This document shows positions 1 to 64,000 of a stretch of 64,000 bases of DNA, piece by piece (the stretch's first letter is position 1; every line of letters begins with the position of its first letter). A program made the translations under genes and the position numbers. This stretch comes from Paracoccaceae bacterium (GTDB taxonomy: Bacteria; Pseudomonadota; Alphaproteobacteria; Rhodobacterales; Rhodobacteraceae), in NCBI GenBank assembly GCA_031384695.1, contig JANNAV010000073.1, positions 4,128 to 68,127 on the forward strand, written 5' to 3'. The notes beneath the pieces were generated by a model, which was given only the letters and a program-made list of their open reading frames with translations, was not told the origin of the DNA and ran no database searches.

Positions 1-437
1 AGGCGGCGGTCGGCTTCGCTGCGCGAGGTGAGGTTGGCGAGGTTGAGGCCGCGCATGGCGTGGATATGGCGGGATTGGTCGTGGGCGTAGGCCACCGGCG
101 CGATGTCGGCGACGATCAGTTTGCGGACGGGCGGGTTGGGCAGAAGGGCGAGGTACATCGCGGCTTTGCCACCCATCGAATGGCCGAGGGTGTCGGCGAT
201 GCCGCCGTGGGCTGCGATCACCTCGGCGAGGTCGGCGGCAAGATCGGGGTAGCGGTGGCTGGCATAACGCGGGCTTTGGCCGTGGTTGCGCATATCGACG
301 GTGATCACATCACGCTGATCGGCGAGGCGGCGGGCGATCACGCCCCAGTTGCGGCCCGAGCCGAACAGGCCATGCGCGATGACCAGCGGCGGCTGGTTGG
401 CGGGCGATTGGGCGGGGTGCAGGGTGGTTGCGAGCAT
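1..437 (-). CDS. alpha/beta-fold hydrolase (YbfF-like esterase); partial, C-terminus lies beyond the window start
   Basis: My own minus-strand translation from the ATG at 437-435 gives MLATTLHPAQSPANQPPLVIAHGLFGSGRNWGVIARRLADQRDVITVDMRNHGQSP...TLGHSMGGKAAMY. This shows the HG oxyanion motif and the GHSMGG nucleophile elbow. The ORF is absent from the track because it has no stop codon inside the window. Confidence 0.8.
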   Translation of the reverse strand, partial: MLATTLHPAQSPANQPPLVIAHGLFGSGRNWGVIARRLADQRDVITVDMRNHGQSPRYASHRYPDLAADLAEVIAAHGGIADTLGHSMGGKAAMYLALLPNPPVRKLIVADIAPVAYAHDQSRHIHAMRGLNLANLTSRSEADRR

Positions 438-539
438 GGGGGGATGTTAGCGGCTGCTTGGCGGCGATGCCAGAGGTTGGAGGTGTTGAAGCGGAGGTTC
501 GTCGCGGATAGGGTGCTGCGAAAACGCGGAGGGCGGGCG

Positions 540-911
540 ATGAGTGCGGTGACGATACAGCAGATGGCCGACAGGGTGGCGGGGCTGATGGAGGAGCGGT
601 TGCGCGCAACCGGGGTTGGGCTGGCCGAAAAGCTGCGCCAGCGCGGGCGGCTTTTGCCGCGCCGGGTGCGGGAGGCGGCAGAGCTGCTGGCGCAGGCGGG
701 GATGGCGGCGCAGAACCCCAAGCTGTTGCGGCGGATCGACGAGGAAAAGGTGGCGGCGGCCTATGATGTCTGCGTGCGGCATCTTGGCGGGGTGGATGCG
801 GGGGCGCGGCGGCGGGGAGCGGTGCTGGGGGTTGCGGCGTCGATCGGGTTCAGTTTGCTGGTGGTTGCGGTGATGGTGTTGGTGGTGCTGCGGTGGCGGG
901 GATTCCTGTAG
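540..911 (+). CDS. hypothetical protein with a C-terminal transmembrane anchor
   Basis: Internal ATG at 540 of track ORF 60..911. The upstream half of that ORF is antisense to the hydrolase. The product MSAVTIQQMADRVAGLMEERL... ends in the hydrophobic helix VLGVAASIGFSLLVVAVMVLVVL. Third codon positions are GC-rich. Confidence 0.55.
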   Translation: MSAVTIQQMADRVAGLMEERLRATGVGLAEKLRQRGRLLPRRVREAAELLAQAGMAAQNPKLLRRIDEEKVAAAYDVCVRHLGGVDAGARRRGAVLGVAASIGFSLLVVAVMVLVVLRWRGFL

Positions 912-1209
912 GGCTGAGGCCCGGCCGGCTGACGAGGGTGACGGTGACGACGGCCACGTAAAGCAGCAGATACCACGAGCCCGGCTTGGCCGCGCTGACG
1001 ATGTGGCCGGGTGTCTGGCCGGAATAACCCCAGGTGCCGGTGGCGGTGCCGATGTTTTCGGCGACCCGGAGGGCGATGATGGCGGCGAGGAAGAGGCCGC
1101 CGAACAGGCAGGCCCAGCCCTGTTTCAGCACGAACATGATGAGGTCGGCTGCGAGCGGCGGCAGGTGCGCGCGGGCGCTGTCGCCAAGGGCGCGTTCAAG
1201 GCGGCGGGT
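850..1209 (-). pseudogene. probable remnant of a DUF817-family membrane protein gene (internal deletion, no clear start codon)
   Basis: Part of track ORF 850..1317(-). RRLERALGDSARAHLPPLAADLIMFVLKQGWACLFGGLFLAA matches my memory of the DUF817 N-terminus. It runs straight into AENIGTATGTWGYSGQ..HIVSAAKPGSWYLLLYVAVVTVTLV, which matches the DUF817 C-terminus. Only about 100 aa remain, whereas I recall the family as 230-270 aa. No ATG, GTG or TTG lies just upstream of RRLERAL. Confidence 0.45.
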
Positions 1210-1305
1210 GTTTTGCGGTTGGGTTATTTGGGGGGAGGGGTGGTGGTTGAGGGAAGGGAAGACTTTTTCTTGCCTGATTTGCCCGGCCTTCAGGAATGTG
1301 GATAG

Positions 1306-1380
1306 CCCCTTGCCCAAGCGGCCTCCGGCCTTTTGGGCAACGAACCGGAAAACTCTCCCCCGGAGAGTTTCCTTTTCGGT
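1306..1380 (+). repeat. dispersed two-hairpin intergenic element, family 2, copy A
   Basis: Sequence ccccttgcccaagcggcctccggccttttgggcaacgaaccggaaaactctcccccggagagtttcc. It contains the inverted repeats TTGCCCAA/TTGGGCAA and AAACTCTCC/GGAGAGTTT. Hand alignment gives about 80% identity to the reverse complement of 22211-22285. Confidence 0.8.
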
Positions 1381-1395
1381 CCGGACAAGGGTGGT

Positions 1396-2703
1396 TCAAA
1401 GCCCCGGATAGATCGGGAACTGACGGCAGAGTGCCTCGACCTTGGCGCGGACGGCGGATTCTACAACGCCGTTGCCGTCTTCACCATGGGCGGCAAGGCC
1501 GTCCACCACTTCGACGATCCAGTCGCCGATCTGGCGGAACTCGGCTTCGGCAAAACCGCGGGTGGTGCCTGCGGGGGTGCCGAGGCGGATGCCGCTGGTG
1601 ATGGTGGGCTTTTCGGTATCAAACGGGATGCCGTTCTTGTTGCAGGTGATATGGGCGCGGCCCAGTGCCTTTTCGGTGGCGTTGCCCTTCACCCCCTTGG
1701 GGCGCAGATCGACCAGCATCAGGTGGGTGTCGGTGCCGCCGGTGACGGTGCCAAGGCCGCCCTTCATCAACTGATCGGCGAGGGCCTGCGCGTTCCTGAT
1801 CACTTGCGCCTGATAGGTTTTGAAACCGGGGCGCAGGGCCTCGCCAAAGGCCACCGCTTTGGCGGCGATCACATGCATCAGCGGGCCGCCCTGAATGCCC
1901 GGAAAAATCGCCGAGTTGAATTTCTTGGCCAGCGCTTCGTCATTGGTCAGGATCATGCCGCCGCGCGGGCCGCGCAGGGTTTTATGGGTGGTGGTGGTGG
2001 CGACATGGGCGTGCGGGAAGGGCGAGGGGTAGAGGCCCGCCGCGACAAGCCCCGCGAAATGCGCCATATCGACGAGGAAATAGGCGCCAACCTTGTCGGC
2101 GATGGCACGGAACCGGGCCAGATCGAGGATGCGGGGGATGGCGGAGCCGCCGGCGATGATCATCGCGGGCTTGTGCTCCAGCGCCAGACGCTCGATCTGG
2201 TCGTAATCGGGCAGCAGGGTATCAGGGCGGACGCCGTATTGCACCGCGTTGAACCATTTGCCCGACTGGTTGGGGGCTGCCCCGTGCGTGAGGTGGCCAC
2301 CGGCATCAAGCGACATGCCGAGGATGGTATCGCCGGGTTTGATCAGGGCCTGAAACACGCCCTGATTGGCCTGGCTGCCGGAGTTGGGCTGCACGTTTGC
2401 GAAAGAGCAGGAAAACAGCTCACACGCCCGCGCGATGGCGAGGTTTTCCGCGATATCAACGTATTGGCAGCCGCCGTAATAGCGTTTGCCGGGATAGCCT
2501 TCGGCGTATTTGTTGGTCATCACCGAACCCTGCGCCTCCATCACGGCGCGCGAGACGATGTTTTCGGAGGCGATCAGTTCGATCTCGTCGCGCTGGCGGC
2601 CAAGTTCGGAGGTGATCGAGCCGAAAAGTTCGGGATCACGGTCGGCGAGGGATTCGGTGAAAAAGCCCGCGTCGCGGGAGATGCCGGAAGTTTGATGGTT
2701 CAT
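1396..2703 (-). CDS. glyA: serine hydroxymethyltransferase
   Basis: Track ORF 1396..2928(-) trimmed to the internal ATG at 2703 ([51 protein letters not shown]...). SHMT motifs [11 protein letters not shown] and VTTTTHK are present. Confidence 0.97.
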
Positions 2704-2890
2704 GGGAAGCTCCTGTTCCGAAAGGGCGTTAAGCCTGTGTTTACGGCAAGGCGGCAGGGGGGGGAAGGTGGGAAAACGACGCAAGGAAGCGTTGCCGCGA
2801 AATATTGTTGCGCAGAGCAATTCCGGCGGCGGGGGGTTGAGTTTGCAAGCGATGCTGTTCAAGACTGTGCCGCAGCGGTAGGGGGCGGTT

Positions 2891-3655
2891 TTGGCATTCA
2901 GGAAGATTGCGTTCAGGGCAAGCGCCAATCCGGTGGCCGAGCAGGCGCTGGCGGGGCTGGTGGCGCTTTACGGCCAGGTGGGGATTGGTCAGGCGGGCGT
3001 GGTGGTGGCGCTGGGCGGCGATGGTTTCATGCTGCAGACGCTGCATGAGACGCAGCAATTTGATGTGCCGGTGTACGGGATGAACTGCGGCACCATCGGC
3101 TTTTTGATGAACACCTATCAGGTGGAGGGGTTGGCGGGGCGGCTGGCGGCGGCGGAGGAGGCGGTGATCAATCCGCTCGCCATGCGGGCGGTGCGGGTGT
3201 CGGGCGAGGTGGTGGAGGCGTTGGCGATCAACGAGGTATCCTTGCTGCGCGCGGGGCCGCAAGCGGCCAAGCTGCGCATCACCGTGGACGGCAAGGTACG
3301 GCTGGAGGAATTGGTGTGCGACGGCGCGCTGGTGGCGACGCCTGCGGGATCGACGGCCTATAACTATTCGGCGCATGGGCCGGTTTTGCCGATCGGCTCG
3401 GGGGTGCTGGCGCTGACGCCGATGGCGGCGTACCGGCCCCGGCGCTGGCGCGGCGCGCTGTTGCCCAAGGGGGTGGTGGTGCGGTTTGACGTGCTGGAGC
3501 CGGACAAGCGGCCGGTGCGGGCGGATGCCGACAGCCGCCCGGTGGAGGATGTGATCTCGGTGGAAATCCGGTCGGAGCCGAACGTGGGGCACCGGATTTT
3601 GTTCGATCCGGGGCATGGTTTGGAAGAGCGGCTGATCGTGGAGCAGTTTGCCTGA
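2891..3655 (+). CDS. nadK: NAD kinase
   Basis: 254 aa containing GGDGFML, NxGxxGFL and the [15 protein letters not shown] motif typical of NAD kinase. It uses a TTG start at 2891, so the exact start is uncertain. Confidence 0.9.
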
Positions 3656-3668
3656 AGGGGGGCGCACA

Positions 3669-5087
3669 TCAGGATTTCGACCAGCCCTCGATCTTGCGGT
3701 AGAGGGTGGAGGGCGACAAGGCCAGCACCCTGGCGGCTTTGGGAACCGAGCCTGCGTGGCGGGCGAGGGTTGCCTCGATCACCAGACGCTCGATTTCAAC
3801 CAAGGGGCGGCCGATCAGGCTTTCGAAATCGGTTTGCGCCGGGTTGAAGGGGACGAGCGAGGGGATGGCCGCGTGTTTGTGATCGATTTCTTCGATCAGG
3901 CTGTCGGGCAGCATCGCCACGGTGACAAGGCCACCTTGGTTAAGCACCACCACATTGCGGATCACGTTCAACACCTGACGGACGTTGCCGGGCCATGGCA
4001 GGTGGTTGAAGAGCACCTGGACTTCGCGGTCCAAGCCGTGGAAATCCTTGCCCTCTTCCTCGGCAAAGCGGGCGAGGGCGGCCTCGGCTATTTCGATTAC
4101 GTCTTCGCCGCGCGTGCGCAGCGGGGGCATGTGGATCGGCACCACGAACAGGCGATAGTAGAGGTCTTCGCGGAACTGGCCCCGGCGCACGGCATCAAGC
4201 GGGTCGCGGTTGGTGGCGCAGACGATGCGGACATTGACCTTGCGCGGCCGCGTCGCCCCTACCGGCACCACGGTGGAAGTTTGCAAAAAGCGCAGCAGTT
4301 TGGTTTGCAGCGCCGGGGCCATCTCGCACACCTCATCGAGAAACAGCGTGCCGCCGTCGGCGGCGGTGGCGGCACCGGGTTTGTCGGAGATGGCGCCGGT
4401 AAAGCTGCCCTTCATATGGCCGAACACCTCGGATTCCAGCAATTCCTGCGGGATGGCACCGCAGTTGAGTGCGATGAACGGCCCGGCGGCGCGGGGGGAA
4501 TTGTCGTGGATGGCCAGCGCGCACAGCTCTTTGCCGGTGCCGCTTTCGCCGGTGATGAACACGGTGGCCATCGAGCGCGCGACGGAGGCGATTTTGGCAT
4601 GGATGCGCTGCATCACCTCGGAGGTGCCGACGAAGGCGCTGTTCGGGGCGGTTGCATCGGGAGCGGGCGTCTGCGGTGCTGCGGTGGGTTTCGGCCTTGG
4701 TCTGGGGCCGCCGACCGCATTGGCGACCGCCGACAACAGCCGTTGTTCGTCAAACGGTTTCACCAGAAACTCATGTGCGCCGGCCTGCATCGCCTCGACC
4801 GCCTTGTTGACCGAGCCATGCGCGGTGATCACGATCACCTGGGTTTTCGGTTGCAGGGCCAGAAATTCCTGCATCAGATCAAGGCCGTCACGATCGGGCA
4901 GCACCAGATCGAGCAGCACCACGTGGAAGGGTGATTTGGCAAAGGCGGCAAAGCCTTCGGCGGCGGTGCCCGCGACCACCACCTGATGGCCCGCCGCCAC
5001 CAGCACGGCCTTGTAGACCAGCCGCAACGAGGCCGTATCCTCGATCAGCAGGACCGGCGGCCGGGCTGATTTGGCGTTCGGGGTCAT
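3669..5087 (-). CDS. sigma-54-dependent response regulator (REC + AAA+ + Fis-type HTH), LuxO-like
   Basis: REC domain (VLLIEDTASLR...LLDLVLPDRDG). Walker A is ITGESGTGKE. A GSFTGA loop stands in place of GAFTGA. The stretch GAATAADGGTLFLDEVCEMAPALQTKLLRFLQT..VNVRIVCATNRDP..FREDLYYRL closely parallels Vibrio LuxO as I remember it. The C-terminus carries the HTH SVPKAARVLALSPSTLYRKI. Confidence 0.9.
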   Translation of the reverse strand: MTPNAKSARPPVLLIEDTASLRLVYKAVLVAAGHQVVVAGTAAEGFAAFAKSPFHVVLLDLVLPDRDGLDLMQEFLALQPKTQVIVITAHGSVNKAVEAMQAGAHEFLVKPFDEQRLLSAVANAVGGPRPRPKPTAAPQTPAPDATAPNSAFVGTSEVMQRIHAKIASVARSMATVFITGESGTGKELCALAIHDNSPRAAGPFIALNCGAIPQELLESEVFGHMKGSFTGAISDKPGAATAADGGTLFLDEVCEMAPALQTKLLRFLQTSTVVPVGATRPRKVNVRIVCATNRDPLDAVRRGQFREDLYYRLFVVPIHMPPLRTRGEDVIEIAEAALARFAEEEGKDFHGLDREVQVLFNHLPWPGNVRQVLNVIRNVVVLNQGGLVTVAMLPDSLIEEIDHKHAAIPSLVPFNPAQTDFESLIGRPLVEIERLVIEATLARHAGSVPKAARVLALSPSTLYRKIEGWSKS

Positions 5088-6730
5088 TCAGCGCAATCTG
5101 CCGCCCCGATCTGGCGGCTGACGAAATGGATGGTGGTGTCGAGCGATTCCATCAGATCACGGAACATCACCACGAATTCGGCCCCGTCCTGCTGCGCCAG
5201 CGCCATCTGGTTGAGCGCCTCGGCCTGGGTTTGCAGGCGTCTGGCACCGATTGCCCCCGCCACGGCGATCAGCACATGGCTTTTGGCGCCGATCATCGGC
5301 CAGTCGGGCGCGCCTGCGGCCTGCAACAGCGCGCTTTCGGCGCTGGTCAGATCGGCGAGCAGGTGATCCAGCAATTCGCAAGCGGCCACCGGCCCGGCAA
5401 GCTGCAACAGGCGGCTGAGGTGGCCGGGATCAAGTTCGGGCAAGGCGGTGACGCGGTTGGCGGCCCGGCTGGCATAAAAGCCGGGGGCGGCGGTGGCGGG
5501 CAAGGCGCGGCTGATGGCCAGCGCCAGATTGCGCGGGCATAGCCGGCTTTTGGGCAGGGTGGCATCGGCACCCGCCGCCGCAATCGCCAGTTTGTTGGCG
5601 CGCAGCATATAGGCGGTGACGGCGATCACCGGCAGGCAGCCTGACTGCTTGCGCACGGCGCGGATCACGTCGATGCCCGACAACCGGGGCATTTCGATAT
5701 CGACCACCAGCAGGTCGAACGCCGCGCGGGCCAGATGTGCCAGCGCATCAACCCCGTCGACCGCGAGGGTGACGGTTGCGCCCATCTGCACCAGCATGAT
5801 CCGCAGAATCTCGCGATTGGTGGCGCTGTCGTCGGCGACCAGCACGCGCAGATTGGCAAGATCTGGCAGGTCGGCGTCGATATCGTCGGGGGCGCTGGCG
5901 GGCAGCGGCAGGATCACCTGCACTTCGGCACCACCGGCGGCGGGGTTGCGGGCGGTGACGTGGCCGCCAAGTTCCGCCACCATCTGGTGTACGATGTGCA
6001 GCCCCATGCCGGTGCCGGGGGCGGCGTTGCCGGATTGGCGGCAGTTGGGGGCGAAGATGCAGGCCAGCACCTGCGGGCTGAAACCGGGGCCCTGATCGGT
6101 GACGGACAGGTGCAGGCGGTTTGCCTTGCTGGCCAGCCGCAGGGTGATGCAGCCCGCGCCGGAATATTTCAGCGCATTTTCCAGCAGGTTCGACAAGATA
6201 CGTTCGAACGTCACGGGGTTGATGGTCAGCCGTGCGGGCAGGCCTGCGGCGGCATCGAGGTGAAACGCAAGGCCTGCCGCCTGCGCGCGGGCTTGCCAGC
6301 GCAGGTTGAGATCGGCCAGCAGGCGCTGGCTGTGGACGGTGCGGCTGGGGTTGAGGGCGGGCAGGGTGGGTTCGCCCAGAATGAGGACGAGGGCCTGTTC
6401 CATCAGCAGGGTCAGCGCCTCGGTGGCCGCACGGGTCCGTTCGATCTGCAGGGCGGCGGCGGCGTTCAGCAAGCGCGGATCAACCAGCCGCAAGCCGCCG
6501 ATCACCTCGGCCAGCGCCGCCCGCAGATCATGGCCCAGAAGCGCAAGAGCAGGCGGCGGGGCGAAGGCGGGCGGCGGCGCGAGAGCAGGCGGCGGCGCGA
6601 GAGCAGGCGGCGGGGCAAGAGCAGGCGGCGGGGCGAGAGCAGGCGGCGGGCTATGGCGCGCGGCAGCCGCCACGGAAGGCGCCATGGGCGGCGCAGCGGG
6701 GGGTGGGGTGATCTGCGATACCGGGTTCAT
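5084..6730 (-). CDS. hybrid sensor histidine kinase (HisKA-HATPase_c-REC-HPt) with no recognisable sensor or transmembrane domain
   Basis: H-box LLGHDLRAAL follows directly after the N-terminal Pro/Ala repeat. N/G boxes are NLLENALKYS, TDQGPGF and GTGMGLHIV. REC domain is RVLVADDSATNREIL...LLVVDIEMPRLSG. The HPt-like motif SHVLIAVAGAIGA lies near the C-terminus. Its stop overlaps the downstream regulator start (ATGA at 5084-5087). Confidence 0.9.
   Translation of the reverse strand: MNPVSQITPPPAAPPMAPSVAAAARHSPPPALAPPPALAPPPALAPPPALAPPPAFAPPPALALLGHDLRAALAEVIGGLRLVDPRLLNAAAALQIERTRAATEALTLLMEQALVLILGEPTLPALNPSRTVHSQRLLADLNLRWQARAQAAGLAFHLDAAAGLPARLTINPVTFERILSNLLENALKYSGAGCITLRLASKANRLHLSVTDQGPGFSPQVLACIFAPNCRQSGNAAPGTGMGLHIVHQMVAELGGHVTARNPAAGGAEVQVILPLPASAPDDIDADLPDLANLRVLVADDSATNREILRIMLVQMGATVTLAVDGVDALAHLARAAFDLLVVDIEMPRLSGIDVIRAVRKQSGCLPVIAVTAYMLRANKLAIAAAGADATLPKSRLCPRNLALAISRALPATAAPGFYASRAANRVTALPELDPGHLSRLLQLAGPVAACELLDHLLADLTSAESALLQAAGAPDWPMIGAKSHVLIAVAGAIGARRLQTQAEALNQMALAQQDGAEFVVMFRDLMESLDTTIHFVSRQIGAADCAE
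6543..6650. repeat. 18-bp x 6 head-to-tail tandem repeat inside the kinase CDS, encoding (PPPA[L/F]A)x6
   Basis: Plus-strand units are gcaagagcaggcggcggg / gcgaaggcgggcggcggc / gcgagagcaggcggcggc / gcgagagcaggcggcggg / gcaagagcaggcggcggg / gcgagagcaggcggcggg. They translate on the minus strand to PPPALAPPPALAPPPALAPPPALAPPPAFAPPPALA. Confidence 0.95.
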
Positions 6731-6794
6731 GGCGCAAAGGTTACTGAACGCCGCCCGCTTGTCCAGCGGCTTGGTGGGTTTCCTCGCGGGCGCG

Positions 6795-9083
6795 CTAGCC
6801 GTAATGCGCCACCGGCGTGCCTGCGAGTGCCGACATGTTCAGCAAACCGCGCGCGGTGATGGCGGGGGTGACGATATGGGCGCGGTTGCCCATGCCCATC
6901 AGGATCGGGCCAACCTCCAGCCCGCCCGCCTTGAGTTTCAGCATGTTGCGCGCGGCGTTGGCGGCATCGGTATAGGCGAAGATCAGGGTATTGGCCGGGC
7001 CTTGCAGGCGCGAACGGGGAAAGATGCGGGCGCGCAGTTCGGGATCAAGGGCGGCATCGGCGCTCATCTCGCCCTCATAGGCGAAGTCCAGTTCGCGCGC
7101 GTCCAGCAGCTCAAGTGCCGCGCGCATCCGGCGGCCGGAGCAGCTGTCGAGATTGCCGAAGTTGGAGTGTGAACAAAGCGCCACATTCGGGGTGACGCCA
7201 AAGCGTTTGGCGTGGCGCACGGCACCGATCACGGTTTCGGCGATCTGTTCGGGCGTGGGCACGGTATTGACCTGGGTATCGGCCACAAACAGCGGGCCAT
7301 CTTCAAGGATCATCAAGGACAGCGCGCCGCGCGGGTGCAGGCCACCCTGCGCCAGCACCTGCCGGACATAGTTCAGGTGCCAAAGGTACTGCCCGAAGGT
7401 GCCGCAGATCATGCTGTCGGCATCGCCGCGGTGCACCGCGATGGCGGCGATGGCGGTGGAGTTGGTGCGCATCACCGCGCGGGCGATATCGGGGGTGACC
7501 CCCTGGCGTTCCATCAATTCGTGGTAACTGCCCCAGTAGTCGCGGTAGCGGTGATCGCTTGCGGGGTTGACGATCTCAAAGTCGCGGTCGGGGCGGATCG
7601 GCAGGCCCGCGCGCTCGGCCCGCGCCGCGATCACCTCGGGGCGGCCGATCAGGATCGGCTTGTCGGTCATCTCTTCCAGCATGGCGTTGGCAGCGCGCAG
7701 CACCCGTTCATCCTCGCCCTCGGCAAACACGATGCGGCGGCTGACGGTGCGGGCGGCCTCGAACACCGGGCGCATGATAAGGGCGGATCTGAACACCGAG
7801 CCGTCGAGTTTCTGCTTGTAGGCGTCCATGTCGGCGATGGGGCGGGTGGCGACGCCGGTTGCCATCGCGGCGCGGGCCACGGCAGAGGCGACAACGCCGA
7901 TCAGGCGGGGATCGAAGGGTTTGGGGATGAGATAATCGGCGCCGAAGGTGAGCACTTCGCCCCGGTAGGCGGCGGCGGCTTCGGCGCTGGTGGTGGCGCG
8001 GGCGAGGGCCGCGATGCCTTCGATGCAGGCCAACTCCATGGTTTCGTTGATGGTGGTGGCACCCACATCCAGCGCCCCGCGAAAGATGAAGGGAAAGCAC
8101 AGTACGTTGTTGACCTGATTGGGAAAATCGGAACGGCCGGTGGCGATGATGGCATCGGGGGCGACGGCGCGCACCTGTTCGGGCAGGATTTCCGGCATCG
8201 GGTTGGCGAGGGCGAAGATAATCGGGCGGGGGGCCATTCTGGCGACCATTTCGGGGGTCAGCACGCCGGGGCCGGACAGGCCGAGGAAGAAATCGGCCCC
8301 CGCGATCACATCGTTTAACACGCGGGCCCCGGTGGATTGGGCGAAGGCGGCCTTTTGCGGGTTCATGTCTTGCGGGCGGCCCTCATAAACCACGCCGTGA
8401 ATATCACAAAGCCAGACATTCTCGCGCTTCACCCCCAGTTTCAGCAGCATGTTCAGACAAGCGATTCCCGCAGCCCCGCCGCCGGTGGACACCAGCTTGA
8501 TCTCGCCAAACGCCTTGCCCGCGACATGCAGCGCATTGGTGGCGGCGGCCCCCACCACGATGGCGGTGCCGTGCTGATCATCATGAAATACCGGGATGTT
8601 CATCCGCTCACGACATAATTGTTCAACGATGAAACAATCCGGGGCCTTGATGTCTTCGAGGTTGATGGCACCGAAGGTAGGCTCCAACGCGCAGACGATA
8701 TCGGCCAGCTTGTGCGGATCGGCCTCGTTCAACTCGATATCAAAGCAATCGATGTTGGCGAATTTCTTGAAGAGAACTGCCTTGCCCTCCATCACCGGTT
8801 TGGAGGCCAAAGCGCCAATGTTTCCAAGCCCTAAGACGGCGGTGCCGTTGGTGACAACCGCCACCAGATTGCCGCGCGCGGTATAGCGCGAGGCGGTGGA
8901 GGGATCGGCCTTGATCTCCAGACAGGCTTCGGCCACGCCCGGCGAATAGGCGAGGCTCAGATCGCGGCCATTGGCGAGCGGCTTGGTGGCGCGAATCTCC
9001 AGCTTGCCCGGTTTGGGAAATTCGTGGTAATCCAGCGCCGCCTGCCGGGCATTATCCTGCCGTGCTTCGTCCGTCATGCCCAT
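6795..9083 (-). CDS. maeB: NADP-dependent malic enzyme (malic enzyme domain plus phosphotransacetylase-like domain)
   Basis: 762 aa. N-terminus is [36 protein letters not shown]. The NAD(P)-binding region reads GGGAAGIA. The long C-terminal PTA-like domain is typical of MaeB. Confidence 0.95.
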
Positions 9084-9215
9084 CCCCCTGCATTTGGTTT
9101 AGTATTAAACCATATCACAAAGCCTGCCAATGCGTGTTCTGGTACAGGTGTTGTTCGGTCTGCTTGCAAATCATTGGTCTGATGGGCACTGTGACCCAAA
9201 GCCGGAGAAATTGCC

Positions 9216-10301
9216 ATGACCGAGACCCGCGCCGAAATCCGCCTGCCCACCACCGAGTTACGGCTTGATTTGCCGTTTTACACCAAGGTGTTGGGGATGC
9301 GGCTGGAGTCGATCTATCCCGCCGACAACCCGGAGGTGGCGGTGCTGTCGGGACACGGGTTGCGCATCCGCATTCAGAAAGGCGCGCCCGAGGCCCCCGG
9401 CACCTTGCGGATTCTGACCGATGATGCCGATGGCTTTGCGGCAGGCGCCCGCAGCCTGACCGCGCCCAACGGCACGCTGATCGAAATAGATGATCTGAAC
9501 CCACCGCTGATCCTGCCGCAAACCGAGCATGCGTTTGTGGTGCGCCGGCTGGCTGATCAGGCGCCCTGGGTGATCGGGCGGGCGGGGATGCATTACCGCG
9601 ATCTGGTGCCCTCAAGGCTGGGTGGTGCCGTGATCGCCAGCCACATCCGCATACCGGATGGCGGGCCGGTGCCGGATATGGTGCATTATCATAAGGTTGG
9701 CTTTCAGTTGATCTTTTGCATCAAGGGCTGGGTCGATGTGGTTTATGAAGATCAGGGCGGCGCGATCCGGCTGCATGCGGGCGATTGCTTTATCCAGCCG
9801 CCCGAGATCCGCCACCGCGTGCTGCAGGCCAGCGACGGCATCGAGGTGATCGAGATTGGCGTGCCCGCCGATCATGTGACCGAGATCGACCACGAGATGA
9901 CCCTGCCAACCGCCTTTTTCCGCCCCGACCGTGAATGGCAAAACCAGCGTTTTGTGCATGATGTGGGGGCGAAAGCCCCTTTCATGCCGTTCCGCATAGC
10001 GGGGTTCGAGGCGCGCGATACCACCATCAACACCCATACCAAGGGTGTGGCCTCGGTGATGGTGGCGCGCCCCACCGGCGCCGCCGCGCCCTGGACGCGG
10101 CACGCGGGCGATATTCTGTTCACCTTCGTAATGGCGGGCGGCATGACGCTGGAAGGCGAGGGCAAAGACCCCTTCCGCCTGTCGCCCGGCGATGCTTTCG
10201 TGATCCCGCCGGGCCTTGCCACCCGTTATGCCAACACCACCGCCGATCTGGAACTGCTGGAGGTGTCCTTGCCGGGCGTGTTCAAAACCGACGTTCTTTG
10301 A
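9216..10301 (+). CDS. cupin-domain protein (VOC-like N-terminus followed by two cupin barrels)
   Basis: 361 aa. Cupin-like His-rich strands are present (HIRIPDGGPVPDMVHYHKVGFQLIFCIKG..., PPEIRHRV). The function is unknown. Confidence 0.7.
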   Translation: MTETRAEIRLPTTELRLDLPFYTKVLGMRLESIYPADNPEVAVLSGHGLRIRIQKGAPEAPGTLRILTDDADGFAAGARSLTAPNGTLIEIDDLNPPLILPQTEHAFVVRRLADQAPWVIGRAGMHYRDLVPSRLGGAVIASHIRIPDGGPVPDMVHYHKVGFQLIFCIKGWVDVVYEDQGGAIRLHAGDCFIQPPEIRHRVLQASDGIEVIEIGVPADHVTEIDHEMTLPTAFFRPDREWQNQRFVHDVGAKAPFMPFRIAGFEARDTTINTHTKGVASVMVARPTGAAAPWTRHAGDILFTFVMAGGMTLEGEGKDPFRLSPGDAFVIPPGLATRYANTTADLELLEVSLPGVFKTDVL

Positions 10302-10370
10302 GCGCACTTGCACATCCGGCGGCAAAGCCGCTAACTTCCGGACCAGATTGTCAAATTTCGTGAGGCTCCG

Positions 10371-10763
10371 ATGACGCTTTTGCATGCCGCAACCGACGTG
10401 CGCCTGCGCGCCTATGCCCCCTATTCGCGCTTCAAGGTGGGGGCCGCGATCCGCGCGGCTTCGGGCGCGGTTTATGCCGGGTGCAACGTGGAAAACGTGG
10501 CTTATCCCGAAGGCACCTGCGCCGAGGCGGGGGCGATTGCCGCGATGGTCGCGGGCGGTGACACGGTGATTGCCGAGGTTTGCGTGATCGCCGACAGCCC
10601 CGAGCCGGTGCCGCCCTGCGGCGGCTGCAGGCAGAAGATTTCCGAGTTTGCGGCGCAGGATGTGGTGGTAACGCTTTGCACCACCAGTGGAAAATCAAAA
10701 TCCATGACAGTGGCCGAACTGCTTCCCGGCCTGTTCACTGCCGCTCATATGGGCAGTATCTGA
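10371..10763 (+). CDS. cdd: cytidine deaminase
   Basis: 130 aa containing the zinc ligand motifs CAEAGAI and PCGGCRQ. Confidence 0.93.
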   Translation: MTLLHAATDVRLRAYAPYSRFKVGAAIRAASGAVYAGCNVENVAYPEGTCAEAGAIAAMVAGGDTVIAEVCVIADSPEPVPPCGGCRQKISEFAAQDVVVTLCTTSGKSKSMTVAELLPGLFTAAHMGSI

Positions 10764-12070
10764 TGGATGCGCGCAGCATCATCGCGCGCATCCGCGATGG
10801 CACACCACTTGCGCCTGAGGAGTTGCACTGGTTTGCGGCGGGTCTTGCCTCGGGGGCGGTCAGCGATGCGCAGGCGGGGGCGTTTGCGATGGCGGTGCTG
10901 CTGAAGGGGCTTGGCGAGGGCGGCACCGTGGCCTTGACGCGGGCGATGCGGGATTCGGGGCAGGTGCTGGAGTGGGATATGCCGGGGCCGGTGCTGGACA
11001 AGCATTCGACCGGCGGGGTGGGCGATTGTGTGTCGTTGCTGCTGGCCCCGGCGCTGGCGGCCTGCGGCGCTTATGTGCCGATGATTTCGGGGCGGGGGCT
11101 GGCGCATACCGGTGGCACGCTGGACAAGCTGGAGGCCATTCCGGGCTTTCGCACCGCGATGACGGCCGAGCAGTTGCGCCGCCAGATGAAGGAGGTGCGC
11201 TGTGCCATCGTGGCGGCCAACGCCGATATTGCGCCCGCCGACAAGCGGCTTTACGCGGTGCGCGATGTGACGGGCACGGTAGAAAGCATTGATCTGATCA
11301 CCGCGTCGATCCTTTCCAAAAAACTGGCGGCGGGGTTGGAAGCCCTTGTACTGGATGTGAAATGCGGCTCTGGCGCGTTCATGAAAACGCTGGAGGAGGC
11401 CACGGTTCTGGCCAAGGTTCTGGTGGCCACGGCGCAAGGCGCGGGCTGCATGACCAGTGCGCTGATCACCGATATGAGCCAGCCTTTGGCCACGGCGGTG
11501 GGCAATGCTTTGGAGGTGACGGAGGTGATGGAGACGCTGACCGGCACTTCGGTGAATGCGGCGCTTTGGGATATCACCATGGCGTTGGGGGGCGAGGCTT
11601 TGGCGCTGGGCGGGTTGGCCGCAGACCCTGCCGACGGGGCCGGGCGGATTGCCGAGGCGCTGGAATCGGGGGCGGCGGCGGATTGGTTTGGCCGGATGAT
11701 TGCGGCGCAAGGCGGGCCCGCCGATTTTGTCGACCGCTGGCCCGATCGTTTGCCTGCGGCGACAGTGATCCGCGAGGTGCCGAACCTTGCTACGGGCTAT
11801 GTGGCGCGCATCGACGGGCAGGTTTTGGGGCAGGCGGTGGTGCATCTGGGGGGCGGGCGCTTGCGCGAGGGCGACCGGGTGAACCCGTCGGTGGGGCTTT
11901 CCGATCTTGCGGGGATCGGCGAGGATATTGGTGCGGGTGATACCTTGGCCATGGTGCATGCGCCGTCCGAGGCCTTGGCGGAAGTGGCGATCCGGGCGGT
12001 GCAGGCGGCCTATACCATGGGCGAAGCGGCCCCTGCCGACCCGGTTCTGATCCTGAAACGGATCGCGTAA
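10763..12070 (+). CDS. deoA: thymidine phosphorylase
   Basis: Track ORF 10580..12070 trimmed to the ATG at 10763, which overlaps the cdd stop (TGATG). Product starts MDARSIIARIRDGTPLAPEELHWFAAGLASGAVSDAQAGAFAMAV and contains DKHSTGGVGD. Confidence 0.95.
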   Translation: MDARSIIARIRDGTPLAPEELHWFAAGLASGAVSDAQAGAFAMAVLLKGLGEGGTVALTRAMRDSGQVLEWDMPGPVLDKHSTGGVGDCVSLLLAPALAACGAYVPMISGRGLAHTGGTLDKLEAIPGFRTAMTAEQLRRQMKEVRCAIVAANADIAPADKRLYAVRDVTGTVESIDLITASILSKKLAAGLEALVLDVKCGSGAFMKTLEEATVLAKVLVATAQGAGCMTSALITDMSQPLATAVGNALEVTEVMETLTGTSVNAALWDITMALGGEALALGGLAADPADGAGRIAEALESGAAADWFGRMIAAQGGPADFVDRWPDRLPAATVIREVPNLATGYVARIDGQVLGQAVVHLGGGRLREGDRVNPSVGLSDLAGIGEDIGAGDTLAMVHAPSEALAEVAIRAVQAAYTMGEAAPADPVLILKRIA

Positions 12071-13284
12071 TGGCGCGGGCGTTTTTGGTGGTGATGGATT
12101 CGGTGGGCTGTGGCGGCGCGCCGGATGCGGCGGATTTTGGTGACGCGGAGTTTGGCGATGCCGGGGCGAATACGCTGGCGCATATCGCGCAGGAATGTGC
12201 TTTGGGGCGGGCGGATCGGGGGCGCTCGGGGCCTTTGCATGTGCCGGTGCTGGACGGTTTGGGGCTGGGGGCGGCGGTGCGGCTGGCCTCGGGCGATGCC
12301 ACGCCGGGGCTTGTGGCGAAGCCTTCGGGGCGGTGGGGGGCTTTGACGGAAGTGTCGCGCGGCAAGGACACGCCTTCGGGGCATTGGGAATTGGCGGGGG
12401 TGCCGGTGCCGTGGGAGTGGAGTTATTTCCCCAAGGTTGGCCCGGCCTTTGCGCCTGACCTCGTGGCGGAGGTGTGCCGGTTGGCGGGGGTGGCGGGGAT
12501 TTTGGGCAATTGCCATGCCTCGGGAATTCCGATTGTGGCCAGCCTTGGGGCCGAGCATCTGCGGACGGGGTGGCCGATCTGCTATACCTCGGCGGATTCG
12601 GTGTTTCAGATTGCCGCACATGAGGGCGCGTTCGGGTTGGAGCGGTTGTTGCGGCTTTGCGAAGCGCTGGCGCCGATGTTGCACGCGATGAAGGTGGGGC
12701 GGGTGATCGCACGGCCGTTCATCGGGGTTGAGGGCAGTTTTCTGCGCACCGCCAACCGGCATGATTACGCGATGGCGACGCCTGCACCCACCTTGCTGGA
12801 TTGGGTGCAGGGGGCGGGGCGGATGACGCATGCGGTGGGCAAGATCGGCGACATATTCTCGATGCGGGGGGTGGGGGCGCTGCACAAGGGGAAATCCGAT
12901 GTTGATCTTTTCGAACATTTATTGCGGTTAGCGGTGGAAGCTAAACCCGGTTCCTTGATTTTTGCGAACTTTGTCGAGTTCGACAGCCTTTATGGCCATA
13001 CCCGCGATGTGGCGGGCTATGCCCGGGCGCTGGAATGGTTCGATGCCCGCGTCGGGGTGTTTCTGGCGCAGATGCAGCCGGGAGACCTCGCGATTTTCAC
13101 CGCTGATCATGGCAATGATCCGACATGGCGGGGCACCGATCACACGCGCGAGCGGGTGCCGGTGCTGTGCGCGGGGGTGGGCGCGGGTGAGATCGGCTTG
13201 CGGGGGTTTGTGGATGTGGCGGCCTCGGTTGCGGCGCATCTGGGGGTGGCGGCGCAGGGCGCAGGGCGGAGTTTCTTGACATGA
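12070..13284 (+). CDS. deoB: phosphopentomutase
   Basis: 404 aa. Product starts MARAFLVVMDSVGCGGAPDA and ends with ...ADHGNDPTWRGTDHTRE. Its start overlaps the deoA stop (TAATG). Confidence 0.95.
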   Translation: MARAFLVVMDSVGCGGAPDAADFGDAEFGDAGANTLAHIAQECALGRADRGRSGPLHVPVLDGLGLGAAVRLASGDATPGLVAKPSGRWGALTEVSRGKDTPSGHWELAGVPVPWEWSYFPKVGPAFAPDLVAEVCRLAGVAGILGNCHASGIPIVASLGAEHLRTGWPICYTSADSVFQIAAHEGAFGLERLLRLCEALAPMLHAMKVGRVIARPFIGVEGSFLRTANRHDYAMATPAPTLLDWVQGAGRMTHAVGKIGDIFSMRGVGALHKGKSDVDLFEHLLRLAVEAKPGSLIFANFVEFDSLYGHTRDVAGYARALEWFDARVGVFLAQMQPGDLAIFTADHGNDPTWRGTDHTRERVPVLCAGVGAGEIGLRGFVDVAASVAAHLGVAAQGAGRSFLT

Positions 13285-14270
13285 CCAAGGGTTTGCCGAA
13301 GGTGGAGTTGCATCTGCATCTGGAGGGGGCGGCACCGCCTGCCTTTATCCGGGGGCTGGCGCGCGAGAAGAACATGGATATCGCGGGCATCTTTGATGAG
13401 AAAGGCGGTTATAAATTCAAGGACTTCTGGGATTTTCTGAAAGTGTATGAAGCGGCGACCGGGACGTTGAAATCGGCAGAAGATTACCACCGGCTGACGC
13501 TTGCGGTGCTGGAAGAAAGTGCCGCAAGTGGCGTGGTTTACTGCGAAACTTTCGTCAGCCCCGATTTTTGCGGCGGGCGCGATGTAGGGGCTTGGCGCGA
13601 ATACCTGCACGCCATGCGCGAAGCGGCTGATATTGCCGAGAAAAGCCATGGCATCGTGCTGCGGGGCATCGTGACTGCGATCCGGCATTTCGGGCCGGAC
13701 AAGGCGCGCGAGACGGCGCGTTGTGCGGCGGAAACTGCGGGCGACTGGATCGTGGGGTTTGGCCTTGCCGGGGATGAAAAGATCGGCGCGCCAAAGGATT
13801 TCCGCTATGGTTTCGATATGGCCCGCGAGGCGGGGTTGCGGCTGACGGCGCATGCGGGCGAGTGGGGCGGGCCGGATTCGGTGCGCGATGCGCTGCGCGA
13901 TCTGGCGGTGGAGCGGATCGGCCACGGGGTGCGGGCGATCGAGGATCTGGCTTTGGTGGATGAGTTGGCCGAGCGCGGCATCGTGCTGGAGGTCTGCCCC
14001 GGATCGAACGTGGCGCTGGGGCTTTATCCGTCGTACCGCAAGCATCCGGCTGGCGAGTTGCTGCATCGCGGCGTGAAGGTGACCATCTCTACCGACGATC
14101 CGCCGTTCTTTCACACCACCATGGCGCGGGAATATCAGATGCTGGCTGAGGCGTTCGAATGGGACGCGGGGGTTTTCGCGCAGATTGCCCGCACCTCGCT
14201 TGACGCGGCGTTTTGTGACGCGGATACCAAGACGCGGATCGGGAACATTCTGGAGTTGGGCCATGCTTGA
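13281..14270 (+). CDS. add: adenosine deaminase family protein
   Basis: 329 aa with [15 protein letters not shown] and STDDP motifs. It overlaps the deoB stop. Confidence 0.93.
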
Positions 14271-14895
14271 ACATCTGACCGTCGTTGCGCACCCTTTGGT
14301 GCAGCACAAGCTGACGCTGATGCGGGAAAAGGACAGATCGACTGCCAGTTTCCGCAAGCTGTTGCGCGAGATCAGCCTGCTGCTGGCCTATGAGGTGACG
14401 CGCGAATTGCCGATGACGACCAAGCGGATCGAGACGCCGCTGGAACCGATGGACGCGCCGACGATTGACGGCAAGAAGCTGGCGCTGATCTCGATCCTGC
14501 GGGCGGGCAACGGGCTGTTGGACGGGATTCTGGAGCTGATCCCGGCGGCGCGGGTGGGGTTTGTCGGGCTTTACCGCGATCCGGAAACGCTGCAACCGGT
14601 GCAGTATTACTGCAAATTGCCGGATCATCTGGACGAGCGGATTTCGATTGTGGTTGATCCGATGCTGGCGACGGGCAATTCCTCGGTGGCAGCGGTGACG
14701 CTTTTGAAACAATCGGGGGCGAAGCAGATCCGGTTTTTGTGCCTGTTGGCGGCCCCTGAGGGTATTGCTCGCATGAAAGAGGCGCATCCTGACGTGCCGA
14801 TTGTCACAGCGGCGGTAGACAGCCACCTGAATGACCATGGATATATTGTACCGGGGCTAGGGGATGCGGGCGACCGCATGTTCGGTACTAAATAG
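14263..14895 (+). CDS. upp: uracil phosphoribosyltransferase
   Basis: Track ORF 14185..14895 trimmed to the ATG at 14263 ([31 protein letters not shown]...). The PRPP loop [11 protein letters not shown] is present. It overlaps the end of add. Confidence 0.95.
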
Positions 14896-14970
14896 AGGCA
14901 TTGGGCCTTTACTCGGAAACAATAAGACTTCATGATTGCCGCGTCGGGCCACTTCTGGGCTTGGGGGGTG

Positions 14971-16200
14971 ATGATGATTTTCAAAGTTCTGTCCGTTGCG
15001 GTGCTGGCGGCGTTGAGCCTGCCGATGGCGGGTGAGGCGCGGACGGTGGCGCAGGTGGGTGCGCCCGCAGAACTGCCGCCAGCCAGCTTCAAGGGCCAGC
15101 AATATGTGGACAGCCGGGGCTGTGTTTTCCTGCGGGCGGGGTTTGACGGGCGGGTGAACTGGGTGCCGAGGGTTGGCCGCGACCGCAAGGCGATCTGCAC
15201 CGCGCAGCCGACCTTCGGGCCGCGCCCGGCGATCGAGGTGGCGGCGGATGAGGCGCCCGAGGTGGTGGCGCCTCAGGTGGTTGCGCCCCGGGTGGTGGCG
15301 CCAGTCGCGAGAACGCCTGTGGTCAGAACGCAGGTCGGGGCACCGTTGGCGACGATTGCCAGCCTGCCTGCGGCGCGGGTTGTGGCCCCGAGGGTTGTGG
15401 CGCCGAGGGTGGCGGCGGCACCGGCGCCGGTTGCGCCTGTCGGCGTTGTGGCCCCGGGCAGCCGGTACGAGGTGGTGCCGTCGGCGGGGGGCAGCGGTCG
15501 GCAGATCGGGTGTTACACCTCCGCCCCGGTGGCCGAGCGGGTGCGGCTGCGCACCGGCGGTTCTGTGGTGGTTTGCACGCGCGGCGATGGCACCCTGACC
15601 GGCTGGCGGCCGCCGATCTATCCGGCAGGTGCCGGGGTTGGGGCGGCGTTGAGCGATCAGGTGGTGGCGCGGGGTACGTCGTCAGGGGCCACTGTGGCGG
15701 CGGGCGGATATGCGCAGGCCGAAGTGGTTATTTCAAAGCCGCCAAAGGGTTACAAGCTGGCCTGGACCGATGACCGGCTGAACCCGCAGCGTGGGCAGGG
15801 AACGGCCGAGGGCTGGGCGGCGCAGGATCAGGTCTGGACCCGCGATGTGCCGGCGGTTCTGGTGGCCGATCAGCGGAAAGTGAAAAAGCGGAAGGCTGCG
15901 AAGGCCGGCGGGGTGACGGTTTCGACCAAATCGGTGGCGACTGCGCCGGTTGTGGCGCGCAGCAAGGCGGTTGCGGGCGGGGTGCTGGTGCAGGTTGGCA
16001 CCTTCGGGGTGGCCGCGAATGCCGCCGGTGCCGGGGCGCGGTTGCAGGCTTTGGGCCTGCCGGTGGCGAAGGCGCGGATCAGCCGGGAAGGGCGCGATTT
16101 GCAGATCGTCTATGCCGGGCCGTTCGGATCGGTGGCCGAGGCGCAGCGGGCGGTGGCGGCGGCGCGCGGTGCGGGTTTTGCGGATGCATTCATCAGATAA
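14971..16200 (+). CDS. SPOR-domain (peptidoglycan-binding) secreted protein
   Basis: Signal peptide MMIFKVLSVAVLAALSLPMAGEA from the ATG at 14971; an in-frame ATG at 14932 is also possible. The middle is Pro/Val/Ala-rich (VVAPQVVAPRVVAP...). The C-terminal SPOR-like fold reads VLVQVGTFGVAANAAGAGARLQALGLPV...IVYAGPFGSVAEAQ. Confidence 0.8.
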   Translation: MMIFKVLSVAVLAALSLPMAGEARTVAQVGAPAELPPASFKGQQYVDSRGCVFLRAGFDGRVNWVPRVGRDRKAICTAQPTFGPRPAIEVAADEAPEVVAPQVVAPRVVAPVARTPVVRTQVGAPLATIASLPAARVVAPRVVAPRVAAAPAPVAPVGVVAPGSRYEVVPSAGGSGRQIGCYTSAPVAERVRLRTGGSVVVCTRGDGTLTGWRPPIYPAGAGVGAALSDQVVARGTSSGATVAAGGYAQAEVVISKPPKGYKLAWTDDRLNPQRGQGTAEGWAAQDQVWTRDVPAVLVADQRKVKKRKAAKAGGVTVSTKSVATAPVVARSKAVAGGVLVQVGTFGVAANAAGAGARLQALGLPVAKARISREGRDLQIVYAGPFGSVAEAQRAVAAARGAGFADAFIR

Positions 16201-16226
16201 AGCAAGAAACGAGCAGTCACCCTTGG

Positions 16227-16257
16227 CCCCCCGGCGCAATCCGGGGGGTTTTTCTTT
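16227..16257 (+). terminator. Rho-independent terminator downstream of the SPOR gene
   Basis: Perfect 8-bp GC stem ccccccgg-cgcaat-ccgggggg followed by tttttcttt. Confidence 0.85.
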
Positions 16258-16400
16258 GGCTTGCGGGGGGGGATTGCCGGAACCGAAGCATTGCTGGCTG
16301 GTGGCTTTTGCGGGTTTTACACCCCCTGCATCCGCCGACAGAAGCGGGGGAACAGCGCCCCCGCACCCGCCATCAAAAGTGGGGGTTTCACACCCCCGCA

Positions 16401-16437
16401 CCCCTGTGGAGTATTTGAACACATGACAAGCGGGGCG
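16401..16437 (+). repeat. dispersed intergenic repeat, family 1 (GGnGnATATTTGnnCAnAGAAGAAgCGGGG type)
   Basis: Sequence cccctgtggagtatttgaacacatgacaagcggggcg aligns by eye with the copies at 24514, 34323 and 47122. Confidence 0.7.
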
Positions 16438-16499
16438 CAATTTTTAGGCGAATTGTCAGGGATTGGGGGCGGCGCGGTTCCGTCGGGTCGGATCCCGGT

Positions 16500-17540
16500 C
16501 TAGCCGCAGATCGCTTGCAGGTTCAGCCAGTCGCCATCGCTGAGGATCGGGCGCGGAGAGCCGCCGAGGAAGGGGTCGGCCTCGATCAGGGGAAGGGTGG
16601 TTTTGCCTGTGGGATCAACGGCAAAGGCATAGGGCGAGGTGCTGAGATCGGCGGCGGTGAAGCTGGCCAGCAGATCGGCGTCGGGGATGGCGGGGGTGGG
16701 CGGGTTGGGTGGGGCGGTTGTGGTCTGGCGCAGCAGCACCTCGGCATAGCCTGCCACCGAGGCGGGCTGCATCGCGCCGGTGGTCAGCAGGCGGATGGTG
16801 GCGCCGAGGCCCGCGTGGTGCAGCAGGCCGATCACCGGATCGGCGGCGCGGGCGCGCAAGGTTTCGGCCAGCACATAGCCCGCCACCGCCTCGGGGCCGT
16901 CGATCAGTTCCAGCAGACTGGCGGGCAGCACCACCACGCCGCCGGGCAGATGCAGCGGTGCCACAAGGCCTTCGCGCACCACCACCACGAAGGGCGGCAG
17001 GTCGGGGTTCACCCGCAGCCCCAGCGTGAGGGCGGCAGCGACACCGGGTTTGCTGTCGCAGGCCGAGCCGGTGAGGCGGTAAAGATCGGCCAGCACCAGA
17101 TCGCCCAATGCGGCGCGGGTGGCATAGGGCAGCACCGAGCCGGTATAGCGGGTCAGCCGCTCGGGCAGCCAGAACAGTGCCAGCACCACCAGCGCCGCCG
17201 TGCTGCCCCCCAGCATCACCCCGCGCAACCGGCCCGAGCGCGGGCGGCGGCGCAGCATTTCGCGGCGCACCGTCTCCAGTGCTGCGATCATCTCGGGGTC
17301 TTGCAGTTCCAGGGTTTCCGCAGCGTCGTCTCCGGGAGTGAACAGGGCAGGGGTCTTGCCGGGGTTGAGGCGGAGCAGCGCGGGCAGCGACCACGCCGAC
17401 AGCGGCATTTCGGTTTTCGGATCCGACAGCACCACGGTGGCATCGCGCAGGCCCACCACCACTTCGCGCAGTTGCGCATCGGGGGCCGCGCGCCACAGGC
17501 CGGTGGTTTCAAGCCGGTCGTATTTGCGCAGGGCGGTCAT
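16500..17540 (-). CDS. conserved hypothetical protein with one predicted transmembrane helix
   Basis: Track ORF 16500..17753(-) trimmed to the ATG at 17540 (MTALRKYDRLETTGLWRAAPDAQLREVVVG...). The hydrophobic segment is GVMLGGSTAALVVLALFWL. I recognise no catalytic motif. Confidence 0.7.
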   Translation of the reverse strand: MTALRKYDRLETTGLWRAAPDAQLREVVVGLRDATVVLSDPKTEMPLSAWSLPALLRLNPGKTPALFTPGDDAAETLELQDPEMIAALETVRREMLRRRPRSGRLRGVMLGGSTAALVVLALFWLPERLTRYTGSVLPYATRAALGDLVLADLYRLTGSACDSKPGVAAALTLGLRVNPDLPPFVVVVREGLVAPLHLPGGVVVLPASLLELIDGPEAVAGYVLAETLRARAADPVIGLLHHAGLGATIRLLTTGAMQPASVAGYAEVLLRQTTTAPPNPPTPAIPDADLLASFTAADLSTSPYAFAVDPTGKTTLPLIEADPFLGGSPRPILSDGDWLNLQAICG

Positions 17541-17712
17541 TGCGGGGGGTTCCGGGGCTTCATGCGGGCAGGTTAGCCCAGCGGCTGGCGCGCTACAATC
17601 AGGTGGCGCGGTGTTTCGCACCGGTGGCGGCGGGTGGCGGTGAAAAACCGGGCAGAATGTCGCATTCGGGCGCGCAAGGTTTGGGCAGAGCGGGCCTGCT
17701 GGCGGCGCAAGG

Positions 17713-18666
17713 GTGAGGATGGGGCAGGCCGTGAGCGCAACAAAAGACCGCACGATTGCGGCGGCTGGCCTGATCTTTGTCTATGCGATGATGATCGGTT
17801 ATACCGATAATTATGTGCGGGTGATCGCGGCGGAGGCCGGGCTTTGGCAGTTTCACCTGACGCGGACGGTGATGGCGATGGCGCTTTTGGGGCTGGCGGC
17901 GGTGCCGATGGGCCTGCGCTTGCGCCCGGTTCGGCTGCGGGCGGTGATCGGTCGGTCGGCGATTCATGGGTTGGCGATGGTGATCTATTTTGGCTCGCTG
18001 GCGTTTCTGCCGGTGGCGCTGGTGGCGGCGGGGCTGTTCACGGCGCCGATCTGGGTGCTGCTGATCTCGCGCTTTGCGTTCGGCCAGGCCATTGGCCCGG
18101 TTCGGATATTCGCGGTGTTGCTGGGGTTCGCGGGCGTGGTTCTGGTGCTGGGGCCGGAGGCGGTTTCCGGGGCATCGCTGGCGGCGTTGCTGCCGGTGCT
18201 TGCCGGGGTGATGTATGCGATGGGCAATATCGCCACCCGGCAGTTTTGCGCCGCAGAAAGTGCCGAGACGCTGCTGGCGGGTTTTTTCATCGCTTTGGGG
18301 GTGATCGGGGCGATTGGCATGGCGGTGCTGACGCTGCATCCGGTGGCGGTGCCCGAGGGGGCGGCAGGGTTCTTGCAGCGCGGCGCGGTGTGGCCGGGGC
18401 AGGGGTTCTGGTTCTGGACGTTCGTGCAGGCGGCGGGCTCGCTGATCGGGGTGGGGATGATGATCCGGGCCTATCAGATCACCGATGCGGGGCGGGCCTC
18501 GGTGCTGGAATACGTGATCCTGCCGGCCTCGGCGTTCTGGGGCTATGTGCTTTGGGGCGAGACGCTGGAGCGGGGGGCGGTGGCGGGAATGGGGTTGATC
18601 GTGGCGGCGGGGGTGGTGATTGCGCTGCGGGCGCGGGCGCAGGAGGTGCAGGCGGTGCGGGGTTAA
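17713..18666 (+). CDS. DMT-superfamily (EamA-like) transporter
   Basis: 317 aa with about ten hydrophobic helices and a duplicated EamA-like architecture. The start is uncertain (GTG at 17713 or ATG at 17719). Confidence 0.85.
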   Translation: MRMGQAVSATKDRTIAAAGLIFVYAMMIGYTDNYVRVIAAEAGLWQFHLTRTVMAMALLGLAAVPMGLRLRPVRLRAVIGRSAIHGLAMVIYFGSLAFLPVALVAAGLFTAPIWVLLISRFAFGQAIGPVRIFAVLLGFAGVVLVLGPEAVSGASLAALLPVLAGVMYAMGNIATRQFCAAESAETLLAGFFIALGVIGAIGMAVLTLHPVAVPEGAAGFLQRGAVWPGQGFWFWTFVQAAGSLIGVGMMIRAYQITDAGRASVLEYVILPASAFWGYVLWGETLERGAVAGMGLIVAAGVVIALRARAQEVQAVRG

Positions 18667-19241
18667 CCTTCCACCGCCGCACGCCAGTGCCTACGGCAGA
18701 GCGAGACGTAGGTTTCGTTGCCACCGATCTGCACCTGCTCGCCGTCTTGCAGGGCGCGGCCATCGGGGCCACGGCGGATCACCATGGTGGCTTTGCGCCC
18801 GCAGGCGCAGATGGTGCGGACCTCGCGCATCTCGTCGGCCCAGGCCAGCAGGGCGGCGGAACCGGGAAAGAGATTGCCCTGAAAATCCACCCTGAGGCCG
18901 TAGCACATCACCGGCACGCCCAGATCATCGACGGCGCGGGCCAGTTGCCAGACCTGCGCCTGACTGAGAAACTGCGCCTCGTCGATAAAGACGCAGGCGA
19001 TTTTGGTTTGGGAAAACCGCAGCTTAAGCTTGGCGAACAGATCCTCGCCGACGGCAAAGGTATCCGCCGCCTCGCCGATGCCGATGCGCGAGGCGATGCG
19101 GCCATCGCCCGCGCGGTGATCAAGCTGGGCGGTGACCAGATAGGTCTGCATCCCCCCCTCGCGGTAGTTGTGCGAGGCTTGCAGCAGCGAGGTTGATTTG
19201 CCCGCGTTCATGGTGGAATAGTGAAAATAAAGCTTGGCCAT
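18663..19241 (-). CDS. tdk: thymidine kinase
   Basis: Track ORF trimmed to the ATG at 19241. Product starts MAKLYFHYSTMNAGKSTSLLQ (P-loop), contains FIDEAQFL, and carries the zinc-ribbon cysteines CACGRKA...CRRH. Confidence 0.93.
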   Translation of the reverse strand: MAKLYFHYSTMNAGKSTSLLQASHNYREGGMQTYLVTAQLDHRAGDGRIASRIGIGEAADTFAVGEDLFAKLKLRFSQTKIACVFIDEAQFLSQAQVWQLARAVDDLGVPVMCYGLRVDFQGNLFPGSAALLAWADEMREVRTICACGRKATMVIRRGPDGRALQDGEQVQIGGNETYVSLCRRHWRAAVEG

Positions 19242-19564
19242 GCAAGCTTTTAACCAAGCATGGCGCAGCAGCGCAAGCCTGCGTGAAGCGGCGCCGGGGT
19301 TGCGCGGCGACAGGGCACGCGGATGTTGTCGGGCCGGGGCACGGCTGATAGGTGTGGGGCCCGCCGCGCTATGGAGACTGCCTTTTGCAAGGCAGACGCG
19401 CGGCGGACCCCCACCCAAAACCAGCGCTGGGGACGCCGGACACTCTTTACACATCCGGTTGCCCGGAACGCCTTTATGAATGACAAACTGTTGCAGGCGG
19501 ATTAATGGGAAAAGATGTAGTGATTTCCCCGGTGCGGGACCAGATGGGGAAGTAAGGGCGGGGT

Positions 19565-20017
19565 ATGAGCAGTCAAAGCTATCTCAAGAAACACAGCGAG
19601 GCCCTTGTCAAGGATGTGGGAATCGAGGCGGCCTGCCGGTTGACGGGCAAATCCAAGGCGACGCTGGGGCGGTATTATTCGGATTCCGACGAGCATGACG
19701 ACCGGTTCATGCCGATTGATGTGGTGGCGCAACTGGAAGCAGCGGCGCGGTTTCCGCATGTGACGGCGGCGCTGGCCGATTTGCGCGGCATCACGCTGAG
19801 CTATGACGCGGAAAAGCGCAATGCGCCGACCAAGGGGGTCAATCAGGATGTGGTGGCGCTGGCGCAGCGGTTTGCCATGCTGATGGGCGAGTATAATCAG
19901 GCGATTGGCGATGGGGTGATCTCGGTTAACGAGGCCAAGAAGATGTTGCGGGAAACCCTTGCTATTCAACAGGTTCTGCTGGAGATGAAGCTTAATCTGG
20001 AAGACGAGGTGAGCTGA
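19565..20017 (+). CDS. hypothetical HTH protein resembling phage CII (CP76/phage-186 type) regulators
   Basis: 150 aa. Predicted HTH is ACRLTGKSKATLGRYYS, followed by a helical C-terminal half (VALAQRFAMLMGEYNQAIGDGVISVNEAKKMLRETLAIQQVLLEMK). G+C is somewhat lower than the neighbours (about 57% in a hand-counted 100 nt). The family assignment rests on pattern memory only. Confidence 0.55.
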   Translation: MSSQSYLKKHSEALVKDVGIEAACRLTGKSKATLGRYYSDSDEHDDRFMPIDVVAQLEAAARFPHVTAALADLRGITLSYDAEKRNAPTKGVNQDVVALAQRFAMLMGEYNQAIGDGVISVNEAKKMLRETLAIQQVLLEMKLNLEDEVS

Positions 20018-20044
20018 AGGCTGCGGTTTTTGTCGCAGCCTTCA
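20015..20044. terminator. perfect 11-bp hairpin between convergent genes (possible bidirectional terminator)
   Basis: Sequence tgaaggctgcg-gtttttgt-cgcagccttca. The stem begins in the stop codon of the 19565..20017 gene. There is no long U-tract on either side. Confidence 0.55.
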
Positions 20045-20052
20045 GGCGATTT

Positions 20053-21405
20053 TCAGCTTGGGCGGCGCTGGGGCGCGCGGGCTTTCGCACCTTCGGGACG
20101 GCGGGGGGCGAAGCTGCCGCCTTGGGGTTTGGGGGCCGATGGGCGGCCTGCGCCGGGCTTTTGGCCTTGCGGGCGCGCGGCGGGTTTGGAGCCTTGTTTC
20201 TGGCCGCCTGCATGGACCGGACGCTGGCCGCGATTCTGCCCCGGTTTTGGCGCTGCGGCCACGATATCGGCGGCCCAAGGCGCGCCTGCCAGAATTGGGA
20301 TCTGCTTTTTCAGCATCTTTTCAATGGCTTGCAACTCTCCCATTTCAGCAGGGGCGCAGAAGGCGACAGCGGTGCCATCGGCCCCGGCGCGGGCGGTGCG
20401 GCCGATGCGGTGCACGTAGTTTTCTGGCACGTTGGGCATCTCGTAGTTGTAAACATGCCGCACGCCCGGAATGTCGATGCCGCGCGCGGCCACATCGGTG
20501 GCGACCAGCACATCAAGGTCGCCGTTGCGGAATTCGGTCAGGGTGCGGTCACGCTGGCTTTGGCTTTTGTTGCCATGGATCGAGCCCGCCTTGAACCCCC
20601 AGGACACCAGCAATTTCATAAGCTTTTCAGAGCCATGCTTGGTGCGCCCGAACACCAGCGCCTGCTCGGTCGGATGGCCCTTGAGGTAGGTTTCCAGCAG
20701 TTTGGCCTTATCGCTGTTGGGGATGTAATGCACGCCCTGCACGATCTTTTCGATCGGCTTGCCGGGGGCTGCGACCTGTACCTTGACCGGATCGCGCAGG
20801 TAGGTGCCGGCCAGTTCCTCGATATCCTTTGGCATGGTGGCCGAGAACAAAAGAGTCTGCCTTTTCAGGGGGATATGCTTGGCAATTTTGCGCAGGGAGT
20901 GGATGAAACCCATGTCGAGCATGTGATCAGCCTCGTCCAGAACCAGATAGCCGGTCATCTGCAACGACACCGCGTTCCGCTCCAGCAGGTCGATCAGGCG
21001 GCCGGGGGTGGCGACGAGGATATCGGCACCGCGCGCGAGGCGTTCGGTTTGCTTGAAAATCGAGGCGCCGCCGACGACCGTGGCCACTTTAACAGCCGTG
21101 CCTTTGGTGAAAACCTCAAGGTTATCAGCGATTTGGGTGACAAGTTCGCGGGTGGGGGCAAGGATCAGGGCGCGCACGTTGCGGGGGCCGGGCGGGTGGC
21201 CGATATCGAGCAGGCGGTGCAGCAGGGGCAGGCCGAAAGCGGCGGTTTTGCCGGTGCCGGTTTGCGCCAGACCCATCACATCACGCCCCGCCATGATATG
21301 CGGGATCGCCTGCACCTGAATCGGGCTTGGCAGTTTGAGAAGGGTTTTCTCCAGGCTTTTCAGGATCTTGGGCGAAAGCCCGAGGTCTTCGAACGTGGTC
21401 ATCAT
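20053..21405 (-). CDS. rhlE: DEAD-box ATP-dependent RNA helicase with a basic C-terminal tail
   Basis: Q-motif region is FEDLGLSP...PSPIQ. Other helicase motifs are AQTGTGKTAAF, DEAD (LDEADHM), SAT and HRIGRTARAG. The C-terminus is Arg/Gly/Pro-rich. Confidence 0.93.
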   Translation of the reverse strand: MMTTFEDLGLSPKILKSLEKTLLKLPSPIQVQAIPHIMAGRDVMGLAQTGTGKTAAFGLPLLHRLLDIGHPPGPRNVRALILAPTRELVTQIADNLEVFTKGTAVKVATVVGGASIFKQTERLARGADILVATPGRLIDLLERNAVSLQMTGYLVLDEADHMLDMGFIHSLRKIAKHIPLKRQTLLFSATMPKDIEELAGTYLRDPVKVQVAAPGKPIEKIVQGVHYIPNSDKAKLLETYLKGHPTEQALVFGRTKHGSEKLMKLLVSWGFKAGSIHGNKSQSQRDRTLTEFRNGDLDVLVATDVAARGIDIPGVRHVYNYEMPNVPENYVHRIGRTARAGADGTAVAFCAPAEMGELQAIEKMLKKQIPILAGAPWAADIVAAAPKPGQNRGQRPVHAGGQKQGSKPAARPQGQKPGAGRPSAPKPQGGSFAPRRPEGAKARAPQRRPS

Positions 21406-21727
21406 TGTCTTTCCGGCGGCACCATAGCCGCCTGCCGAACCCGCAGGATGCGGGGTGGCGATGGGTGTGCTGCATGCCCTCGCCTATGGCGGATGCCAAG
21501 GGCCGTGCGTGCAGCGGAACCCCTGCGTGCGGTGGGAACCAAACTCCGGGCCTTACACATGCTCACGCGGCACGGGCACTCGGATAGGGGGGCAAATGGC
21601 GGATATCGGGGGATATGTCAAGGGCGGTTGGGGGATGCAGGCAGCCATGCACCGGCCATGCATACGGTGAATGCAGAAATTTTTAGGGAATTTTTCGCAG
21701 GATGGGGCGTGGATCAGGAGGAACGGG

Positions 21728-22198
21728 ATGGTTGACCTTACCAAGCAGACGCCGAAGCAGCGGGCGAATTATCACTTTATGACGGATGCGATGCGGCGGC
21801 TGGAATGGGATTTGCATCATCATATCGAGGCCACCTCGCGGATACCCGATGAGTGGCACGAGATTGCCAAGACCCGCGCGCCGCAGGGCAAGCAGCGGAT
21901 CACGATGGCGGTGGACCGCGATGTGCTGCGGTTTTTCCGCTCGATGGGTGCGGGGTATCAGCCGCGCCTGAACGAGGTGCTGCGCAGTTACATGCATGCG
22001 CGGCTGGCAGGCGTGATCCGGGGGGCGGAGACCATGGCGCATCACCGGCGGGCGGAGGCCTATCACGAGGGCGAGCGGCCGGGTTGGGGCGATACGATGC
22101 GGCAGATGGGGGAGGATCATGCGATGGACCCGCAGGATCAGGAGGCCGAGGGGATGGAGCGGGTGCGGGAGCGGGCGAAGCTGCAGGGGTTGGAGTGA
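21728..22198 (+). CDS. BrnA-antitoxin-like (DUF4415-type) domain protein with an extended acidic C-terminus
   Basis: ATG at 21728 within track ORF 21671..22198. The segment KQRITMAVDRDVLRFFRSMGAGYQPRLNEVLRSYMHA resembles the BrnA motif (...ITIRLDxDVLxWFKxxGxGYQTRINxxLRxYM). Confidence 0.6.
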   Translation: MVDLTKQTPKQRANYHFMTDAMRRLEWDLHHHIEATSRIPDEWHEIAKTRAPQGKQRITMAVDRDVLRFFRSMGAGYQPRLNEVLRSYMHARLAGVIRGAETMAHHRRAEAYHEGERPGWGDTMRQMGEDHAMDPQDQEAEGMERVRERAKLQGLE

Positions 22199-22210
22199 GG
22201 GGGGGGGCGG

Positions 22211-22285
22211 ACCGATCTTGGACACTCTCCGGGAGAGAGTTTCCCGGGACGTTGGCCATAAGGCGGAACGCCGTTGGGCAAGGGA
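22211..22285 (-). repeat. dispersed two-hairpin intergenic element, family 2, copy B (inverted relative to copy A)
   Basis: The reverse complement tcccttgcccaacggcgttccgccttatggccaacgtcccgggaaactctctcccggagagtgtcc aligns with 1306-1380. Confidence 0.8.
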
Positions 22286-22408
22286 TTGTCGGCAATCGAG
22301 GCGGTTGGGCAAATCGGGGCGCGGCTGCCTGGGCTGGTGCGTTTACGCGCCTGCCCGTTCAATCAGATGGGGGGCAGGCAGGCGCGGCCGCCGGGGCGAT
22401 GGCCCCTT

Positions 22409-22446
22409 GCTTGATTGAAATCAAATCGGGCAAGGGAGAAGGGCGG
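22409..22446 (+). repeat. probable degenerate copy of the family 1 repeat
   Basis: Compare aaatcgggcaagggagaagggcgg here with atattcgggcaaagatgaagcgggcgg at 47134. It is preceded by the hairpin CCCTTGC..GCAAGGG. Confidence 0.45.
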
Positions 22447-22448
22447 TT

Positions 22449-23354
22449 TTAGCTGCGTTGCAGTTTCACCGGCTCGGAGCGGGCCAGTTTCAGGAAATGC
22501 GCCATGAAGGGTTTGGCGGCATCTTCGCTGCGGGTGGCGGCGTAGAGGCGTTTGGTGATGGTTTGGGGGCCGAGGGGGCGGGTGATGTAATCGGGGTTGC
22601 GGCGGACCTCGCGCAGCACCCAGTCGGGCAGCACGGCCACGCCGCGATTGGAGCCTACCAGCATCAGGATCACGGCGGTCAACTCGGCGGTGCGCTGGGC
22701 GCGGGGTTCGATCTTGGCGGGGGTCAGCAGTTCGGTGAAGATATCCAGTTTGTCGCGGGTGACGGGGTAGGTGATCAGGGTTTGATCGAGGAAATGTTCG
22801 GCCAGGATCACCGGATGCGCCGTGAGCGGGTGAGAGGCTGCGGCAAGGAAGGTGGGGTGGTAATCGAACAGCGGGTTATAGGTGATCTCGGGGATCGGCA
22901 CCGGGTTGGACGAGATCACGAGGTCCACATCTTCGCGGTTCAGCGCGGGCAGGGCATCAAAGGCGAGGCCGGCACGGATATCGACATCCACCTCGGGCCA
23001 GGCGTGGCGGAACATTTCCAGCACCGGGAACAGCCAGTCAAAACAGGCGTGGCATTCGATGGCGATGTGCAGCCGGCCGGTCTTGCCCGATTGCAGCGCG
23101 CGGAACTCATCCTCCAGCGCCGCGATTTCGGGCAGCAGGCGCTCGGCTACGCGCAGCATGCGGATGCCTGCGGAGGAAAGCCGCATCGGTTTGGAGCGGC
23201 GCACAAACAACTCCATCCCAACCTGATCTTCCAGCGATGCCACCTGATGCGACAGGGCGGACTGGGTCATGTTCATGGTTTCGGCGGCCCGCGCGAGGCC
23301 GCCCGCGTGCTGGATGGCGCGGATGGTGCGGAGATGGCGGAGTTCGATGTACAT
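22449..23354 (-). CDS. metR: LysR-family transcriptional regulator, MetR-like
   Basis: Product MYIELRHLRTIRAIQHAGGLARAAETMNMTQSALSHQVASLEDQVGMELFVRRSKPMRLSSAG...RLHIAIECHACFDWL parallels E. coli MetR. It is divergent from metF. Confidence 0.88.
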   Translation of the reverse strand: MYIELRHLRTIRAIQHAGGLARAAETMNMTQSALSHQVASLEDQVGMELFVRRSKPMRLSSAGIRMLRVAERLLPEIAALEDEFRALQSGKTGRLHIAIECHACFDWLFPVLEMFRHAWPEVDVDIRAGLAFDALPALNREDVDLVISSNPVPIPEITYNPLFDYHPTFLAAASHPLTAHPVILAEHFLDQTLITYPVTRDKLDIFTELLTPAKIEPRAQRTAELTAVILMLVGSNRGVAVLPDWVLREVRRNPDYITRPLGPQTITKRLYAATRSEDAAKPFMAHFLKLARSEPVKLQRS

Positions 23355-23389
23355 GCGGTGGCCTCATGTTGATCTTGAGAATTATGAAT

Positions 23390-23417
23390 TTGTCTCACAT
23401 ATAAAATGGTGAGACAA
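23390..23417. promoter_or_regulatory. perfect 9-bp inverted repeat in the AT-rich metR-metF divergent promoter region (candidate LysR/MetR operator)
   Basis: Sequence TTGTCTCAC-atataaaatg-GTGAGACAA. It lies in the only strongly AT-rich stretch of the 91-bp intergenic region. Confidence 0.5.
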
Positions 23418-23445
23418 GGGGGGAAGCCTGTGAGGAGCCATTGTC

Positions 23446-24336
23446 ATGACCTGTAAGACCCCGACCCGTAAAACTCTGCCGCGCGTGTCGTTCGAGTTTT
23501 TCCCGCCGCAAACGCTGGATGCGTCATTCCGGCTGTTTGAAGCGGTGCAGATGCTGGCGCCACTGGGGCCGGAGTTCGTGTCGGTGACTTACGGGGCCGG
23601 GGGTGCGACGCGCAAGCTGACGCAGGATGCGGTGGGGCTGATCGGGCGCAATTACGGGGTGAATGTTGCGGCACATCTGACCTGTGTGGACGCCAGCCGG
23701 GCCGAGACGCTGGCGGTGGCCGAGGGGTTTGCCGAAGCCGGGGTGCGCGAGATCGTGGCCCTGCGCGGCGATGCGCCGAAGGGGGCGGTGCGGTTTGCGC
23801 CTGCGCCCGACGGCTTTGCCAGTTCGGTGGAACTTGTGGAGGCGCTGGCGCGGACCGGCAAGTTCAGGATCCGGGTGGCGGCCTATGCCGAGCGGCATCC
23901 CGATGCGGCCGACGCTCTGGCTGATGTGCGCTGGCTGAAGCGCAAGATTGATGCGGGGGCATCAAGTGCGATCACCCAGTTTTTCTTTGAGGCTGAAACC
24001 TTCCTGCGGTTCCGCGATCTGTGTGTGAAAGAGGGCATCAACGCGCCGGTCATTCCGGGGATTTTGCCGGTGCAGGGCTGGGAGGGGGTCAAGCGGTTCG
24101 CGGCGCGTTGTGGGGCCTCGATCCCGGTGCGGGTGGCCGAGGGCTATGAGCGGGCAGTGCGCGACGGGCGCGAGGCGCTGATGTCTTTGGCGCAATGCGT
24201 GGGCCTGTGCGACCGGCTGGTGTCGGAAGGGGTGGAGGATCTGCATTTCTACACCCTGAACCGGCCCGGCCTCACGCGCGAGGTGGTGCGGGTATTGGGA
24301 ATCGCGCCACAGGTGGCGTTGGAAAAGGTCGCCTGA
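23446..24336 (+). CDS. metF: 5,10-methylenetetrahydrofolate reductase
   Basis: 296 aa containing VSFEFFPP, FVSVTYGAGG and RGD motifs. Confidence 0.95.
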   Translation: MTCKTPTRKTLPRVSFEFFPPQTLDASFRLFEAVQMLAPLGPEFVSVTYGAGGATRKLTQDAVGLIGRNYGVNVAAHLTCVDASRAETLAVAEGFAEAGVREIVALRGDAPKGAVRFAPAPDGFASSVELVEALARTGKFRIRVAAYAERHPDAADALADVRWLKRKIDAGASSAITQFFFEAETFLRFRDLCVKEGINAPVIPGILPVQGWEGVKRFAARCGASIPVRVAEGYERAVRDGREALMSLAQCVGLCDRLVSEGVEDLHFYTLNRPGLTREVVRVLGIAPQVALEKVA

Positions 24337-24467
24337 GCCGGCAACGTTCGTCCCTGACGGCTGGCTAGACTGTGGCGATCTGCGCGCATCCCGCCCCTCC
24401 CCACACGGTTTGGGGGGCGTGGTGCGCGCCTTTTTGTTTTTGGTTTGGCGGCGCGGGCGCCTGAAGC

Positions 24468-24511
24468 GGGGGGCTTACCAGCCCCCCAAAGCATTGGCTG
24501 GCCAATGCTTT
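24468..24511. repeat. two adjacent perfect hairpins immediately upstream of a family 1 repeat copy
   Basis: First hairpin is GGGGGGCT-tacc-AGCCCCCC (24468-24487). Second is AAAGCATTGGC-tg-GCCAATGCTTT (24488-24511). Confidence 0.85.
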
Positions 24512-24513
24512 CC

Positions 24514-24552
24514 CCCCCGGTGGATATTTGTGCAGAGAAGAAGCCGGAGCGG
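24514..24552 (+). repeat. dispersed intergenic repeat, family 1
   Basis: Sequence cccccggtggatatttgtgcagagaagaagccggagcgg. Confidence 0.75.
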
Positions 24553-24633
24553 CTGTGCGGGATTGCGCGGGATGGTTTGCCTGCGCGCGCGGATCGGCTA
24601 TGCTGGGCGGATGTTTGCAGAAGGACGCGGCGC

Positions 24634-25074
24634 GTGAAGCCCATATATGTTTTGAACGGCCCAAATCTGAACCTGCTTGGCTTGCGGCAGCCCGAGATTT
24701 ACGGGCGGGAAACGCTTGAGGATGTGGGGGCGGCGCTGGCCGATCTGGCGGAGGAGTTGGGCGTCGCGGTGCGGATGTTGCAATCCAACCACGAGGGGCA
24801 ACTGGTGGATTGGGTGCAGGAGGCGCGGGGGGCGGCCTCGGGCATCATCATCAATCCGGGGGCCTATAGCCACAGCTCGATTGCCATACTGGACGCGCTG
24901 AACGCCTATGAGGGGCCGGTGCTGGAGGTGCATATCTCGAACATCCACAAGCGCGAGGCGTTCCGGCACCATTCGTATGTGTCGGGGCGGGCGGAGGGGG
25001 TAATCGCGGGGTTTGGAGTGGAAGGCTATCTGCTGGCGCTGCGGCGGATGGCATCGCTGGTGGGCAAGGGATGA
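24634..25074 (+). CDS. aroQ: type II 3-dehydroquinate dehydratase
   Basis: GTG at 24634 within track ORF 24445..25074. Product reads (V)[23 protein letters not shown]...QSNHEG...[10 protein letters not shown]...HISNIHKRE. Confidence 0.93.
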
Positions 25075-25838
25075 TGTTGCCGGTGAATGCGTTCAAGCGG
25101 GCGCTGGCGGAGGGGCGGCCGCAGTTCGGCTTGTGGAACTCGCTGCCCGGCCCGGTGGTGGCGGAGGTGCTGGCGGGGGCGGGGTATGACTGGCTGGTGA
25201 TCGACACCGAGCATGCGCTGACCGATGTGCCCGACACCATGGCGATGATGCAGGCGATGGCGCCTTATCCGGTGTCGGTGGCGGTGCGGCCTGCGAGCAA
25301 CGATGCGGTGCTGATCAAGCGGCTGTTGGATCTGGGGGCGCAGACGCTGATCATCCCTTATGTGCAGAACGCGGCTGAGGCGCGGGCGGCGGTGGCGGCG
25401 ATGCGCTATGCGCCGCGCGGCATCCGGGGCGTTGCGGGGATGACGCGGGCCAGCCGGTTTGGCGCGGTTCAGGGCTATGTGCAGCAGGCGGAGGCGGAGT
25501 TGTGCCTGATCGTGCAGGTGGAAACCGCCGAGGCTTTGGCGCAGATCGAGGCGATTGCGGCGGTGGACGGGGTGGACGGGCTGTTCATCGGGCCTGCGGA
25601 TCTTGCCGCCTCGATGGGGCATGGCGGCAATGCGGGGCATCCTGAGGTGGTGGCTGCGATTGAGGCTGCGATCAAGCGGATTGTGGCGGCGGGCAAGCCT
25701 GCGGGGATTTTGACGCTGGACCCGGCCTTCGCGCGGGTTTGCATCGGCTGGGGCACGCGGTTTACCGCCTTGGGGATGGATATTGCGTTGCTGGCGGCAG
25801 CGGCGCGCGGGTTGGTGGCGGGGTTTCGCGGCCCGTGA
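25071..25838 (+). CDS. HpcH/HpaI-family aldolase
   Basis: 255 aa. Family motifs are [32 protein letters not shown] and QVET..A...[11 protein letters not shown]. Its start overlaps the aroQ stop (ATGATG). Confidence 0.9.
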
Positions 25839-26992
25839 GCGACGCGCGGTTTCGCTGGCACCCGGAGGCGCGGGTGATGGATGCGCGGGGGGCGCGGGTC
25901 ATGCCGGTTGCGGCAGGGCCGGTGGTGATCGACGCACTGCTTTCGGGGCGTGCTTTGGCGCAGGCGCTGGCCGCACCGGACGGGTTCCGCATTGGTGGGG
26001 CGGGGGAGGCACCGGCGCGTGGGCCGGTGCCGATGTTCGAGACGCTGACCTCGGGCTCCACCGGCGTGCCACGGCGGATATGGCGGTCGCAGGCATCCTG
26101 GACGGTGAGTTTTCAGGTGAATGCCGGGCTGTTTGGCATCGGGCCGGGGGTGCGGGTGGCCGTGCTGGGGGGGATGGTGCAATCACTCGCACTTTATGGC
26201 GCGCTGGAGGCGGTGCATCTGGGGGCGGAGTTGCATCTGCTGGACGGCATGCGACCGGACCGGCAGGTGGCGGCGTTGGCGCAGCGGCGGGTGGCGGTGA
26301 TCTATGCCACCCCGGCGCAACTGCGGCTGTTGGCGGCGGCGGGGGGTTTGGTGCCTGATCTGCGGCTGGTTCTGGTGGGAGGATCGAAGCTGGACCCGGC
26401 TTTGCGGGCGGGGTTGCGGCGGCTGTTTCCTGCGGCGGTAGTGCGTGAGTTTTACGGCGCGGCGGAGGCGAGTTTCATCACTTTGGCGGCGGAGGATAGC
26501 CCTTTGGAGTCTGTGGGCCGGGCCTATCCGGGGGTGGAGATTGCGCTGCGCGCGGGGGCGGTCTGGGTGCGCAGCCCGTATTTGTTTGCGGGGTATGGTG
26601 GCGGCGAGGCGGGGGCCGTCTGGGACGAGGATTGGCTTTCGGTGGGCGAGATGGGGCGGCTTGAGGCGGGCAATCTGTACCTTTCGGGCCGGGCGGGGCG
26701 GATGGTGACGGTGGCCGATCAGAACGTGTTTCCCGAGGGGATCGAGGCGTTCATGGCAGGGTTGCCGGGGGTGCGGCAGGTGGCGGTGATCCCGGGTGCC
26801 GATCCGTTGCGGGGGGTGGTGATGGTGGCGGTGGTGCTGGGAGACGTGGCGCAGGAGGCGGCGATACTGGCGGCCACGCGGCGGCAGTTCGGGGCGCTTG
26901 CGGCACCGCGCGCGGTGATCTGGCGCGAGGGCTGGCCGGTGCTGGCTTCGGGGAAAACCGATCTGCTGGCCATCGCGCGTGACGCGGGATGA
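25835..26992 (+). CDS. short adenylate-forming (AMP-dependent synthetase/ligase family) enzyme
   Basis: GTG at 25835 overlaps the aldolase stop (GTGA). The AMP motif TSGSTGVPRRI sits only about 75 aa from the N-terminus. Later motifs are EFYGAAE and SGKTD. At about 385 aa it is shorter than typical acyl-CoA ligases. Confidence 0.75.
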   Translation: MSDARFRWHPEARVMDARGARVMPVAAGPVVIDALLSGRALAQALAAPDGFRIGGAGEAPARGPVPMFETLTSGSTGVPRRIWRSQASWTVSFQVNAGLFGIGPGVRVAVLGGMVQSLALYGALEAVHLGAELHLLDGMRPDRQVAALAQRRVAVIYATPAQLRLLAAAGGLVPDLRLVLVGGSKLDPALRAGLRRLFPAAVVREFYGAAEASFITLAAEDSPLESVGRAYPGVEIALRAGAVWVRSPYLFAGYGGGEAGAVWDEDWLSVGEMGRLEAGNLYLSGRAGRMVTVADQNVFPEGIEAFMAGLPGVRQVAVIPGADPLRGVVMVAVVLGDVAQEAAILAATRRQFGALAAPRAVIWREGWPVLASGKTDLLAIARDAG

Positions 26993-28071
26993 GCGCGGTG
27001 GTGGTGGCCGCGCGGCGGACGGCAGTGGTGCCGCGGGGGGGGGCGTTTGCGGCGCTGTCGATTGAAGATATGGCGGCGTCGGTGGTGGCGGCCTTGCTGG
27101 CGGATGCGGGGATAGCGCCGGAGCGGGTGGACGAAGTGATTGTGTCCAATGCTTTGGGCGCAGGCGGCAACCCCGCGCGGCGGGTGGCGTTGGCGGCAGG
27201 GCTGCCCTTGGCGGTGGCGGGGCTTTCGGTAGACCGGCAATGCGCGGGGGGCTTGGACGCGGTGCTGCTGGCGCGGGCTTTGGTGGAAAGCGGGGCGGCG
27301 GAGGTGGTGATTGCGGGCGGGGTGGAGAGCTATTCGCGCCGGCCGGTACGCTTTGCGGCTGGTGCGGCGGTGGCCTACGATCAGCCGCCGTTCACGCCCT
27401 GGCCCGGGCGTGATCCGGGGATGGCGCAGGCGGCGGAGGCTTTGGCGCGGCGGTTGGGGATATCGCGGGCGGCGGCGGATGCTTGGGCGGTTTTGAGCCA
27501 TGGGCGGGCATTGGGTTTGGGTTCGACAGGCGAGATTGTTGAGGTGGCGGCGCAAGTGCGTGATCCGTTTGCGCGGGCACTGACGGCGGCGGTGGCGGGG
27601 CGGGCCAAGGTGGTGGTGGGAGGGATCACGGCGGCCAATGCGGCGGTGGCGGCGGATGCGGCGGCGTTTGTGCTGGTGGTATCGGCGCGGGTGGCGGCGG
27701 GGTTGCCGGGCGTGCGGGGCATGCGGATTGTGGGCGGCGCGACGCTGGGGGGTGACCCGGAAGAGCCGGGACTGGCACCGGTGGCGGCGATTGCGGCGGT
27801 GCTGGCGCGGGCCGGTGTGCCGGCGGATGAGTTGGCGGTGAGCGAAATCATGGAGGCCTATGCGGTGCAGGCGATGGCTTGTGTGGCGGCGGCGGGGCTT
27901 GATCCGGGGCGGGTGAATATCGGTGGCGGCGCGCTGGCACGGGGGCATCCGATTGGTGCCTCGGGCGCGGTGCTGGCGGTGCGGCTGTTCTGGCAGTTGC
28001 AGGCGGGCTACGGGCTGGCCGCGATTGCGGCGGCGGGGGGGATCGGCACGGCGTTGTTGGTGGAGCGGTAG
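26989..28071 (+). CDS. thiolase-family acetyl-CoA C-acyltransferase
   Basis: 360 aa containing VDRQCAGGLDAV (active-site Cys), GGVESYS, GGALARGHPIGASG and AIAAAGGIG. Its start overlaps the ligase stop (ATGA). Confidence 0.9.
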   Translation: MSAVVVAARRTAVVPRGGAFAALSIEDMAASVVAALLADAGIAPERVDEVIVSNALGAGGNPARRVALAAGLPLAVAGLSVDRQCAGGLDAVLLARALVESGAAEVVIAGGVESYSRRPVRFAAGAAVAYDQPPFTPWPGRDPGMAQAAEALARRLGISRAAADAWAVLSHGRALGLGSTGEIVEVAAQVRDPFARALTAAVAGRAKVVVGGITAANAAVAADAAAFVLVVSARVAAGLPGVRGMRIVGGATLGGDPEEPGLAPVAAIAAVLARAGVPADELAVSEIMEAYAVQAMACVAAAGLDPGRVNIGGGALARGHPIGASGAVLAVRLFWQLQAGYGLAAIAAAGGIGTALLVER

Positions 28072-28073
28072 AT

Positions 28074-28901
28074 TCAGTATTTGCCTGCCACATAAAAGAA
28101 GAAACTTTTCAGAAACTGCTCGTAGGTCAGGCCGCCGATGCGGGGCAGGGTGGTTTCCGAGCCCCAGGTGAAGATCGGGATGCTGATGCGGCTGTCGCGC
28201 CGGGTGGGAATATCGAAATCGCCACGGATCACAACGACATGGTCTGGCGACGGGCTGTCTTTGAAGGAGGAATCGATGATTGACGCCTCTATCCCGATGA
28301 CAATCCGGTAATTCTTGCCAACCAGTTCCTTGCATTTGGCGAGGAACTTTTCGCGGTCTTTCAGGCTGTCGAGCGCGCCGCCGTAAGAGAAGAAAGAGCA
28401 GCCCTGACTCTGGATGTCGGTGAACTGTGCCTTTGCCATCCATGCCTCGATTTCAGACATGGTTGTGCCGTCGCTGTCGTCTTTGTCGGAATGGTAATCG
28501 TACCACCAGTTCTCGGAATCGCGGATGCTGGCGAGGATGATCCAATCCACATGTTCGAAGGCTTCGACGACGGTGCCTGCGGTGTCTTTGATGCCTGCAG
28601 GGCAGGGCATCGTCAGGAGTTCGGCATCGGGTTTCAGCTTCCATTTGCGGATGCTGGCCTCGCCGGTTTCAAACAGGCTGGTGACGGCGGTGGCGTAAAG
28701 CAGCGGTTGTGACTGGGCGATGGCAAACAGGATCGACGCCGGGCCGCAGACCCCGGCGCTGGTCTGATTGATCTTGTAGGGGTTGTTAATGCGGATGCGC
28801 AGGCCGGCGGCGATTTTGGCGCGATCCAGTTTGGTGAATTTCCCGGCAGTGCTGCGGGCTGCGAAATCATCGACGTGTTTCAGGGCGAGGTCTTTGGTCA
28901 T
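28074..28901 (-). CDS. orphan low-G+C hypothetical protein with a putative papain-fold/UCH-like cysteine peptidase signature
   Basis: 275-aa ORF. Hand-counted 100-nt samples give 52-54% G+C, against 72% in the adjacent thiolase. The motif NQTSAGVCGPASILFAIA (Gln46-x5-Cys52-Gly) is followed later by SPDHVVVIRGDFD (His221, Asp228/230). I see no signal peptide or transmembrane segment. The functional call rests on motifs only. Confidence 0.6.
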   Translation of the reverse strand: MTKDLALKHVDDFAARSTAGKFTKLDRAKIAAGLRIRINNPYKINQTSAGVCGPASILFAIAQSQPLLYATAVTSLFETGEASIRKWKLKPDAELLTMPCPAGIKDTAGTVVEAFEHVDWIILASIRDSENWWYDYHSDKDDSDGTTMSEIEAWMAKAQFTDIQSQGCSFFSYGGALDSLKDREKFLAKCKELVGKNYRIVIGIEASIIDSSFKDSPSPDHVVVIRGDFDIPTRRDSRISIPIFTWGSETTLPRIGGLTYEQFLKSFFFYVAGKY

Positions 28902-28971
28902 GGGCCTTATCCTTACAATACAGGAAACCGGCGGGCAAAGGGCCGGATGAAAACATCACGCTATGGCGCCG

Positions 28972-29056
28972 GGCGCAAATTTCAAAATACCGATAGCAAA
29001 AGACGTCGATGGGCAACACGGGCCACGTGCAAAAGCTACTCCGAGGCGCAAATTTC
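28972..29056. repeat. 12-bp direct repeat ggcgcaaatttc x2 in the upstream region of the orphan gene
   Basis: Exact copies lie at 28972-28983 and 29045-29056. On the gene strand they read GAAATTTGCGCC. Confidence 0.9.
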
Positions 29057-29097
29057 CTCAAGCGGAAGTTTTGAGCGCGCCCCGGGATGCCCTTCGG

Positions 29098-29640
29098 TCA
29101 GCGGCGCGACAGCAGGGCTGCGGGGCGGGCGGCGGCGATGGTTTGGGTGATCAGGCCCGCGAGGACCGCCTTGATGGTGTCGCCGATCATGTAGGGGGCG
29201 GCGAGGAGGGCGGCCTCAGGCAGGGTTTTGTCCAGCATCACCGACATGCCGACAACGCCAAAGCCGTTCAGCAGCACGAGGCCACCCAGAAACGCGCCTA
29301 TGGTGGAAGCCAGCCCGATGTTGGCGCGCAGGTGGGTGGTGATGGCGCCAGCCACAAAGGCCGCGACCGGGAAGCCGATCAGATAGCCGATGGTCGGCGA
29401 GGCCAAGAGGCCAAAGCCGCCGCGCCCGCCCGCCAGCAGCGGCAGACCGCAGAGCGTGAGGAACAGGAACAGCAGCACCGCCGCCGCACCATTGCGCGCG
29501 CCCAGCACCGTGCCGCACAGCATGATGCCCAAGGATTGCGCGGTGATCGGCACGCCCGAGGCGAGGTCGATCTTCGGCACCAGCCCGAGAACGGCGATCA
29601 AGGCGGCGAAAAGTGCGATATGGGTGAGGTTCTTTTCCAT
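29098..29640 (-). CDS. bioY: biotin transporter S-component BioY
   Basis: Product MEKNLTHIALFAALIAVLGLVPKI...VPITAQSLGIMLCG...GGRGG...IGYLIGFP. The ATG at 29640 has a GGAG 6 nt upstream. The track ORF extends to a GTG at 29658. Confidence 0.92.
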   Translation of the reverse strand: MEKNLTHIALFAALIAVLGLVPKIDLASGVPITAQSLGIMLCGTVLGARNGAAAVLLFLFLTLCGLPLLAGGRGGFGLLASPTIGYLIGFPVAAFVAGAITTHLRANIGLASTIGAFLGGLVLLNGFGVVGMSVMLDKTLPEAALLAAPYMIGDTIKAVLAGLITQTIAAARPAALLSRR

Positions 29641-29664
29641 GGTGGTCTCCCTGTTCACCGGCCA

Positions 29665-30264
29665 TTAACCAGTTCCGCCACGGGCGCGCAATGCCTCGGC
29701 GGTGTTTTCGGCATCATCAAGGGCGGCGAGGGTTGCGGGCATCAGGATGCGCCAGCCGGGGCGGCGGGGCGAGCGGGCGCGCCAGGCGTGGCGCAGCGTG
29801 GTCATCCGTTCCAGCATCACCGGGATGAAGCGGATGGTGAGGGCGATGGCAAGGGCGAAGGTGCGGGGGTTGAGGCCGAGGCGGGCGAGGGGGCGCGCCG
29901 CGCGTTGCAGGGTGGCGATCATGTCGGCAAGCCGGGTGGTCATGGTCACGAAATTGGCGGCAGCGACGGCGGCGAGCATGCGGAGCACAATGGCCGCACC
30001 TTCGCCGGGGGCGCGGGTGACGAGGTGCCAGAGGGCCACGATGACGATGAAGGGCAGCAAGGGGCGCAGCATGTGCAGCGAGGCGCGGGCAAAGCTGTGG
30101 CCGCCGGTGGCGATGATGGCGGCGACAAGGGTTACGGCGGCGGCGAGGGCAAGCGGCGATTTCAGGGCGAACAGCAGCACCGTGGTGGCGGTGAGGGCGC
30201 CAAGTTTTGCCCCCGCAGGCAGGCGGTGTGCCCAGGTTTCAACCGGCGAGGTGAGTGTCAGCAT
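29665..30264 (-). CDS. bioN: ECF transporter T-component (BioN/CbiQ family)
   Basis: Track ORF trimmed to the ATG at 30264 (MLTLTSPVETWAHRLPAGAKLGALT...). The ARG-type C-terminal motifs of the family are present (AWRARS, EALRARG). Confidence 0.85.
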   Translation of the reverse strand: MLTLTSPVETWAHRLPAGAKLGALTATTVLLFALKSPLALAAAVTLVAAIIATGGHSFARASLHMLRPLLPFIVIVALWHLVTRAPGEGAAIVLRMLAAVAAANFVTMTTRLADMIATLQRAARPLARLGLNPRTFALAIALTIRFIPVMLERMTTLRHAWRARSPRRPGWRILMPATLAALDDAENTAEALRARGGTG

Positions 30265-30961
30265 CCTGCTCTCCCAACCTTGCCATCTCGGCGGTGAAGG
30301 CTTTGATGGTGGCGGCGGCAGGGCCGTCGGCGCGGATGTGGCCTGCATCAAGCCACAGCACGCGGTCGGCCAGCGCCACTGCGGCGGGCGCATGGGTGAT
30401 GGTGATCAGCCGTTGCGGCAGGGCGGCAAGGCGGCGGGAGAGGCGGGCTTTGGTCGGCAGATCGAGGCCCGCGAAAGGCTCGTCCAGCAGGATGGTGCCG
30501 GGGTTCATCAAGAGGACCGCCAGCAGGCAGAGGTAGTGGCGCTGGCCTTGGGAAAGGGTGTGGGTGGGCGCTTTGGCCCAATGGCTGCGGGACTCTGTGG
30601 CCAGCAGGGTTTGCACGGCGGCGGCGGGGTTGGGGTGGCCTTGCTGGATCAGACCGAAGGCAAGCTCCTCTTCCACCGTGGGGAACAGGATCTGGTGATC
30701 GGGGTTCTGAAACAGGATGCCGAGCTGCGCCAGCAGCGCCTTGCGGTCTTGCGCGGGGTTGAGGCCGTTGATCTGCACGCTGCCGGTGGAGGGCGGGGTG
30801 AGCCCGGCGATCAGGCGCAGAAGCGTGGTTTTGCCCGAGCCGTTGCGGCCGATGATGCCGATGCGGGCTTCGGTGAGGGTGAGGCTCAGGGGGTGCAGGA
30901 TGGTTTTGCCGGAGAGGGTGACGCTGGCGTTGATAAGGTTGATGCCGGGGGCGTCGCGCAT
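30239..30961 (-). CDS. bioM: ECF transporter ATPase (BioM)
   Basis: Walker A is GRNGSGKTT, the signature is LSQGQR, and Walker B is ILLDEP. It overlaps bioN by 26 nt. Confidence 0.9.
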   Translation of the reverse strand: MRDAPGINLINASVTLSGKTILHPLSLTLTEARIGIIGRNGSGKTTLLRLIAGLTPPSTGSVQINGLNPAQDRKALLAQLGILFQNPDHQILFPTVEEELAFGLIQQGHPNPAAAVQTLLATESRSHWAKAPTHTLSQGQRHYLCLLAVLLMNPGTILLDEPFAGLDLPTKARLSRRLAALPQRLITITHAPAAVALADRVLWLDAGHIRADGPAAATIKAFTAEMARLGEQDADTHLAG

Positions 30962-30972
30962 GGGGGATCCTT

Positions 30973-31018
30973 TCCGCTGGCAAGGCTTCTAGCGCTCCGC
31001 TGGCAAGGCTTCTAGCGC
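30973..31018. repeat. perfect 23-bp tandem duplication immediately upstream of bioM
   Basis: The unit tccgctggcaaggcttctagcgc occurs twice head-to-tail (30973-30995 and 30996-31018). The array ends 12 nt from the bioM start codon. Confidence 0.95.
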
Positions 31019-31171
31019 GCAGCGGGGGAAGGTGCAAATGCGGGGGCCTACGCGGCACTTTTGCGGCCGGGATCATGAAAATGCCGGGCATCCTTTGGGG
31101 ACGCCCGGCTGATGCTGCGGCTGTGGTCCGGTGCTTGCAGCGGACCGGTTGTGCCTTAAAGCGTGTTACGT

Positions 31172-31193
31172 CCAATCGGGTTCAACCGATTGG
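31172..31193. repeat. perfect 8-bp inverted repeat
   Basis: Sequence CCAATCGG-gttcaa-CCGATTGG. Confidence 0.9.
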
Positions 31194-31229
31194 GCGCGAC
31201 ACGCAACATTCCCAAGCCGGTCTTGTCCT

Positions 31230-31266
31230 GGATTTCCTTCAATCTGAATCAGATTGAAGGAAATCC
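31230..31266. repeat. 37-nt perfect palindrome (18-bp arms) just downstream of the lipoprotein gene stop
   Basis: Sequence ggatttccttcaatctga-a-tcagattgaaggaaatcc. It lies 3 nt from the stop codon at 31270-31272 and has no U-tract. Confidence 0.95.
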
Positions 31267-31269
31267 GCT

Positions 31270-31530
31270 CTAGCAATCGTCGGTATAGGTCTGGCCGTTC
31301 GAGTTGCGATAGTAGCACTGGCCGCGCTGGGGGGCGGGACCGATCAGGGTGGAGGCGGCGACGCCGACAGCAGCCCCGATCAATGCGCCCTGCACGCGGT
31401 TTGAGGGTTTCGAGACCGCAGCCCCCAGAACCGCCCCGCCAAGCGCGCCTGCGGCGGTATTCTGGTCGGTGGTCTGGCAGGCCGAGAGCGACAGGGCGAT
31501 TACCGGCAGGATAAGGAAAAATTTGGTCAT
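31270..31530 (-). CDS. small glycine-zipper lipoprotein
   Basis: Signal peptide with lipobox MTKFFLILPVIALSLSAC. The glycine-zipper region is GALGGAVLGAAV...GALIGAAVGVAA. Confidence 0.75.
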   Translation of the reverse strand: MTKFFLILPVIALSLSACQTTDQNTAAGALGGAVLGAAVSKPSNRVQGALIGAAVGVAASTLIGPAPQRGQCYYRNSNGQTYTDDC

Positions 31531-31632
31531 GGCAGCCTCGATTCGGTTTGAGGGGGTGAGGGAGTGAGCGGGTTACGAGGGGACAACGCGTGGCGGCAGG
31601 AATGGTTCCGCAAGGCGGCGGAACAACTTGCG

Positions 31633-32868
31633 TTACGCGGTGCGCCGGATGGTGCGGTTGAGGCCGAGAAACAGGCCGATGGCGCCTATCAGGGCGGCGC
31701 AGGGCATGGCGATGCCGAAGCCCTGCGCATCGGCCAAAAGGCCCACTCCCAGAACCGAGATCGCGCCCGCCGCGCGGGCCAGCATCAGGTTGTTGCCCAG
31801 AACCCGGCTTCGCATGTGTTCGGGGGTGCGGTTCTGCAAGATGATGTTGTTGCCTGTCACGACATAGCTGCAGCCAAACCCCAGCAAGAACAGGCAGGCG
31901 ATAGCGAGTGTGGTGGCACCCGGAAACACGCTGAGCGCCGGAAAGAGCAACCCATCAAGCAGCATCACCGCGACAAGCACCCGCAGCGTCGCGCGTTCCT
32001 GCCCGTGACCCGAATTGCGCCTTGCATGAACCAGACCTGCGAACAGCCCGCCCGCCATCAGACTGGCGGTCAGCAGGGTGAAATATGCGGGCGAGAACAG
32101 CGAGAAGCGGTCGTTGATCGCGGGCATCATGCTTGTCAGCGGCCTTTGCATCACCGCCACCACGAGGACGAAGAGACTGGCACGAAAGACCACCGGGTTG
32201 GTCCAGAACACGGTGAGGCCAGCGACAACCTCGGGCAACAGTGCGGGGGCGTCGGTTGCCTCTTTCGGCGGCTGCGGGTGCAAGGTGATACCACTGAGGC
32301 ACCACAGATACCCCAGCGTTCCCAATGCGTTGGCAGCAAAAGCCAAAGGCGCGATGCCCAGCCCGAAGGAAAACAGCATCCCTGCCAGCAATGGCCCCAG
32401 AATATAGCTGATCTGCACCACGCTGACATTGACGGCAACCGCCGCAGACAGGTTCTGCTGGCTGACAAGCCGGTTCAGAAGTCCAAAGAACGCAGGCTGG
32501 CCAAAGCCCACGAGCGTACCCTCGACGAGGGCAAATCCTGCCAGCATGGCAGGGGTCAGCGCACCTGATGCCGCAACCGCTGAGAGCGTCAACCCGGTGC
32601 AGACCTGCAACCACAAGACCGATTTGAGGATGCGGAGCCTGTCGCCACGATCGGCAAAGGCCGCAGCGAACGGGGTGACGAGGATGGACGGGAACAGATC
32701 GCAGAAATAAGCGATGCCGACCCAGGTTGCGGACGCGGTTGTCTGCCACATCCACCAGCCAATCGACAGCAGCGTGATCCAGTAGAAGACATAGGATATC
32801 CCGTAGCCGGTGACAAACCGCAGATATGCGGGTTCGCGGAGCACGCCGAATCCATCCCTGAGCCGCAT
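31633..32868 (-). CDS. MFS transporter
   Basis: 411 aa with about 12 hydrophobic helices. An MFS loop-like motif (FADRGDR) follows TM2. Confidence 0.85.
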   Translation of the reverse strand: MRLRDGFGVLREPAYLRFVTGYGISYVFYWITLLSIGWWMWQTTASATWVGIAYFCDLFPSILVTPFAAAFADRGDRLRILKSVLWLQVCTGLTLSAVAASGALTPAMLAGFALVEGTLVGFGQPAFFGLLNRLVSQQNLSAAVAVNVSVVQISYILGPLLAGMLFSFGLGIAPLAFAANALGTLGYLWCLSGITLHPQPPKEATDAPALLPEVVAGLTVFWTNPVVFRASLFVLVVAVMQRPLTSMMPAINDRFSLFSPAYFTLLTASLMAGGLFAGLVHARRNSGHGQERATLRVLVAVMLLDGLLFPALSVFPGATTLAIACLFLLGFGCSYVVTGNNIILQNRTPEHMRSRVLGNNLMLARAAGAISVLGVGLLADAQGFGIAMPCAALIGAIGLFLGLNRTIRRTA

Positions 32869-32976
32869 TCAGCACTTTCTTTCTTCGCGCGCTGGCCCGA
32901 CCGTTTTGGCGGGCCGGGCCTTGCGCCTGTGCAGGCCCGGCGGTTTGGGTGAGTTTAGTCGGGGTGAACCCCCGAC

Positions 32977-34251
32977 CTACGTGCGGGCCGCCGCCACGGC
33001 TGCCTCAAGAATATCCATCGCTTCGGCGAAGTGGGCGTCGGGGATGGTGATGGGGGCGAGGAAGCGGATGACGTTGCCGTAGACGCCGCAGGTGAGCAGG
33101 ATCAGGCCGCGCTTTTGCGCCTCGGCGCGGACGCGGGTGGTGAAGCCTGCGTCGGGCTCGTGCGTGCCTGGGTTGGCGAATTCGACCGCCACCATGAAGC
33201 CGGGGCCGCGGATGTCTGCGATCTCGGGGGCGGTGGAGCGGATCGCCTCCAGACGCTGTTTCAGGCGGCTGCCAAGTTCGTTGGCGCGGTCGCAAAGCGC
33301 CTCGTCTTCGATTACGTCGAGCACAGCGTTGGCCGCCGCGATGCCCAGGGGGTTGCCGCCATAGGTGCCGCCAAGCCCGCCGGGGTGGGCCGCGTCCATC
33401 AGGCTGGCGCGGCCGGTAAGGGCGGCGAGGGGCAGGCCTCCGGCGAGGCCCTTGGCCATGGTGGTGATGTCGGCGGCGATGCCGTAGCCTTCCATCGCGA
33501 ACATGTGGCCGGTGCGGGCAAAGCCGGTCTGCACCTCGTCGGCGATCATCACGATGCCATGCTCGTCGCAAAGTTTGCGGATGGCGCGGACAAGGTCTTT
33601 GGGGGCGGGATAAAAGCCGCCCTCGCCCTGCACCGGCTCGAAGATGATGGCCGCGACCCGGGCGGGATCAAGATCGGCCTTGAACAGTTTGGTGATGCCG
33701 TCCATCGCGTGGGCGGTGGTGACGCCGTGGATCTCTTGCGGGAAGGGGACGTGGTAGATATCGGGCATCATGGCGCCGAAACCCTTCTTGTAGGGCTCCA
33801 CCTTGCCAGTGAGCGACATGCCGAGGAAGGTGCGGCCGTGAAAGGCGCCGCCGAAGGCAATCACCGCGTTGCGCCCGGTGGCGATGCGGGCGACTTTGAC
33901 GGCGTTTTCGATGGCCTCGGCGCCGGTGGTGACGAAGACGGTTTTCTTCGGCCAATCGCCGGGGACGGCGGCGTTCAGGCGCTCGGCCAGGCGGACGTAA
34001 TTCTCGTAAGGCAGCACCTGATGGCAGGTGTGGGTGAAGCGCGACATCTGTTCGGTGACGGCGGCCATCACGCGCGGGTGGCAGTGGCCGGTGTTCACCA
34101 CCGCGATGCCGGCGGCGAAATCAATGTAGCGGTTGCCCTCGATATCCCAGACCTCGGAATTGACCGCGCGGTCCACATAGATCTGGGTCATCACCCCGAT
34201 GCCACGCGAGATCGAGGCATCACGGCGGCTGGCGACTTCGGCGTTTTTCAT
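32977..34251 (-). CDS. gabT: 4-aminobutyrate aminotransferase (class III PLP aminotransferase)
   Basis: ATG at 34251 (MKNAEVASRRDASISRGIG...). Long collinear similarity to E. coli GabT as I remember it: DFAAGIAVVNTGHCHP, TTGAEAIENAVK, AFGGAFHGRT, EPVQGEGGF, IADEVQTGFARTG, TMAKGLAGG. Confidence 0.9.
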   Translation of the reverse strand: MKNAEVASRRDASISRGIGVMTQIYVDRAVNSEVWDIEGNRYIDFAAGIAVVNTGHCHPRVMAAVTEQMSRFTHTCHQVLPYENYVRLAERLNAAVPGDWPKKTVFVTTGAEAIENAVKVARIATGRNAVIAFGGAFHGRTFLGMSLTGKVEPYKKGFGAMMPDIYHVPFPQEIHGVTTAHAMDGITKLFKADLDPARVAAIIFEPVQGEGGFYPAPKDLVRAIRKLCDEHGIVMIADEVQTGFARTGHMFAMEGYGIAADITTMAKGLAGGLPLAALTGRASLMDAAHPGGLGGTYGGNPLGIAAANAVLDVIEDEALCDRANELGSRLKQRLEAIRSTAPEIADIRGPGFMVAVEFANPGTHEPDAGFTTRVRAEAQKRGLILLTCGVYGNVIRFLAPITIPDAHFAEAMDILEAAVAAART

Positions 34252-34322
34252 CGGTTTGGTCCTTCGGGTGGTTTGGAGGTATTTGATCAAATTTCGATGC
34301 CGGTTTCAATGGCAAAGGTGGG

Positions 34323-34364
34323 GCCTCCGGCGGGGATATTTGGCCAGAGAAGAATGCGGGGGCG
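34323..34364 (+). repeat. dispersed intergenic repeat, family 1
   Basis: Sequence gcctccggcggggatatttggccagagaagaatgcgggggcg is near-identical over the first 25 nt to the copy at 47122. Confidence 0.85.
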
Positions 34365-34422
34365 TTGGAGAGGATTCATCAGCGGTTAACCTTATCCGGG
34401 TCTGATCGGGAATCAGGGGTGG

Positions 34423-35571
34423 GTGAGGTTGGCGATGGGGTTGAGATTGGTGGCGGCTGAGGCGGAGGATCCGGCGGATTGGTTGCGGCTGATCCGGTCG
34501 CGGCGGGTGGGGGCGGTAACGTTTCACCGGTTGCTGGCGGAACATGGCTCGGCCGCAGCGGCGCTGGCGGCTTTGCCAGAGATTGCGCGGGCGAGCGGGG
34601 TGGAGAATTACACGATTTGCCCTGAGGCGGTGGTGCGGGCGGAGATGGCGCTGGCGCGGGTGGCGGGGGCGGTGATGCTGCGCTGGGGCGAGCCTGGGTA
34701 TCCGGCGTTGCTGCGCGAGGTGGCGGATGCGCCGCCGGTGCTTTGGGTGCAGGGCGATCCGGGGCTGCTCGGCCGGCCGATGGTGGCAATGGTGGGCGCG
34801 CGCAACGCCTCGTCGTTGGGGGTGCGGATGGCGCGGCGGCTGGCGGAAGGCCTGGGGGCTGCGGGGATGGTGGTGGTGTCGGGTCTGGCGCGCGGCATTG
34901 ATGCCGAGGCGCACCGGGCGGCGCTGGCCACGGGAACGGTTGCGGTGCAGGCGGGCGGCGTCGATGTGATCTATCCGGCCGAGAACACCGAGCTTGCGGG
35001 CGAGATTCTGGCGGCGGGCTGCCGGATATCGGAGCAGCCGATGGGCATGCCGCCGCAGGCGCGGCATTTTCCGCTGCGCAACCGGATCGTGTCGGGGGTG
35101 GCGCGGGCGGTGCTGGTGGTGGAGGCGGCTGCGCGATCGGGGAGTTTGATCACGGCGCGCAATGCTCTCGATCAGGGGCGCGAGGTGATGGCGGTGCCGG
35201 GGCATCCTTGTGATGCACGGGCCGCCGGATGCAATATGCTGATCCGCGATGGGGCGACGCTGATCCGGGGGGCGGGCGATGTGATGGAGGCGCTGGGGAT
35301 CACCGGGTTCGCACCGGAGCAGGCGGTGTTTGCCGGGAGGGAGGCGGCCGATCCGGCACCGCCGCCGCCACGGCCACCGCGGGCGCTTGCCGATATCTCG
35401 GCGGTGCACAGCCAGATACTGGCGCGATTGGGGCCGAGTCCCCTTGCGGAGGACCAGTTGATCCGGGATCTGGCCTTGCCGCCGTCGTTGCTTGCGGGGG
35501 CGCTGATCGCGTTGGAACTGGAGGGACGGGTGCTGCGGCAGGCGGGAGGGCTGCTGAGCCGGGTGGAGTGA
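34423..35571 (+). CDS. dprA: DNA-processing protein DprA (Smf)
   Basis: Family motifs are VAMVGARNAS, VVSGLARGIDAEAHRAAL, GGVDVIYPAEN, FPLRNRI and EAAARSGSLITA. The start is uncertain (GTG at 34423 or ATG at 34435). Confidence 0.9.
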   Translation: MRLAMGLRLVAAEAEDPADWLRLIRSRRVGAVTFHRLLAEHGSAAAALAALPEIARASGVENYTICPEAVVRAEMALARVAGAVMLRWGEPGYPALLREVADAPPVLWVQGDPGLLGRPMVAMVGARNASSLGVRMARRLAEGLGAAGMVVVSGLARGIDAEAHRAALATGTVAVQAGGVDVIYPAENTELAGEILAAGCRISEQPMGMPPQARHFPLRNRIVSGVARAVLVVEAAARSGSLITARNALDQGREVMAVPGHPCDARAAGCNMLIRDGATLIRGAGDVMEALGITGFAPEQAVFAGREAADPAPPPPRPPRALADISAVHSQILARLGPSPLAEDQLIRDLALPPSLLAGALIALELEGRVLRQAGGLLSRVE

Positions 35572-35654
35572 GGTGACACGCTCCATTGACAAGGGGGCAT
35601 GTTCGCCCGCATCTTGCCGCGCCGCCCGTTGGGGCGGCAGGCAGTGAGGGTTAC

Positions 35655-38318
35655 ATGGCTGTAGTTGTTGTCGAATCTCCGGCTAAGGCCAAGACAATCA
35701 ACAAATATCTGGGGCCGGGCTATACGGTTCTGGCCTCGTACGGCCATGTGCGGGACTTGCCTGCCAAGGATGGCTCGGTGGACCCGGAGGCCGGATTCGC
35801 CATGACCTGGGAGATTGCGGCGGACAGTCGCAAGCATATGAAGGCCATCACCGAGGCGCTGAAAACCGATGACGAGCTGATTCTGGCAACCGACCCCGAC
35901 CGCGAGGGCGAGGCGATTTCGTGGCATTTGCAGGAGGCGCTGCACAACAGCCTGAAAAAGGGTAAGAAGGTTTCAAGGGTGACGTTCAACGCCATCACCA
36001 AGGCGTCGGTGACCGAGGCGATGAAGCATCCCCGCCAGGTGGACCAGCCTTTGGTGGACGCGTATCTCGCGCGGCGGGCGCTGGATTATCTGGTGGGGTT
36101 CACCCTGTCGCCGGTGCTGTGGCGCAAGCTGCCGGGATCACGCTCGGCCGGGCGGGTGCAATCGGTGTGCCTGCGGCTGGTGGTGGAACGCGAGATGGAG
36201 ATCGAGGCGTTCCGGGCGCAGGAATTCTGGACGGTGAAGGCAGATTTGGCAACGCCACGCGGGCAGGTGTTCGAGGCGCGGCTGATCTCGCTGGCAGGCC
36301 GCAAGCTGGACAAATTCGATATTCCGACGGCGGAAGCGGCGGAAATTGCGGTGCAGGCGGTGAGGTCGCGGCCCTTGAAGGTGCTGTCGGTCGAGGCGAA
36401 ACCAGCGGCGCGCAACCCTTCGGCGCCGTTCATGACCTCGACCCTGCAACAGGAGGCGAGCCGCAAGTTCGGCATGGGGGCCAAGGCCTGCATGTCGGCG
36501 GCGCAGCGTTTGTACGAGGCGGGGCACATTACCTATATGCGGACCGACGGTATCGACATGGCCCCCGAGGCGGTGATGGCGGCGCGCGAGGCGATTGTGG
36601 CGCGGTTCGGGAAGGCCTACGTGCCCGACAGCCCCCGGATGTACAAGAACAAGGCGAAAAACGCCCAAGAAGCGCATGAGTGCATCCGGCCGACCGAGAT
36701 GGCGGCGGGGCCGGAGGATCTGCGGCTGGCCGAGGCGGATCAGCGCAAGTTGTACGATCTGATCTGGAAGCGGACCATCGCCAGCCAGATGGCGGCGGCG
36801 CGGCTGGAGCGGACGACGGTGGATGTGGCCAGCGCCGATGCGCAGGTGGTGCTGCGCGCGACGGGGCAGGTGGTGCTGTTTGACGGGTTCCTCAAGGTTT
36901 ATGAGGAAGGGCGCGACGACCCTGAACATCGTGCCACCTCCGGCGGCGAGGACGAAGACGACGCGCGGCTGCCGCAGATCATGCAGAATGAGGCAGTGGA
37001 AAAGCGGAAAGTGGCACCCGAGCAGCATTTCACCCAAGCGCCGCCGCGCTATTCCGAGGCGACTTTGGTGAAGCGGATGGAAGAGCTGGGGATTGGCCGG
37101 CCTTCAACCTATGCCTCTGTTCTGACCACGATTCAGGACCGGGAATATGTGCGCAAAGACAAGAACCGGCTGATCCCCGAGGATAAGGGGCGGCTGGTTA
37201 CCGCGTTTCTGACCAATTATTTCCGCCGCTATGTGGAGTATGATTTCACCGCCGATCTGGAGACGCAGCTTGATGATGTCTCGGCGGGAACGCGGGATTA
37301 CAAGCAGGTGCTGGAACGGTTCTGGCGCGATTTCTCGGCGGCGGTGGCGGAAACGGCGGATTTGCGCATTGGCGAGGTGCTGACCAAGATTGATGAGTTT
37401 CTGGCCCCGCATTTGTATCCGCTGCGCGCGGACGGGTCTGATCCCAAGATTTGTACGGTGTGCGGCACCGGGCGGTTGCATCTGAAAACCGCGCGGTCAG
37501 GGTCGGCGTTCATCGGCTGCGGCAATTATCCGGAATGCCGCTATACAAGGCCGATTTCGGGCGGCGATGAGGGCGGCTCGGTGGAGGGGCGCATTCTGGG
37601 CGAGGACGATGGGGTGCCTGTCAGCCTGCGCGCCGGGCGGTTCGGGCCCTATGTGCAGAAGGGCGAGGCGACGGAGGAGGTGCCGAAACCGCCGCGCGCC
37701 AGCCTGCCGAAGGGCTGGGCGCCAGAGAGCCTGACGCTGGAACGGGCGATCACGCTGTTGAACCTGCCGCGCCAGATCGGGCCGCACCCGGAGGACGGCG
37801 TGATGGTGGAGGCGGCGATCGGGCGGTTCGGGCCTTATGTGAAGCATGGCGCGGTTTATGCCAATGTGGCCGATGTGGAGGAGGTTTTCACCATCGGCAT
37901 GAACCGGGCGATGGAGGTTCTGGCGCAAAAGGCGGCGTCGCGCGGGCGGGGCACGGTGGCGGTGGTGGCGCTGCGCGATCTGGGCGCGCACCCGGACGGC
38001 GGGCCGGTGCAGGTGATGCCGGGGAAATACGGACCTTACGTGAAGTGGGGCAAGGTGAATGCGACCTTGCCGAAGGAATTGACCCCCGAGACGGTGACGC
38101 TGGAGGAGGCTTTGGCTTTGGTGGCTGAAAAGGCGGGCAAGAAGCCGGGCGCGAAAAAGGCGGCTGTGAAGAAACCGGCGGCCAAAGTTGCGGTGAAGAA
38201 GGCGGCCGCGAAAAAGTCTGCGGTGAAGAAGGTTGTGGCGGGGAAACCGGCTGCCAGGAAACCTGCCGCGAAGAAAACCGCTGCCGGGATGGCGGCGGAT
38301 TTTGGGGTGCTGGAGTAG
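35655..38318 (+). CDS. topA: DNA topoisomerase I
   Basis: ATG at 35655 (MAVVVVESPAKAKTINKYLGPGYTVLASYGHVRDLP, the Toprim domain). The catalytic region reads GHITYMRTDG. Zinc-ribbon-like repeats are present. The C-terminal tail is Lys/Ala-rich. Confidence 0.97.
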   Translation: MAVVVVESPAKAKTINKYLGPGYTVLASYGHVRDLPAKDGSVDPEAGFAMTWEIAADSRKHMKAITEALKTDDELILATDPDREGEAISWHLQEALHNSLKKGKKVSRVTFNAITKASVTEAMKHPRQVDQPLVDAYLARRALDYLVGFTLSPVLWRKLPGSRSAGRVQSVCLRLVVEREMEIEAFRAQEFWTVKADLATPRGQVFEARLISLAGRKLDKFDIPTAEAAEIAVQAVRSRPLKVLSVEAKPAARNPSAPFMTSTLQQEASRKFGMGAKACMSAAQRLYEAGHITYMRTDGIDMAPEAVMAAREAIVARFGKAYVPDSPRMYKNKAKNAQEAHECIRPTEMAAGPEDLRLAEADQRKLYDLIWKRTIASQMAAARLERTTVDVASADAQVVLRATGQVVLFDGFLKVYEEGRDDPEHRATSGGEDEDDARLPQIMQNEAVEKRKVAPEQHFTQAPPRYSEATLVKRMEELGIGRPSTYASVLTTIQDREYVRKDKNRLIPEDKGRLVTAFLTNYFRRYVEYDFTADLETQLDDVSAGTRDYKQVLERFWRDFSAAVAETADLRIGEVLTKIDEFLAPHLYPLRADGSDPKICTVCGTGRLHLKTARSGSAFIGCGNYPECRYTRPISGGDEGGSVEGRILGEDDGVPVSLRAGRFGPYVQKGEATEEVPKPPRASLPKGWAPESLTLERAITLLNLPRQIGPHPEDGVMVEAAIGRFGPYVKHGAVYANVADVEEVFTIGMNRAMEVLAQKAASRGRGTVAVVALRDLGAHPDGGPVQVMPGKYGPYVKWGKVNATLPKELTPETVTLEEALALVAEKAGKKPGAKKAAVKKPAAKVAVKKAAAKKSAVKKVVAGKPAARKPAAKKTAAGMAADFGVLE

Positions 38319-38321
38319 CCG

Positions 38322-39368
38322 TCAGGCGGTGCCGCGCGGGTTCAGCAAGCGCTTTAGCACCCCCTCGCGGGTGATCTGGCCGACGGTCACACCGTCTTCG
38401 ATCAGGCGCAGAGCGCGGGTGTCGCCGTGCAGTTTCGACATCACGTCGCGGATCGGGGTGTCGATATCCGTGTCGCCCGAGGTGGGGAAGGTGCCGGGGG
38501 TGGGTTCCATCGCATCGCGCGCGGTCAGCACGCCCAACGGGTTCATGTGATTGACAAAATCGGCGACGTATTCCGACACGGGGTTCGAGAAAATCTCGCG
38601 CGCGGTGCCGCATTGCACGATGCGGCCACCTTCCATCAGGGCGATACGGTCGCCCAGTTTGAACGCTTCATCCAGATCGTGCGACACGAAAACGATGGTG
38701 CGCTGCAGCTTGTCCTGAAGTTCCAGCAATTCATCTTGCAGGCGGGCGCGGATCAGGGGATCGAGGGCGGAAAACGGCTCGTCCATCAGCAGGATCGGGG
38801 CTTCGGTGGCGAAGGCGCGGGCGAGGCCGACGCGCTGTTGCATGCCGCCCGACAACTCGCCCACCTGCCGGTCAGCCCATTGCGCAAGGCCGACGAGGGC
38901 CAGTTGGCGCTCCACCCGCTCACGCCGTTCAGCCTCGGGAACGCCGGCAAATTCGAGGCCGAGGCCGACGTTGTCGCGCACCGAGCGCCACGGCAGCAGG
39001 CCGAATTGCTGAAACACCATGGCGATGTTGGAAAGACGCAGGCGGCGCAGGGTGAGGGGGTCGGCGCGGGTTACCGAGGTCATCCTGTCGCCGTCGTTCA
39101 CCCGGACCTCGCCGCGCACCACCGGGTTGAGGCCGTTGACGGCGCGCAGCAGGGTGGATTTGCCCGAACCGGACAGGCCCATCAGCACAAGGATCTCGCC
39201 TTGCGCCACCGTGAGCGAGCAGTTGTGCACGCCGAGCACCTGACCGGTGGCACCCTGAATTTCGGCCCGGTGCTGGCCTTGATCCATCAGGGGCAGGGCA
39301 GTGGCGGGGGTTTCGCCGAACACGATGGAAACATTGTCAAATTCGACAGCTGGAAGGGGGGCGTTCAT
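38322..39368 (-). CDS. glycine betaine/choline-type ABC transporter ATP-binding protein (ProV-like, with a CBS-type C-terminus)
   Basis: ATG at 39368 within track ORF 38322..40085(-). Walker A is GLSGSGKST, the signature is LSGGMQQRV, and Walker B is LLMDEPFSALD. Confidence 0.93.
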   Translation of the reverse strand: MNAPLPAVEFDNVSIVFGETPATALPLMDQGQHRAEIQGATGQVLGVHNCSLTVAQGEILVLMGLSGSGKSTLLRAVNGLNPVVRGEVRVNDGDRMTSVTRADPLTLRRLRLSNIAMVFQQFGLLPWRSVRDNVGLGLEFAGVPEAERRERVERQLALVGLAQWADRQVGELSGGMQQRVGLARAFATEAPILLMDEPFSALDPLIRARLQDELLELQDKLQRTIVFVSHDLDEAFKLGDRIALMEGGRIVQCGTAREIFSNPVSEYVADFVNHMNPLGVLTARDAMEPTPGTFPTSGDTDIDTPIRDVMSKLHGDTRALRLIEDGVTVGQITREGVLKRLLNPRGTA

Positions 39369-40234
39369 TTGGTTTTGATCCTCAGCATACGGTCCAGCAC
39401 GATGGCGACGACGACGATGATGAACCCGGATTCGAACCCGAGTGCGGTGTTGACCGAATTCAGCGCCCGCACCACCGGCACGCCAAGCCCGTTTGCGCCG
39501 ACGAGAGCGGCGATCACCACCATGGACAGCGACTGCATGATGGTCTGGTTGAGCCCGGCCATGATCTGCGGCATCGCGAAGGGTAGTTCCACCTTCCACA
39601 AGCGCTGCGACGGGGTGGCACCGAAGGCGGTTGCGGCCTCCAGAAGGGCGGTGGGGGTGGTGGAGATGCCGAGGTGGGTCAGGCGGATCGGCGCGGGCAG
39701 CACGAAGATCACGGTGGCGATCAGGCCGGGCACCGGGCCGATGCCGAAAAACACAATGGCCGGGATCAGGTAAACGAAGGTGGGCAGGGTTTGCATCAGA
39801 TCTAGCACCGGCACCATATAGGCGTAAAGTTTCGGGCGGCGGGCGAAGGCGATGCCGAGGGGCACGCCTATCCCCATGCAGACCACGCAGGCCGACAACA
39901 CCAGCGTGAGGCTTTCGGTGGTTTCCTCCCAATAGCCTTGGTTGAGGATGAAGAGAAACCCGAGTGCGACCCCGAAGCAGGTTTTCCACGAGCGTTGCAA
40001 GTACCAGGTGAGGCCCACAAAAAGGCCAATCAACACAAGGGGGTGGGGGGCTTGCAGCAGCCACAGGACCGAGTTGATCAGCCAATCCATCACGGTAGAG
40101 ATGCTGTCGAACACGCCGCTGAGATTGGCTTTCATCCAGTCGAACACCTGCTTGGCGGATTTACCGATCTGGATCTTGATGGATTTGTCGCTCATCAGGT
40201 CGATGAAGGTTTCGCTGTCGGTCAGCCAATTCAT
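39365..40234 (-). CDS. glycine betaine/choline-type ABC transporter permease (ProW-like)
   Basis: 289 aa. The EAA-type loop reads LLEAATAFGATPSQRLWKVELP. It overlaps the ATPase start (ATGA). Confidence 0.93.
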   Translation of the reverse strand: MNWLTDSETFIDLMSDKSIKIQIGKSAKQVFDWMKANLSGVFDSISTVMDWLINSVLWLLQAPHPLVLIGLFVGLTWYLQRSWKTCFGVALGFLFILNQGYWEETTESLTLVLSACVVCMGIGVPLGIAFARRPKLYAYMVPVLDLMQTLPTFVYLIPAIVFFGIGPVPGLIATVIFVLPAPIRLTHLGISTTPTALLEAATAFGATPSQRLWKVELPFAMPQIMAGLNQTIMQSLSMVVIAALVGANGLGVPVVRALNSVNTALGFESGFIIVVVAIVLDRMLRIKTK

Positions 40235-40293
40235 GGTGCCCCCTTTGCCGTTCGAGACTGGCGGCCCCGGTCTGTGCCGGGGCCGCGGACCGG

Positions 40294-41220
40294 TTACTTC
40301 AGCGCAGTCATCACGGCGGCGGTGGCATCGCCGCCATCTTTGGTGGTGACCCCGGCAAGCCAGGCGGTGACGGCATCGGGGTTGGCAACCATCCAGGCCT
40401 TGGCGGCATCAAGCGAGTCGGTGCCGTTATCAAGGATGGCGGCCATGATCTCGTTTTCCATCGGCAGGGTGAACTTCAGGTTGGTCAGCAGCTTGCCTAT
40501 GTTCGGGCATTCGGCGACGTAGCCTGCGCGCGCATTGGTATAGACGGTGGCGCCGCCGAAGTTCGGGCCGAAGAAATCGTCGCCGCCCGTCAGGTAGTTG
40601 ACCGAGAAATTGGCGTTCATCGGGTGGGGGGCCCAGCCAAGGAAGATGATCGGCTCTTTGTCGCCCGCGCGGGCCACCTCGGCCAGCATGCCCTGCTCGG
40701 AGGATTCGACCACTTCGAAATCCTTCAGGCCGAACGCATCTTTTTCCACCATCGACAGGATCAGGCGGTTGCCGTCATTGCCGGCCTCGATGCCGTAGAT
40801 CTTGCTTTCCAGCGCCTCGGAGTTCCTGGCGATATCGGCGTAGTCCTTGATACCAAGTGCCGCACCCACGCCGTTGGTGGCGAGGGTGTATTTGGCACCT
40901 TCAAGGTTGACGCCAACCACATCGACGGTTTTCGCATCGCGGTAGGGGGCGAGATCAGCCTCCATCGTGGGCATCCAGTTGCCGAGGAACACATCAATAT
41001 CGCCCTGCGCGAGGCCGGTGTAAGTGACCGGAACAGAAAGCAATTTGATCTCGGATTCGTAGCCGAGCGCGTTCACGATCAGGCTGGTGGCGGCGGTGAT
41101 GGCGGTGATATCGGTCCAGCCGACATCGGAGAAGGTGACCTTGTCGCAGCCCGCGGCGTATGCGCCGTTTGCGAAAGTAAAGGCCAGCGTGGTGGCGAGC
41201 AGGGCGGATTTGAGGGTCAT
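40294..41220 (-). CDS. periplasmic substrate-binding protein of the betaine/choline ABC transporter (ProX/ChoX-like)
   Basis: ATG at 41220. Signal peptide is MTLKSALLATTLAFTFANGAYA. The mature protein contains FSDVGWTDI and GNWMP motifs typical of quaternary-amine binding proteins. Confidence 0.9.
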   Translation of the reverse strand: MTLKSALLATTLAFTFANGAYAAGCDKVTFSDVGWTDITAITAATSLIVNALGYESEIKLLSVPVTYTGLAQGDIDVFLGNWMPTMEADLAPYRDAKTVDVVGVNLEGAKYTLATNGVGAALGIKDYADIARNSEALESKIYGIEAGNDGNRLILSMVEKDAFGLKDFEVVESSEQGMLAEVARAGDKEPIIFLGWAPHPMNANFSVNYLTGGDDFFGPNFGGATVYTNARAGYVAECPNIGKLLTNLKFTLPMENEIMAAILDNGTDSLDAAKAWMVANPDAVTAWLAGVTTKDGGDATAAVMTALK

Positions 41221-41255
41221 GTGAGGGCTCCGGGTTGGTGAGTTGTTTATTCTTG

Positions 41256-41269
41256 ATTGACGAGTCAAT
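41256..41269. promoter_or_regulatory. 14-bp palindrome in the divergent ABC-transporter/betI intergenic region (candidate BetI operator)
   Basis: ATTGAC-GA-GTCAAT is embedded in the AT-rich tttattcttgattgacgagtcaataaac. It resembles the TTGATTG..CAATCAA-like BetI boxes I remember. Confidence 0.5.
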
Positions 41270-41317
41270 AAACTTCAAGCTAGCCTCAAAAATCAAGGGT
41301 TATTTTTGGGTGGCCGG

Positions 41318-41923
41318 ATGCCGAAGCTTGGGATGGAGCCTATTCGAAAGGCGGCGCTGGTCAAGGCAACTATTGTCGAGATCGGCCGGGCGGGGTCTTT
41401 GGATGTGACGGTCAGCCAGATTGCCAAGCGGGCGGGGATGTCTTCGGCGCTGGCACATCACTATTTCGGCTCCAAGGAAGAGATGTTTCTGGCGGCGATG
41501 CGCCACATCATGACGCTTTACGGCGCGGAGGTGCGCGGCGCGCTGGCGGCGGTGGACGGGCCGGAGGCACGGTTGAACGCGGTGCTGCGCGCATCATTTT
41601 CGCCTGCGAATTTCCGGCGGGAATCGGTGGGGGCCTGGCTGAATTTCTGGGTGCTCGCCCTTTCGGTGCCCGAGGCAAAGCGGTTGCTCGCGGTCTATCA
41701 GGGGCGGCTGCGCTCGAACCTTTTGCATGCGCTCAGGCCTTTGGCGGGGGCGCGGGCCGGGGCGATTGCGGGCGGCCTGGGGGCGCTGATCGACGGGCTT
41801 TATCTGCGGGAGGCGTTGAAATCGGGGCCACCCGACGGGGTGGGGGCGGTTGCCGCCGCTGCGGCCTATCTCGCCGGGCAGTTGGGCGAAAACTGGTTGC
41901 AGGGCGCGCGGCCTGCGCCCTGA
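41318..41923 (+). CDS. betI: TetR-family repressor BetI
   Basis: Product [64 protein letters not shown]. It is adjacent to betA. Confidence 0.9.
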
Positions 41924-41966
41924 GGGCGGCAATGGAAGGGCCGGGAAACCGGAAAGGGTTCTGGGG

Positions 41967-43616
41967 ATGCAGGCGGATTTCGTGATTGTGGGGGCGGGCT
42001 CGGCGGGGTCGGCGATGGCGTACCGGCTGGGCGAGGCGGGGCAATCGGTGATCGTGATCGAGCATGGCGGCACCGATATGGGGCCGTTCATCCAGATGCC
42101 GGGGGCGCTGTCCTACCCGATGAACATGCCGCTTTACGACTGGGGGTTTCACACCGAGCCCGAGCCTTATCTGGGGGGCCGGGTGCTGGCCACGCCGCGC
42201 GGCAAGGTGCTTGGCGGCTCATCCTCGATCAACGGCATGGTCTATGTGCGCGGCCATGCAAAGGATTTCGACACCTGGGACGCGATGGGGGCCCAAGGCT
42301 GGTCTTATGCCGATGTGCTGCCCTATTTCAAGCGGATGGAGAACTGGCACGGCGGCGATGCGTCGGAGTGGCGCGGCCACGACGGGCCGCTGCACATCAC
42401 GCGCGGGCCGCGCGACAACCCGCTGTTTGACGCCTTTATCGAGGCGGGGCGGCAGGCGGGCTATCCGGTGACGGGCGATTACAACGGCGCGGCGCAGGAG
42501 GGGTTCGGGCCGATGGAGGCGACGATCTGGAAGGGGCGGCGCTGGTCGGCGGCGAATGCCTATCTGCGGCCCGCGATGGCGCGCGGCAATGTGACAGTGG
42601 TGCGGGGCTTCGCGCGCCGGGTGGTGATCGAGGCGGGGCGTGCGGTGGGGGTTGAGGTGCTGCGCAGCGGCCGGGTCGAGGTGATACGGGCGGCGCGCGA
42701 GGTGGTGATCGCGGCCTCGCCGATCAACACGCCAAAGCTGTTGATGCTGTCGGGGATCGGGGCGGGGGCGCATCTGGCCGAGCACGGCGTGCCGGTGGTG
42801 GCAGACCGGCCCGGGGTGGGGGCGAATTTGCAGGACCATCTGGAACTCTATCTGCAATTCGCCGCCAGCCAGCCGATAACGCTCTATAAATATTGGAATA
42901 TCTGGGGCAAGGCATGGGTTGGCGCGCAGTGGATGCTGACACGCAAGGGCCTGGGTGCTTCGAACCAGTTCGAAGCTTGCGCCTTTATTCGCAGCAAGGC
43001 GGGGGTGGAATATCCCGATATCCAGTATCATTTCCTGCCCATCGCGGTGCGCTATGATGGCAAGATCGCGGCCAGCGGCCACGGCTTTCAGGCCCATACC
43101 GGGCCGATGCGATCGCGGTCGCGGGGGGCGGTGACACTGCGGTCGGCCGATCCGATGGTGCCGCCGAAGATCCTGTTCAACTATATGCAAGACCCCGAGG
43201 ACTGGGTGGATTTCCGGCGCTGCATTCGTCTGACGCGCGAGATTTTCGGGCAAGAGGCGTTCAGGCCGTTCGTCAAGCACGAGATTCAGCCGGGGTCGGC
43301 GGTGGAAAGCGACGCCGCCCTCGACGCCTTTATCAGCGAGCATGTGGAAAGCGCCTATCACCCCTGTGGCACCGCGCGGATGGGGCGGCGCGATGATCCG
43401 ATGGCGGTGGTGGACCCGGAGTGCCGGGTGATCGGGGTCGAGGCGCTGCGGGTGGCCGACAGCTCGATCTTCCCGCAGGTGACCAATGGCAACCTGAACG
43501 CGCCCTCGATCATGGTGGGCGAGAAGGCCGCCGATCATATTCTGGGGCGGGTGCCGCTGGCGCGCTCCAATCTGGAGCCGGAACTGAACCGCGAGTGGCG
43601 GGTGGCGCAGCGGTAA
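41967..43616 (+). CDS. betA: choline dehydrogenase (GMC oxidoreductase)
   Basis: ATG at 41967. Product starts [21 protein letters not shown] and contains [18 protein letters not shown] and the C-terminal HPCGTARMG motif. Confidence 0.95.
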
Positions 43617-43693
43617 TCTTCCTCCCCCCCCGGCGTTAACGCTTTGTTAAGGAATCGGTTGTGCTGTGCGGGCTGCCGGGTGATACCGGGGCC

Positions 43694-44371
43694 ATGTTCA
43701 CACTTCGTTCACTTTTGGCCGGGGCATTGCTGATGCTGGCGGCGTCTGCGGCAGCGGCACCCGAATTGCGCGGCACCGCCCGGGTGGTGGACGGCGATAC
43801 CATCGCGCTGGGCGGCGTCAATCTGCGGCTGTTCGGGATCGACGCGCCGGAACGCGGCCAGACCTGCGAGAAAAACGGTGAAAGCTGGGCCTGCGGTGGG
43901 TTTGCGCGTGCCACGCTGGCAAAGCTTGTCGCCGGGCATGAGGTGCGATGCCGTGTGCTGCGCAAGGTCGACAAGTACCAGCGGCCGGTGGTGATCTGTG
44001 CGGTTGCGGGGGAGGATCTGGCACGCGCCATGGTCAAAGCCGGGGCGGCGGTGGCCTATCTGCGCTATTCGGACCGTTATGCGGCGGACGAGGCGCAGGC
44101 GCGCGCCGCACGCACCGGCATCTGGGCGGGGCGGATGGTGGCACCCGAGGATTACCGCCACCGCGATGCCAGCGCTGCCCCCGGCCCCGACCCCGGCCCC
44201 GGCCCCGGCGCCTGCCGTATCAAAGGCAATATCGGCACATCAGGCCGGATTTTCCACGCTCCCGGCCAACGCGACTACACCCGCACCAAAATCAACCCTG
44301 CCACAGGTGAAGCGTGGTTTTGCACCAGTGCCGAGGCCAAAACGGCGGGCTTTCGCGCCGCGCTGCGCTGA
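43694..44371 (+). CDS. secreted thermonuclease (SNase) family protein with a conserved Cys-containing C-terminal domain
   Basis: Signal peptide is MFTLRSLLAGALLMLAASAAAA. The SNase core reads VVDGDTIAL..LRLFGIDAPE. A GPDPGPGPG linker leads to CRIKGNIGTSGRIFHAPGQRDYTRTKI...WFCTSAEAKTAGFRAA. Confidence 0.85.
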   Translation: MFTLRSLLAGALLMLAASAAAAPELRGTARVVDGDTIALGGVNLRLFGIDAPERGQTCEKNGESWACGGFARATLAKLVAGHEVRCRVLRKVDKYQRPVVICAVAGEDLARAMVKAGAAVAYLRYSDRYAADEAQARAARTGIWAGRMVAPEDYRHRDASAAPGPDPGPGPGACRIKGNIGTSGRIFHAPGQRDYTRTKINPATGEAWFCTSAEAKTAGFRAALR

Positions 44372-44396
44372 TCGGCTTTTTCGGCGCTGCGGGCCG

Positions 44397-45794
44397 TCAA
44401 TCCGCTATTTCATAGGGCAGCACGCCGCGCCGTGCCGGGTCAATCTTCAGCCGCCGCTCCAGGGGGGGCACCGAGCGTTGGTGGCAATCGCGGCGCTCGC
44501 AGATGCGGCAGGAAATGCCGATCGGCTCGAACCGGCCTTTCAGATCAAGGCCATCGGCATAGACGAGGGCTGCGGCATGGGTGATCTCGCAGCCAAGGCC
44601 GATGGCATAGCGGCGCACCGGGGCAAGCCAGGCACCGCCGGGTTTGGAGACATCGCGCGCGAGGCAGAAATAGCGCACCCCGTCGGGGGTTTCGGCCAGT
44701 TGGCGCAGGAAATGGCCCGGCGTCTCGAAGGCGCGGTGCACATTCCACAAGGGGCAGGCACCGCCGAAGCGGGCGAATTGCAGCCGGGTGGCGGAATGGC
44801 GTTTGGTGATGGTGCCGGCCTGATCGACGCGCACAAAGAAGAACGGAATGCCCTTGGCACCGGGGCGTTGCAGGGTGGACAGCCGGTGCGCCACCTGTTC
44901 AATCGAGGCGCCGAACTGGCCTGCGAGGCGTTCCAGATCATGGCGCGTGCTTTGCGCCGCCGCAAGGAAGGTGCGGTAAGGCATCAGGGCGGCACCGGCA
45001 AAGTAGTTGGCAAGGCCGATCTTGGCGATATCGCGGGCAGCACCAGATTGAAAGCGCGCGAGATCAAGCGTGGCCTCCAGCAGATCATTCTGGGTTTGCA
45101 GCGCGATCTGGTAGAGCAGTTGAAACCGCTGGGTCGCGGTGGCGGCCTGGGCTGCAAGCACAAGATGCCGGGTTTTGGCGTCAAACAGGCGCAGGGCGGA
45201 ATTGTTGGAAAACTGCACCTCGATGCCCTGTTTGCCAAGCGCCTCGATTGCGAAAACCAGCAAGTCTTTACCGGGGGTTGCGCCCAATACGTAATGTTCG
45301 GCGGCCCGGTCGATGGCATCAAGGTAATTGTCGCAATAGTGAAAGAAGTCGCGCACCTCTTCCCAGGGCGAGGCGCGAAACGCGGCGTCGTCGCGGCCCA
45401 AAGCCTCGTCCAGCGAGGCAAGCCGTTCGTGGCTTTGCCGGTAGGCGCGGTGCAGATCGAGAAAGGCCCGCGCCAGCGCAGGCGCGTTGGCGGCAGCCAG
45501 CCGCAGGTCGGCCAAGGGCGGGGTGGTGCTGGCGAACACCGGATCGGCCAACGCCTCGCGCATGTCCGAGACCAGACGCTCGCCCTCGCCGGCGCTGATC
45601 TCGGTGACGTCAAAACCGAACTCCTGCGCCAGCGCCAAAAGGACCAGCGCCGACACCGGGCGGTGGTTGTTTTCCATCTGGTTGAGATAGGGCAGCGAGA
45701 TGCCGAGTTTGGCCGCAAAGCCGCGCTGGGTCAGGGCGAGGCGGGCGCGCAGTTCGCGCAGTTTGGCACCGGCGTAAAGTTTGGTGGGGGGCAT
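44397..45794 (-). CDS. pccR: XRE-HTH plus IrrE/ImmA-like domain regulator of the short-chain fatty acyl-CoA regulator (ScfR) family, PccR-like
   Basis: ATG at 45794. The HTH reads LYAGAKLRELRARLALTQRGFAAKLGISLPYLNQMENNHRPVS. The protein has a long C-terminal domain with a Cys cluster (CRICERRDCHQR). It sits next to pccB, as I recall for Rhodobacter sphaeroides PccR. Confidence 0.85.
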   Translation of the reverse strand: MPPTKLYAGAKLRELRARLALTQRGFAAKLGISLPYLNQMENNHRPVSALVLLALAQEFGFDVTEISAGEGERLVSDMREALADPVFASTTPPLADLRLAAANAPALARAFLDLHRAYRQSHERLASLDEALGRDDAAFRASPWEEVRDFFHYCDNYLDAIDRAAEHYVLGATPGKDLLVFAIEALGKQGIEVQFSNNSALRLFDAKTRHLVLAAQAATATQRFQLLYQIALQTQNDLLEATLDLARFQSGAARDIAKIGLANYFAGAALMPYRTFLAAAQSTRHDLERLAGQFGASIEQVAHRLSTLQRPGAKGIPFFFVRVDQAGTITKRHSATRLQFARFGGACPLWNVHRAFETPGHFLRQLAETPDGVRYFCLARDVSKPGGAWLAPVRRYAIGLGCEITHAAALVYADGLDLKGRFEPIGISCRICERRDCHQRSVPPLERRLKIDPARRGVLPYEIAD

Positions 45795-45807
45795 GGCTGC
45801 GTCCTTG

Positions 45808-45833
45808 TTGCAAAGCCAAGCGTGGCTTTGCAA
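45808..45833. promoter_or_regulatory. perfect 10-bp inverted repeat carrying TTGCAAA/TTTGCAA half-sites, 14 nt upstream of the pccR start
   Basis: Sequence TTGCAAAGCC-aagcgt-GGCTTTGCAA. It also lies 11 nt downstream of the stop codon of the MFS gene. Confidence 0.6.
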
Positions 45834-45843
45834 ACAGGCGTCG

Positions 45844-47052
45844 TCAAGGGGTGAGGCCAAGGCTTTTGGCGCGGCGGATCACGGCGAGGATCGCGATGAC
45901 CGAGGCGGCGGAGCAGGTGAGCATCAACAGCACCAGCGGCAGTTCGGAGGATCCGGGGTGCAAAAGCGCGCCTGCAAGGGCGGCAAGGGCGGCACCGCCG
46001 CCGATCATGATGGCACCGCCAAGGCCCGAGGCGGTGCCCGCAAGATCAGGCCTCACCGACAGGATACCGGCGTTGGCATTGGGCAGCGCCATGCCGTTGC
46101 CAAACCCCATCGCCACCGTCAGCCCGAAGAACACCACCGGGCCGGAGAGGCCGGCCAGCGTCAGCAGCATCAGCACCGTCAGGCCCGCCGTGGTGGCAAG
46201 CGTGCCCAGCAGGATCATCCGGTTCATGCCGACGCGCACCGAAAATCGCCCGGCGCAGAAGTTGCCGACAAGATAGCCGACGGCGGTAAGCGCGAACAAC
46301 AGGCCGATGCGCGACGAGGTGAGGCCGAACACCTGATCGCCGACAAAGGGCGCGCCGCCGAGATAGGCGAAAAAGCAGCCCGAGGAAAAGGCCGCGGTCA
46401 GGCTGTAGCCCCAGAACCGGCGCGCGGCGATCAGGGCCGGAAACTGGCGCAACTGATCCTTGAAGCTGCGCCGGGTGGGGGCGGCGGTTTCGCCAAGATC
46501 GGCCCATACGAGGCCAAGGGTGATCAGGCCAAGGCCAAGCAGCAGGGCGAAATTTGCCTGCCAGCCGAACGCCTCGTCCAGCACGCCGCCGATCACCGGG
46601 CCGATCATCGGCACCACCGTCATGCCCATGGTGACATAGCCGATCATCGAGGCGGCCTCGGCATCCGCCACCATATCGCGCACCACCGCGCGCGACAGCA
46701 CCATGCCGGCCGCAATCACCGCCTGTCCCATGCGGAAAAACAGGAAAATGCCGGCATTGGGGGCAAGCAGCGTGCCGACGGTGGCGATCAGGAACAGGAT
46801 GAGCGCGCCGAGGATCACCGGGCGGCGGCCATAGCGATCCGAGATCGGCCCGATCAGCAGTTGCAGCACCGCCGACAGCGCAAGGTAAAGCGCGACCGAA
46901 AGCTGCATCAGGGCGTAGGGCGCGTTGAACCACTTGGCCATGCCCGGCAGCGACGGCAGGAAGATGTTCATCGTCAGCGCCGAGAGGCCCGCGAGCAGGA
47001 TCAGGGTGATCACTTTGGGGGGGGTGGTGCGGTCGAGGAAACGGGCGTTCAT
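45844..47052 (-). CDS. MFS drug-resistance-type transporter (Bcr/CflA family)
   Basis: ATG at 47052 within track ORF 45844..47679(-). Product starts MNARFLDRTTPPKVITLILLAGLSALTMNIFLPSLP and contains GPISDRYGRRPV. Confidence 0.9.
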   Translation of the reverse strand: MNARFLDRTTPPKVITLILLAGLSALTMNIFLPSLPGMAKWFNAPYALMQLSVALYLALSAVLQLLIGPISDRYGRRPVILGALILFLIATVGTLLAPNAGIFLFFRMGQAVIAAGMVLSRAVVRDMVADAEAASMIGYVTMGMTVVPMIGPVIGGVLDEAFGWQANFALLLGLGLITLGLVWADLGETAAPTRRSFKDQLRQFPALIAARRFWGYSLTAAFSSGCFFAYLGGAPFVGDQVFGLTSSRIGLLFALTAVGYLVGNFCAGRFSVRVGMNRMILLGTLATTAGLTVLMLLTLAGLSGPVVFFGLTVAMGFGNGMALPNANAGILSVRPDLAGTASGLGGAIMIGGGAALAALAGALLHPGSSELPLVLLMLTCSAASVIAILAVIRRAKSLGLTP

Positions 47053-47121
47053 GGCGCGAGGGCTACGCCTGTGGGGCTGGGATGTCCAGTCTTGGGCTGG
47101 CGGTCTTTTTGGCGGGGTGGG

Positions 47122-47161
47122 GCCTCCGGCGGGGATATTCGGGCAAAGATGAAGCGGGCGG
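47122..47161 (+). repeat. dispersed intergenic repeat, family 1
   Basis: Sequence gcctccggcggggatattcgggcaaagatgaagcgggcgg. Confidence 0.85.
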
Positions 47162-47241
47162 ATCGGGCGTGTCTGGGGCAGATGAGGTCGCGGACTCCGG
47201 GCGGGCTGAGCGCAGGCCCGGAGCCGGTTGCAGGCAGCGGG

Positions 47242-47279
47242 CCGGTGGTGGAGGGGGGGCCGGTGGTGGAGGGGGGGGG
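47242..47279. repeat. 18-bp G-rich tandem duplication in the pccB upstream region
   Basis: The unit ccggtggtggaggggggg occurs twice (47242-47259 and 47260-47277), followed by extra G residues. Confidence 0.9.
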
Positions 47280-47294
47280 TAACGGGAGGAATGG

Positions 47295-47342
47295 TTTGCC
47301 GATTTGCAATTTGCAGAAAATTTGGTGTGCAAGGTTTGCATA
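47295..47342 (+). promoter_or_regulatory. cluster of TTTGC(A/C)-type repeats about 100 nt upstream of pccB (candidate PccR-binding and promoter region)
   Basis: Sequence gGTTTGCCgaTTTGCAAtTTGCAGaaaaTTTGGtgTGCAAggTTTGCAtatt. It is the only AT-rich stretch in this intergenic region. Confidence 0.5.
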
Positions 47343-47440
47343 TTATCGGGAATTGGCTTTTCGCATGCCGCAGGGCGCTGTATGACGGTGGCAGGATGCC
47401 CGCAAAGGGCACGTTTTGGCGGTGCCACGGGGGGCGGGCG

Positions 47441-48973
47441 ATGACCGGGATATTGCAGCAGTTGGAGGCGCGCCGCGAGGTGGCGCGCCTGGGTGGCGGC
47501 GCGCGGCGGATCGCGGCGCAGCATGCCAAGGGCAAGCTGACGGCGCGCGAGCGGGTGGAACTGCTGCTGGACGAGGGCTCTTTCGAGGAGTTCGACATGT
47601 TCGTGGCGCACCGCTGTGTCGATTTCGGCATGGAGCAGGACCGCCCGGCGGGGGACGGGGTGGTGACGGGCTGGGGCACGGTGAATGGCCGGATGGTCTA
47701 TGTCTACAGCCAGGATTTCACCGTGTTTGGCGGGTCTCTGTCGGAGACGCATGCGCAAAAGATCTGCAAGATCATGGATATGGCGATGCAGAACGGCGCG
47801 CCGGTGATCGGGATGAACGATTCCGGCGGCGCGCGGATTCAGGAAGGCGTGGCCTCGCTTGCGGGCTATGCCGAGGTGTTTCAGCGCAATGTCATGGCCT
47901 CGGGCGTGGTGCCGCAGATCAGCCTGATCATGGGGCCCTGTGCGGGGGGGGCGGTTTACAGCCCGGCGATGACCGACTTCATCTTCATGGTGAAGGACTC
48001 GAGTTACATGTTCGTGACCGGGCCGGATGTGGTGAAAACGGTGACCAACGAGGTGGTGACGGCAGAGGAGCTGGGCGGCGCCGGCACCCATACGCGCAAA
48101 TCGAGCGTGGCGGACGGGGCGTTCGAGAACGATGTGGAGGCGCTGGCCGAAGTGCGGCGGCTGGTGGATTTTCTGCCCTTGAACAACCGCCAGAAGGCGC
48201 CGGTGCGGCCGTTCTTTGATGATCCGGCGCGGCTGGAGATGAGCCTTGATACGCTGATCCCCGAGAACCCGAACCAGCCCTATGACATGAAGGAACTGAT
48301 CGAAAAGCTGGCCGATGAGGGCGATTTTTTTGAGATACAGCGCGAATTTGCCGCCAATATCATCACCGGCTTCATCCGGCTTGAAGGGCAGTCGGTGGGG
48401 GTGGTGGCAAACCAGCCGATGGTGCTGGCGGGCTGTCTGGATATTGATGCCAGCCGCAAGGCCGCGCGGTTCGTGCGGTTTTGCGATGCGTTTGAAATTC
48501 CGATCCTGACGCTGGTGGATGTGCCGGGGTTCATGCCGGGCACGGCGCAGGAACATGGCGGCGTGATCAAGCACGGGGCCAAACTGCTGTTTGCCTACGG
48601 CGAGGCGACGGTGCCGAAGGTGACGGTGATCACCCGCAAGGCTTATGGCGGCGCCTATGATGTGATGGCCTCCAAGCATTTGCGCGGCGATTTCAACTAT
48701 GCCTGGCCGACGGCGGAGATTGCGGTGATGGGGGCAAAGGGGGCGGTGGAGATCCTCTATCGCAGCGAGTTGGGCGACAAGGACAAGATCGCGGCGCGGG
48801 TGAAGGACTACGAGGCGCGCTTTGCCAACCCGTTTGTGGCGGCTGAGATGGGCTTTATCGACGAGGTGATCATGCCGCATTCCACCCGGCGGCGGGTGGC
48901 GCGGGCGTTCGCCGGCCTGCGCGGCAAGAAGCTGGTCAATCCATGGAAAAAGCACGACAATATCCCGCTTTGA
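47441..48973 (+). CDS. pccB: propionyl-CoA carboxylase beta subunit (carboxyltransferase)
   Basis: ATG at 47441. Product starts [30 protein letters not shown] and contains [37 protein letters not shown] and AYGGAYDVM. Confidence 0.97.
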
Positions 48974-48988
48974 GGAGGGCAGGTTGCG

Positions 48989-49351
48989 ATGACGGAGGCC
49001 TTGGTGGTAGGGGAGTTGGTGGTGGTGCCTTCGGGGCAGGCGGTGACGTTGCAGGATGTGATCTGGAACGAGCCGGGGCCGGAGGGGCTGGTGGCGCGGT
49101 TCCGCTTTGTGGCCCCTGCGATTGCGAAGGTGGGCGGTACAGTGGATCTGGCCGCCGCGAGTGCCGATATGCTTGATCTTTGCCAGCGTTATGCCGTGCC
49201 GCGACTGGCGGCAACCGGGCCGAAACCGACGCAGGTGATCATCTCGCTGTCGGATGTTGCGGTGGCGTTTGGCGATGCGGCCCCGGATGCCACGCAGTTT
49301 TTCGAGGCCTATGCCATCGAGGGCGACGCCTGCATATGGGAGCAGTATTGA
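48989..49351 (+). CDS. conserved hypothetical protein within the pcc cluster
   Basis: 120 aa with GC-rich third positions. It starts 16 nt after pccB. I recognise no motif. Confidence 0.7.
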   Translation: MTEALVVGELVVVPSGQAVTLQDVIWNEPGPEGLVARFRFVAPAIAKVGGTVDLAAASADMLDLCQRYAVPRLAATGPKPTQVIISLSDVAVAFGDAAPDATQFFEAYAIEGDACIWEQY

Positions 49352-49553
49352 TGCAGCCACAAGATATTGCGGTGCGGGCCGGGGCGGGTGGCCCGGCTGA
49401 TGTAGCGGGGCAACAGGTGGCGGCATTGGGCAGATTTGCGTGTCAATCCCGAGGTTTGTGGGCTATTGTTCATGTAGGCCGAACCCAAGCGGCCTTAACC
49501 TCGGAACGGGAGCCGGCATTGTGCACGGCTCTCCAAGAAACTAGGAGTAGAGG

Positions 49554-49691
49554 ATGTCGAGTACCAAGATCATGCTTCTGGCTGTTTGCATGGTGGCCTT
49601 CGTCGCCGCTTGTGCAAAGAAAGTCGAAGAAGTCGTGTATGTGGACGAGCCGGTTACAACCGAGCCCAGCTATACCGGCAAATACAAGTAA
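49554..49691 (+). CDS. mini-lipoprotein (45 aa) ending in SYTGKYK
   Basis: Own translation gives MSSTKIMLLAVCMVAFVAACAKKVEEVVYVDEPVTTEPSYTGKYK*. A GGAG lies upstream. The lipobox is VAAC. It is below the size cutoff of the ORF track. Confidence 0.6.
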   Translation: MSSTKIMLLAVCMVAFVAACAKKVEEVVYVDEPVTTEPSYTGKYK

Positions 49692-49880
49692 CACTTTCGG
49701 GCGGGCGATGGCGGCGGTTGCCGCCGTGCCCGCCCTTATTCTGTCTGGCGCAGCGCGACCCGCGAAAATGGGCGGGTGCCCTTCGGCGAAAAACCCCGCA
49801 TCGGGGGGCGATCCGGTTGCAGGTGGCTGTGGCGTCGTTCACTGTGGCCCGGTCATTCACGACCTAACCCGGAGAAAACG

Positions 49881-50009
49881 ATGCGTTCCAAATCTGTTCT
49901 GCTCGCCCTTATGGCCCTCGCGGTTGTTGCCGCCTGCGCCAAGCCCGCACCTTTGCCCGAGCCGACCCCGATCGAGCCCGAGCCTACCTCGACCGGCAAG
50001 TACAAGTGA
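49881..50009 (+). CDS. mini-lipoprotein (42 aa) ending in TSTGKYK, paralogue of 49554..49691
   Basis: ATG at 49881 within track ORF 49776..50009. Product is MRSKSVLLALMALAVVAACAKPAPLPEPTPIEPEPTSTGKYK*. A GGAG lies 8 nt upstream. Confidence 0.6.
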   Translation: MRSKSVLLALMALAVVAACAKPAPLPEPTPIEPEPTSTGKYK

Positions 50010-50072
50010 TCTGCGGGGGCGGGCGTTCGCGCCTGCCCCAACCCTTCGCCTTACCGGCTGGGGGGCAATTTC

Positions 50073-50471
50073 ATGCTGAAGCATCGCGGCTTTCCGGGCC
50101 GCCTTTCCGGCACTGATTTTCAATTCGTCATCCGCCGCGCCAACATGAAGGCGGGCGCGACAAAGATCGTGGCGCGCGAGCGTTTTCGGGATCGCAAGTC
50201 CGAAGACAAGAAGGCGGATGCGGGGTTCATGGCGGCCCTGTGGGCGTGCTTTGGCGAAGAGCCGTTCGAGCGCGGCAATCTGGATGCGGGGCGGCTGTCG
50301 TGGCTGTTCGGGCGCGAGGTGGTGCCGGCCGAAGACCCGTTCGATGCGGCAAGTTATGATGCGTTGCTGAAGATCAACGTCCGGCGGGCGCAGGTTGCGT
50401 TCCCCGAGGTGTTTGCGCCCGATGCCGCCGCCGTGGTGATGGACGACTGGGACGATGAGGACGAGGATTAG
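50073..50471 (+). CDS. hypothetical protein with an acidic C-terminus
   Basis: 132 aa with GC-rich third codon positions; it ends in DDWDDEDED. The start is uncertain, and an ATG at 50145 is also possible. Confidence 0.5.
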   Translation: MLKHRGFPGRLSGTDFQFVIRRANMKAGATKIVARERFRDRKSEDKKADAGFMAALWACFGEEPFERGNLDAGRLSWLFGREVVPAEDPFDAASYDALLKINVRRAQVAFPEVFAPDAAAVVMDDWDDEDED

Positions 50472-50793
50472 GCATGTTTCCGCTTGGCCCCATGGCAGAT
50501 TGGCAGGAAGGCGCGCAAGCAGTGGTTGTGCGCGAAACAGGCTTTGCCTCGAATCGGCGCGCGGGCGATGCTGCAACTGCGAGTGCTTTGCTTCGGGTTT
50601 CCGCTGAAGGTAGCCGTGACTGTTACCCTTTCCCTTCTGACTGGCCCGGCCCGCAAAAGGCTGGGCCATTTTTTGCGGGTTCGGGTAAGCGCTGCTTTGC
50701 CGATGTGTGGCCCGCGCGCGGAATTCGCTTTGCAATGGCGGGGAATCCGTTAAAATCGACGAACATAATAACAAACAATCGAGGCGGACCCAT

Positions 50794-51003
50794 ATGCGTA
50801 AAACCATCCTTATCCTTTCCCTTGTTACCATGCCGCTGGCTGGCTGCTTGCAAGACCCCGCATCGCGCGGGCTTTTGGGCGCGGCAGTTGGCGCAGGCGT
50901 GGCCGATGCCACCGGTGGCAACGCGATTACAGGCGCGGTTATTGGCGGCCTTGGCGGCGCTGCGACTTGCGGCATCAATGTGGGGCTGCCGCCCTGCTAT
51001 TGA
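50794..51003 (+). CDS. small glycine-zipper lipoprotein
   Basis: ATG at 50794 within track ORF 50707..51003. Product starts MRKTILILSLVTMPLAGC (lipobox) and continues ...GLLGAAVGAGVADATGGNAITGAVIGGLGGAA. Confidence 0.7.
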   Translation: MRKTILILSLVTMPLAGCLQDPASRGLLGAAVGAGVADATGGNAITGAVIGGLGGAATCGINVGLPPCY

Positions 51004-51098
51004 TCTGACGCCTGCGCCGTTCGGGCGCGGTTTATCTTTCATGACGGCCAGCCGGGTGTGACCCCCGGCTGGCCGTTTTTGCTTTTGGGGACGTGGGC

Positions 51099-53102
51099 AT
51101 GTTCAAGAAGATTCTGATCGCCAACCGGGGCGAGATTGCCTGCCGGGTTATCAGATCGGCGCGCAAGATGGGCATCGCCACGGTGGCGGTTTACTCGGAT
51201 GCCGACCGGGGCGCGTTGCATGTGAAGATGGCGGATGAGGCGGTGCATATCGGGCCGTCGCCTGCCGCGCAAAGCTATATCGTGATCGAGAAGATCATGG
51301 CGGCGGTAAAGGCCACCGGGGCGGAGGCGGTGCATCCGGGCTACGGGTTCCTCAGCGAAAACCAGGCGTTTGCGGCGGCGCTGGAGGCGGCGGGGGTGGT
51401 GTTCATCGGGCCGCCTTCGACGGCGATTGAGCAGATGGGCGACAAGATCACCTCGAAAAAGATCGCGATGGCGGCGGGGGTATCGACGGTGCCAGGTTTC
51501 ATGGGGATCATTGCCGATGCCGATGAGGCGGTGAAGATCGCGGGCGAGGTGGGTTATCCGGTGATGATCAAGGCCAGCGCCGGGGGCGGTGGCAAGGGGA
51601 TGCGGATCGCCTGGAACGCCGATGAGGCGCGCGAGGGGTTCGGCTCCAGCCAGAACGAGGCGGCGGCGTCGTTCGGCGATGACCGGATTTTTATTGAAAA
51701 GTTCGTGACGCAGCCCCGGCATATCGAAATTCAGGTGCTGGCAGACAGCCATGGCAACTGCGTGTATCTGCATGAGCGGGAATGCTCGATCCAGCGGCGC
51801 AATCAGAAGGTGATCGAGGAAGCGCCCTCGCCGTTTCTGGACCCGGCCACCCGCAAGGCCATGGGTGAGCAGGCTTGTGCTTTGGCGCAGGCGGTTGGCT
51901 ATACCAGTGCCGGCACGGTGGAGTTCATCGTGGACGGCGCGCGGAATTTCTTCTTTCTGGAGATGAACACAAGGTTGCAGGTGGAGCATCCGGTGACCGA
52001 ACTGATCACCGGGATTGATCTGGTGGAGCAGATGATCCGGGTGGCGGCGGGCGAGGCTTTGCCGTTCCGGCAGGACGATCTGAAGATCAACGGCTGGGCG
52101 ATGGAAAGCAGGCTTTATGCCGAAGACCCCTACCGCAATTTCCTGCCCTCGATCGGGCGGCTGACGCGGTATCGCCCGCCGGTGGAGGGGGTAACGCCAA
52201 CCGGCGGCATCGTGCGCAACGATACCGGCGTGTTCGAGGGCGGCGAGATTTCGATGTTTTATGATCCGATGATCGCCAAGCTGTGCACCTGGGGGCCGAC
52301 GCGGATTGCGGCGATTGAGGAGATGCGCACGGCGCTTGATAGTTTCGAGGTGGAGGGGATCGGCCATAACCTGCCCTTTGTGGGCGCGGTGATGGACCAT
52401 CCGCGCTTTGTGTCGGGCGATATCACCACGGCGTTCATTGCCGAGGAATACCCGGACGGGTTTCAGGGCGCGGTGCTGAGTGCCGATATGCTGGCGCGGG
52501 TGGCGGCGGCGACGGCGGCGATGAACCGGGTGGCGGAAATTCGCCGCACCCGCATCACCGGCACCATGGACAATCACGAGCGCCGGGTGGGCGACGATTG
52601 GGTGGTGACATTGCAAGGGGTTGAACATGTGGTGAAAGTGGCGGCCGACCCTGCGGGTTCCACCGTGCATTTCGCGGATGGCCGGGCGCTGCGGGTGACA
52701 TCGGGCTGGGTGCCGGGGCAGCCTTTGGCCCGCCTGATGGTGGACGGGGTGGCTTTGGTGATGAAGGTTGCGAAGATATCCGGCGGCTTTCGGGTGCGGC
52801 TGCGGGGGGCGGATCTGAAGTGCCATGTGCGGACGCCCCGGCAGGCGGAACTGGCCAAGCTGATGCTGGAGAAGGTTGCGCCGGATACCTCGCGGTTCCT
52901 TTTGTGCCCGATGCCGGGGTTGATCGTGAAGATCAATGTGGCGGTGGGCGACGAGGTGCAGGAGGGGCAGGCGCTGGCCACGGTGGAGGCGATGAAGATG
53001 GAGAATATCCTGAAAGCCGGGCGGCGCGGGGTGGTGAAGGTGATCAACGCGGTGCCGGGGGCCAGCCTGCGGGTGGATGACGTGATCATGGAGTTTGAGT
53101 GA
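51099..53102 (+). CDS. pccA: propionyl-CoA carboxylase alpha subunit (biotin carboxylase plus BCCP domains)
   Basis: Product starts MFKKILIANRGEIACRVIRSARKMGI and contains GGGGKGMRI and EMNTRLQVEHPVTE. The C-terminal biotinyl motif is EAMKMEN. Confidence 0.97.
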   Translation: MFKKILIANRGEIACRVIRSARKMGIATVAVYSDADRGALHVKMADEAVHIGPSPAAQSYIVIEKIMAAVKATGAEAVHPGYGFLSENQAFAAALEAAGVVFIGPPSTAIEQMGDKITSKKIAMAAGVSTVPGFMGIIADADEAVKIAGEVGYPVMIKASAGGGGKGMRIAWNADEAREGFGSSQNEAAASFGDDRIFIEKFVTQPRHIEIQVLADSHGNCVYLHERECSIQRRNQKVIEEAPSPFLDPATRKAMGEQACALAQAVGYTSAGTVEFIVDGARNFFFLEMNTRLQVEHPVTELITGIDLVEQMIRVAAGEALPFRQDDLKINGWAMESRLYAEDPYRNFLPSIGRLTRYRPPVEGVTPTGGIVRNDTGVFEGGEISMFYDPMIAKLCTWGPTRIAAIEEMRTALDSFEVEGIGHNLPFVGAVMDHPRFVSGDITTAFIAEEYPDGFQGAVLSADMLARVAAATAAMNRVAEIRRTRITGTMDNHERRVGDDWVVTLQGVEHVVKVAADPAGSTVHFADGRALRVTSGWVPGQPLARLMVDGVALVMKVAKISGGFRVRLRGADLKCHVRTPRQAELAKLMLEKVAPDTSRFLLCPMPGLIVKINVAVGDEVQEGQALATVEAMKMENILKAGRRGVVKVINAVPGASLRVDDVIMEFE

Positions 53103-53105
53103 GGT

Positions 53106-53519
53106 TCAGGGGTTGCGCGCCTGCGCATCCTCGATGGCGCTGGGCAGGTTGTCGATGGCGCGGGTGATCTCGCGCACGTCCCAGGGCAGGGGTTTGCGGA
53201 TCGCGGTGGTGCCGTCCTTGTCGATCAGCACCAGCGCAAAGCCGCGCGGGCGCAGTTTCAGCCGCAGGGCGGAAGGGGTGGCGGGGTCGGTATCGGTGAT
53301 GACGATCACATCGCGGGCCGCGAGGGCCTTGGGATCCTGGCCGAGCAGGGCCATCTGGCGGATGAAAGCGGGGTCGGCGGGGCTGTCGGCAAAGATGATG
53401 ACCGGGCGCTTGAGGTAGAGGAAATCGGCCAATGCGACACCAGCGGCGGGGGTGGGGGATTGGGCGAGTGCCGCAAGTGGCAGCAGGATTGCGATGACGA
53501 GGATATATAGGGGTTTCAT
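53106..53519 (-). CDS. secreted DUF4174-like protein
   Basis: ATG at 53519 within track ORF 53106..54656(-). Signal peptide is MKPLYILVIAILLPLAALAQ. The mature protein contains YLKRPVIIFADSPADP...VLIDKDGT. Confidence 0.75.
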   Translation of the reverse strand: MKPLYILVIAILLPLAALAQSPTPAAGVALADFLYLKRPVIIFADSPADPAFIRQMALLGQDPKALAARDVIVITDTDPATPSALRLKLRPRGFALVLIDKDGTTAIRKPLPWDVREITRAIDNLPSAIEDAQARNP

Positions 53520-53600
53520 GGTGTCTCCTTGGCCAAGATATAGGCGAGGTTGCAGCAAAACCCAAGCGCGCCGGGGGGTTATCCCGGTCTGGAGGATGTG

Positions 53601-55730
53601 ATGACGGACAAGTTGGCGGATTGGGCGGCGCAGGCTGCAAAAGAGATGAAGGGGGCCAGCGCCGGGGGGCTGGTCTGGCACACGCTTGAGGGGATCGCGG
53701 TCAAGCCGCTTTATACCGAGGCGGATCTGGCGGGGCTGGCGCATCTGGGCGGCGTGCCGGGGGTGGCACCGTTCACGCGCGGGGTGCGGGCCACGATGTA
53801 TGCCGGGCGGCCCTGGACCATCCGGCAATATGCGGGATTTTCCACCGCCGAGGAAAGCAACGCGTTTTACCGCAAGAATCTGGCGGCGGGGCAGCAGGGG
53901 GTCTCGGTCGCCTTCGATCTGGCGACCCACCGGGGCTACGATTCCGATCATCCGCGCGTTGAGGGGGATGTGGGCAAGGCCGGGGTGGCGATTGATTCCG
54001 TGGAGGACATGAAGCTGTTGTTCGACGCCATCCCCTTGGAAAAGATCAGCGTTTCCATGACGATGAATGGCGCGGTGATCCCGGTACTGGCGGCCTTTAT
54101 CGTGGCGGGCGAGGAGCAGGGGGTTGCGCGTGCGGCCCTTTCCGGCACCATTCAGAACGATATTCTGAAAGAGTTCATGGTGCGCAACACCTATATTTAT
54201 CCGCCCGAGCCTTCGATGCGGATCGTGGCGGATATCATCGAATACACCGCCGCCGAGATGCCGAAGTTCAACTCGATCTCGATCTCGGGCTATCACATGC
54301 AGGAGGCGGGGGCCAATCTGGTTCAGGAACTGGCCTTTACGCTGGCCGACGGGCGCGAATATGTGCGCACGGCGATGGCGCGGGGGATGCAGGTGGATGC
54401 GTTCGCGCCGCGTCTGAGTTTCTTCTTTGCCATCGGGATGAATTTCTTCATGGAGGCGGCGAAGCTGCGGGCGGCGCGGCTTTTGTGGCACCGGATCATG
54501 CTGGAGTTTGGTGCGGAGAAGCCCGAAAGCCTGATGCTGCGCACCCATTGCCAGACCTCGGGCGTGTCCTTGCAGGAGGCGGACCCCTATAACAACGTGA
54601 TCCGCACCGCTTATGAGGCGATGTCGGCGGTGCTGGGGGGCACGCAAAGCCTGCACACCAATGCGCTGGATGAGGCGATGGCGCTGCCGACCGAGTTTTC
54701 GGCGCGGATCGCGCGCAACACCCAGTTGATATTGCAGGAAGAAACCGGTGTCACGCGGGTGATTGATCCGCTGGCGGGCAGCTATTACGTCGAGAAGCTG
54801 ACGGCGGACCTGGCGGCGGCGGCGTGGACGCTGATGGATGAGGTCGAGGCGATGGGGGGGATGACACGCGCTGTCGCCTCAGGCATGCCCAAGCTGCGGA
54901 TCGAGGAATCAGCGGCGCGGCGGCAGGCGGCGATTGACCGGGGCACCGAGGTGGTGGTGGGCGTCAACAAGTACCGGCTGGACAAGGAAGATGCGATCGA
55001 CATCCTTGATATCGACAACGTGGCGGTGCGCGAGGCGCAGATAGTGCGGCTGCGGGCGATCCGGGCCAGCCGCGATTCGGTGGCCTGCGAGGCGGCGCTG
55101 GCCGAGATTACCCGGCGGGCCGAAGCGGGCGGTAACCTTCTGGAGGCGGCGGTTGCGGCTGCACGGGCGCGGGCGACGGTGGGAGAGATCAGCATGGCAA
55201 TGGAAAAGGTGTTTGGCCGCCACCGGGCCGAGGTGAAGATGCTGGCGGGGGTTTATGGGGCCGCCTATGAGGGCGACGCCGGTTTTGCCGCCATTCAGGC
55301 CGATATCGAGGCGTTTGCCGTAGAGGAAGGCCGCCGCCCGCGCATGCTGGTGGTGAAGATGGGGCAGGACGGGCATGACCGGGGGGCCAAGGTGATTGCC
55401 ACCGCCTTTGCCGATATCGGCTTTGATGTCGATGTGGGGCCGCTGTTTCAGACGCCGGAAGAGGCGGCGCAGGATGCCATCGACAATGATGTGCATGTGA
55501 TCGGCATCAGCAGTCAGGCGGCGGGGCACAAAACGCTTGCGCCCAAGTTGGTGGCGGCGCTGCGGGCGGCGGGGGCGGGCGAAATTCTGGTGATCTGCGG
55601 CGGGGTCATCCCGCAGCAGGATTATCAGTTCCTGTTTGATCGCGGCGTGAAGGCAATCTTTGGGCCGGGCACCAATATTCCTGATGCGGCGAAGGACATA
55701 TTGCAGTTGATCCGGGCGGGGCGAAAATAG
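53601..55730 (+). CDS. mcm: methylmalonyl-CoA mutase (single-chain, with the B12-binding domain at the C-terminus)
   Basis: ATG at 53601. Family motifs are [45 protein letters not shown] and [11 protein letters not shown] (DxHxxG). Confidence 0.97.
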
Positions 55731-56903
55731 CTATTGGCCAGCCTTGCCTGGTCCAGCCAGCATCAGGACGGTAAAGCCCAGAATGGCGGCCACGATGGAG
55801 CCGGACAGAACGCCCAGCCGCACGGCGTTCATTTGCGCAAGATCGCTGAAGCTGAGTGAACCTATGAACAGCGACATCGTAAAGCCGATCCCGGCAAGAG
55901 CGGAGACGCCGAACACATGTATCCAGCCCGCACCGTGGGGCAGCCTTGCGATGCCGGATTTCACCAACAGCCAGGTGAAACCGAACACGCCTGCAAGCTT
56001 GCCCAGCAGCAGACCCAGCGCGATGCCCATCGGCAAAGGCGAGGCGAGGTCTTGCAAGGTGATCCCGGCCAGCACCACCCCGGCGTTGCCAAAGGCGAAC
56101 AGCGGCACGATCAGGAATTTGACGTAAGGCCCCAGACCGTCTTCAAGTGCGTGCAGCGGCGATTTGCCGAACCGGTCTTTCAGCGGCACGAAAAATGCGG
56201 TGATCACCCCGGCGAGGGTGGCATGCACGCCGGATTCCAGTACCAGCACCCAAAGGATGGTGCCCAAAAGCACAACCGGTGCGATGCGGTGGCCTTTGGT
56301 GCGGTGATGCAGATAAAGCCCCGCCAGTGGCAGTAGCGCCGCCGCCAGATAGATCGCATCCAGATTGGCGGTGTAGAACAGCGCGATGATGATGATGGCG
56401 CCGAGATCATCAAGAATGGCCAGCGTCAGCAGGAACACCTTGAGCGAGGCGGGCGCGCGTTTGCCCAACAGCGCCAGCACGCCCACCGCAAAGGCGATAT
56501 CGGTGGCGGCGGGGATGGCCCAACCGGGCAGGGTGGCCGGGCTTGACCAGTTTATCGCCACGAAAATCAGCGCCGGCACCGCCATGCCGCCCAAAGCCGC
56601 AACCCCCGGCAGCAGCACATCGCGCGGATTGCGCAGCTTGCCCTCCAGCACCTCGCGCTTCAACTCCAGCCCGATCAGGAAGAAGAAGATCGCCATCAAC
56701 CCGTCATTCACCCACAGGATCACCGGTTTCGAGATGCCAATGCCGTCGATCAGCACCGAGAACTTCTTGTCGAACAGGCCCTGATAAATCTCGTTGAGGG
56801 GGGAGTTGGCGATGATCATCGCAAGGGCTGCGGCCAGCATCAGGGCAACGCCGCCTGCGGCCTCGTGCTTGAACAGGCGGGTGAGCAGGCTTTCGGGCGG
56901 CAT
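55731..56903 (-). CDS. nhaA: Na+/H+ antiporter NhaA
   Basis: ATG at 56903. Product starts MPPESLLTRLFKHEAAGGVALMLAAALAMIIANSP and contains WVNDGLMAIFFFLIGLELKRE and AILDDLGAI. Confidence 0.95.
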   Translation of the reverse strand: MPPESLLTRLFKHEAAGGVALMLAAALAMIIANSPLNEIYQGLFDKKFSVLIDGIGISKPVILWVNDGLMAIFFFLIGLELKREVLEGKLRNPRDVLLPGVAALGGMAVPALIFVAINWSSPATLPGWAIPAATDIAFAVGVLALLGKRAPASLKVFLLTLAILDDLGAIIIIALFYTANLDAIYLAAALLPLAGLYLHHRTKGHRIAPVVLLGTILWVLVLESGVHATLAGVITAFFVPLKDRFGKSPLHALEDGLGPYVKFLIVPLFAFGNAGVVLAGITLQDLASPLPMGIALGLLLGKLAGVFGFTWLLVKSGIARLPHGAGWIHVFGVSALAGIGFTMSLFIGSLSFSDLAQMNAVRLGVLSGSIVAAILGFTVLMLAGPGKAGQ

Positions 56904-56997
56904 CGGTTTTCCCTGAATTGGCGGCGTTGTGCCAACAATGGGGAAAGATGCGGGAATGACAAGGCTTTGGCAGCGCGAAATGGGTGCTGTTGGCTGC

Positions 56998-57384
56998 CTA
57001 AAGTTCGTATTCCTGGTTAAGCGCGGGGGGCGGGGCCAGTTCGGACGGCAGTTTGCGGCGCAGGATGATATCGCCGTTCGGCAGCTTTTCGGGGGCGTGA
57101 TAGTTGCTGAGATCATCGACCATCGCGATCATGTCGCGCAGCATCGGCTGCAACTCGCGCAACGCCGGTTCGAGTTCCGAAAGCGCGCGGCCCATGTCAT
57201 CCAGCGAAGGCTCCACCTCGGCCATCAGGCCGCGAAACAGCAGTTTCGCGCCCTCTTCCATCAGGTTGAAGCCGTCGCCTTCGGGGACGCCTTCGGGGGC
57301 GCCTTCGGGGGCGGGCGGGGTTTGCTGGGCCGGGGCGGGGGACGCCGCGAGGGCCAGCAGCAGGGGGAGGGTGAATATCTTCAT
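56998..57384 (-). CDS. secreted hypothetical protein
   Basis: ATG at 57384. Signal peptide is MKIFTLPLLLALAASPAPAQ. The mature protein is helical and acidic. Confidence 0.65.
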   Translation of the reverse strand: MKIFTLPLLLALAASPAPAQQTPPAPEGAPEGVPEGDGFNLMEEGAKLLFRGLMAEVEPSLDDMGRALSELEPALRELQPMLRDMIAMVDDLSNYHAPEKLPNGDIILRRKLPSELAPPPALNQEYEL

Positions 57385-57420
57385 CACGCCAATATGGGGC
57401 AAGTGGCGGCAAATTTCAAT

Positions 57421-58461
57421 TCAATCGGCAAGATCAAGTGTTACCGGGAAATGGTCGGAGGCGGCCAGCAGTGCCGGGGCCAGCGCGGGCGTTGCCAGAA
57501 CCCCGGGATCGTTCAAAGGGTGCCAGATGCGCCAGGTGGCGCGGGGGGCGAGGTCGGGCGAAAGCATGATGAAATCTATCAGCGCCTCGAAATAGCGCTT
57601 TTGCGGTGCTAACCAGAAGCGCGCGGTGGTGGGCATCGGGCCGCTGTGCCGGGCAAGCGCCATGGCGGCGTGCGGATCGGTCAGGCGGCGCGGGGGAGGC
57701 GCTTGCAGGCCCAGCACGATCTCGACGCCGGAGTGGCCGAACAGCTTTTCATACTCGTCAAGGCCGGGGCCATCGTTGAAATCGCCCATCACGATCAGGC
57801 TTTGCCCCGCCGCAAGATGATCTTCGGCGCGGGCGCGCAGCCACAGGCATTCGGCCAGTTGGCGGCGGCGGTTGTCGATGGCGATGCGGGTGTATTCGGC
57901 GGGCGTCAGATGGCCATGCGGTGCCTTGGATTTGGCATGCACGCCGATCAGGCGCAGGTGTTGGCCTGCGGCGGTGGTGACGGCCAGTTCCAGCGGCGGT
58001 TTGGAAAACCGCACCACCTCTTGCACGCCGTCGCCATTCAGATCGGACCGCCGCGCGCCGTCAAAGCGTGGTGCGCCGACCGCGCCCTCGGATGGAGCAG
58101 GCAGGCCTTGTGGATCGTGCCGGGCGGTGAGTTTATCGGGGTCATAGAGAAAAGCTATTTCCTGTTCAGTGTCAGAGGCATAGCCGATGATGGCGCGGCG
58201 CGCGCGCAGCCTGAAGTGCCGTGCGAAGGCTTCGAGGGCTGCGACGGTGGAGCGGTGGTTGCCGGTATCCGGTGCCTCGATGATCATCACGCCATCGGCA
58301 TCAAGCGCGGTAAAAACCCGGCCCAACGCCGCCAGTTGGCTGGTGCGGCTGATCTGATAGCGGGCCGATGGTTCAGCGTCGTTCAGCAGCCTGCCCGCAT
58401 CATCAAACAGCGCGTTGAACCATTCGACGTTGTAGCTGGCAAGCCGGAGCGGGCGGCTCAT
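57421..58461 (-). CDS. endonuclease/exonuclease/phosphatase (EEP) family protein
   Basis: ATG at 58461. Family motifs are LRLASYNVEWF, VMIIEAP, IGVHAKSK and IVMGDFNDGPG, with the C-terminal SDHFPV. Confidence 0.85.
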   Translation of the reverse strand: MSRPLRLASYNVEWFNALFDDAGRLLNDAEPSARYQISRTSQLAALGRVFTALDADGVMIIEAPDTGNHRSTVAALEAFARHFRLRARRAIIGYASDTEQEIAFLYDPDKLTARHDPQGLPAPSEGAVGAPRFDGARRSDLNGDGVQEVVRFSKPPLELAVTTAAGQHLRLIGVHAKSKAPHGHLTPAEYTRIAIDNRRRQLAECLWLRARAEDHLAAGQSLIVMGDFNDGPGLDEYEKLFGHSGVEIVLGLQAPPPRRLTDPHAAMALARHSGPMPTTARFWLAPQKRYFEALIDFIMLSPDLAPRATWRIWHPLNDPGVLATPALAPALLAASDHFPVTLDLAD

Positions 58462-59165
58462 GCCGGGATGCGGGCCTGAATTTCGCGCCATGCCTGATTG
58501 ATGGCGATGAGGCGGCGCTCGGCCAGTTGCACGGCCTCGCGCGGGACACCGCGGGCGATCATCGCATCGGGGTGGCTGTCTTTCACCGCCTGACGCCAGG
58601 CGCTGCGGGCGGCGGCGATATCGGCGTTGGGCGCAAGGCCCAGCACATCGAACGGGTCGCGTTCCGCACCTTCGACAAAGCGGGCGCGCATCACCGCGTA
58701 ACAGCGGCTGTCGAGGCCGAAGATGGTGGCAACCTCTGTCAGGAATGCGTCTTCCTGCGGATGGAACCGGCCATCGGCGAGGGCGATGTGAAACAACCCC
58801 TCCAAAAGGTCGATCAGCACGTTGCGGTCATCGGCGCAAAGCGGCTCATCGTTCTGGCGGAACATCGCCGAAACCTTGCGGGCGTAGCTGTCGAACCCGG
58901 CCACATCCTGCCGCGCGAGGTTGAAGACGCGGGCGGCGTTGGCCTCTTCCTCGGGCGGGATGGTAAAGACGCGGCGGAAGGCCGACACCTCGTTGCGCGT
59001 CACCTCGCCATCGGCTTTGGCCATCTTGGCCCCCAGAGCGATCACCGCGATGGTGAAGCCCACCGAGCGTTCGGGGGCGCTGCGCAGGCGGTCGAACACC
59101 ATGCTGAGGGGTTCGCCCGAAGCGAGGGCGGCGAGGGCGGCGGCAATACGGGACCAGATCGACAT
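58458..59165 (-). CDS. DjlA-like co-chaperone (TerB-like domain plus C-terminal J domain)
   Basis: The TerB-like part reads AKADGEVTRNEVSAFRRVF. The J domain reads DPFDVLGLAPNADIAAARSAWRQAVKDSHPD. It overlaps the downstream EEP gene start. Confidence 0.85.
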   Translation of the reverse strand: MSIWSRIAAALAALASGEPLSMVFDRLRSAPERSVGFTIAVIALGAKMAKADGEVTRNEVSAFRRVFTIPPEEEANAARVFNLARQDVAGFDSYARKVSAMFRQNDEPLCADDRNVLIDLLEGLFHIALADGRFHPQEDAFLTEVATIFGLDSRCYAVMRARFVEGAERDPFDVLGLAPNADIAAARSAWRQAVKDSHPDAMIARGVPREAVQLAERRLIAINQAWREIQARIPA

Positions 59166-59207
59166 GGGGCGAGATTAGCGGGTTCTTTGCGGGCTGTCAG
59201 GGGGGTA

Positions 59208-59822
59208 TTATTCCAGATGGCGGGGGCCTCGGGGTGTGGAAAAGCTGGCGCGGATGGCTTTGGCGGCGCCTTGGGTGATGACGATGCGGCGGTCTTGCAG
59301 CAGGGGCGCGAGGGCGGCGGCGAGGGCTGTGGCCTCGGGGTGGGCGATTTCAAGGCGGGTAAGGCGCAGGTGGGAGGCGGGCAGATGTGCCGCCGGATGC
59401 AGGGTGCCTTGCCACTGGATCAGCGCCGGAAAGCCGCCGTCAAAGGGCAGTTTGCCATTGGCGGGCACGGCCATCTGCCAGCGGTAATCGCCGCGTTGCA
59501 ACGCCACCGGCGTGCCGGTGCCGGGCGGGCATGTGGCAAGTGCGAGGGCGATATCATCGCAGGCCGCCACCCAGTTGGTCAGGCGCGGCGGGCCTTGGAA
59601 GTGATCCAGATCAAACCAGCGCGGCCAAAGCGGGCGGGGGGCAGCGGGATCGGCGGCGATCACCTCAAGGTATAGATCACCAAGCCCCAGCAGGCGGTTG
59701 TGGGTGGCCATATGCGGATGCTGCCCGCCACCGCCAAGTGTGACGCCAAGCGCCGCCTCGACCGCCGCCACCCCTTCGCCGAGGTTTTCGGCGGCGATGG
59801 CGATATGATCCAGACGCAGCAT
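59208..59822 (-). CDS. VOC/glyoxalase-like domain protein
   Basis: ATG at 59822 (MLRLDHIAIAAENLGEGVAAVEAALGV...) overlaps the ppx stop (ATGA). Confidence 0.7.
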   Translation of the reverse strand: MLRLDHIAIAAENLGEGVAAVEAALGVTLGGGGQHPHMATHNRLLGLGDLYLEVIAADPAAPRPLWPRWFDLDHFQGPPRLTNWVAACDDIALALATCPPGTGTPVALQRGDYRWQMAVPANGKLPFDGGFPALIQWQGTLHPAAHLPASHLRLTRLEIAHPEATALAAALAPLLQDRRIVITQGAAKAIRASFSTPRGPRHLE

Positions 59823-61351
59823 CAGGCGCTGGTGATCGAGGTTTCGGCGCGCAGAGCCAGCGCCAGCGAAGCAAAGCGGGCCTCGGATACCTCGCCGTAA
59901 AGACCACGGCCTTCTTCGGTAAGGGCGAGGCCAAGCTGCATTTTCTTCGGGTTCCACGTCAGGTGGCCCGCAACCGCGGGGTCGCCCACCGCGAACATCG
60001 CGCCGAACCGCATGGCTTTGCCCAGAACCTCGGCCTCTTGCAACTCGTCCTCGGTCAAGAGCCGCAACAGCGGTTCCAGCCGCGAGCCGGTGCGCGAGTT
60101 CTTGTAGCGGTGCAGCAGGGCGAGGCCCAGAAACACCCGGCCCGGATGATCGAGCCCGCCAAGGTTGGCGCGGGTGGCGTTATCAAAGCAGGCTTCGGCG
60201 CGGTAATCGGGGTGGGCGCGCCAGGTGGTATCGTGCAACAGGCAGGCCGCCTTGATCAGGCGCAGACGGTAGGGGGTGGCATCGCGGAACAAAGGCAGCA
60301 GAAACTCGAACAGTTTCTTGCCAAAACCGGGGATGCGCGACGAGGTAAGCTCGGCCATCCGCGCCGCCTCGATCAGGGGATCGCGGGCGCGCAGACGTTC
60401 GGGCATCTGCTCGTACAGCAGGCCCTCGCGGATGCCATAGGCGGACACGTCAATCTCGGCGGGTTTGAAGACGTGCAGAATTTCGCGCAGCACCTCGCAG
60501 GCGAGCGGGACCAGTTCCATCCGTTCCGGCGAGGTGCCGGTGCGGGCGCGCAGCAGTGCCAGATCGGAGCTGGCGATCCATGCGATGGTATCCAGCACGG
60601 ATTTGGGGGTCATCCGGTATTCGTGCAGCACGGTCAACGGATAGCTGCGGCGCTCCATATCAAGGCGGGCAATCACCCGCCACGAACCGCCCACCAGATA
60701 GATGCGGTCACCTTCGGATTTCAGCTCGGTCTGGCAGTCTTTCAGGATTTTGGCGATATGGGCCGCGCGTTTTTTCGGATCGGCCGAGATTTGTTGCAGG
60801 CGGAACGGGCCGAGTCCGGTGGTGGCGCGTTTGCCAACCTTGCCGCCGCCGATGCGCGCGAGTTCCATCGAGTTGCCGCCCAGATCGCAGACGATGCCCT
60901 TGGCGTCGGGCCAGCCGAGCAGCACGCCTTGCGCGGAAAGCCGGGCCTCTTCGGCACCGTCCACCACCCACAGCTTCAGGCCGGTCTGGGCCAGTACCTC
61001 GGCCTGAAAGGCGGGGCCATCCTCGGCCTCGCGGCTGGCGGCGGTGGCAACGACGGTGAGGGTCTCGATACCCATGCCTTTGGCGAGCAACGAGAATCTT
61101 TTCAGCGCCAGCAGCGCGCGGCGGCGGCCCTCAGGGTTCAGGCGGCCGGTTTCAGCCAGCCCCTTGCCAAGGCCGCACATGATTTTCTCGTTGTAAAAAT
61201 ACGCGGGAGAACGCGCCGCGCCGTCAAACACCACCATCCGCACCGAGTTTGAACCGACATCGACCACCCCCACGCGCGACAAGGCGCGCACCGACGGATC
61301 ATCGAACAGGGGGCGCCCGAAGGGGCCGTGGTCTTCGGCAAGATCGTTCAT
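59822..61351 (-). CDS. ppx: exopolyphosphatase (Ppx/GppA family)
   Basis: Family motifs are VGVVDVGSNSVRMVVF, ATAASREA and DLGGNSMEL. An HD-like C-terminal domain is present (LLHDTTW). Confidence 0.93.
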   Translation of the reverse strand: MNDLAEDHGPFGRPLFDDPSVRALSRVGVVDVGSNSVRMVVFDGAARSPAYFYNEKIMCGLGKGLAETGRLNPEGRRRALLALKRFSLLAKGMGIETLTVVATAASREAEDGPAFQAEVLAQTGLKLWVVDGAEEARLSAQGVLLGWPDAKGIVCDLGGNSMELARIGGGKVGKRATTGLGPFRLQQISADPKKRAAHIAKILKDCQTELKSEGDRIYLVGGSWRVIARLDMERRSYPLTVLHEYRMTPKSVLDTIAWIASSDLALLRARTGTSPERMELVPLACEVLREILHVFKPAEIDVSAYGIREGLLYEQMPERLRARDPLIEAARMAELTSSRIPGFGKKLFEFLLPLFRDATPYRLRLIKAACLLHDTTWRAHPDYRAEACFDNATRANLGGLDHPGRVFLGLALLHRYKNSRTGSRLEPLLRLLTEDELQEAEVLGKAMRFGAMFAVGDPAVAGHLTWNPKKMQLGLALTEEGRGLYGEVSEARFASLALALRAETSITSA

Positions 61352-61372
61352 GAGGGTGTTCCAAAGTGGGCG

Positions 61373-63535
61373 TTATGCAAGGCGCTGCACGTCTTTTGCC
61401 CCCGCCGTGCCGCGACCGGACAGCGAGGGGGTTTCCATGAAGAAACGGTGGCAATTGAAGGGGTTGCCATCGGCAGGGGCCAGATCGCGGGTATAGCTGC
61501 CATCGGGGCCAAGCACCCAGCTTTGCGCCTCGTCGGCCAGATTGGCGGCCATGATCTGGCCGACGATCTGCGATTTGACGGTGGGGTTGTGAATTTCCAC
61601 CAGCGTCTCAATACGCCGCGTCAGGTTGCGGCCCATCCAGTCGGCCGACGAGATGAACACGCGGGCTTTCTTGCCCGGCAGCCCGTGGCCAGAGCCGAAG
61701 CAGACGATGCGCGAATGCTCCAGAAACCGGCCGACGATGGATTTGATGCGGATGTTTTCCGACAGGCCCGCGATGCCGGGGCGCACGCAGCAGATGCCGC
61801 GGATCACAAGGCTGATCTGCACCCCGGCGGCGGAGGCGGCATAAAGCGCGTCGATCACTTCGGGTTCGGTCAGGCTGTTCATCTTGGCCCAGATCTGCGC
61901 CGGACGGCCGGCGCGAGCATGCTCGGCCTCGGCCGCGATCAGTTCCAGCAGCCGGGGCTTCAGGCTGATCGGCGCGAAGGCGAGGTTCTCCAGCCCCTGC
62001 GGCTGGACGTAGCCCGAGAGGTAATTGAACATCTTGGTGGCATCGCGGCCCAGTGCGGCATCGCAGGTGAAAAACGACAGATCGGTGTAGATGCGGGCGG
62101 TTATGGGATGGTAGTTGCCGGTGCCATAATGGGTATAGGTAACCAGTTGATCACCTTCGCGCCGCACCACGGTGGAGATTTTCGCGTGGGTTTTATAATG
62201 GATAAAGCCGTAAACCACATGCGCGCCCGCGCGTTCCAACCGGCGCGACTGGCGGATGTTGGCGGCCTCGTCAAAGCGGGCTTTCAACTCCACCAAAGCC
62301 GTCACCGACTTGCCCGCCTCGGCAGCCTCGCACAGTGCCGAGACGATCGGGCTGTCAAGGCTGGTGCGGTACAGCGTCTGCTTGATCGCCAGCACATTGG
62401 GATCACGCGCGGCCTGTTCCAGAAAGCGGATCACCAGATCGAAGGTTTCATAGGGGTGGTGCAGCAGGATATCCTTTTGTTTTATCGCGGCAAAAAGATC
62501 GTTGTCGTTGTCTTGCACCCGTTCCGGCACCCGGGGCGAGAAGGCGGGCCAGAGGAGATCCTTGCGCGAGGACAGCACCAGTTCCTTCAGATCGGCGATG
62601 CCCAGCAGGCCGCGCACCTCGACCACCTCATCTTCGGTGACGGCCAGTTCTTCCATGATCACGCGGCGCAATTCCTCGGGCGCCCCGGCGCTGAGTTTGA
62701 GGCGGATCACCTCGCCCCGGCGGCGGCGTTTGAGCGCGGTTTCAAACTCGCGCACCAGATCTTCGGCTTCGTCCTCCAGTTCAAGATCGCTGTCGCGCAA
62801 CACGCGGAACAGGCAATGGCCGCGGTCGCTATAGCCGGGAAACAGCATGTCGAGATGCAGCAGCAGCAGCTCTTCCAGCGGCAAAAAGCGGTGCTCGCCG
62901 GGTTTGCCGGGCAAAGGCACAAAGCGCGCGATCTGCTGCGGGATCGGCAGCAGGGCCTTGAGGGTGCGGTGATCTGACACCCGCTCCAACGCCAGCGCCA
63001 GCGAAAAGCCGGTGTTGGGGATGAAGGGAAAGGGATGCGCGGGGTCGATGGCGAGGGGCGACAGAACCGGGAACACCTTGTTCAGAAAATGATCTTCCAG
63101 AAACTTCAGATCGCGGCCATTCAGTTTGGCGCGGGTCAGGATGGTGATGCCCTGATCGTCCATCTCGCGGCGCAGCGTGTTGAACACCGATTGCTGGGTC
63201 AGCATCAGGCGGCGGGCATCGGCGTTGATCAGGCGCAATTGCTCGGTGGGGGTGCGGGCGTCCTCATAGGGAATGGCGTTGCCGCGCCGTTGCAGCGCGC
63301 GCAGGCCCGCGACGCGGACGGTGTAGAATTCGTCAAGGTTGGTGGCCGAGATTGACAGGAAACGCAGGCGTTCCAGCAGCGGCACGGCGCGGTTCGACGC
63401 CTCATCCAGCACCCGCCAGTTGAAGGCGAGCCAGCTGAGCTCGCGGTTGAAAAACCGGTGCGGCCCCGCAATCTCGGCGGGCTCCAGCGCCACCGGCGGC
63501 GGGAAGGCGGATTTGAGGAAATCGGCTTTGGTCAT
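61373..63535 (-). CDS. ppk: polyphosphate kinase 1
   Basis: Family motifs are [31 protein letters not shown] and YKTHAKI. I prefer the ATG at 63535 because the track start at 63583 would overlap the end of hdaA. Confidence 0.96.
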
Positions 63536-63579
63536 GCGGGGCTTATCTTTGCGCAATGTAACAGGATGGTGACAGTGTT

Positions 63580-64000
63580 TCACCCATTGGGCGTGCTGTC
63601 GAGGCTGTCGGCAGCGCCGTCCTTGGGCAAGAGATCAGCCGCAAGCGCGCGGTTGACGGGGCGGCCAAGGGCGAGGGCGGCTTTATCAAGGCGTTCCACC
63701 AGATCTTGTGCGCAGGCGAAAGAGCGATCCATCCGGTTGACAAGATAGCGGATCAGGGGCGGTGTGACATTGATCTGGCGGTCGGCAAAAAGCTTGATCA
63801 GCACGGCAGACAGCAGCGCATCGTCGGGTGGGGCAAGGTGGGTGACGGCGGCGGCCTGCAAGCGGCTTTGCAGATCGGGCAGCGCAATGCCCCAGTCGCG
63901 CGGCGGGGTGGCGGCGGTGATCAGCAGGTGCTGGTGGGGCAGCGCGAGGTTGTGCAGATGAAACAGGGCGGCCTCGGCAGCGGGGTTGCCCGCGATGTGA
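63580..64000 (-). CDS. hdaA: DnaA-related regulatory protein HdaA; partial, N-terminus lies beyond the window end
   Basis: Own translation continues in frame to the window edge: ...[93 protein letters not shown]. Confidence 0.8.

Follow-up and report, generated by a model that had tools for sequence, protein, structure and literature searches.

The 64,000-nucleotide stretch of Paracoccaceae DNA analysed here, called the window below, encodes a soluble, sensor-less tripartite histidine kinase coupled to a σ54 activator of the AprX type, and offers a candidate kinase for a regulator that lacks a known one. The regulator is most likely phosphorylated by this kinase, and we favour, with moderate confidence, a cytoplasmic four-step phosphorelay that would run from H67 to D344 and H485 of the kinase, then to D60 of the regulator, and lead to xrpA.

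Organization of the kinase-regulator locus

Translation of the window placed both open reading frames of the initial annotation where they had been drawn, on the minus strand. The stop codon of the kinase gene and the start codon of the regulator gene overlap within an ATGA, as had been proposed, which indicates translational coupling. The features of the locus are as follows.

5084-6730, minus strand: kinase gene, 548 aa, soluble DHp-CA-REC-HPt protein without an input domain (open reading frame, Pfam, family alignment, AlphaFold)
6546-6650, minus strand: 5.8 tandem copies of an 18-bp unit, read as (PPPALA)n, immediately before the DHp helix (TRF)
6380-6553, minus strand: DHp helical hairpin of the kinase (dimerisation and phospho-acceptor), residues 60-117, with model helices 60-81 and 90-117
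5900-6331, minus strand: CA (catalytic ATP-binding) domain of the kinase, residues 134-277, with intact N, G1, F and G2 boxes
5504-5854, minus strand: internal REC domain of the kinase, residues 293-409, acceptor D344 at codon 5699-5701
5093-5428, minus strand: C-terminal HPt helical bundle of the kinase, residues 435-546, phospho-histidine H485 at codon 5276-5278
5084-5087, minus strand: ATGA of the overlapping kinase stop and regulator start, read from the sequence; translational coupling
3669-5087, minus strand: regulator gene, 472 aa, REC-AAA+-HTH σ54 activator, assigned AprX orthologue (Pfam, NCBIfam, synteny)
4725-5054, minus strand: regulator receiver domain, residues 12-121 (Pfam Response_reg, 7e-25)
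3876-4631, minus strand: regulator AAA+ σ54 interaction domain and lid, residues 153-404 (Sigma54_activat, 1.2e-65; AAA_lid_14)
3687-3800, minus strand: regulator Fis-type HTH_8 DNA-binding domain, residues 430-467 (Pfam, 7.5e-11)
6731-6794, minus strand: 64-nt spacer between the stop of a malic-enzyme (maeB-like) gene and the kinase start

In this spacer, a promoter and terminator scan detected neither terminator-like nor σ70-like sites, and the sequence did not fold better than shuffled ones. No enrichment of -24/-12 sites was seen within the 64-kb window. M16, whose ATG lies at 6685, may be an alternative start of the kinase.

Phosphorelay modules of the kinase

The kinase had been described as a histidine kinase followed by a receiver and an HPt module, an order that held. 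The only Pfam matches at threshold were HATPase_c (residues 172-277, 1.1e-21) and Response_reg (residues 296-395, 1.3e-19); neither HisKA nor Hpt reached threshold in the window kinase, and HisKA produced no match at all. The DHp and HPt modules are genuine though divergent. H67 (LLGHDLRAA; codon 6530-6532), D344, K394 and H485 (THVLIALAGAxGA) were invariant across 29 homologues in the family alignment, and in the AlphaFold model a DHp made of two helices (60-117) is followed by CA and REC domains and by a helical bundle (435-546).

The H-box carries an Ala at position H+4 in place of Thr/Asn, and H67, D68 and R70 of the DHp are invariant in the family. N181, N185, D212, G214, G216, F217, G239, G241 and G243 are likewise invariant in the CA domain, as are D301, D344 and K394 in the receiver. 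Regarding the C-terminal domain, LuxU was the best PDB sequence match of the HPt profile (E 0.0015), with the conserved histidine in register, followed by further matches to 3MYF and to the ArcB HPt, and sub-threshold Pfam Hpt matches were obtained for 20 of the 21 family members. The isolated domain was modelled with a pLDDT of 93.5, and HPt domains made up all of the ~30 best fold matches in the PDB (TM 0.74-0.80).

An H-box histidine, the N, G1, F and G2 boxes, a receiver aspartate and an HPt histidine are found on one chain, as is characteristic of unorthodox (tripartite) kinases. ArcB, BarA/GacS, TorS, EvgS and BvgS display the same DHp-CA-REC-HPt order in one polypeptide; TorS and ArcB were the best NCBIfam partial matches of the window kinase, and its HPt fold matched those of BarA and ArcB. 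By contrast, these unorthodox kinases carry transmembrane and periplasmic or PAS input and reach 780-1200 aa, whereas the window kinase family is soluble and input-free, spans ~480-560 aa and does not reach the Pfam thresholds for HisKA and Hpt. Membership in narrower classes was rejected. The NosP/H-NOX-associated class (NahK, HqsK, VpsS) was discarded on a score of 83 bits with NF041832, the NahK/ErcS family model, for which the cut-off is 400, and on the lack of NosP or H-NOX among the scanned neighbours. The ShkA-type c-di-GMP-gated class was discarded on the presence of a single receiver that aligns to REC2, with ~15 residues between the CA and REC domains.

Absence of an input domain

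The initial annotation had noted that the kinase has no input domain, and Pfam, hydropathy, the limit set by the upstream gene and the homologues all support this view. Its description of the N-terminus as about 15 residues plus a Pro/Ala repeat before the H-box was right about the repeat but underestimated the length, as 66 residues precede the phospho-histidine (~27 unique residues and ~6 copies of PPPALA). Residues 1-59 are modelled as a disordered Pro/Ala-rich tail (AlphaFold pLDDT <57). The copy number of the repeat was unchanged in a second assembly (L081), and the closest relatives (P0002-P0004) have a single PPALA. No transmembrane segment was detected in the kinase, the highest 19-residue Kyte-Doolittle mean (1.49) being located within DHp helix 2, and Pfam found no PAS or GAF match. 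Because the malic-enzyme gene located 5' of the kinase ends at 6795, there is no room for a sensor domain upstream of the kinase start.

The same holds for the relatives. The regions preceding the H-box are 2-70 aa long and non-hydrophobic throughout the family, and in 58 loci the frame before the kinase histidine was open for a median of 47 codons (minimum 23). The sensor is absent across the whole kinase family, including the N-terminal transmembrane, periplasmic or PAS input module that is typical, without being strictly defining, of unorthodox kinases.

Since neither an input helix nor a sensor domain is present, control of the kinase must come in trans or via its expression. The kinase could be the catalytic half of a split system, the activity of which is set by a separate sensor (a membrane or small ligand-binding protein) encoded elsewhere in the genome; the Vibrio kinases HqsK and VpsS, with the separately encoded sensors H-NOX and NosP, provide a precedent. 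The missing input domain throughout the family is in line with this proposal, as is a divergent lineage (L082, L083) in which two genes lie immediately 5' of the kinase. One product is a 160-aa protein whose hydrophobic N-terminus resembles a signal peptide; the other is a 547-aa protein with hydrophobic stretches around a ~150-residue segment, a HisKA H-box and no detectable ATPase domain. However, both extra genes are confined to this lineage among 85 loci, genes for H-NOX, FIST/NosP or other small sensors were absent among the ~45 window open reading frames scanned, and the NahK/NosP-associated kinase model falls far below its cut-off (83 bits against 400). We consider such a split arrangement unlikely.

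Assignment of the regulator to AprX

Pfam identified Response_reg, Sigma54_activat, AAA_lid_14 and HTH_8 domains in the regulator, and every motif quoted for it in the initial annotation was recovered (FITGESGTGKE, GSFTGA, GAATAADGGTLFLDEVCEM, LQTKLLRFLQT, VCATNRDP and FREDLYYRL). The predicted acceptor D60 (codon 4908-4910) lies within LLDLVLPD, and the motif LLDLxLPD is kept in 66 regulator orthologues, across which the Walker A, Walker B, GSFTGA and arginine-finger regions are also conserved. The σ54 contact loop GSFTGA corresponds to residues 227-232 (4392-4409). Judged from its sequence, with Walker A and B motifs, a GAFTGA-type loop, arginine fingers and an HTH domain, the regulator is an intact bEBP.

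The regulator of the Albidovulum inexpectatum locus (L037), WP_104069683.1, is 66% identical to the window regulator and has the same flanking genes. In their S2 table, Vega-Baray et al. 2025 (PMC11999139) enter this protein as the AprX homologue of A. inexpectatum. In Cereibacter sphaeroides, AprX (RSWS8N_13400) activates xrpA with RpoN3 at the promoter TTGGCAYG-N4-TTGCTT, and the XRE-family protein XrpA represses ctrA and chpT (PMC11999139). The window regulator has the REC-AAA+-HTH architecture of AprX and, with GSFTGA, the conserved GAFTGA/GSFTGA box by which that study recognises AprX; the Rhodobacter capsulatus clade, which the study left out, has a GAFVGA, GAFAGA or GAFPGA loop. AprX is absent from the published lists for Rhodobacter capsulatus, R. 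viridis, R. maris, Paenirhodobacter, Nioella, Jannaschia and Roseicyclus (PMC11999139). In these same genera we observed either a degenerate GAFxGA loop or no regulator adjoining the kinase, and the genus-level distributions of the regulator and of published AprX agree. On these sequence comparisons the window regulator is the AprX orthologue, an assignment made via the Albidovulum protein, identified as an AprX homologue by the cited authors themselves.

The cognate kinase of AprX was described as undiscovered by Vega-Baray et al. 2025, and no kinase gene is present near aprX in C. sphaeroides (PMC11999139). By contrast, the regulator gene and that of the sensor-less tripartite kinase overlap in the window and in the majority of Paracoccaceae. 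No later paper naming an AprX kinase was found among those searched. As the regulator is the counterpart of AprX, the window kinase is a concrete candidate for the AprX kinase.

In the phosphorelay that we favour, the kinase would autophosphorylate on H67, and the phosphoryl group would move within the kinase to the receiver (D344) and on to the HPt (H485), before reaching D60 of the regulator, whose gene lies downstream and overlaps that of the kinase. The phosphorylated regulator would then open, via its AAA+ domain with an intact GSFTGA loop, a σ54 promoter located elsewhere in the genome, which by orthology would be the xrpA promoter (TTGGCAYG-N4-TTGCTT). XrpA would repress ctrA and chpT, and the CckA-ChpT-CtrA regulon, with motility and related traits, would be turned down. 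Neither rpoN nor xrpA nor an xrpA-type promoter was found in the window or among 81 related loci. The output is thus deduced solely from orthology, and the phosphotransfer steps, the targeting of xrpA in the source organism and the presence of rpoN are inferences as well.

Conservation of the kinase-regulator pair and of its neighbour

Of 68 related loci, 59 have the same 4-nt ATGA/GTGA overlap at the chosen regulator start, and a few more could use it. Among the 80 kinase loci of the first scan with enough downstream sequence, the regulator adjoins the kinase in all but nine (Nioella, Roseicyclus, Jannaschia and two unclassified MAGs). Jannaschia faecimaris (L087) likewise has an apparently functional kinase with no adjoining regulator. 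On the other side of the kinase, 72 of 84 loci carry a gene for a short-chain acyl-CoA synthetase (PrpE/Acs-like) immediately 5' and in the same orientation, and this order is also found in loci with rearranged flanks. The window does not contain this gene, the usual position of which is occupied by the 64-nt spacer (6731-6794).

As the kinase-only loci keep an apparently functional kinase, the kinase may have another target. It could serve a pathway tied to the acyl-CoA synthetase, the adjacent regulator not being its main substrate and the pairing being secondary or lineage-specific. The synthetase-kinase linkage is indeed retained in every kinase-only locus of the first scan with enough upstream sequence and in J. 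faecimaris, in which the synthetase and kinase genes share 4 nt; all the catalytic residues are kept in the kinase-only lineages, and C. sphaeroides AprX functions without an adjacent kinase. This proposal is nevertheless hard to reconcile with the kinase/regulator overlap, which is conserved in at least 59 of the 68 loci, even where the regulator has lost the GAFTGA threonine or its entire AAA+ domain, and we judge it very unlikely.

Expression of xrpA in C. sphaeroides is higher with succinate than with casamino acids, and under aerobic than under phototrophic conditions (PMC11999139). Based on the response to the carbon source and on the conserved acyl-CoA synthetase, kinase and regulator order, our preferred guess is that the kinase-regulator module may signal carbon status in the form of organic acids or acyl-CoA. 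It should be noted that, because the window lacks the synthetase gene and the region is syntenic housekeeping DNA, the idea draws here on gene order only.

Comparison with the ShkA and LuxO relays

The best PDB match of the kinase core, both by sequence profile (188 bits) and by fold, was Caulobacter ShkA (6QRJ). Like the window kinase, ShkA is a soluble hybrid kinase without a sensor; it opens directly with its DHp at residue 3, from which its H-box aligns to that of the window kinase. ShkA likewise passes its signal, in an alphaproteobacterium, to a response regulator by way of an HPt protein; this regulator, TacA, is a σ54 activator. By analogy, c-di-GMP or another cytoplasmic second messenger could release the window kinase from auto-inhibition, and its HPt would be a ShpA-like domain fused to it instead of the separate ShpA of Caulobacter. 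However, ShkA is switched by c-di-GMP at a pseudo-receiver, REC1, which is missing from the window kinase; the single receiver of the family aligns to the true receiver of ShkA, REC2 (ShkA 366-468), and ShpA was not among the matches of the HPt profile. We therefore hold a ShkA-ShpA-TacA-type mechanism to be highly doubtful.

The regulator had been placed nearer to LuxO than to NtrC, and this proved correct: the NCBIfam LuxO model (NF041946) scored 516.5 bits, compared to 385.6 for ntrC, and was the best of 110 NCBIfam models, aligning end to end (14-471 with 1-462). Against the PDB, LuxO (5EP0) scored 379.5 bits and NtrC1/NtrC4 283-287 bits. The regulator shares 49% of its residues with LuxO overall and 58% within the AAA+ core, and Pfam finds the REC-AAA+ (GAFTGA)-HTH architecture of LuxO in the regulator. 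A true LuxO was rejected, since the equivalog cut-off is 800 and the score falls far short of it. The designation LuxO-like thus holds in that LuxO is the best curated match, but not as a family assignment, since the score remains below that cut-off and AprX is a closer relative. The kinase, for its part, had been described as a LuxQ/LuxU relay collapsed into one polypeptide, which is fair as formal chemistry; its core, however, is closest to ShkA and not to LuxQ, the NCBIfam LuxQ model reaching 98 bits for a cut-off of 1200.

A quorum-sensing relay in which the kinase replaces LuxQ and LuxU and the regulator drives σ54 sRNA promoters as in Vibrio is scarcely credible: although LuxO is the best curated and solved-structure match of the regulator, LuxU the best PDB sequence match of the HPt profile, and regulator homologues are annotated as "repressor protein LuxO" by JGI pipelines, both the LuxO and LuxQ scores fall short, the kinase is nearest to ShkA and lacks any membrane or periplasmic domain and any domain for autoinducer binding, no Rfam family (and hence no Qrr) was found at gathering score within the 64-kb window, and AprX, the closer relative, acts on a protein-coding gene. 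The suggestion of an sRNA target for the regulator is not retained, the known target of AprX being xrpA and no Qrr-like sRNA being found in the window. The LuxQ/LuxU-like layout is no evidence of quorum sensing.

What the window system and the Vibrio LuxQ/LuxN/CqsS-LuxU-LuxO relay have in common is the His-Asp-His-Asp chemistry ending on a σ54 activator. They differ in that the steps are distributed over two proteins here and three in Vibrio, and in that the window kinase has no membrane or periplasmic autoinducer sensor. The gene order also differs, the kinase-HPt gene preceding the regulator gene here, whereas luxO precedes luxU in Vibrio.

The kinase and the regulator are encoded by a coupled gene pair

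The genes of the kinase and the regulator form a pair. Both open reading frames have a high third-position GC content, as in real genes, in a window of 65% GC:

5084-6730, minus strand: kinase, 548 aa, DHp-CA-REC-HPt
3669-5087, minus strand: regulator, 472 aa, REC-AAA+-HTH

As read from the sequence, the 3' end of the kinase gene and the start of the regulator gene share ATGA. Sequence, domain assignments and family alignment all confirmed the initial annotation's description of a sensor-less kinase overlapping a sigma-54 activator by ATGA. Among the genome loci of relatives compared with the window (numbered with the prefix L), the regulator lies directly 3' of the kinase in all but nine of the 80 kinase loci with sufficient downstream sequence. 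In 59 of 68 loci, the chosen regulator start gives a 4-nt overlap, ATGA or GTGA, and several further loci offer such a start.

On the 5' side of the kinase, a 762-aa NADP-malic-enzyme-like gene (maeB, with malic enzyme and phosphotransacetylase-like domains) ends at position 6795, 64 nt from the kinase start, and neither a terminator nor a promoter was detected in the spacer (6731-6794). The regulator is followed by a convergent NAD kinase gene and then by a serine hydroxymethyltransferase gene. Elsewhere in the window, an ORF with a BrnA-type antitoxin domain (21671-22198) is found amid housekeeping genes, and a propionate/methylmalonyl-CoA pathway cluster (44397-55730), ~40 kb from the kinase, encodes a ScfR-type short-chain acyl-CoA regulator (XRE HTH, M78 and ScfRs domains), both propionyl-CoA carboxylase subunits, a DUF6497 protein and methylmalonyl-CoA mutase. 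The GC skew is above zero in every 2-kb bin of the window (1-64000) and the cumulative skew climbs monotonically, so that the whole window lies on one replichore, without origin or terminus.

The kinase is a His-Asp-His module without an input domain

Pfam recognised HATPase_c and Response_reg in the kinase, and nothing else. Despite these misses the DHp and HPt modules are real, as judged from invariant residues, profile matches, structural models and fold matches. In an alignment of 29 homologues, the acceptor residues H67 of the DHp (LLGHDLRAA), D344 of the receiver (DIEMP) and H485 of the HPt (THVLIALAGAxGA) are invariant, as is K394. The AlphaFold model comprises a disordered tail (residues 1-59), a DHp hairpin (60-117), the CA domain, the receiver and a C-terminal helical bundle (435-546). 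Modelled alone, the C-terminal domain gave a pLDDT of 93.5, and its best ~30 fold matches in the PDB were all HPt proteins or domains (Shewanella 3MYF, HptB, BarA, ArcB, Ypd1 and plant AHPs). The HPt sequence profile matched LuxU, 3MYF and the ArcB HPt, the histidines being aligned, and sub-threshold Pfam Hpt matches were obtained for 20 of 21 members of the kinase family.

H67 is preceded by 66 residues, 70% of which are proline or alanine. This tail includes an 18-bp tandem repeat of 5.8 copies (6546-6650) translated as PPPALA; the closest relatives have a single PPALA unit. Repeat-number variation acting as a contingency switch was unsupported, the copy number being the same in a second, nearly identical assembly (GCA_031429675.1, locus L081). 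A hydropathy scan found no hydrophobic segment and rules out membrane anchoring of the kinase. A hidden upstream sensor domain is ruled out by the position of the maeB stop and by the homologues: in 58 genomic loci, the open frame 5' of the phospho-histidine spans a median of 47 codons, with a minimum of 23. The absence of a sensor domain, as initially proposed, was thus borne out. The annotated tails preceding the H-box in homologues range from 2 to 70 residues and show no conservation. In L081, a 99%-identical kinase (3001-4422, equivalent to window 5084-6505) is called from a GTG at codon 76 of the window ORF; the annotated protein of 473 aa is devoid of the phospho-accepting histidine and of the first DHp helix, which looks like a start mis-called on account of the Pro/Ala repeat.

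When 1.84 billion representatives were searched exhaustively with the profile, the best 150 matches included ~95 full-length sensor-less proteins of ~480-560 aa; the few named proteins found by this search belong to Rhodobacterales. A sharp boundary of the family was rejected, since the score cliff seen with the word index is an artefact of the candidate prefilter and the scores of the exhaustive search fall smoothly. The family is a clean natural case of a full His-Asp-His module devoid of an input domain, and poses the question of its control.

Both the profile (188 bits) and the fold point to ShkA from Caulobacter as the best solved relative of the kinase; ShkA is likewise a soluble hybrid kinase beginning at the DHp, which relays via the HPt protein ShpA to the response regulator TacA, itself a sigma-54 activator. 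ShkA is switched by c-di-GMP bound at its pseudo-receiver, whereas the kinase family of the window has one receiver only, which aligns with the true receiver of ShkA; the c-di-GMP mechanism therefore does not carry over. The H-box H-D-L-R-A (6518-6532) has an alanine at position H+4, replaced by serine or asparagine in a few homologues. At this position, part of the phosphatase motif, threonine or asparagine is usual in HisKA kinases. The alanine suggests that kinases of this family may be weak phosphatases.

The regulator resembles LuxO and is an orthologue of AprX

Response_reg, Sigma54_activat, AAA_lid_14 and HTH_8 domains were assigned to the regulator by Pfam, and every motif quoted for it in the initial annotation is present. 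Its placement among LuxO/NtrC-type families was made by ranking HMM scores. LuxO is the top curated match, with 516.5 bits against 385.6 for NtrC in NCBIfam and, in the PDB, 379.5 bits for LuxO (5EP0) against 283-287 for NtrC1 and NtrC4; regulator and LuxO are 49% identical overall and 58% identical over the AAA+ core. The NCBIfam score is below the LuxO equivalog cut-off of 800 bits, so the regulator is not a LuxO. The earlier label of LuxO-like thus holds as a statement of similarity and fails as one of membership.

The CckA-ChpT-CtrA pathway controls motility throughout the alphaproteobacteria, and gene-transfer agents and cell-cycle traits in related species. In Cereibacter sphaeroides, ctrA and chpT are repressed through AprX, RpoN3 and XrpA: expression of xrpA, which encodes the XRE-family repressor of both genes, requires RpoN3 and the REC-AAA+-HTH activator AprX (Vega-Baray et al. 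2025, PMC11999139). The activation of AprX was left open in that study; aprX has no kinase gene in its vicinity and, according to the authors, the AprX kinase is still to be found (PMC11999139).

In the S2 table of that work, the AprX homologue entered for Albidovulum inexpectatum DSM 12048 is WP_104069683.1 (PMC11999139). An exact-sequence look-up identified this protein as the regulator of locus L037. Its start precedes the stop of the kinase orthologue by 4 nt, its neighbouring genes correspond to those in the window, and it shares 66% identity with the window protein. The distributions match as well. AprX together with a sigma-54 promoter at xrpA is reported for Actibacterium atlanticum (not A. 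pelagium), Albidovulum, Dinoroseobacter, Pseudorhodobacter and Rhodovulum (PMC11999139), and the regulator orthologues of these five genera have an intact G(S/A)FTGA loop. No AprX is listed for Rhodobacter capsulatus, R. viridis, R. maris and Paenirhodobacter (PMC11999139), whose regulator orthologues carry GAFVGA, GAFAGA or GAFPGA, nor for Nioella, Jannaschia and Roseicyclus (PMC11999139), in which the kinase is present without an adjacent regulator. The identity of WP_104069683.1 with the L037 regulator and the matching distributions argue, at the level of sequence, for orthology of the window regulator with AprX; its sigma-54 contact loop is intact. The most fitting description of the pair is a tripartite kinase without a sensor, coupled to a sigma-54 activator of the AprX type; in architecture it is a variant of known phosphorelays. 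Conserved in dozens of Paracoccaceae genomes, it names a specific candidate for the AprX kinase; this testable candidate, together with a gene-order clue to the signal, is the main value of the analysis.

An acyl-CoA synthetase gene accompanies the kinase in most relatives

In 72 of 84 loci, a gene for a PrpE/Acs-like short-chain acyl-CoA synthetase is found immediately 5' of the kinase on the same strand; a 2.3-kb "gap" in relatives, considered as a missing sensor, was rejected as such because it encodes this enzyme. The synthetase (630 aa, e.g. L011:8029-9933) is encoded between maeB and the kinase in most relatives, and scores 709 bits against the NCBIfam propionate--CoA ligase model, below its cut-off of 955. 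The linkage is kept where the wider flanks are rearranged (L086) and in kinase-only loci with enough upstream sequence, with a 4-nt overlap in L087. The synthetase gene has been lost in the window, where the kinase comes after maeB, and in nine other loci.

The kinase protein itself encodes no clue to its input, and the synthetase gene is the strongest contextual one. In C. sphaeroides, xrpA is expressed more with succinate than with casamino acids and more in aerobic than in phototrophic growth; CtrA-dependent fla2 expression follows the opposite pattern. Gene order and this pattern of growth conditions make a link of the kinase input to organic-acid or acyl-CoA status plausible. That the synthetase, the kinase and AprX constitute the input arm which the XrpA switch has been lacking is a bolder proposal, which we consider rather unlikely. 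The kinase would then be gated by the synthetase or by its substrates or products, or would merely be co-expressed with it, and organic-acid carbon status would act through AprX and sigma-54 on XrpA, turning off the CckA-ChpT-CtrA regulon in Paracoccaceae at large. If true, this would account for why organic acids repress CtrA-dependent motility in Cereibacter, as has long been noted.

The output of the pair

Neither rpoN, nor a promoter of the xrpA type, nor a known RNA family was found in the window, and the xrpA promoter motif, TTGGCAYG-N4-TTGCTT, occurred in none of 81 related loci; the output is thus inferred by orthology only. The suggestion that the regulator drives a small RNA was unsupported, the window containing no Qrr or other known RNA family. 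Sigma-54 promoters near the operon were dismissed: TGGCAC-N5-TTGC sites were not enriched (116 found versus 99 +/- 10 expected) and the sole recurrent ones fall within coding sequence. A single locus, L076, a metagenome-assembled genome (MAG), has an ORF with an RpoN box (2393-3766, within ~1300-6900, minus strand), which shows that this MAG has rpoN. Judged by ORF sizes, it appears to stand in the usual lptCAB-rpoN-hpf-ptsN arrangement, and its closeness to the kinase (~7 kb upstream) is probably due to chance.

Rewired variants of the pathway in relatives

The threonine of the GAFTGA loop has been lost in L042, L045-L048, L069, L015, L031 and L039 (R. capsulatus, R. viridis, R. maris, Paenirhodobacter and MAGs). 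At the residues equivalent to 227-232 of the window protein, Rhodobacter-clade regulators have GAFVGA, GAFAGA, GAFPGA or GSFPGA; they probably no longer activate the sigma-54 polymerase, and translational coupling to the kinase is retained. In one metagenomic lineage (L084:4827-5414), the kinase gene is followed by one for a 195-aa protein made up of REC and HTH_8 alone, the entire AAA+ domain being deleted; the two genes still overlap by 4 nt, and the best match of the receiver is still the LuxO model. The adjacent regulator is absent from L051, L054, L058, L072, L073, L077-L080 and L087 (Nioella, Roseicyclus, Jannaschia and two unclassified MAGs), and the catalytic residues of the kinase are intact wherever checked in kinase-only loci.

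One divergent lineage only (L082:2783-4910 and L083:702-2829) has two extra genes between the acyl-CoA synthetase and the kinase. The product of one, 160 aa long, has a hydrophobic N-terminus resembling a signal peptide and gave a weak molybdopterin-oxidoreductase-like match. The other encodes a protein of 547 aa with a canonical HisKA H-box, in which no ATPase domain was detected and whose hydrophobic stretches suggest two transmembrane segments. These inserted genes hint at a possible trans-acting sensor, and the 547-aa protein is a possible partner of the kinase in this role. The variants without the GAFTGA threonine, the AAA+ domain or the regulator, and the one that has acquired a membrane HisKA-only neighbour, represent natural experiments in pathway rewiring.

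Follow-up and report, generated by a model that had tools for sequence, protein, structure and literature searches.

The 64-kb stretch of DNA analysed here (the window) carries on its minus strand, at 28074–28901, an open reading frame (ORF) given in the ORF listing as encoding 275 residues. It is flanked by two genes of the conserved backbone, a thiolase gene on the plus strand (26989–28071) and bioY of the bioMNY ECF transporter on the minus strand (29098–29658), the latter sharing the orientation of the ORF and positioned upstream of it. The thiolase ORF ends at 28071, placing the two convergent stop codons 2 nt apart, as stated in a preliminary description of this DNA. The ORF is a real gene. 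Its homologues align with the product beginning at Met1, comparison with the orthologue in locus L051 (92% amino-acid identity) yields a dN/dS of 0.12 at a dS of 0.36, and the gene is kept by purifying selection in two lineages. The product diverges faster than that of bioY (92% versus 97% amino-acid identity). It has no signal-peptide-like N-terminus and no hydrophobic stretch of transmembrane (TM) length, the maximum hydropathy over 19 residues being only 1.27, in line with the earlier statement that neither a signal peptide nor a TM segment is present. From the ORF listing, homologues, dN/dS, AF2 model and Foldseek searches, we assign it as a stand-alone member of an unannotated family of Cys-His hydrolases with a predicted papain (clan CA) fold.

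Insertion into the thiolase-bioY interval

The gene is contained in a lineage-specific inserted segment of 1,026 bp (28072–29097), which extends from the thiolase stop to the bioY stop. The closest syntenic relatives (L042–L046) lack the segment and have only 76 or 20 nt separating the two stops, and in the alignment with relatives homology ceases at the thiolase stop and restarts at the bioY stop. It is present in L039 and L051. BLAST synteny with relatives spans 22454 to 37441, which excludes an integrase or IS close by, and no tRNA is found in the window, so that the earlier remark that no integrase, IS or tRNA is visible here holds; nor do any convincing flanking repeats bound the segment. 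That the nearest syntenic relatives have an empty site here, together with the patchy cross-phylum distribution of the family described below, supports the horizontal acquisition that had been proposed for this gene, which was inserted between thiolase and bioY together with its own upstream region.

The preliminary description had also drawn attention to a break in base composition at the ORF, with hand counts of 52–54% G+C. The dip is real: the ORF has 57.0% G+C versus 64.9% for the whole window, and the lowest-G+C 828-nt stretch of the window (56.3%) falls in the ORF. The hand-counted values, however, are not the ORF mean but local minima, given that local 200-nt values within the ORF run from 53 to 61%. 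Much of the dip can be attributed to amino-acid composition, since the GC3 of the ORF is 0.75 against 0.77–0.87 in the neighbouring genes while its GC1 and GC2 are 0.53 and 0.44, and since family members are similarly G+C-poorer than their own flanks in 20 of 22 loci.

The upstream region of the ORF (28902–29097, minus strand, 196 bp), which lies within the inserted segment, has a G+C content of 56% and contains a Shine-Dalgarno-like AAGGA. The sequence 5′ of the ATG is TAAGGATAAGGCCC, of which the AAGGATAAGGC part is conserved in the L051 orthologue. The region also holds two copies of the 12-mer GGCGCAAATTTC, both on the plus strand, at 28972–28983 (71–82 nt upstream of the ATG) and 29045–29056 (144–155 nt upstream); as had been noted earlier, the repeat is exact, and there are no other occurrences across the 64 kb. 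A regulatory role was considered for the 12-mer, which is confined to the upstream region of the ORF, yet both copies are conserved only in part at the orthologous locus L051. Neither a sigma-70-like promoter upstream nor a terminator at the end of the ORF was found.

Predicted fold and catalytic centre

The window protein has no match in Pfam, NCBIfam, PADLOC or the sequences of the PDB, and its single match in PHROGs is non-significant (E=0.016) and without annotated function. A broad profile of the family retrieves from PDB sequences only chance-level matches (an acid phosphatase and a Pumilio protein), and its alignment to papain by hhalign has a probability of 0.2. One of 149 members gives a marginal match to Peptidase_C39_2 (E=7e-4). 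The calpain family PF00648 has no match among the 149, any likeness to calpain being at the level of fold only, and neither the window protein nor the other family members match NLPC_P60, CHAP, Amidase_6 or DUF2272 in Pfam.

An AF2 model of the window protein (pLDDT 88.6) gives calpain cores as its top Foldseek matches (probability up to 0.99, TM 0.40), as well as papain-fold proteins, cathepsins and bleomycin hydrolase from the PDB, and a model of P0070, a T6SS-linked member (pLDDT 94.8), matches Pd_dinase, staphopains, IdeS, calpains and cathepsin B. Two independent and confident models therefore retrieve mainly clan CA papain-fold enzymes, supporting the papain fold suggested earlier, with matches that are weak (E≥2e-3, TM≤0.42). 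The fold neighbours include the biosynthetic papain-like enzyme CtaG, and a viral structure library returned AvrRpt2-like, calpain-family and C1A matches along with weak matches to phi29-type virion wall hydrolases. The 50 best matches of each PDB search include no Tae/Tse1 or NlpC/P60 structure; one CHAP lysin appears at rank 30 (TM 0.16).

The residues proposed as catalytic in the preliminary description lie in INQTSAGVCGPASILFAIA, which begins at residue 44 and holds Gln46 and Cys52, and in SPDHVVVIRGDFD, which begins at residue 218 and holds His221. Their conservation was counted over 148 diverse family representatives (147 at His221). Cys52 (codon 28746–28748, minus strand), the predicted nucleophile, is Cys in 148/148 and opens the modelled helix 52–64, just as the equivalent invariant Cys55 of P0070 opens a modelled helix 55–67. 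His221 (28239–28241, minus strand), the predicted general base, is His in 147/147 and opens the modelled strand 221–225. Gln46 (28764–28766, minus strand), a candidate oxyanion-hole residue, is Gln in 140/148 and otherwise Ser or Thr; its Q-x5-C spacing matches that of Gln19 and Cys25 in papain, for which the sequence used in the comparison is identical to PDB 1KHP. The papain-like Gln46-x5-Cys52 signature and the conservation of both Cys52 and His221 among homologues are thus confirmed, and His221 does stand at the start of a predicted β-strand as had been claimed, whereas the Asp said to follow it (RGDFD) falls outside the conserved columns. Several features are those of clan CA: the Cys is at a helix N-terminus, the His is on a β-strand C-terminal to the Cys, so that the order of the two is the same, and a Gln precedes the Cys. 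In the models, the secondary-structure positions of the catalytic residues agree with the papain layout. Cys52 would accordingly be placed to act as the nucleophile from the N-terminus of its helix, with His221 as general base and Gln46 in the oxyanion hole.

The third position of the triad is where the family departs from clan CA. The modelled strand 241–245 is followed by F-T-W-G (residues 244–247; 28161–28172, minus strand), a putative counterpart of papain N-S-W-G and calpain N-P-W-G, motifs that we take to be equivalent to x-[ST]-W-G in the family. Position 244 is Phe, Tyr or Trp in 140 of the 148 representatives, position 245 is Thr or Ser in 145, Trp246 is kept in 141 and Gly247 in 136. 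The place usually occupied by the triad Asn is consequently taken by an aromatic residue, so that on the strand after the His the conserved Trp has no Asn or Asp just before it, but Phe, Tyr or Trp two residues ahead and Thr or Ser directly ahead. A second set of conserved columns forms a signature helix of the family, DWIILASIRDSENW (residues 119–132; 28506–28547, minus strand), modelled as a helix at 117–130, with Asp119 in 143/148, Trp120 in 144, Ser125 in 141, Arg127 in 147, Asp128 in 133 and Asn131 in 135. This helix may provide a third catalytic residue or a substrate-binding residue, and Asp119, Asp128, Asn131 or the Asn/Asp at position 220 could substitute for the missing member of the triad. 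As far as conservation of sequence and a predicted fold can show, then, the gene product is a soluble hydrolase of the Cys-His type, ∼250 residues long, whose fold is that of papain (clan CA) and whose third triad position is non-canonical.

Distribution and neighbours of the family

At E≤1e-3 the family comprises 1,984 representative clusters from many phyla, with a phyletically patchy distribution; most hosts are free-living bacteria of soil and water, and members are annotated only as 'hypothetical protein'. Culturable carriers include Reyranella sp. CPCC 100927, with a stand-alone member (L020), and Paenibacillus baekrokdamisoli KCTC 33723, with the giant form (L027). Some of them are found beside components of injection systems. 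In L049 the gene order is PAAR, FHA/DUF4123, VgrG and the family member, with a gap of 9 nt, while the member has VgrG close by in L010 and L018 and PAAR in L015 (Pfam-confirmed). Members adjacent to VgrG or PAAR spike genes account for 4 of ∼35 loci (binomial P=4e-4 against a 1% background). In P0140, an eCIS_core domain (residues 181–256) is followed by the family domain (377–627), a fusion seen in 1/149 representatives, and N-terminal cell-wall-binding modules occur in a few more (LysM in two members and PG_binding_1 in one). Beyond these named domains nothing was found in the N-terminal extensions, which were searched against Pfam in most cases and against NCBIfam for two members, and the same was true of the 1,300-residue family proteins in Pfam and NCBIfam. 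None of 59 extensions contains a signal peptide, as is expected of proteins exported by non-Sec routes, and an N-terminal extension is lacking altogether in 80 of the 148 representatives. Three further long contigs with family members contain no secretion genes. The effector role discussed below may, given these last two observations, apply to a subclade only.

A targeted tblastn and HMM search located a homologous secreted protein of ∼275 residues that abuts the family gene in 8 loci, with two tandem copies in L018. In L010 the pair occupies 9821–10789 and 9006–9818. The partner carries a signal peptide, has four invariant Cys residues and gave no match in searches against the PDB and NCBIfam, being unrelated to any curated family. 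Given its position and export signal, the simplest reading of this abutting, disulfide-type protein is that it would confer immunity in the periplasm. All-versus-all BLAST of crude ORF calls found no neighbour conserved in every locus, the unannotated neighbours in L001, L009 and L047–L050 have no sequence relation to the secreted partner, and adjacent signal-peptide proteins in those loci are present at no more than chance level. A different context is seen in L019 (Myxococcales), where a 566-residue member is co-oriented with a protein kinase-nSTAND1 NTPase and an FHA protein, and the secreted partner is also present.

The window copy is a member of an alphaproteobacterial clade of orphans. 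Its alphaproteobacterial relatives, 41–54% identical to it, are all solitary among housekeeping genes, and they are only 30–35% identical to the T6SS- or partner-linked members. In the 64-kb window there is no homologue of VgrG, PAAR, Hcp, DUF4123 or DUF2169 and no match to the HMM of the partner, and the window protein has no eCIS_core/DUF4157 domain in Pfam. The preliminary description was therefore right that no partner gene is visible here, but elsewhere the family has both a secreted partner and VgrG/PAAR neighbours.

Candidate function and rival explanations

The VgrG and PAAR neighbours and the secreted partner in relatives suggest a new family of toxins. In the explanation that we favour, to which we give about an even chance, the papain-fold Cys-His hydrolase belongs to a family of injection-system payloads, of which the window copy is an inserted orphan of the alphaproteobacterial subclade. 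Family members would be payloads of contractile injection systems in several phyla, encoded as cargo genes adjoining the T6SS genes for VgrG, PAAR or DUF4123 and in one case fused to the eCIS core domain, and the abutting secreted protein would act in the periplasm as the immunity protein. The pairing with a secreted partner and the occasional LysM or PG_binding_1 fusions point to a target in the cell envelope, either a peptidoglycan peptide or an envelope protein. The known papain-fold peptidoglycan amidases are those of the NlpC/P60/CHAP/Tae group, and the idea of such an amidase is weakened because the nearest folds are papain, calpain and staphopain proteases, structures of the NlpC/P60/CHAP/Tae group being absent from the leading 50 matches apart from the low-ranking CHAP lysin. 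The window copy would be exported by a distant system and act as a toxin; the toxin module proposed for it earlier gains indirect support from the partner and VgrG/PAAR genes of its relatives, while the window copy itself is without either.

The calpain core (MEROPS C2) and the papain/cathepsin/staphopain group provide the best structural matches of both models (probability ≤0.99, TM 0.40–0.42) and have in common with the family a two-part core of ∼250 residues, the Q-x5-C spacing, a Cys at a helix N-terminus and a His at the start of a β-strand, while the conserved x-[ST]-W-G that follows the next strand resembles the papain and calpain motifs. Unlike that group, the family shows no sequence-profile similarity to it, has Phe, Tyr or Trp at the position of the triad Asn, contains its own invariant helix, DWxxLASxRDSENW, lacks Ca-binding or C2-like domains, a pro-peptide and a signal peptide, and is bacterial with injection-system contexts. 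Another close parallel is with Tae1–4, T6SS cargo of ∼150 residues with an NlpC/P60/CHAP-type papain fold, neutralised by the adjacent periplasmic Tai. Both are Cys-His papain-superfamily enzymes without a signal peptide, the family too is found next to VgrG/PAAR genes and has a secreted partner abutting it, and a few members carry peptidoglycan-binding modules. The family differs from Tae in size (∼250 versus ∼150 residues), in the lack of any NLPC_P60, CHAP, Amidase_6 or DUF2272 match, in leading 50 structural matches that contain neither Tae/Tse1 nor NlpC/P60, and in a partner unrelated to curated families.

An interbacterial papain-like cysteine protease toxin has been described in Cpe1, a C39-like enzyme delivered by T6SS and CDI and paired with a cognate immunity protein, Cpi1 (PMC12136450). 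Cpe1 is a compact domain with a Cys-His-Asp triad, occurs in fusions whose carriers are PAAR, VgrG, Rhs or CdiA, superposes over ∼120 Cα atoms with its closest structural homologues ComA and LahT, and targets cytoplasmic GyrB/ParE, with the immunity protein binding an exosite (PMC12136450). The one marginal Peptidase_C39_2 match is a point of likeness, but the present family is twice as large, mostly stand-alone and associated with a secreted partner, and ComA and LahT are not in its top 50. Cpe1, being C39-like, was rejected as a member of the same family, as were Tce1 and Tce2, which are TcdB-CPD-like with the His before the Cys. The layout of P0140 resembles that of eCIS toxins, in which an N-terminal DUF4157 is followed by a linker and a C-terminal toxin (Geller et al. 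2021, PMC8213781), although only a single representative is so fused and the window protein has no such domain. The eCIS texts searched, including PMC8213781, make no mention of a papain-like or calpain-like toxin, and we found no paper joining 'calpain-like' with type VI secretion.

The same observations allow other explanations. It is possible, though we think it unlikely, that the window gene encodes a horizontally acquired cytoplasmic cysteine peptidase, amidase or transglutaminase-type enzyme that works alone in a regulatory or metabolic role in the cell, the link to injection systems being a specialisation of another subclade. The stand-alone form of the protein, with neither signal peptide nor N-terminal loading domain, is consistent with such a role, as are purifying selection in two lineages, the housekeeping neighbours in the window and around all close homologues, and fold neighbours that include intracellular calpains, bleomycin hydrolase and the biosynthetic CtaG; no immunity gene would then be required. 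The spread of the family is, however, patchy and insertion-like, with a context that differs in every lineage, a pattern seen more often in conflict genes than in cellular enzymes; the rate of evolution of the gene exceeds that of bioY, and the domain is fused to eCIS_core and adjoins VgrG or PAAR in four phylum-level lineages. A conflict of another kind, in which members of the family would serve as effector proteases in defence against phage or in another intracellular conflict system (e.g. one controlled by a STAND NTPase) and the window copy would have been orphaned, could account for the patchy distribution, the variable slots occupied by the gene and the clustering with a kinase-nSTAND1 NTPase and FHA protein in L019. 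We consider it improbable, since there is no PADLOC match, defence genes are absent from most loci, and the STAND context is confined to that one locus, which carries the secreted partner too.

Two further readings concern the substrate. The preliminary description had likened the protein to UCH or other deubiquitinases, which would make it an anti-eukaryotic effector; the Q-x5-C-G box and conserved His fit this, the missing immunity gene would suit a eukaryotic target, and Foldseek gave weak matches to ZUP1 (rank 25, E 0.29) and a Parachlamydia DUB (ranks 35 and 38, E 0.14). The comparison finds no specific support: neither PDB search has a UCH (C12) or OTU/USP structure among its 50 best matches and no Pfam DUB family, C12 included, is matched, while the secreted bacterial partner and the fusions of some members to bacterial cell-wall-binding modules point to bacterial envelope targets; the mostly free-living hosts count against it as well, and a deubiquitinase is slightly less probable still than the STAND-controlled protease. 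Least probable of all is a phage-derived, endolysin-like cell-wall hydrolase. Like many endolysins, some relatives carry an N-terminal LysM or PG_binding_1 without a signal peptide, and both the weak structural matches to phi29-type virion wall hydrolases and the marginal PHROG match would agree with a phage origin, but that match is non-significant and has no annotated function, none of the ∼35 loci examined has a prophage or holin context, and the fold neighbours are other than CHAP or NlpC/P60 lysins.

The payload explanation can be extended, more tentatively, to an unrecognised superfamily of T6SS and occasionally eCIS effectors with a calpain-like papain fold, in which the Cys-His pair and the signature helix replacing the Asn would act on an envelope target and be countered by a new family of secreted, disulfide-bonded immunity proteins. 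The orphans would in that case be functional cargo that a distant secretion locus delivers in trans, or have been domesticated for a cellular role. We consider this fuller version doubtful. Papain-fold enzymes recur as a source of bacterial toxins, and the family described here has no counterpart in Pfam, NCBIfam or the PDB. For this genome, the locus represents a clean, datable insertion of a gene into a conserved chromosomal backbone. If the effector-immunity relation is true, the repertoire of type VI and eCIS systems would be enlarged by one new family of enzymes and one of immunity proteins, much of it from poorly studied soil phyla (Acidobacteriota, Myxococcota and Planctomycetota), and the papain superfamily would gain an unusual catalytic centre.

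Fold and catalytic signature

The reading frame reported in the preliminary description is real, running from 28074 to 28901 on the reverse strand and encoding 275 residues, with two nucleotides between its stop codon and that of the convergent thiolase, whose reading frame ends at 28071. The start codon is supported because all homologues align from Met1, and a Shine-Dalgarno-like AAGGA lies 5' of the ATG. A TTG-initiated 64-codon reading frame (28867-29061, reverse strand), which overlaps the start of the main one within the upstream region, is probably spurious. Both motifs quoted earlier are present in the product: INQTSAGVCGPASILFAIA, starting at residue 44, holds Gln46 and Cys52, and SPDHVVVIRGDFD, starting at residue 218, holds His221. 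The protein has, as described, neither a hydrophobic N-terminus nor a TM-length segment (19-residue hydropathy maximum of 1.27).

Searches of Pfam, NCBIfam, PADLOC and PDB sequences gave no match, and the single match in PHROGs was non-significant. While a word-indexed search returned only 11 homologues, an exhaustive profile search recovered 1,984 representative clusters at E ≤ 1e-3 and 1,379 at E ≤ 1e-10. Conservation counted over 148 diverse family representatives is complete for Cys52 (148/148) and His221 (147/147) and high for Arg127 (147/148), Trp120 (144/148), Asp119 (143/148), Ser125 and Trp246 (141/148 each), Gln46 (140/148), Gly247 (136/148) and Asn131 (135/148).

In the confident AlphaFold2 model of the window protein (pLDDT 88.6, pTM 0.86) a helix begins at Cys52 and a strand at His221. 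Foldseek against the PDB places calpain protease cores on top (probability 0.96-0.99, E from 2e-3, TM 0.40), followed by papain-fold proteins, cathepsins, bleomycin hydrolase and ZUP1, and a viral structure library gave weak AvrRpt2-like, calpain-family and C1A matches. An independent model, of the 33% identical family member P0070 (pLDDT 94.8), matches Pd_dinase, staphopains, IdeS/Mac-1, calpain cores (TM up to 0.42), cathepsin B and CtaG. Because both models retrieve mostly clan CA enzymes, the predicted assignment of the family to the papain fold is robust at the clan level, with no solved structure close. The papain-like idea put forward earlier is supported by the structural matches and by the conservation of Cys52, His221 and Gln46, and the predicted chemistry of a papain-fold Cys-His hydrolase has good backing; nothing speaks specifically for the UCH-like or deubiquitinase identity also suggested earlier. 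A comparison at profile level with papain itself came out negative.

The family has the papain/calpain layout in three respects, namely Q-x5-C, a His opening a strand, and [ST]-W-G after the next strand. It departs from that layout in having Phe, Tyr or Trp where the triad Asn would sit, and in a near-invariant helix of its own, DWxxLASxRDSENW. In the Pfam- and PDB-based classification of papain-like proteinases (PMC10318531) its structural neighbours would fall in the papain/cathepsin/calpain/staphopain cluster, yet none of the Pfam families listed there matches this one.

An insert between thiolase and bioY

Contigs carrying a BioY 79-83% identical to that of the window have the same gene order, in which LysR, MTHFR, AroQ, AMP-ligase and thiolase genes converge on those for BioY, EcfT and EcfA, followed by aminotransferase, DprA and TopA. 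On the syntenic contigs lacking the gene, only 76 or 20 nt separate the stops of thiolase and bioY; DNA homology stops at the thiolase stop and picks up again at the bioY stop, and the BLAST synteny map leaves 28072-29097 without counterpart. The inserted unit is exactly the reading frame and its own 196-bp upstream region. Horizontal acquisition, as proposed earlier, is thereby supported: judged from these alignments, the gene is an acquisition when set against the closest relatives available. Flanking repeats were not found at the insert, nor, in agreement with the preliminary description, was an integrase or tRNA, and the window holds no tRNA gene. A nitroreductase occupies the thiolase/bioY slot in more distant Rhodobacterales replicons (Alloyangia, Thioclava, Pseudosulfitobacter), for example at 4073-4753 of locus L040 and 4076-4753 of L041, on Alloyangia pacifica and Thioclava plasmids or chromids, and closer relatives are empty there; the junction is a variable, recurrent slot.

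The exact 12-mer GGCGCAAATTTC does occur twice in the upstream region (28972-28983 and 29045-29056) and nowhere else in the 64 kb. It is no more than partly conserved upstream of a 92% identical orthologue (L051, 623-796), where the region is also 22 nt shorter; a regulatory role for the pair is possible, if unsupported.

Two further inserts in this backbone, making three within 10 kb, are missing from the syntenic relatives L042 and L045. An HpcH/HpaI-type aldolase-like reading frame of 255 residues (25071-25838, forward strand) separates aroQ from the AMP-ligase gene, which adjoin in those relatives, and ~2.1 kb (30885-32982) lie between bioM and the aminotransferase gene. The latter segment encodes a Gly/Ala-rich, lipoprotein-like product of 86 residues (31270-31530, reverse strand) and a multi-pass membrane protein of 411 residues, MFS-transporter-like by sequence reading (31633-32868, reverse strand; 62% G+C, GC3 0.77).

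The compositional break described earlier is present, with a qualification. The reading frame has 57.0% G+C against 64.9% for the whole window, and the lowest 828-nt stretch of the window (56.3%) falls within it. However, GC3 is 0.75 compared with 0.77-0.87 in neighbouring genes (GC1 0.53, GC2 0.44), and in 20 of 22 loci, drawn from very different hosts, the family member is lower in G+C than its surroundings; the dip therefore stems largely from the protein's amino-acid composition, the third-position deficit being modest. A second lineage has the gene at the same position (BioY 97% and family protein 92% identical), and between the two the family gene has a dN/dS of 0.12 at a dS of 0.36, evolving faster than the adjacent bioY (dN/dS 0.07). 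The gene therefore did not arrive very recently; it is maintained and functional.

Relatives linked to injection systems and a secreted partner

Among the species-representative genomes scanned, the family turned up in Alphaproteobacteria, Acidobacteriota, Planctomycetota, Myxococcota, Gemmatimonadota, Bacteroidota, Verrucomicrobiota, Chloroflexota, Paenibacillus and Actinomycetes, with a patchy distribution and a different gene context in every lineage. In locus L049 a stand-alone 262-residue member begins 9 nt after a VgrG gene, within a co-oriented cluster of PAAR, FHA/DUF4123 adaptor, VgrG and family genes, with DUF2169 nearby. Pfam-confirmed VgrG genes lie within 2.6 kb of the member in L010 and within 57 nt in L018 (there upstream, on the other strand), and in L015 a PAAR gene lies ~1 kb upstream. 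Spike-gene neighbours in 4 of ~35 independent loci (binomial P = 4e-4 at a 1% background, 5e-3 at 2%) are far above expectation for such rare genes, and we consider it probable that the family is used somewhere as injection-system cargo.

A homologous partner of ~275 residues directly abuts the family gene in eight loci, upstream with overlapping stop and start codons in six from Acidobacteriota and downstream in two from Myxococcales, one of them with two tandem paralogous copies (L018, 4653-5447 and 5466-6245, directly downstream of the member). Tandem duplication is common among immunity genes. The partner has a signal peptide ending A-x-A ahead of N-L-R-A-P and four invariant cysteines, and no curated or solved relative was found. 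In type VI effectors acting in the periplasm (Tae/Tai and similar) a signal-less enzyme is abutted by a secreted immunity partner, and by analogy we infer an immunity function for the partner here. A co-oriented gene cluster in a Myxococcales locus (L019, 779-9003) encodes a protein kinase-nSTAND1 NTPase fusion, a DUF3185-like protein, a 474-residue unknown, an FHA protein, a 566-residue member and the partner, a signalling or conflict-type context unlike the VgrG islands.

The domain lies C-terminal to an extension of more than 15 residues in 68/148 representatives, and signal peptides and TM segments are absent from all 59 N-terminal extensions of at least 30 residues. In one member the eCIS core domain (former DUF4157) precedes the family domain, the layout reported for eCIS toxins (PMC8213781); LysM occurs in two members and PG_binding_1 in one, and others give weaker signals below threshold. 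A recurrent N-terminal module of ~90 residues (for example LSHSEVVxIIRxxLxxGxVSxxELxDLxxVAxxSxSIPxRS) precedes the domain in at least 12 representatives (P0046, P0047, P0057, P0077, P0084, P0093, P0100 and others, and in L007 and L016), often behind a PG_binding-like module in longer forms; it had no Pfam match in L007, L016, P0047 or P0093, scanned individually, and may serve in loading or targeting. Otherwise unannotated proteins of ~800-1,350 residues in Paenibacillus, Actinomycetes and Chloroflexia (loci L023 and L025-L034, such as L027 6743-10684) have a divergent copy of the domain at their C-terminus, behind a Gly/Ser-rich linker. Neither Pfam nor NCBIfam gave a match for their conserved N-terminal region of ~1,000 residues, which shows no obvious signal peptide; these proteins may be carriers of a polymorphic-toxin-like kind in Gram-positive bacteria.

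Role of the window copy

Spike-gene neighbours, fusions, the conserved partner and genomic behaviour together point to a conflict or effector role for the family. The earlier suggestion of a toxin module gains indirect support from these relatives, but is unproven for the orphan window copy, whose biological role would have to be extrapolated from them. Within its alphaproteobacterial subclade the window protein is 41-54% identical to P0002-P0007 and the member of L006, all stand-alone, lacking the partner and set among housekeeping genes; its identity to the T6SS- or partner-linked members is 30-35%, and those members share 31-58% with one another. No VgrG, PAAR, DUF4123, DUF2169, partner homologue or second family member occurs in the 64-kb window. 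The main rival, a cytoplasmic cellular enzyme, seems to us rather unlikely, and export of the window copy is somewhat doubtful. The effector reading, as a composite statement, stands at even odds, its fold and catalytic dyad being very likely correct.

Both the secreted partner and the fusions to cell-wall-binding modules point to a target in the envelope, where the substrate would be a peptidoglycan peptide or an envelope protein, the least certain part of the proposal. The nearest folds, however, are papain/calpain/staphopain-group proteases, not NlpC/P60/CHAP/Tae amidases. By analogy, the family would work like two groups of papain-superfamily effectors, the Tae amidases with Tai immunity and the Cpe1/Cpi1 protease toxins (PMC12136450), yet it belongs to neither, failing the tests for membership by profile and by structure. 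Tce1/Tce2, which are TcdB-CPD-like with the opposite His-Cys order (PMC13323088), were rejected as the same family. On predicted structure and sequence, we would describe the family, which is unannotated, as papain-fold enzymes of effector type whose third residue is non-canonical and which have a putative new partner family.
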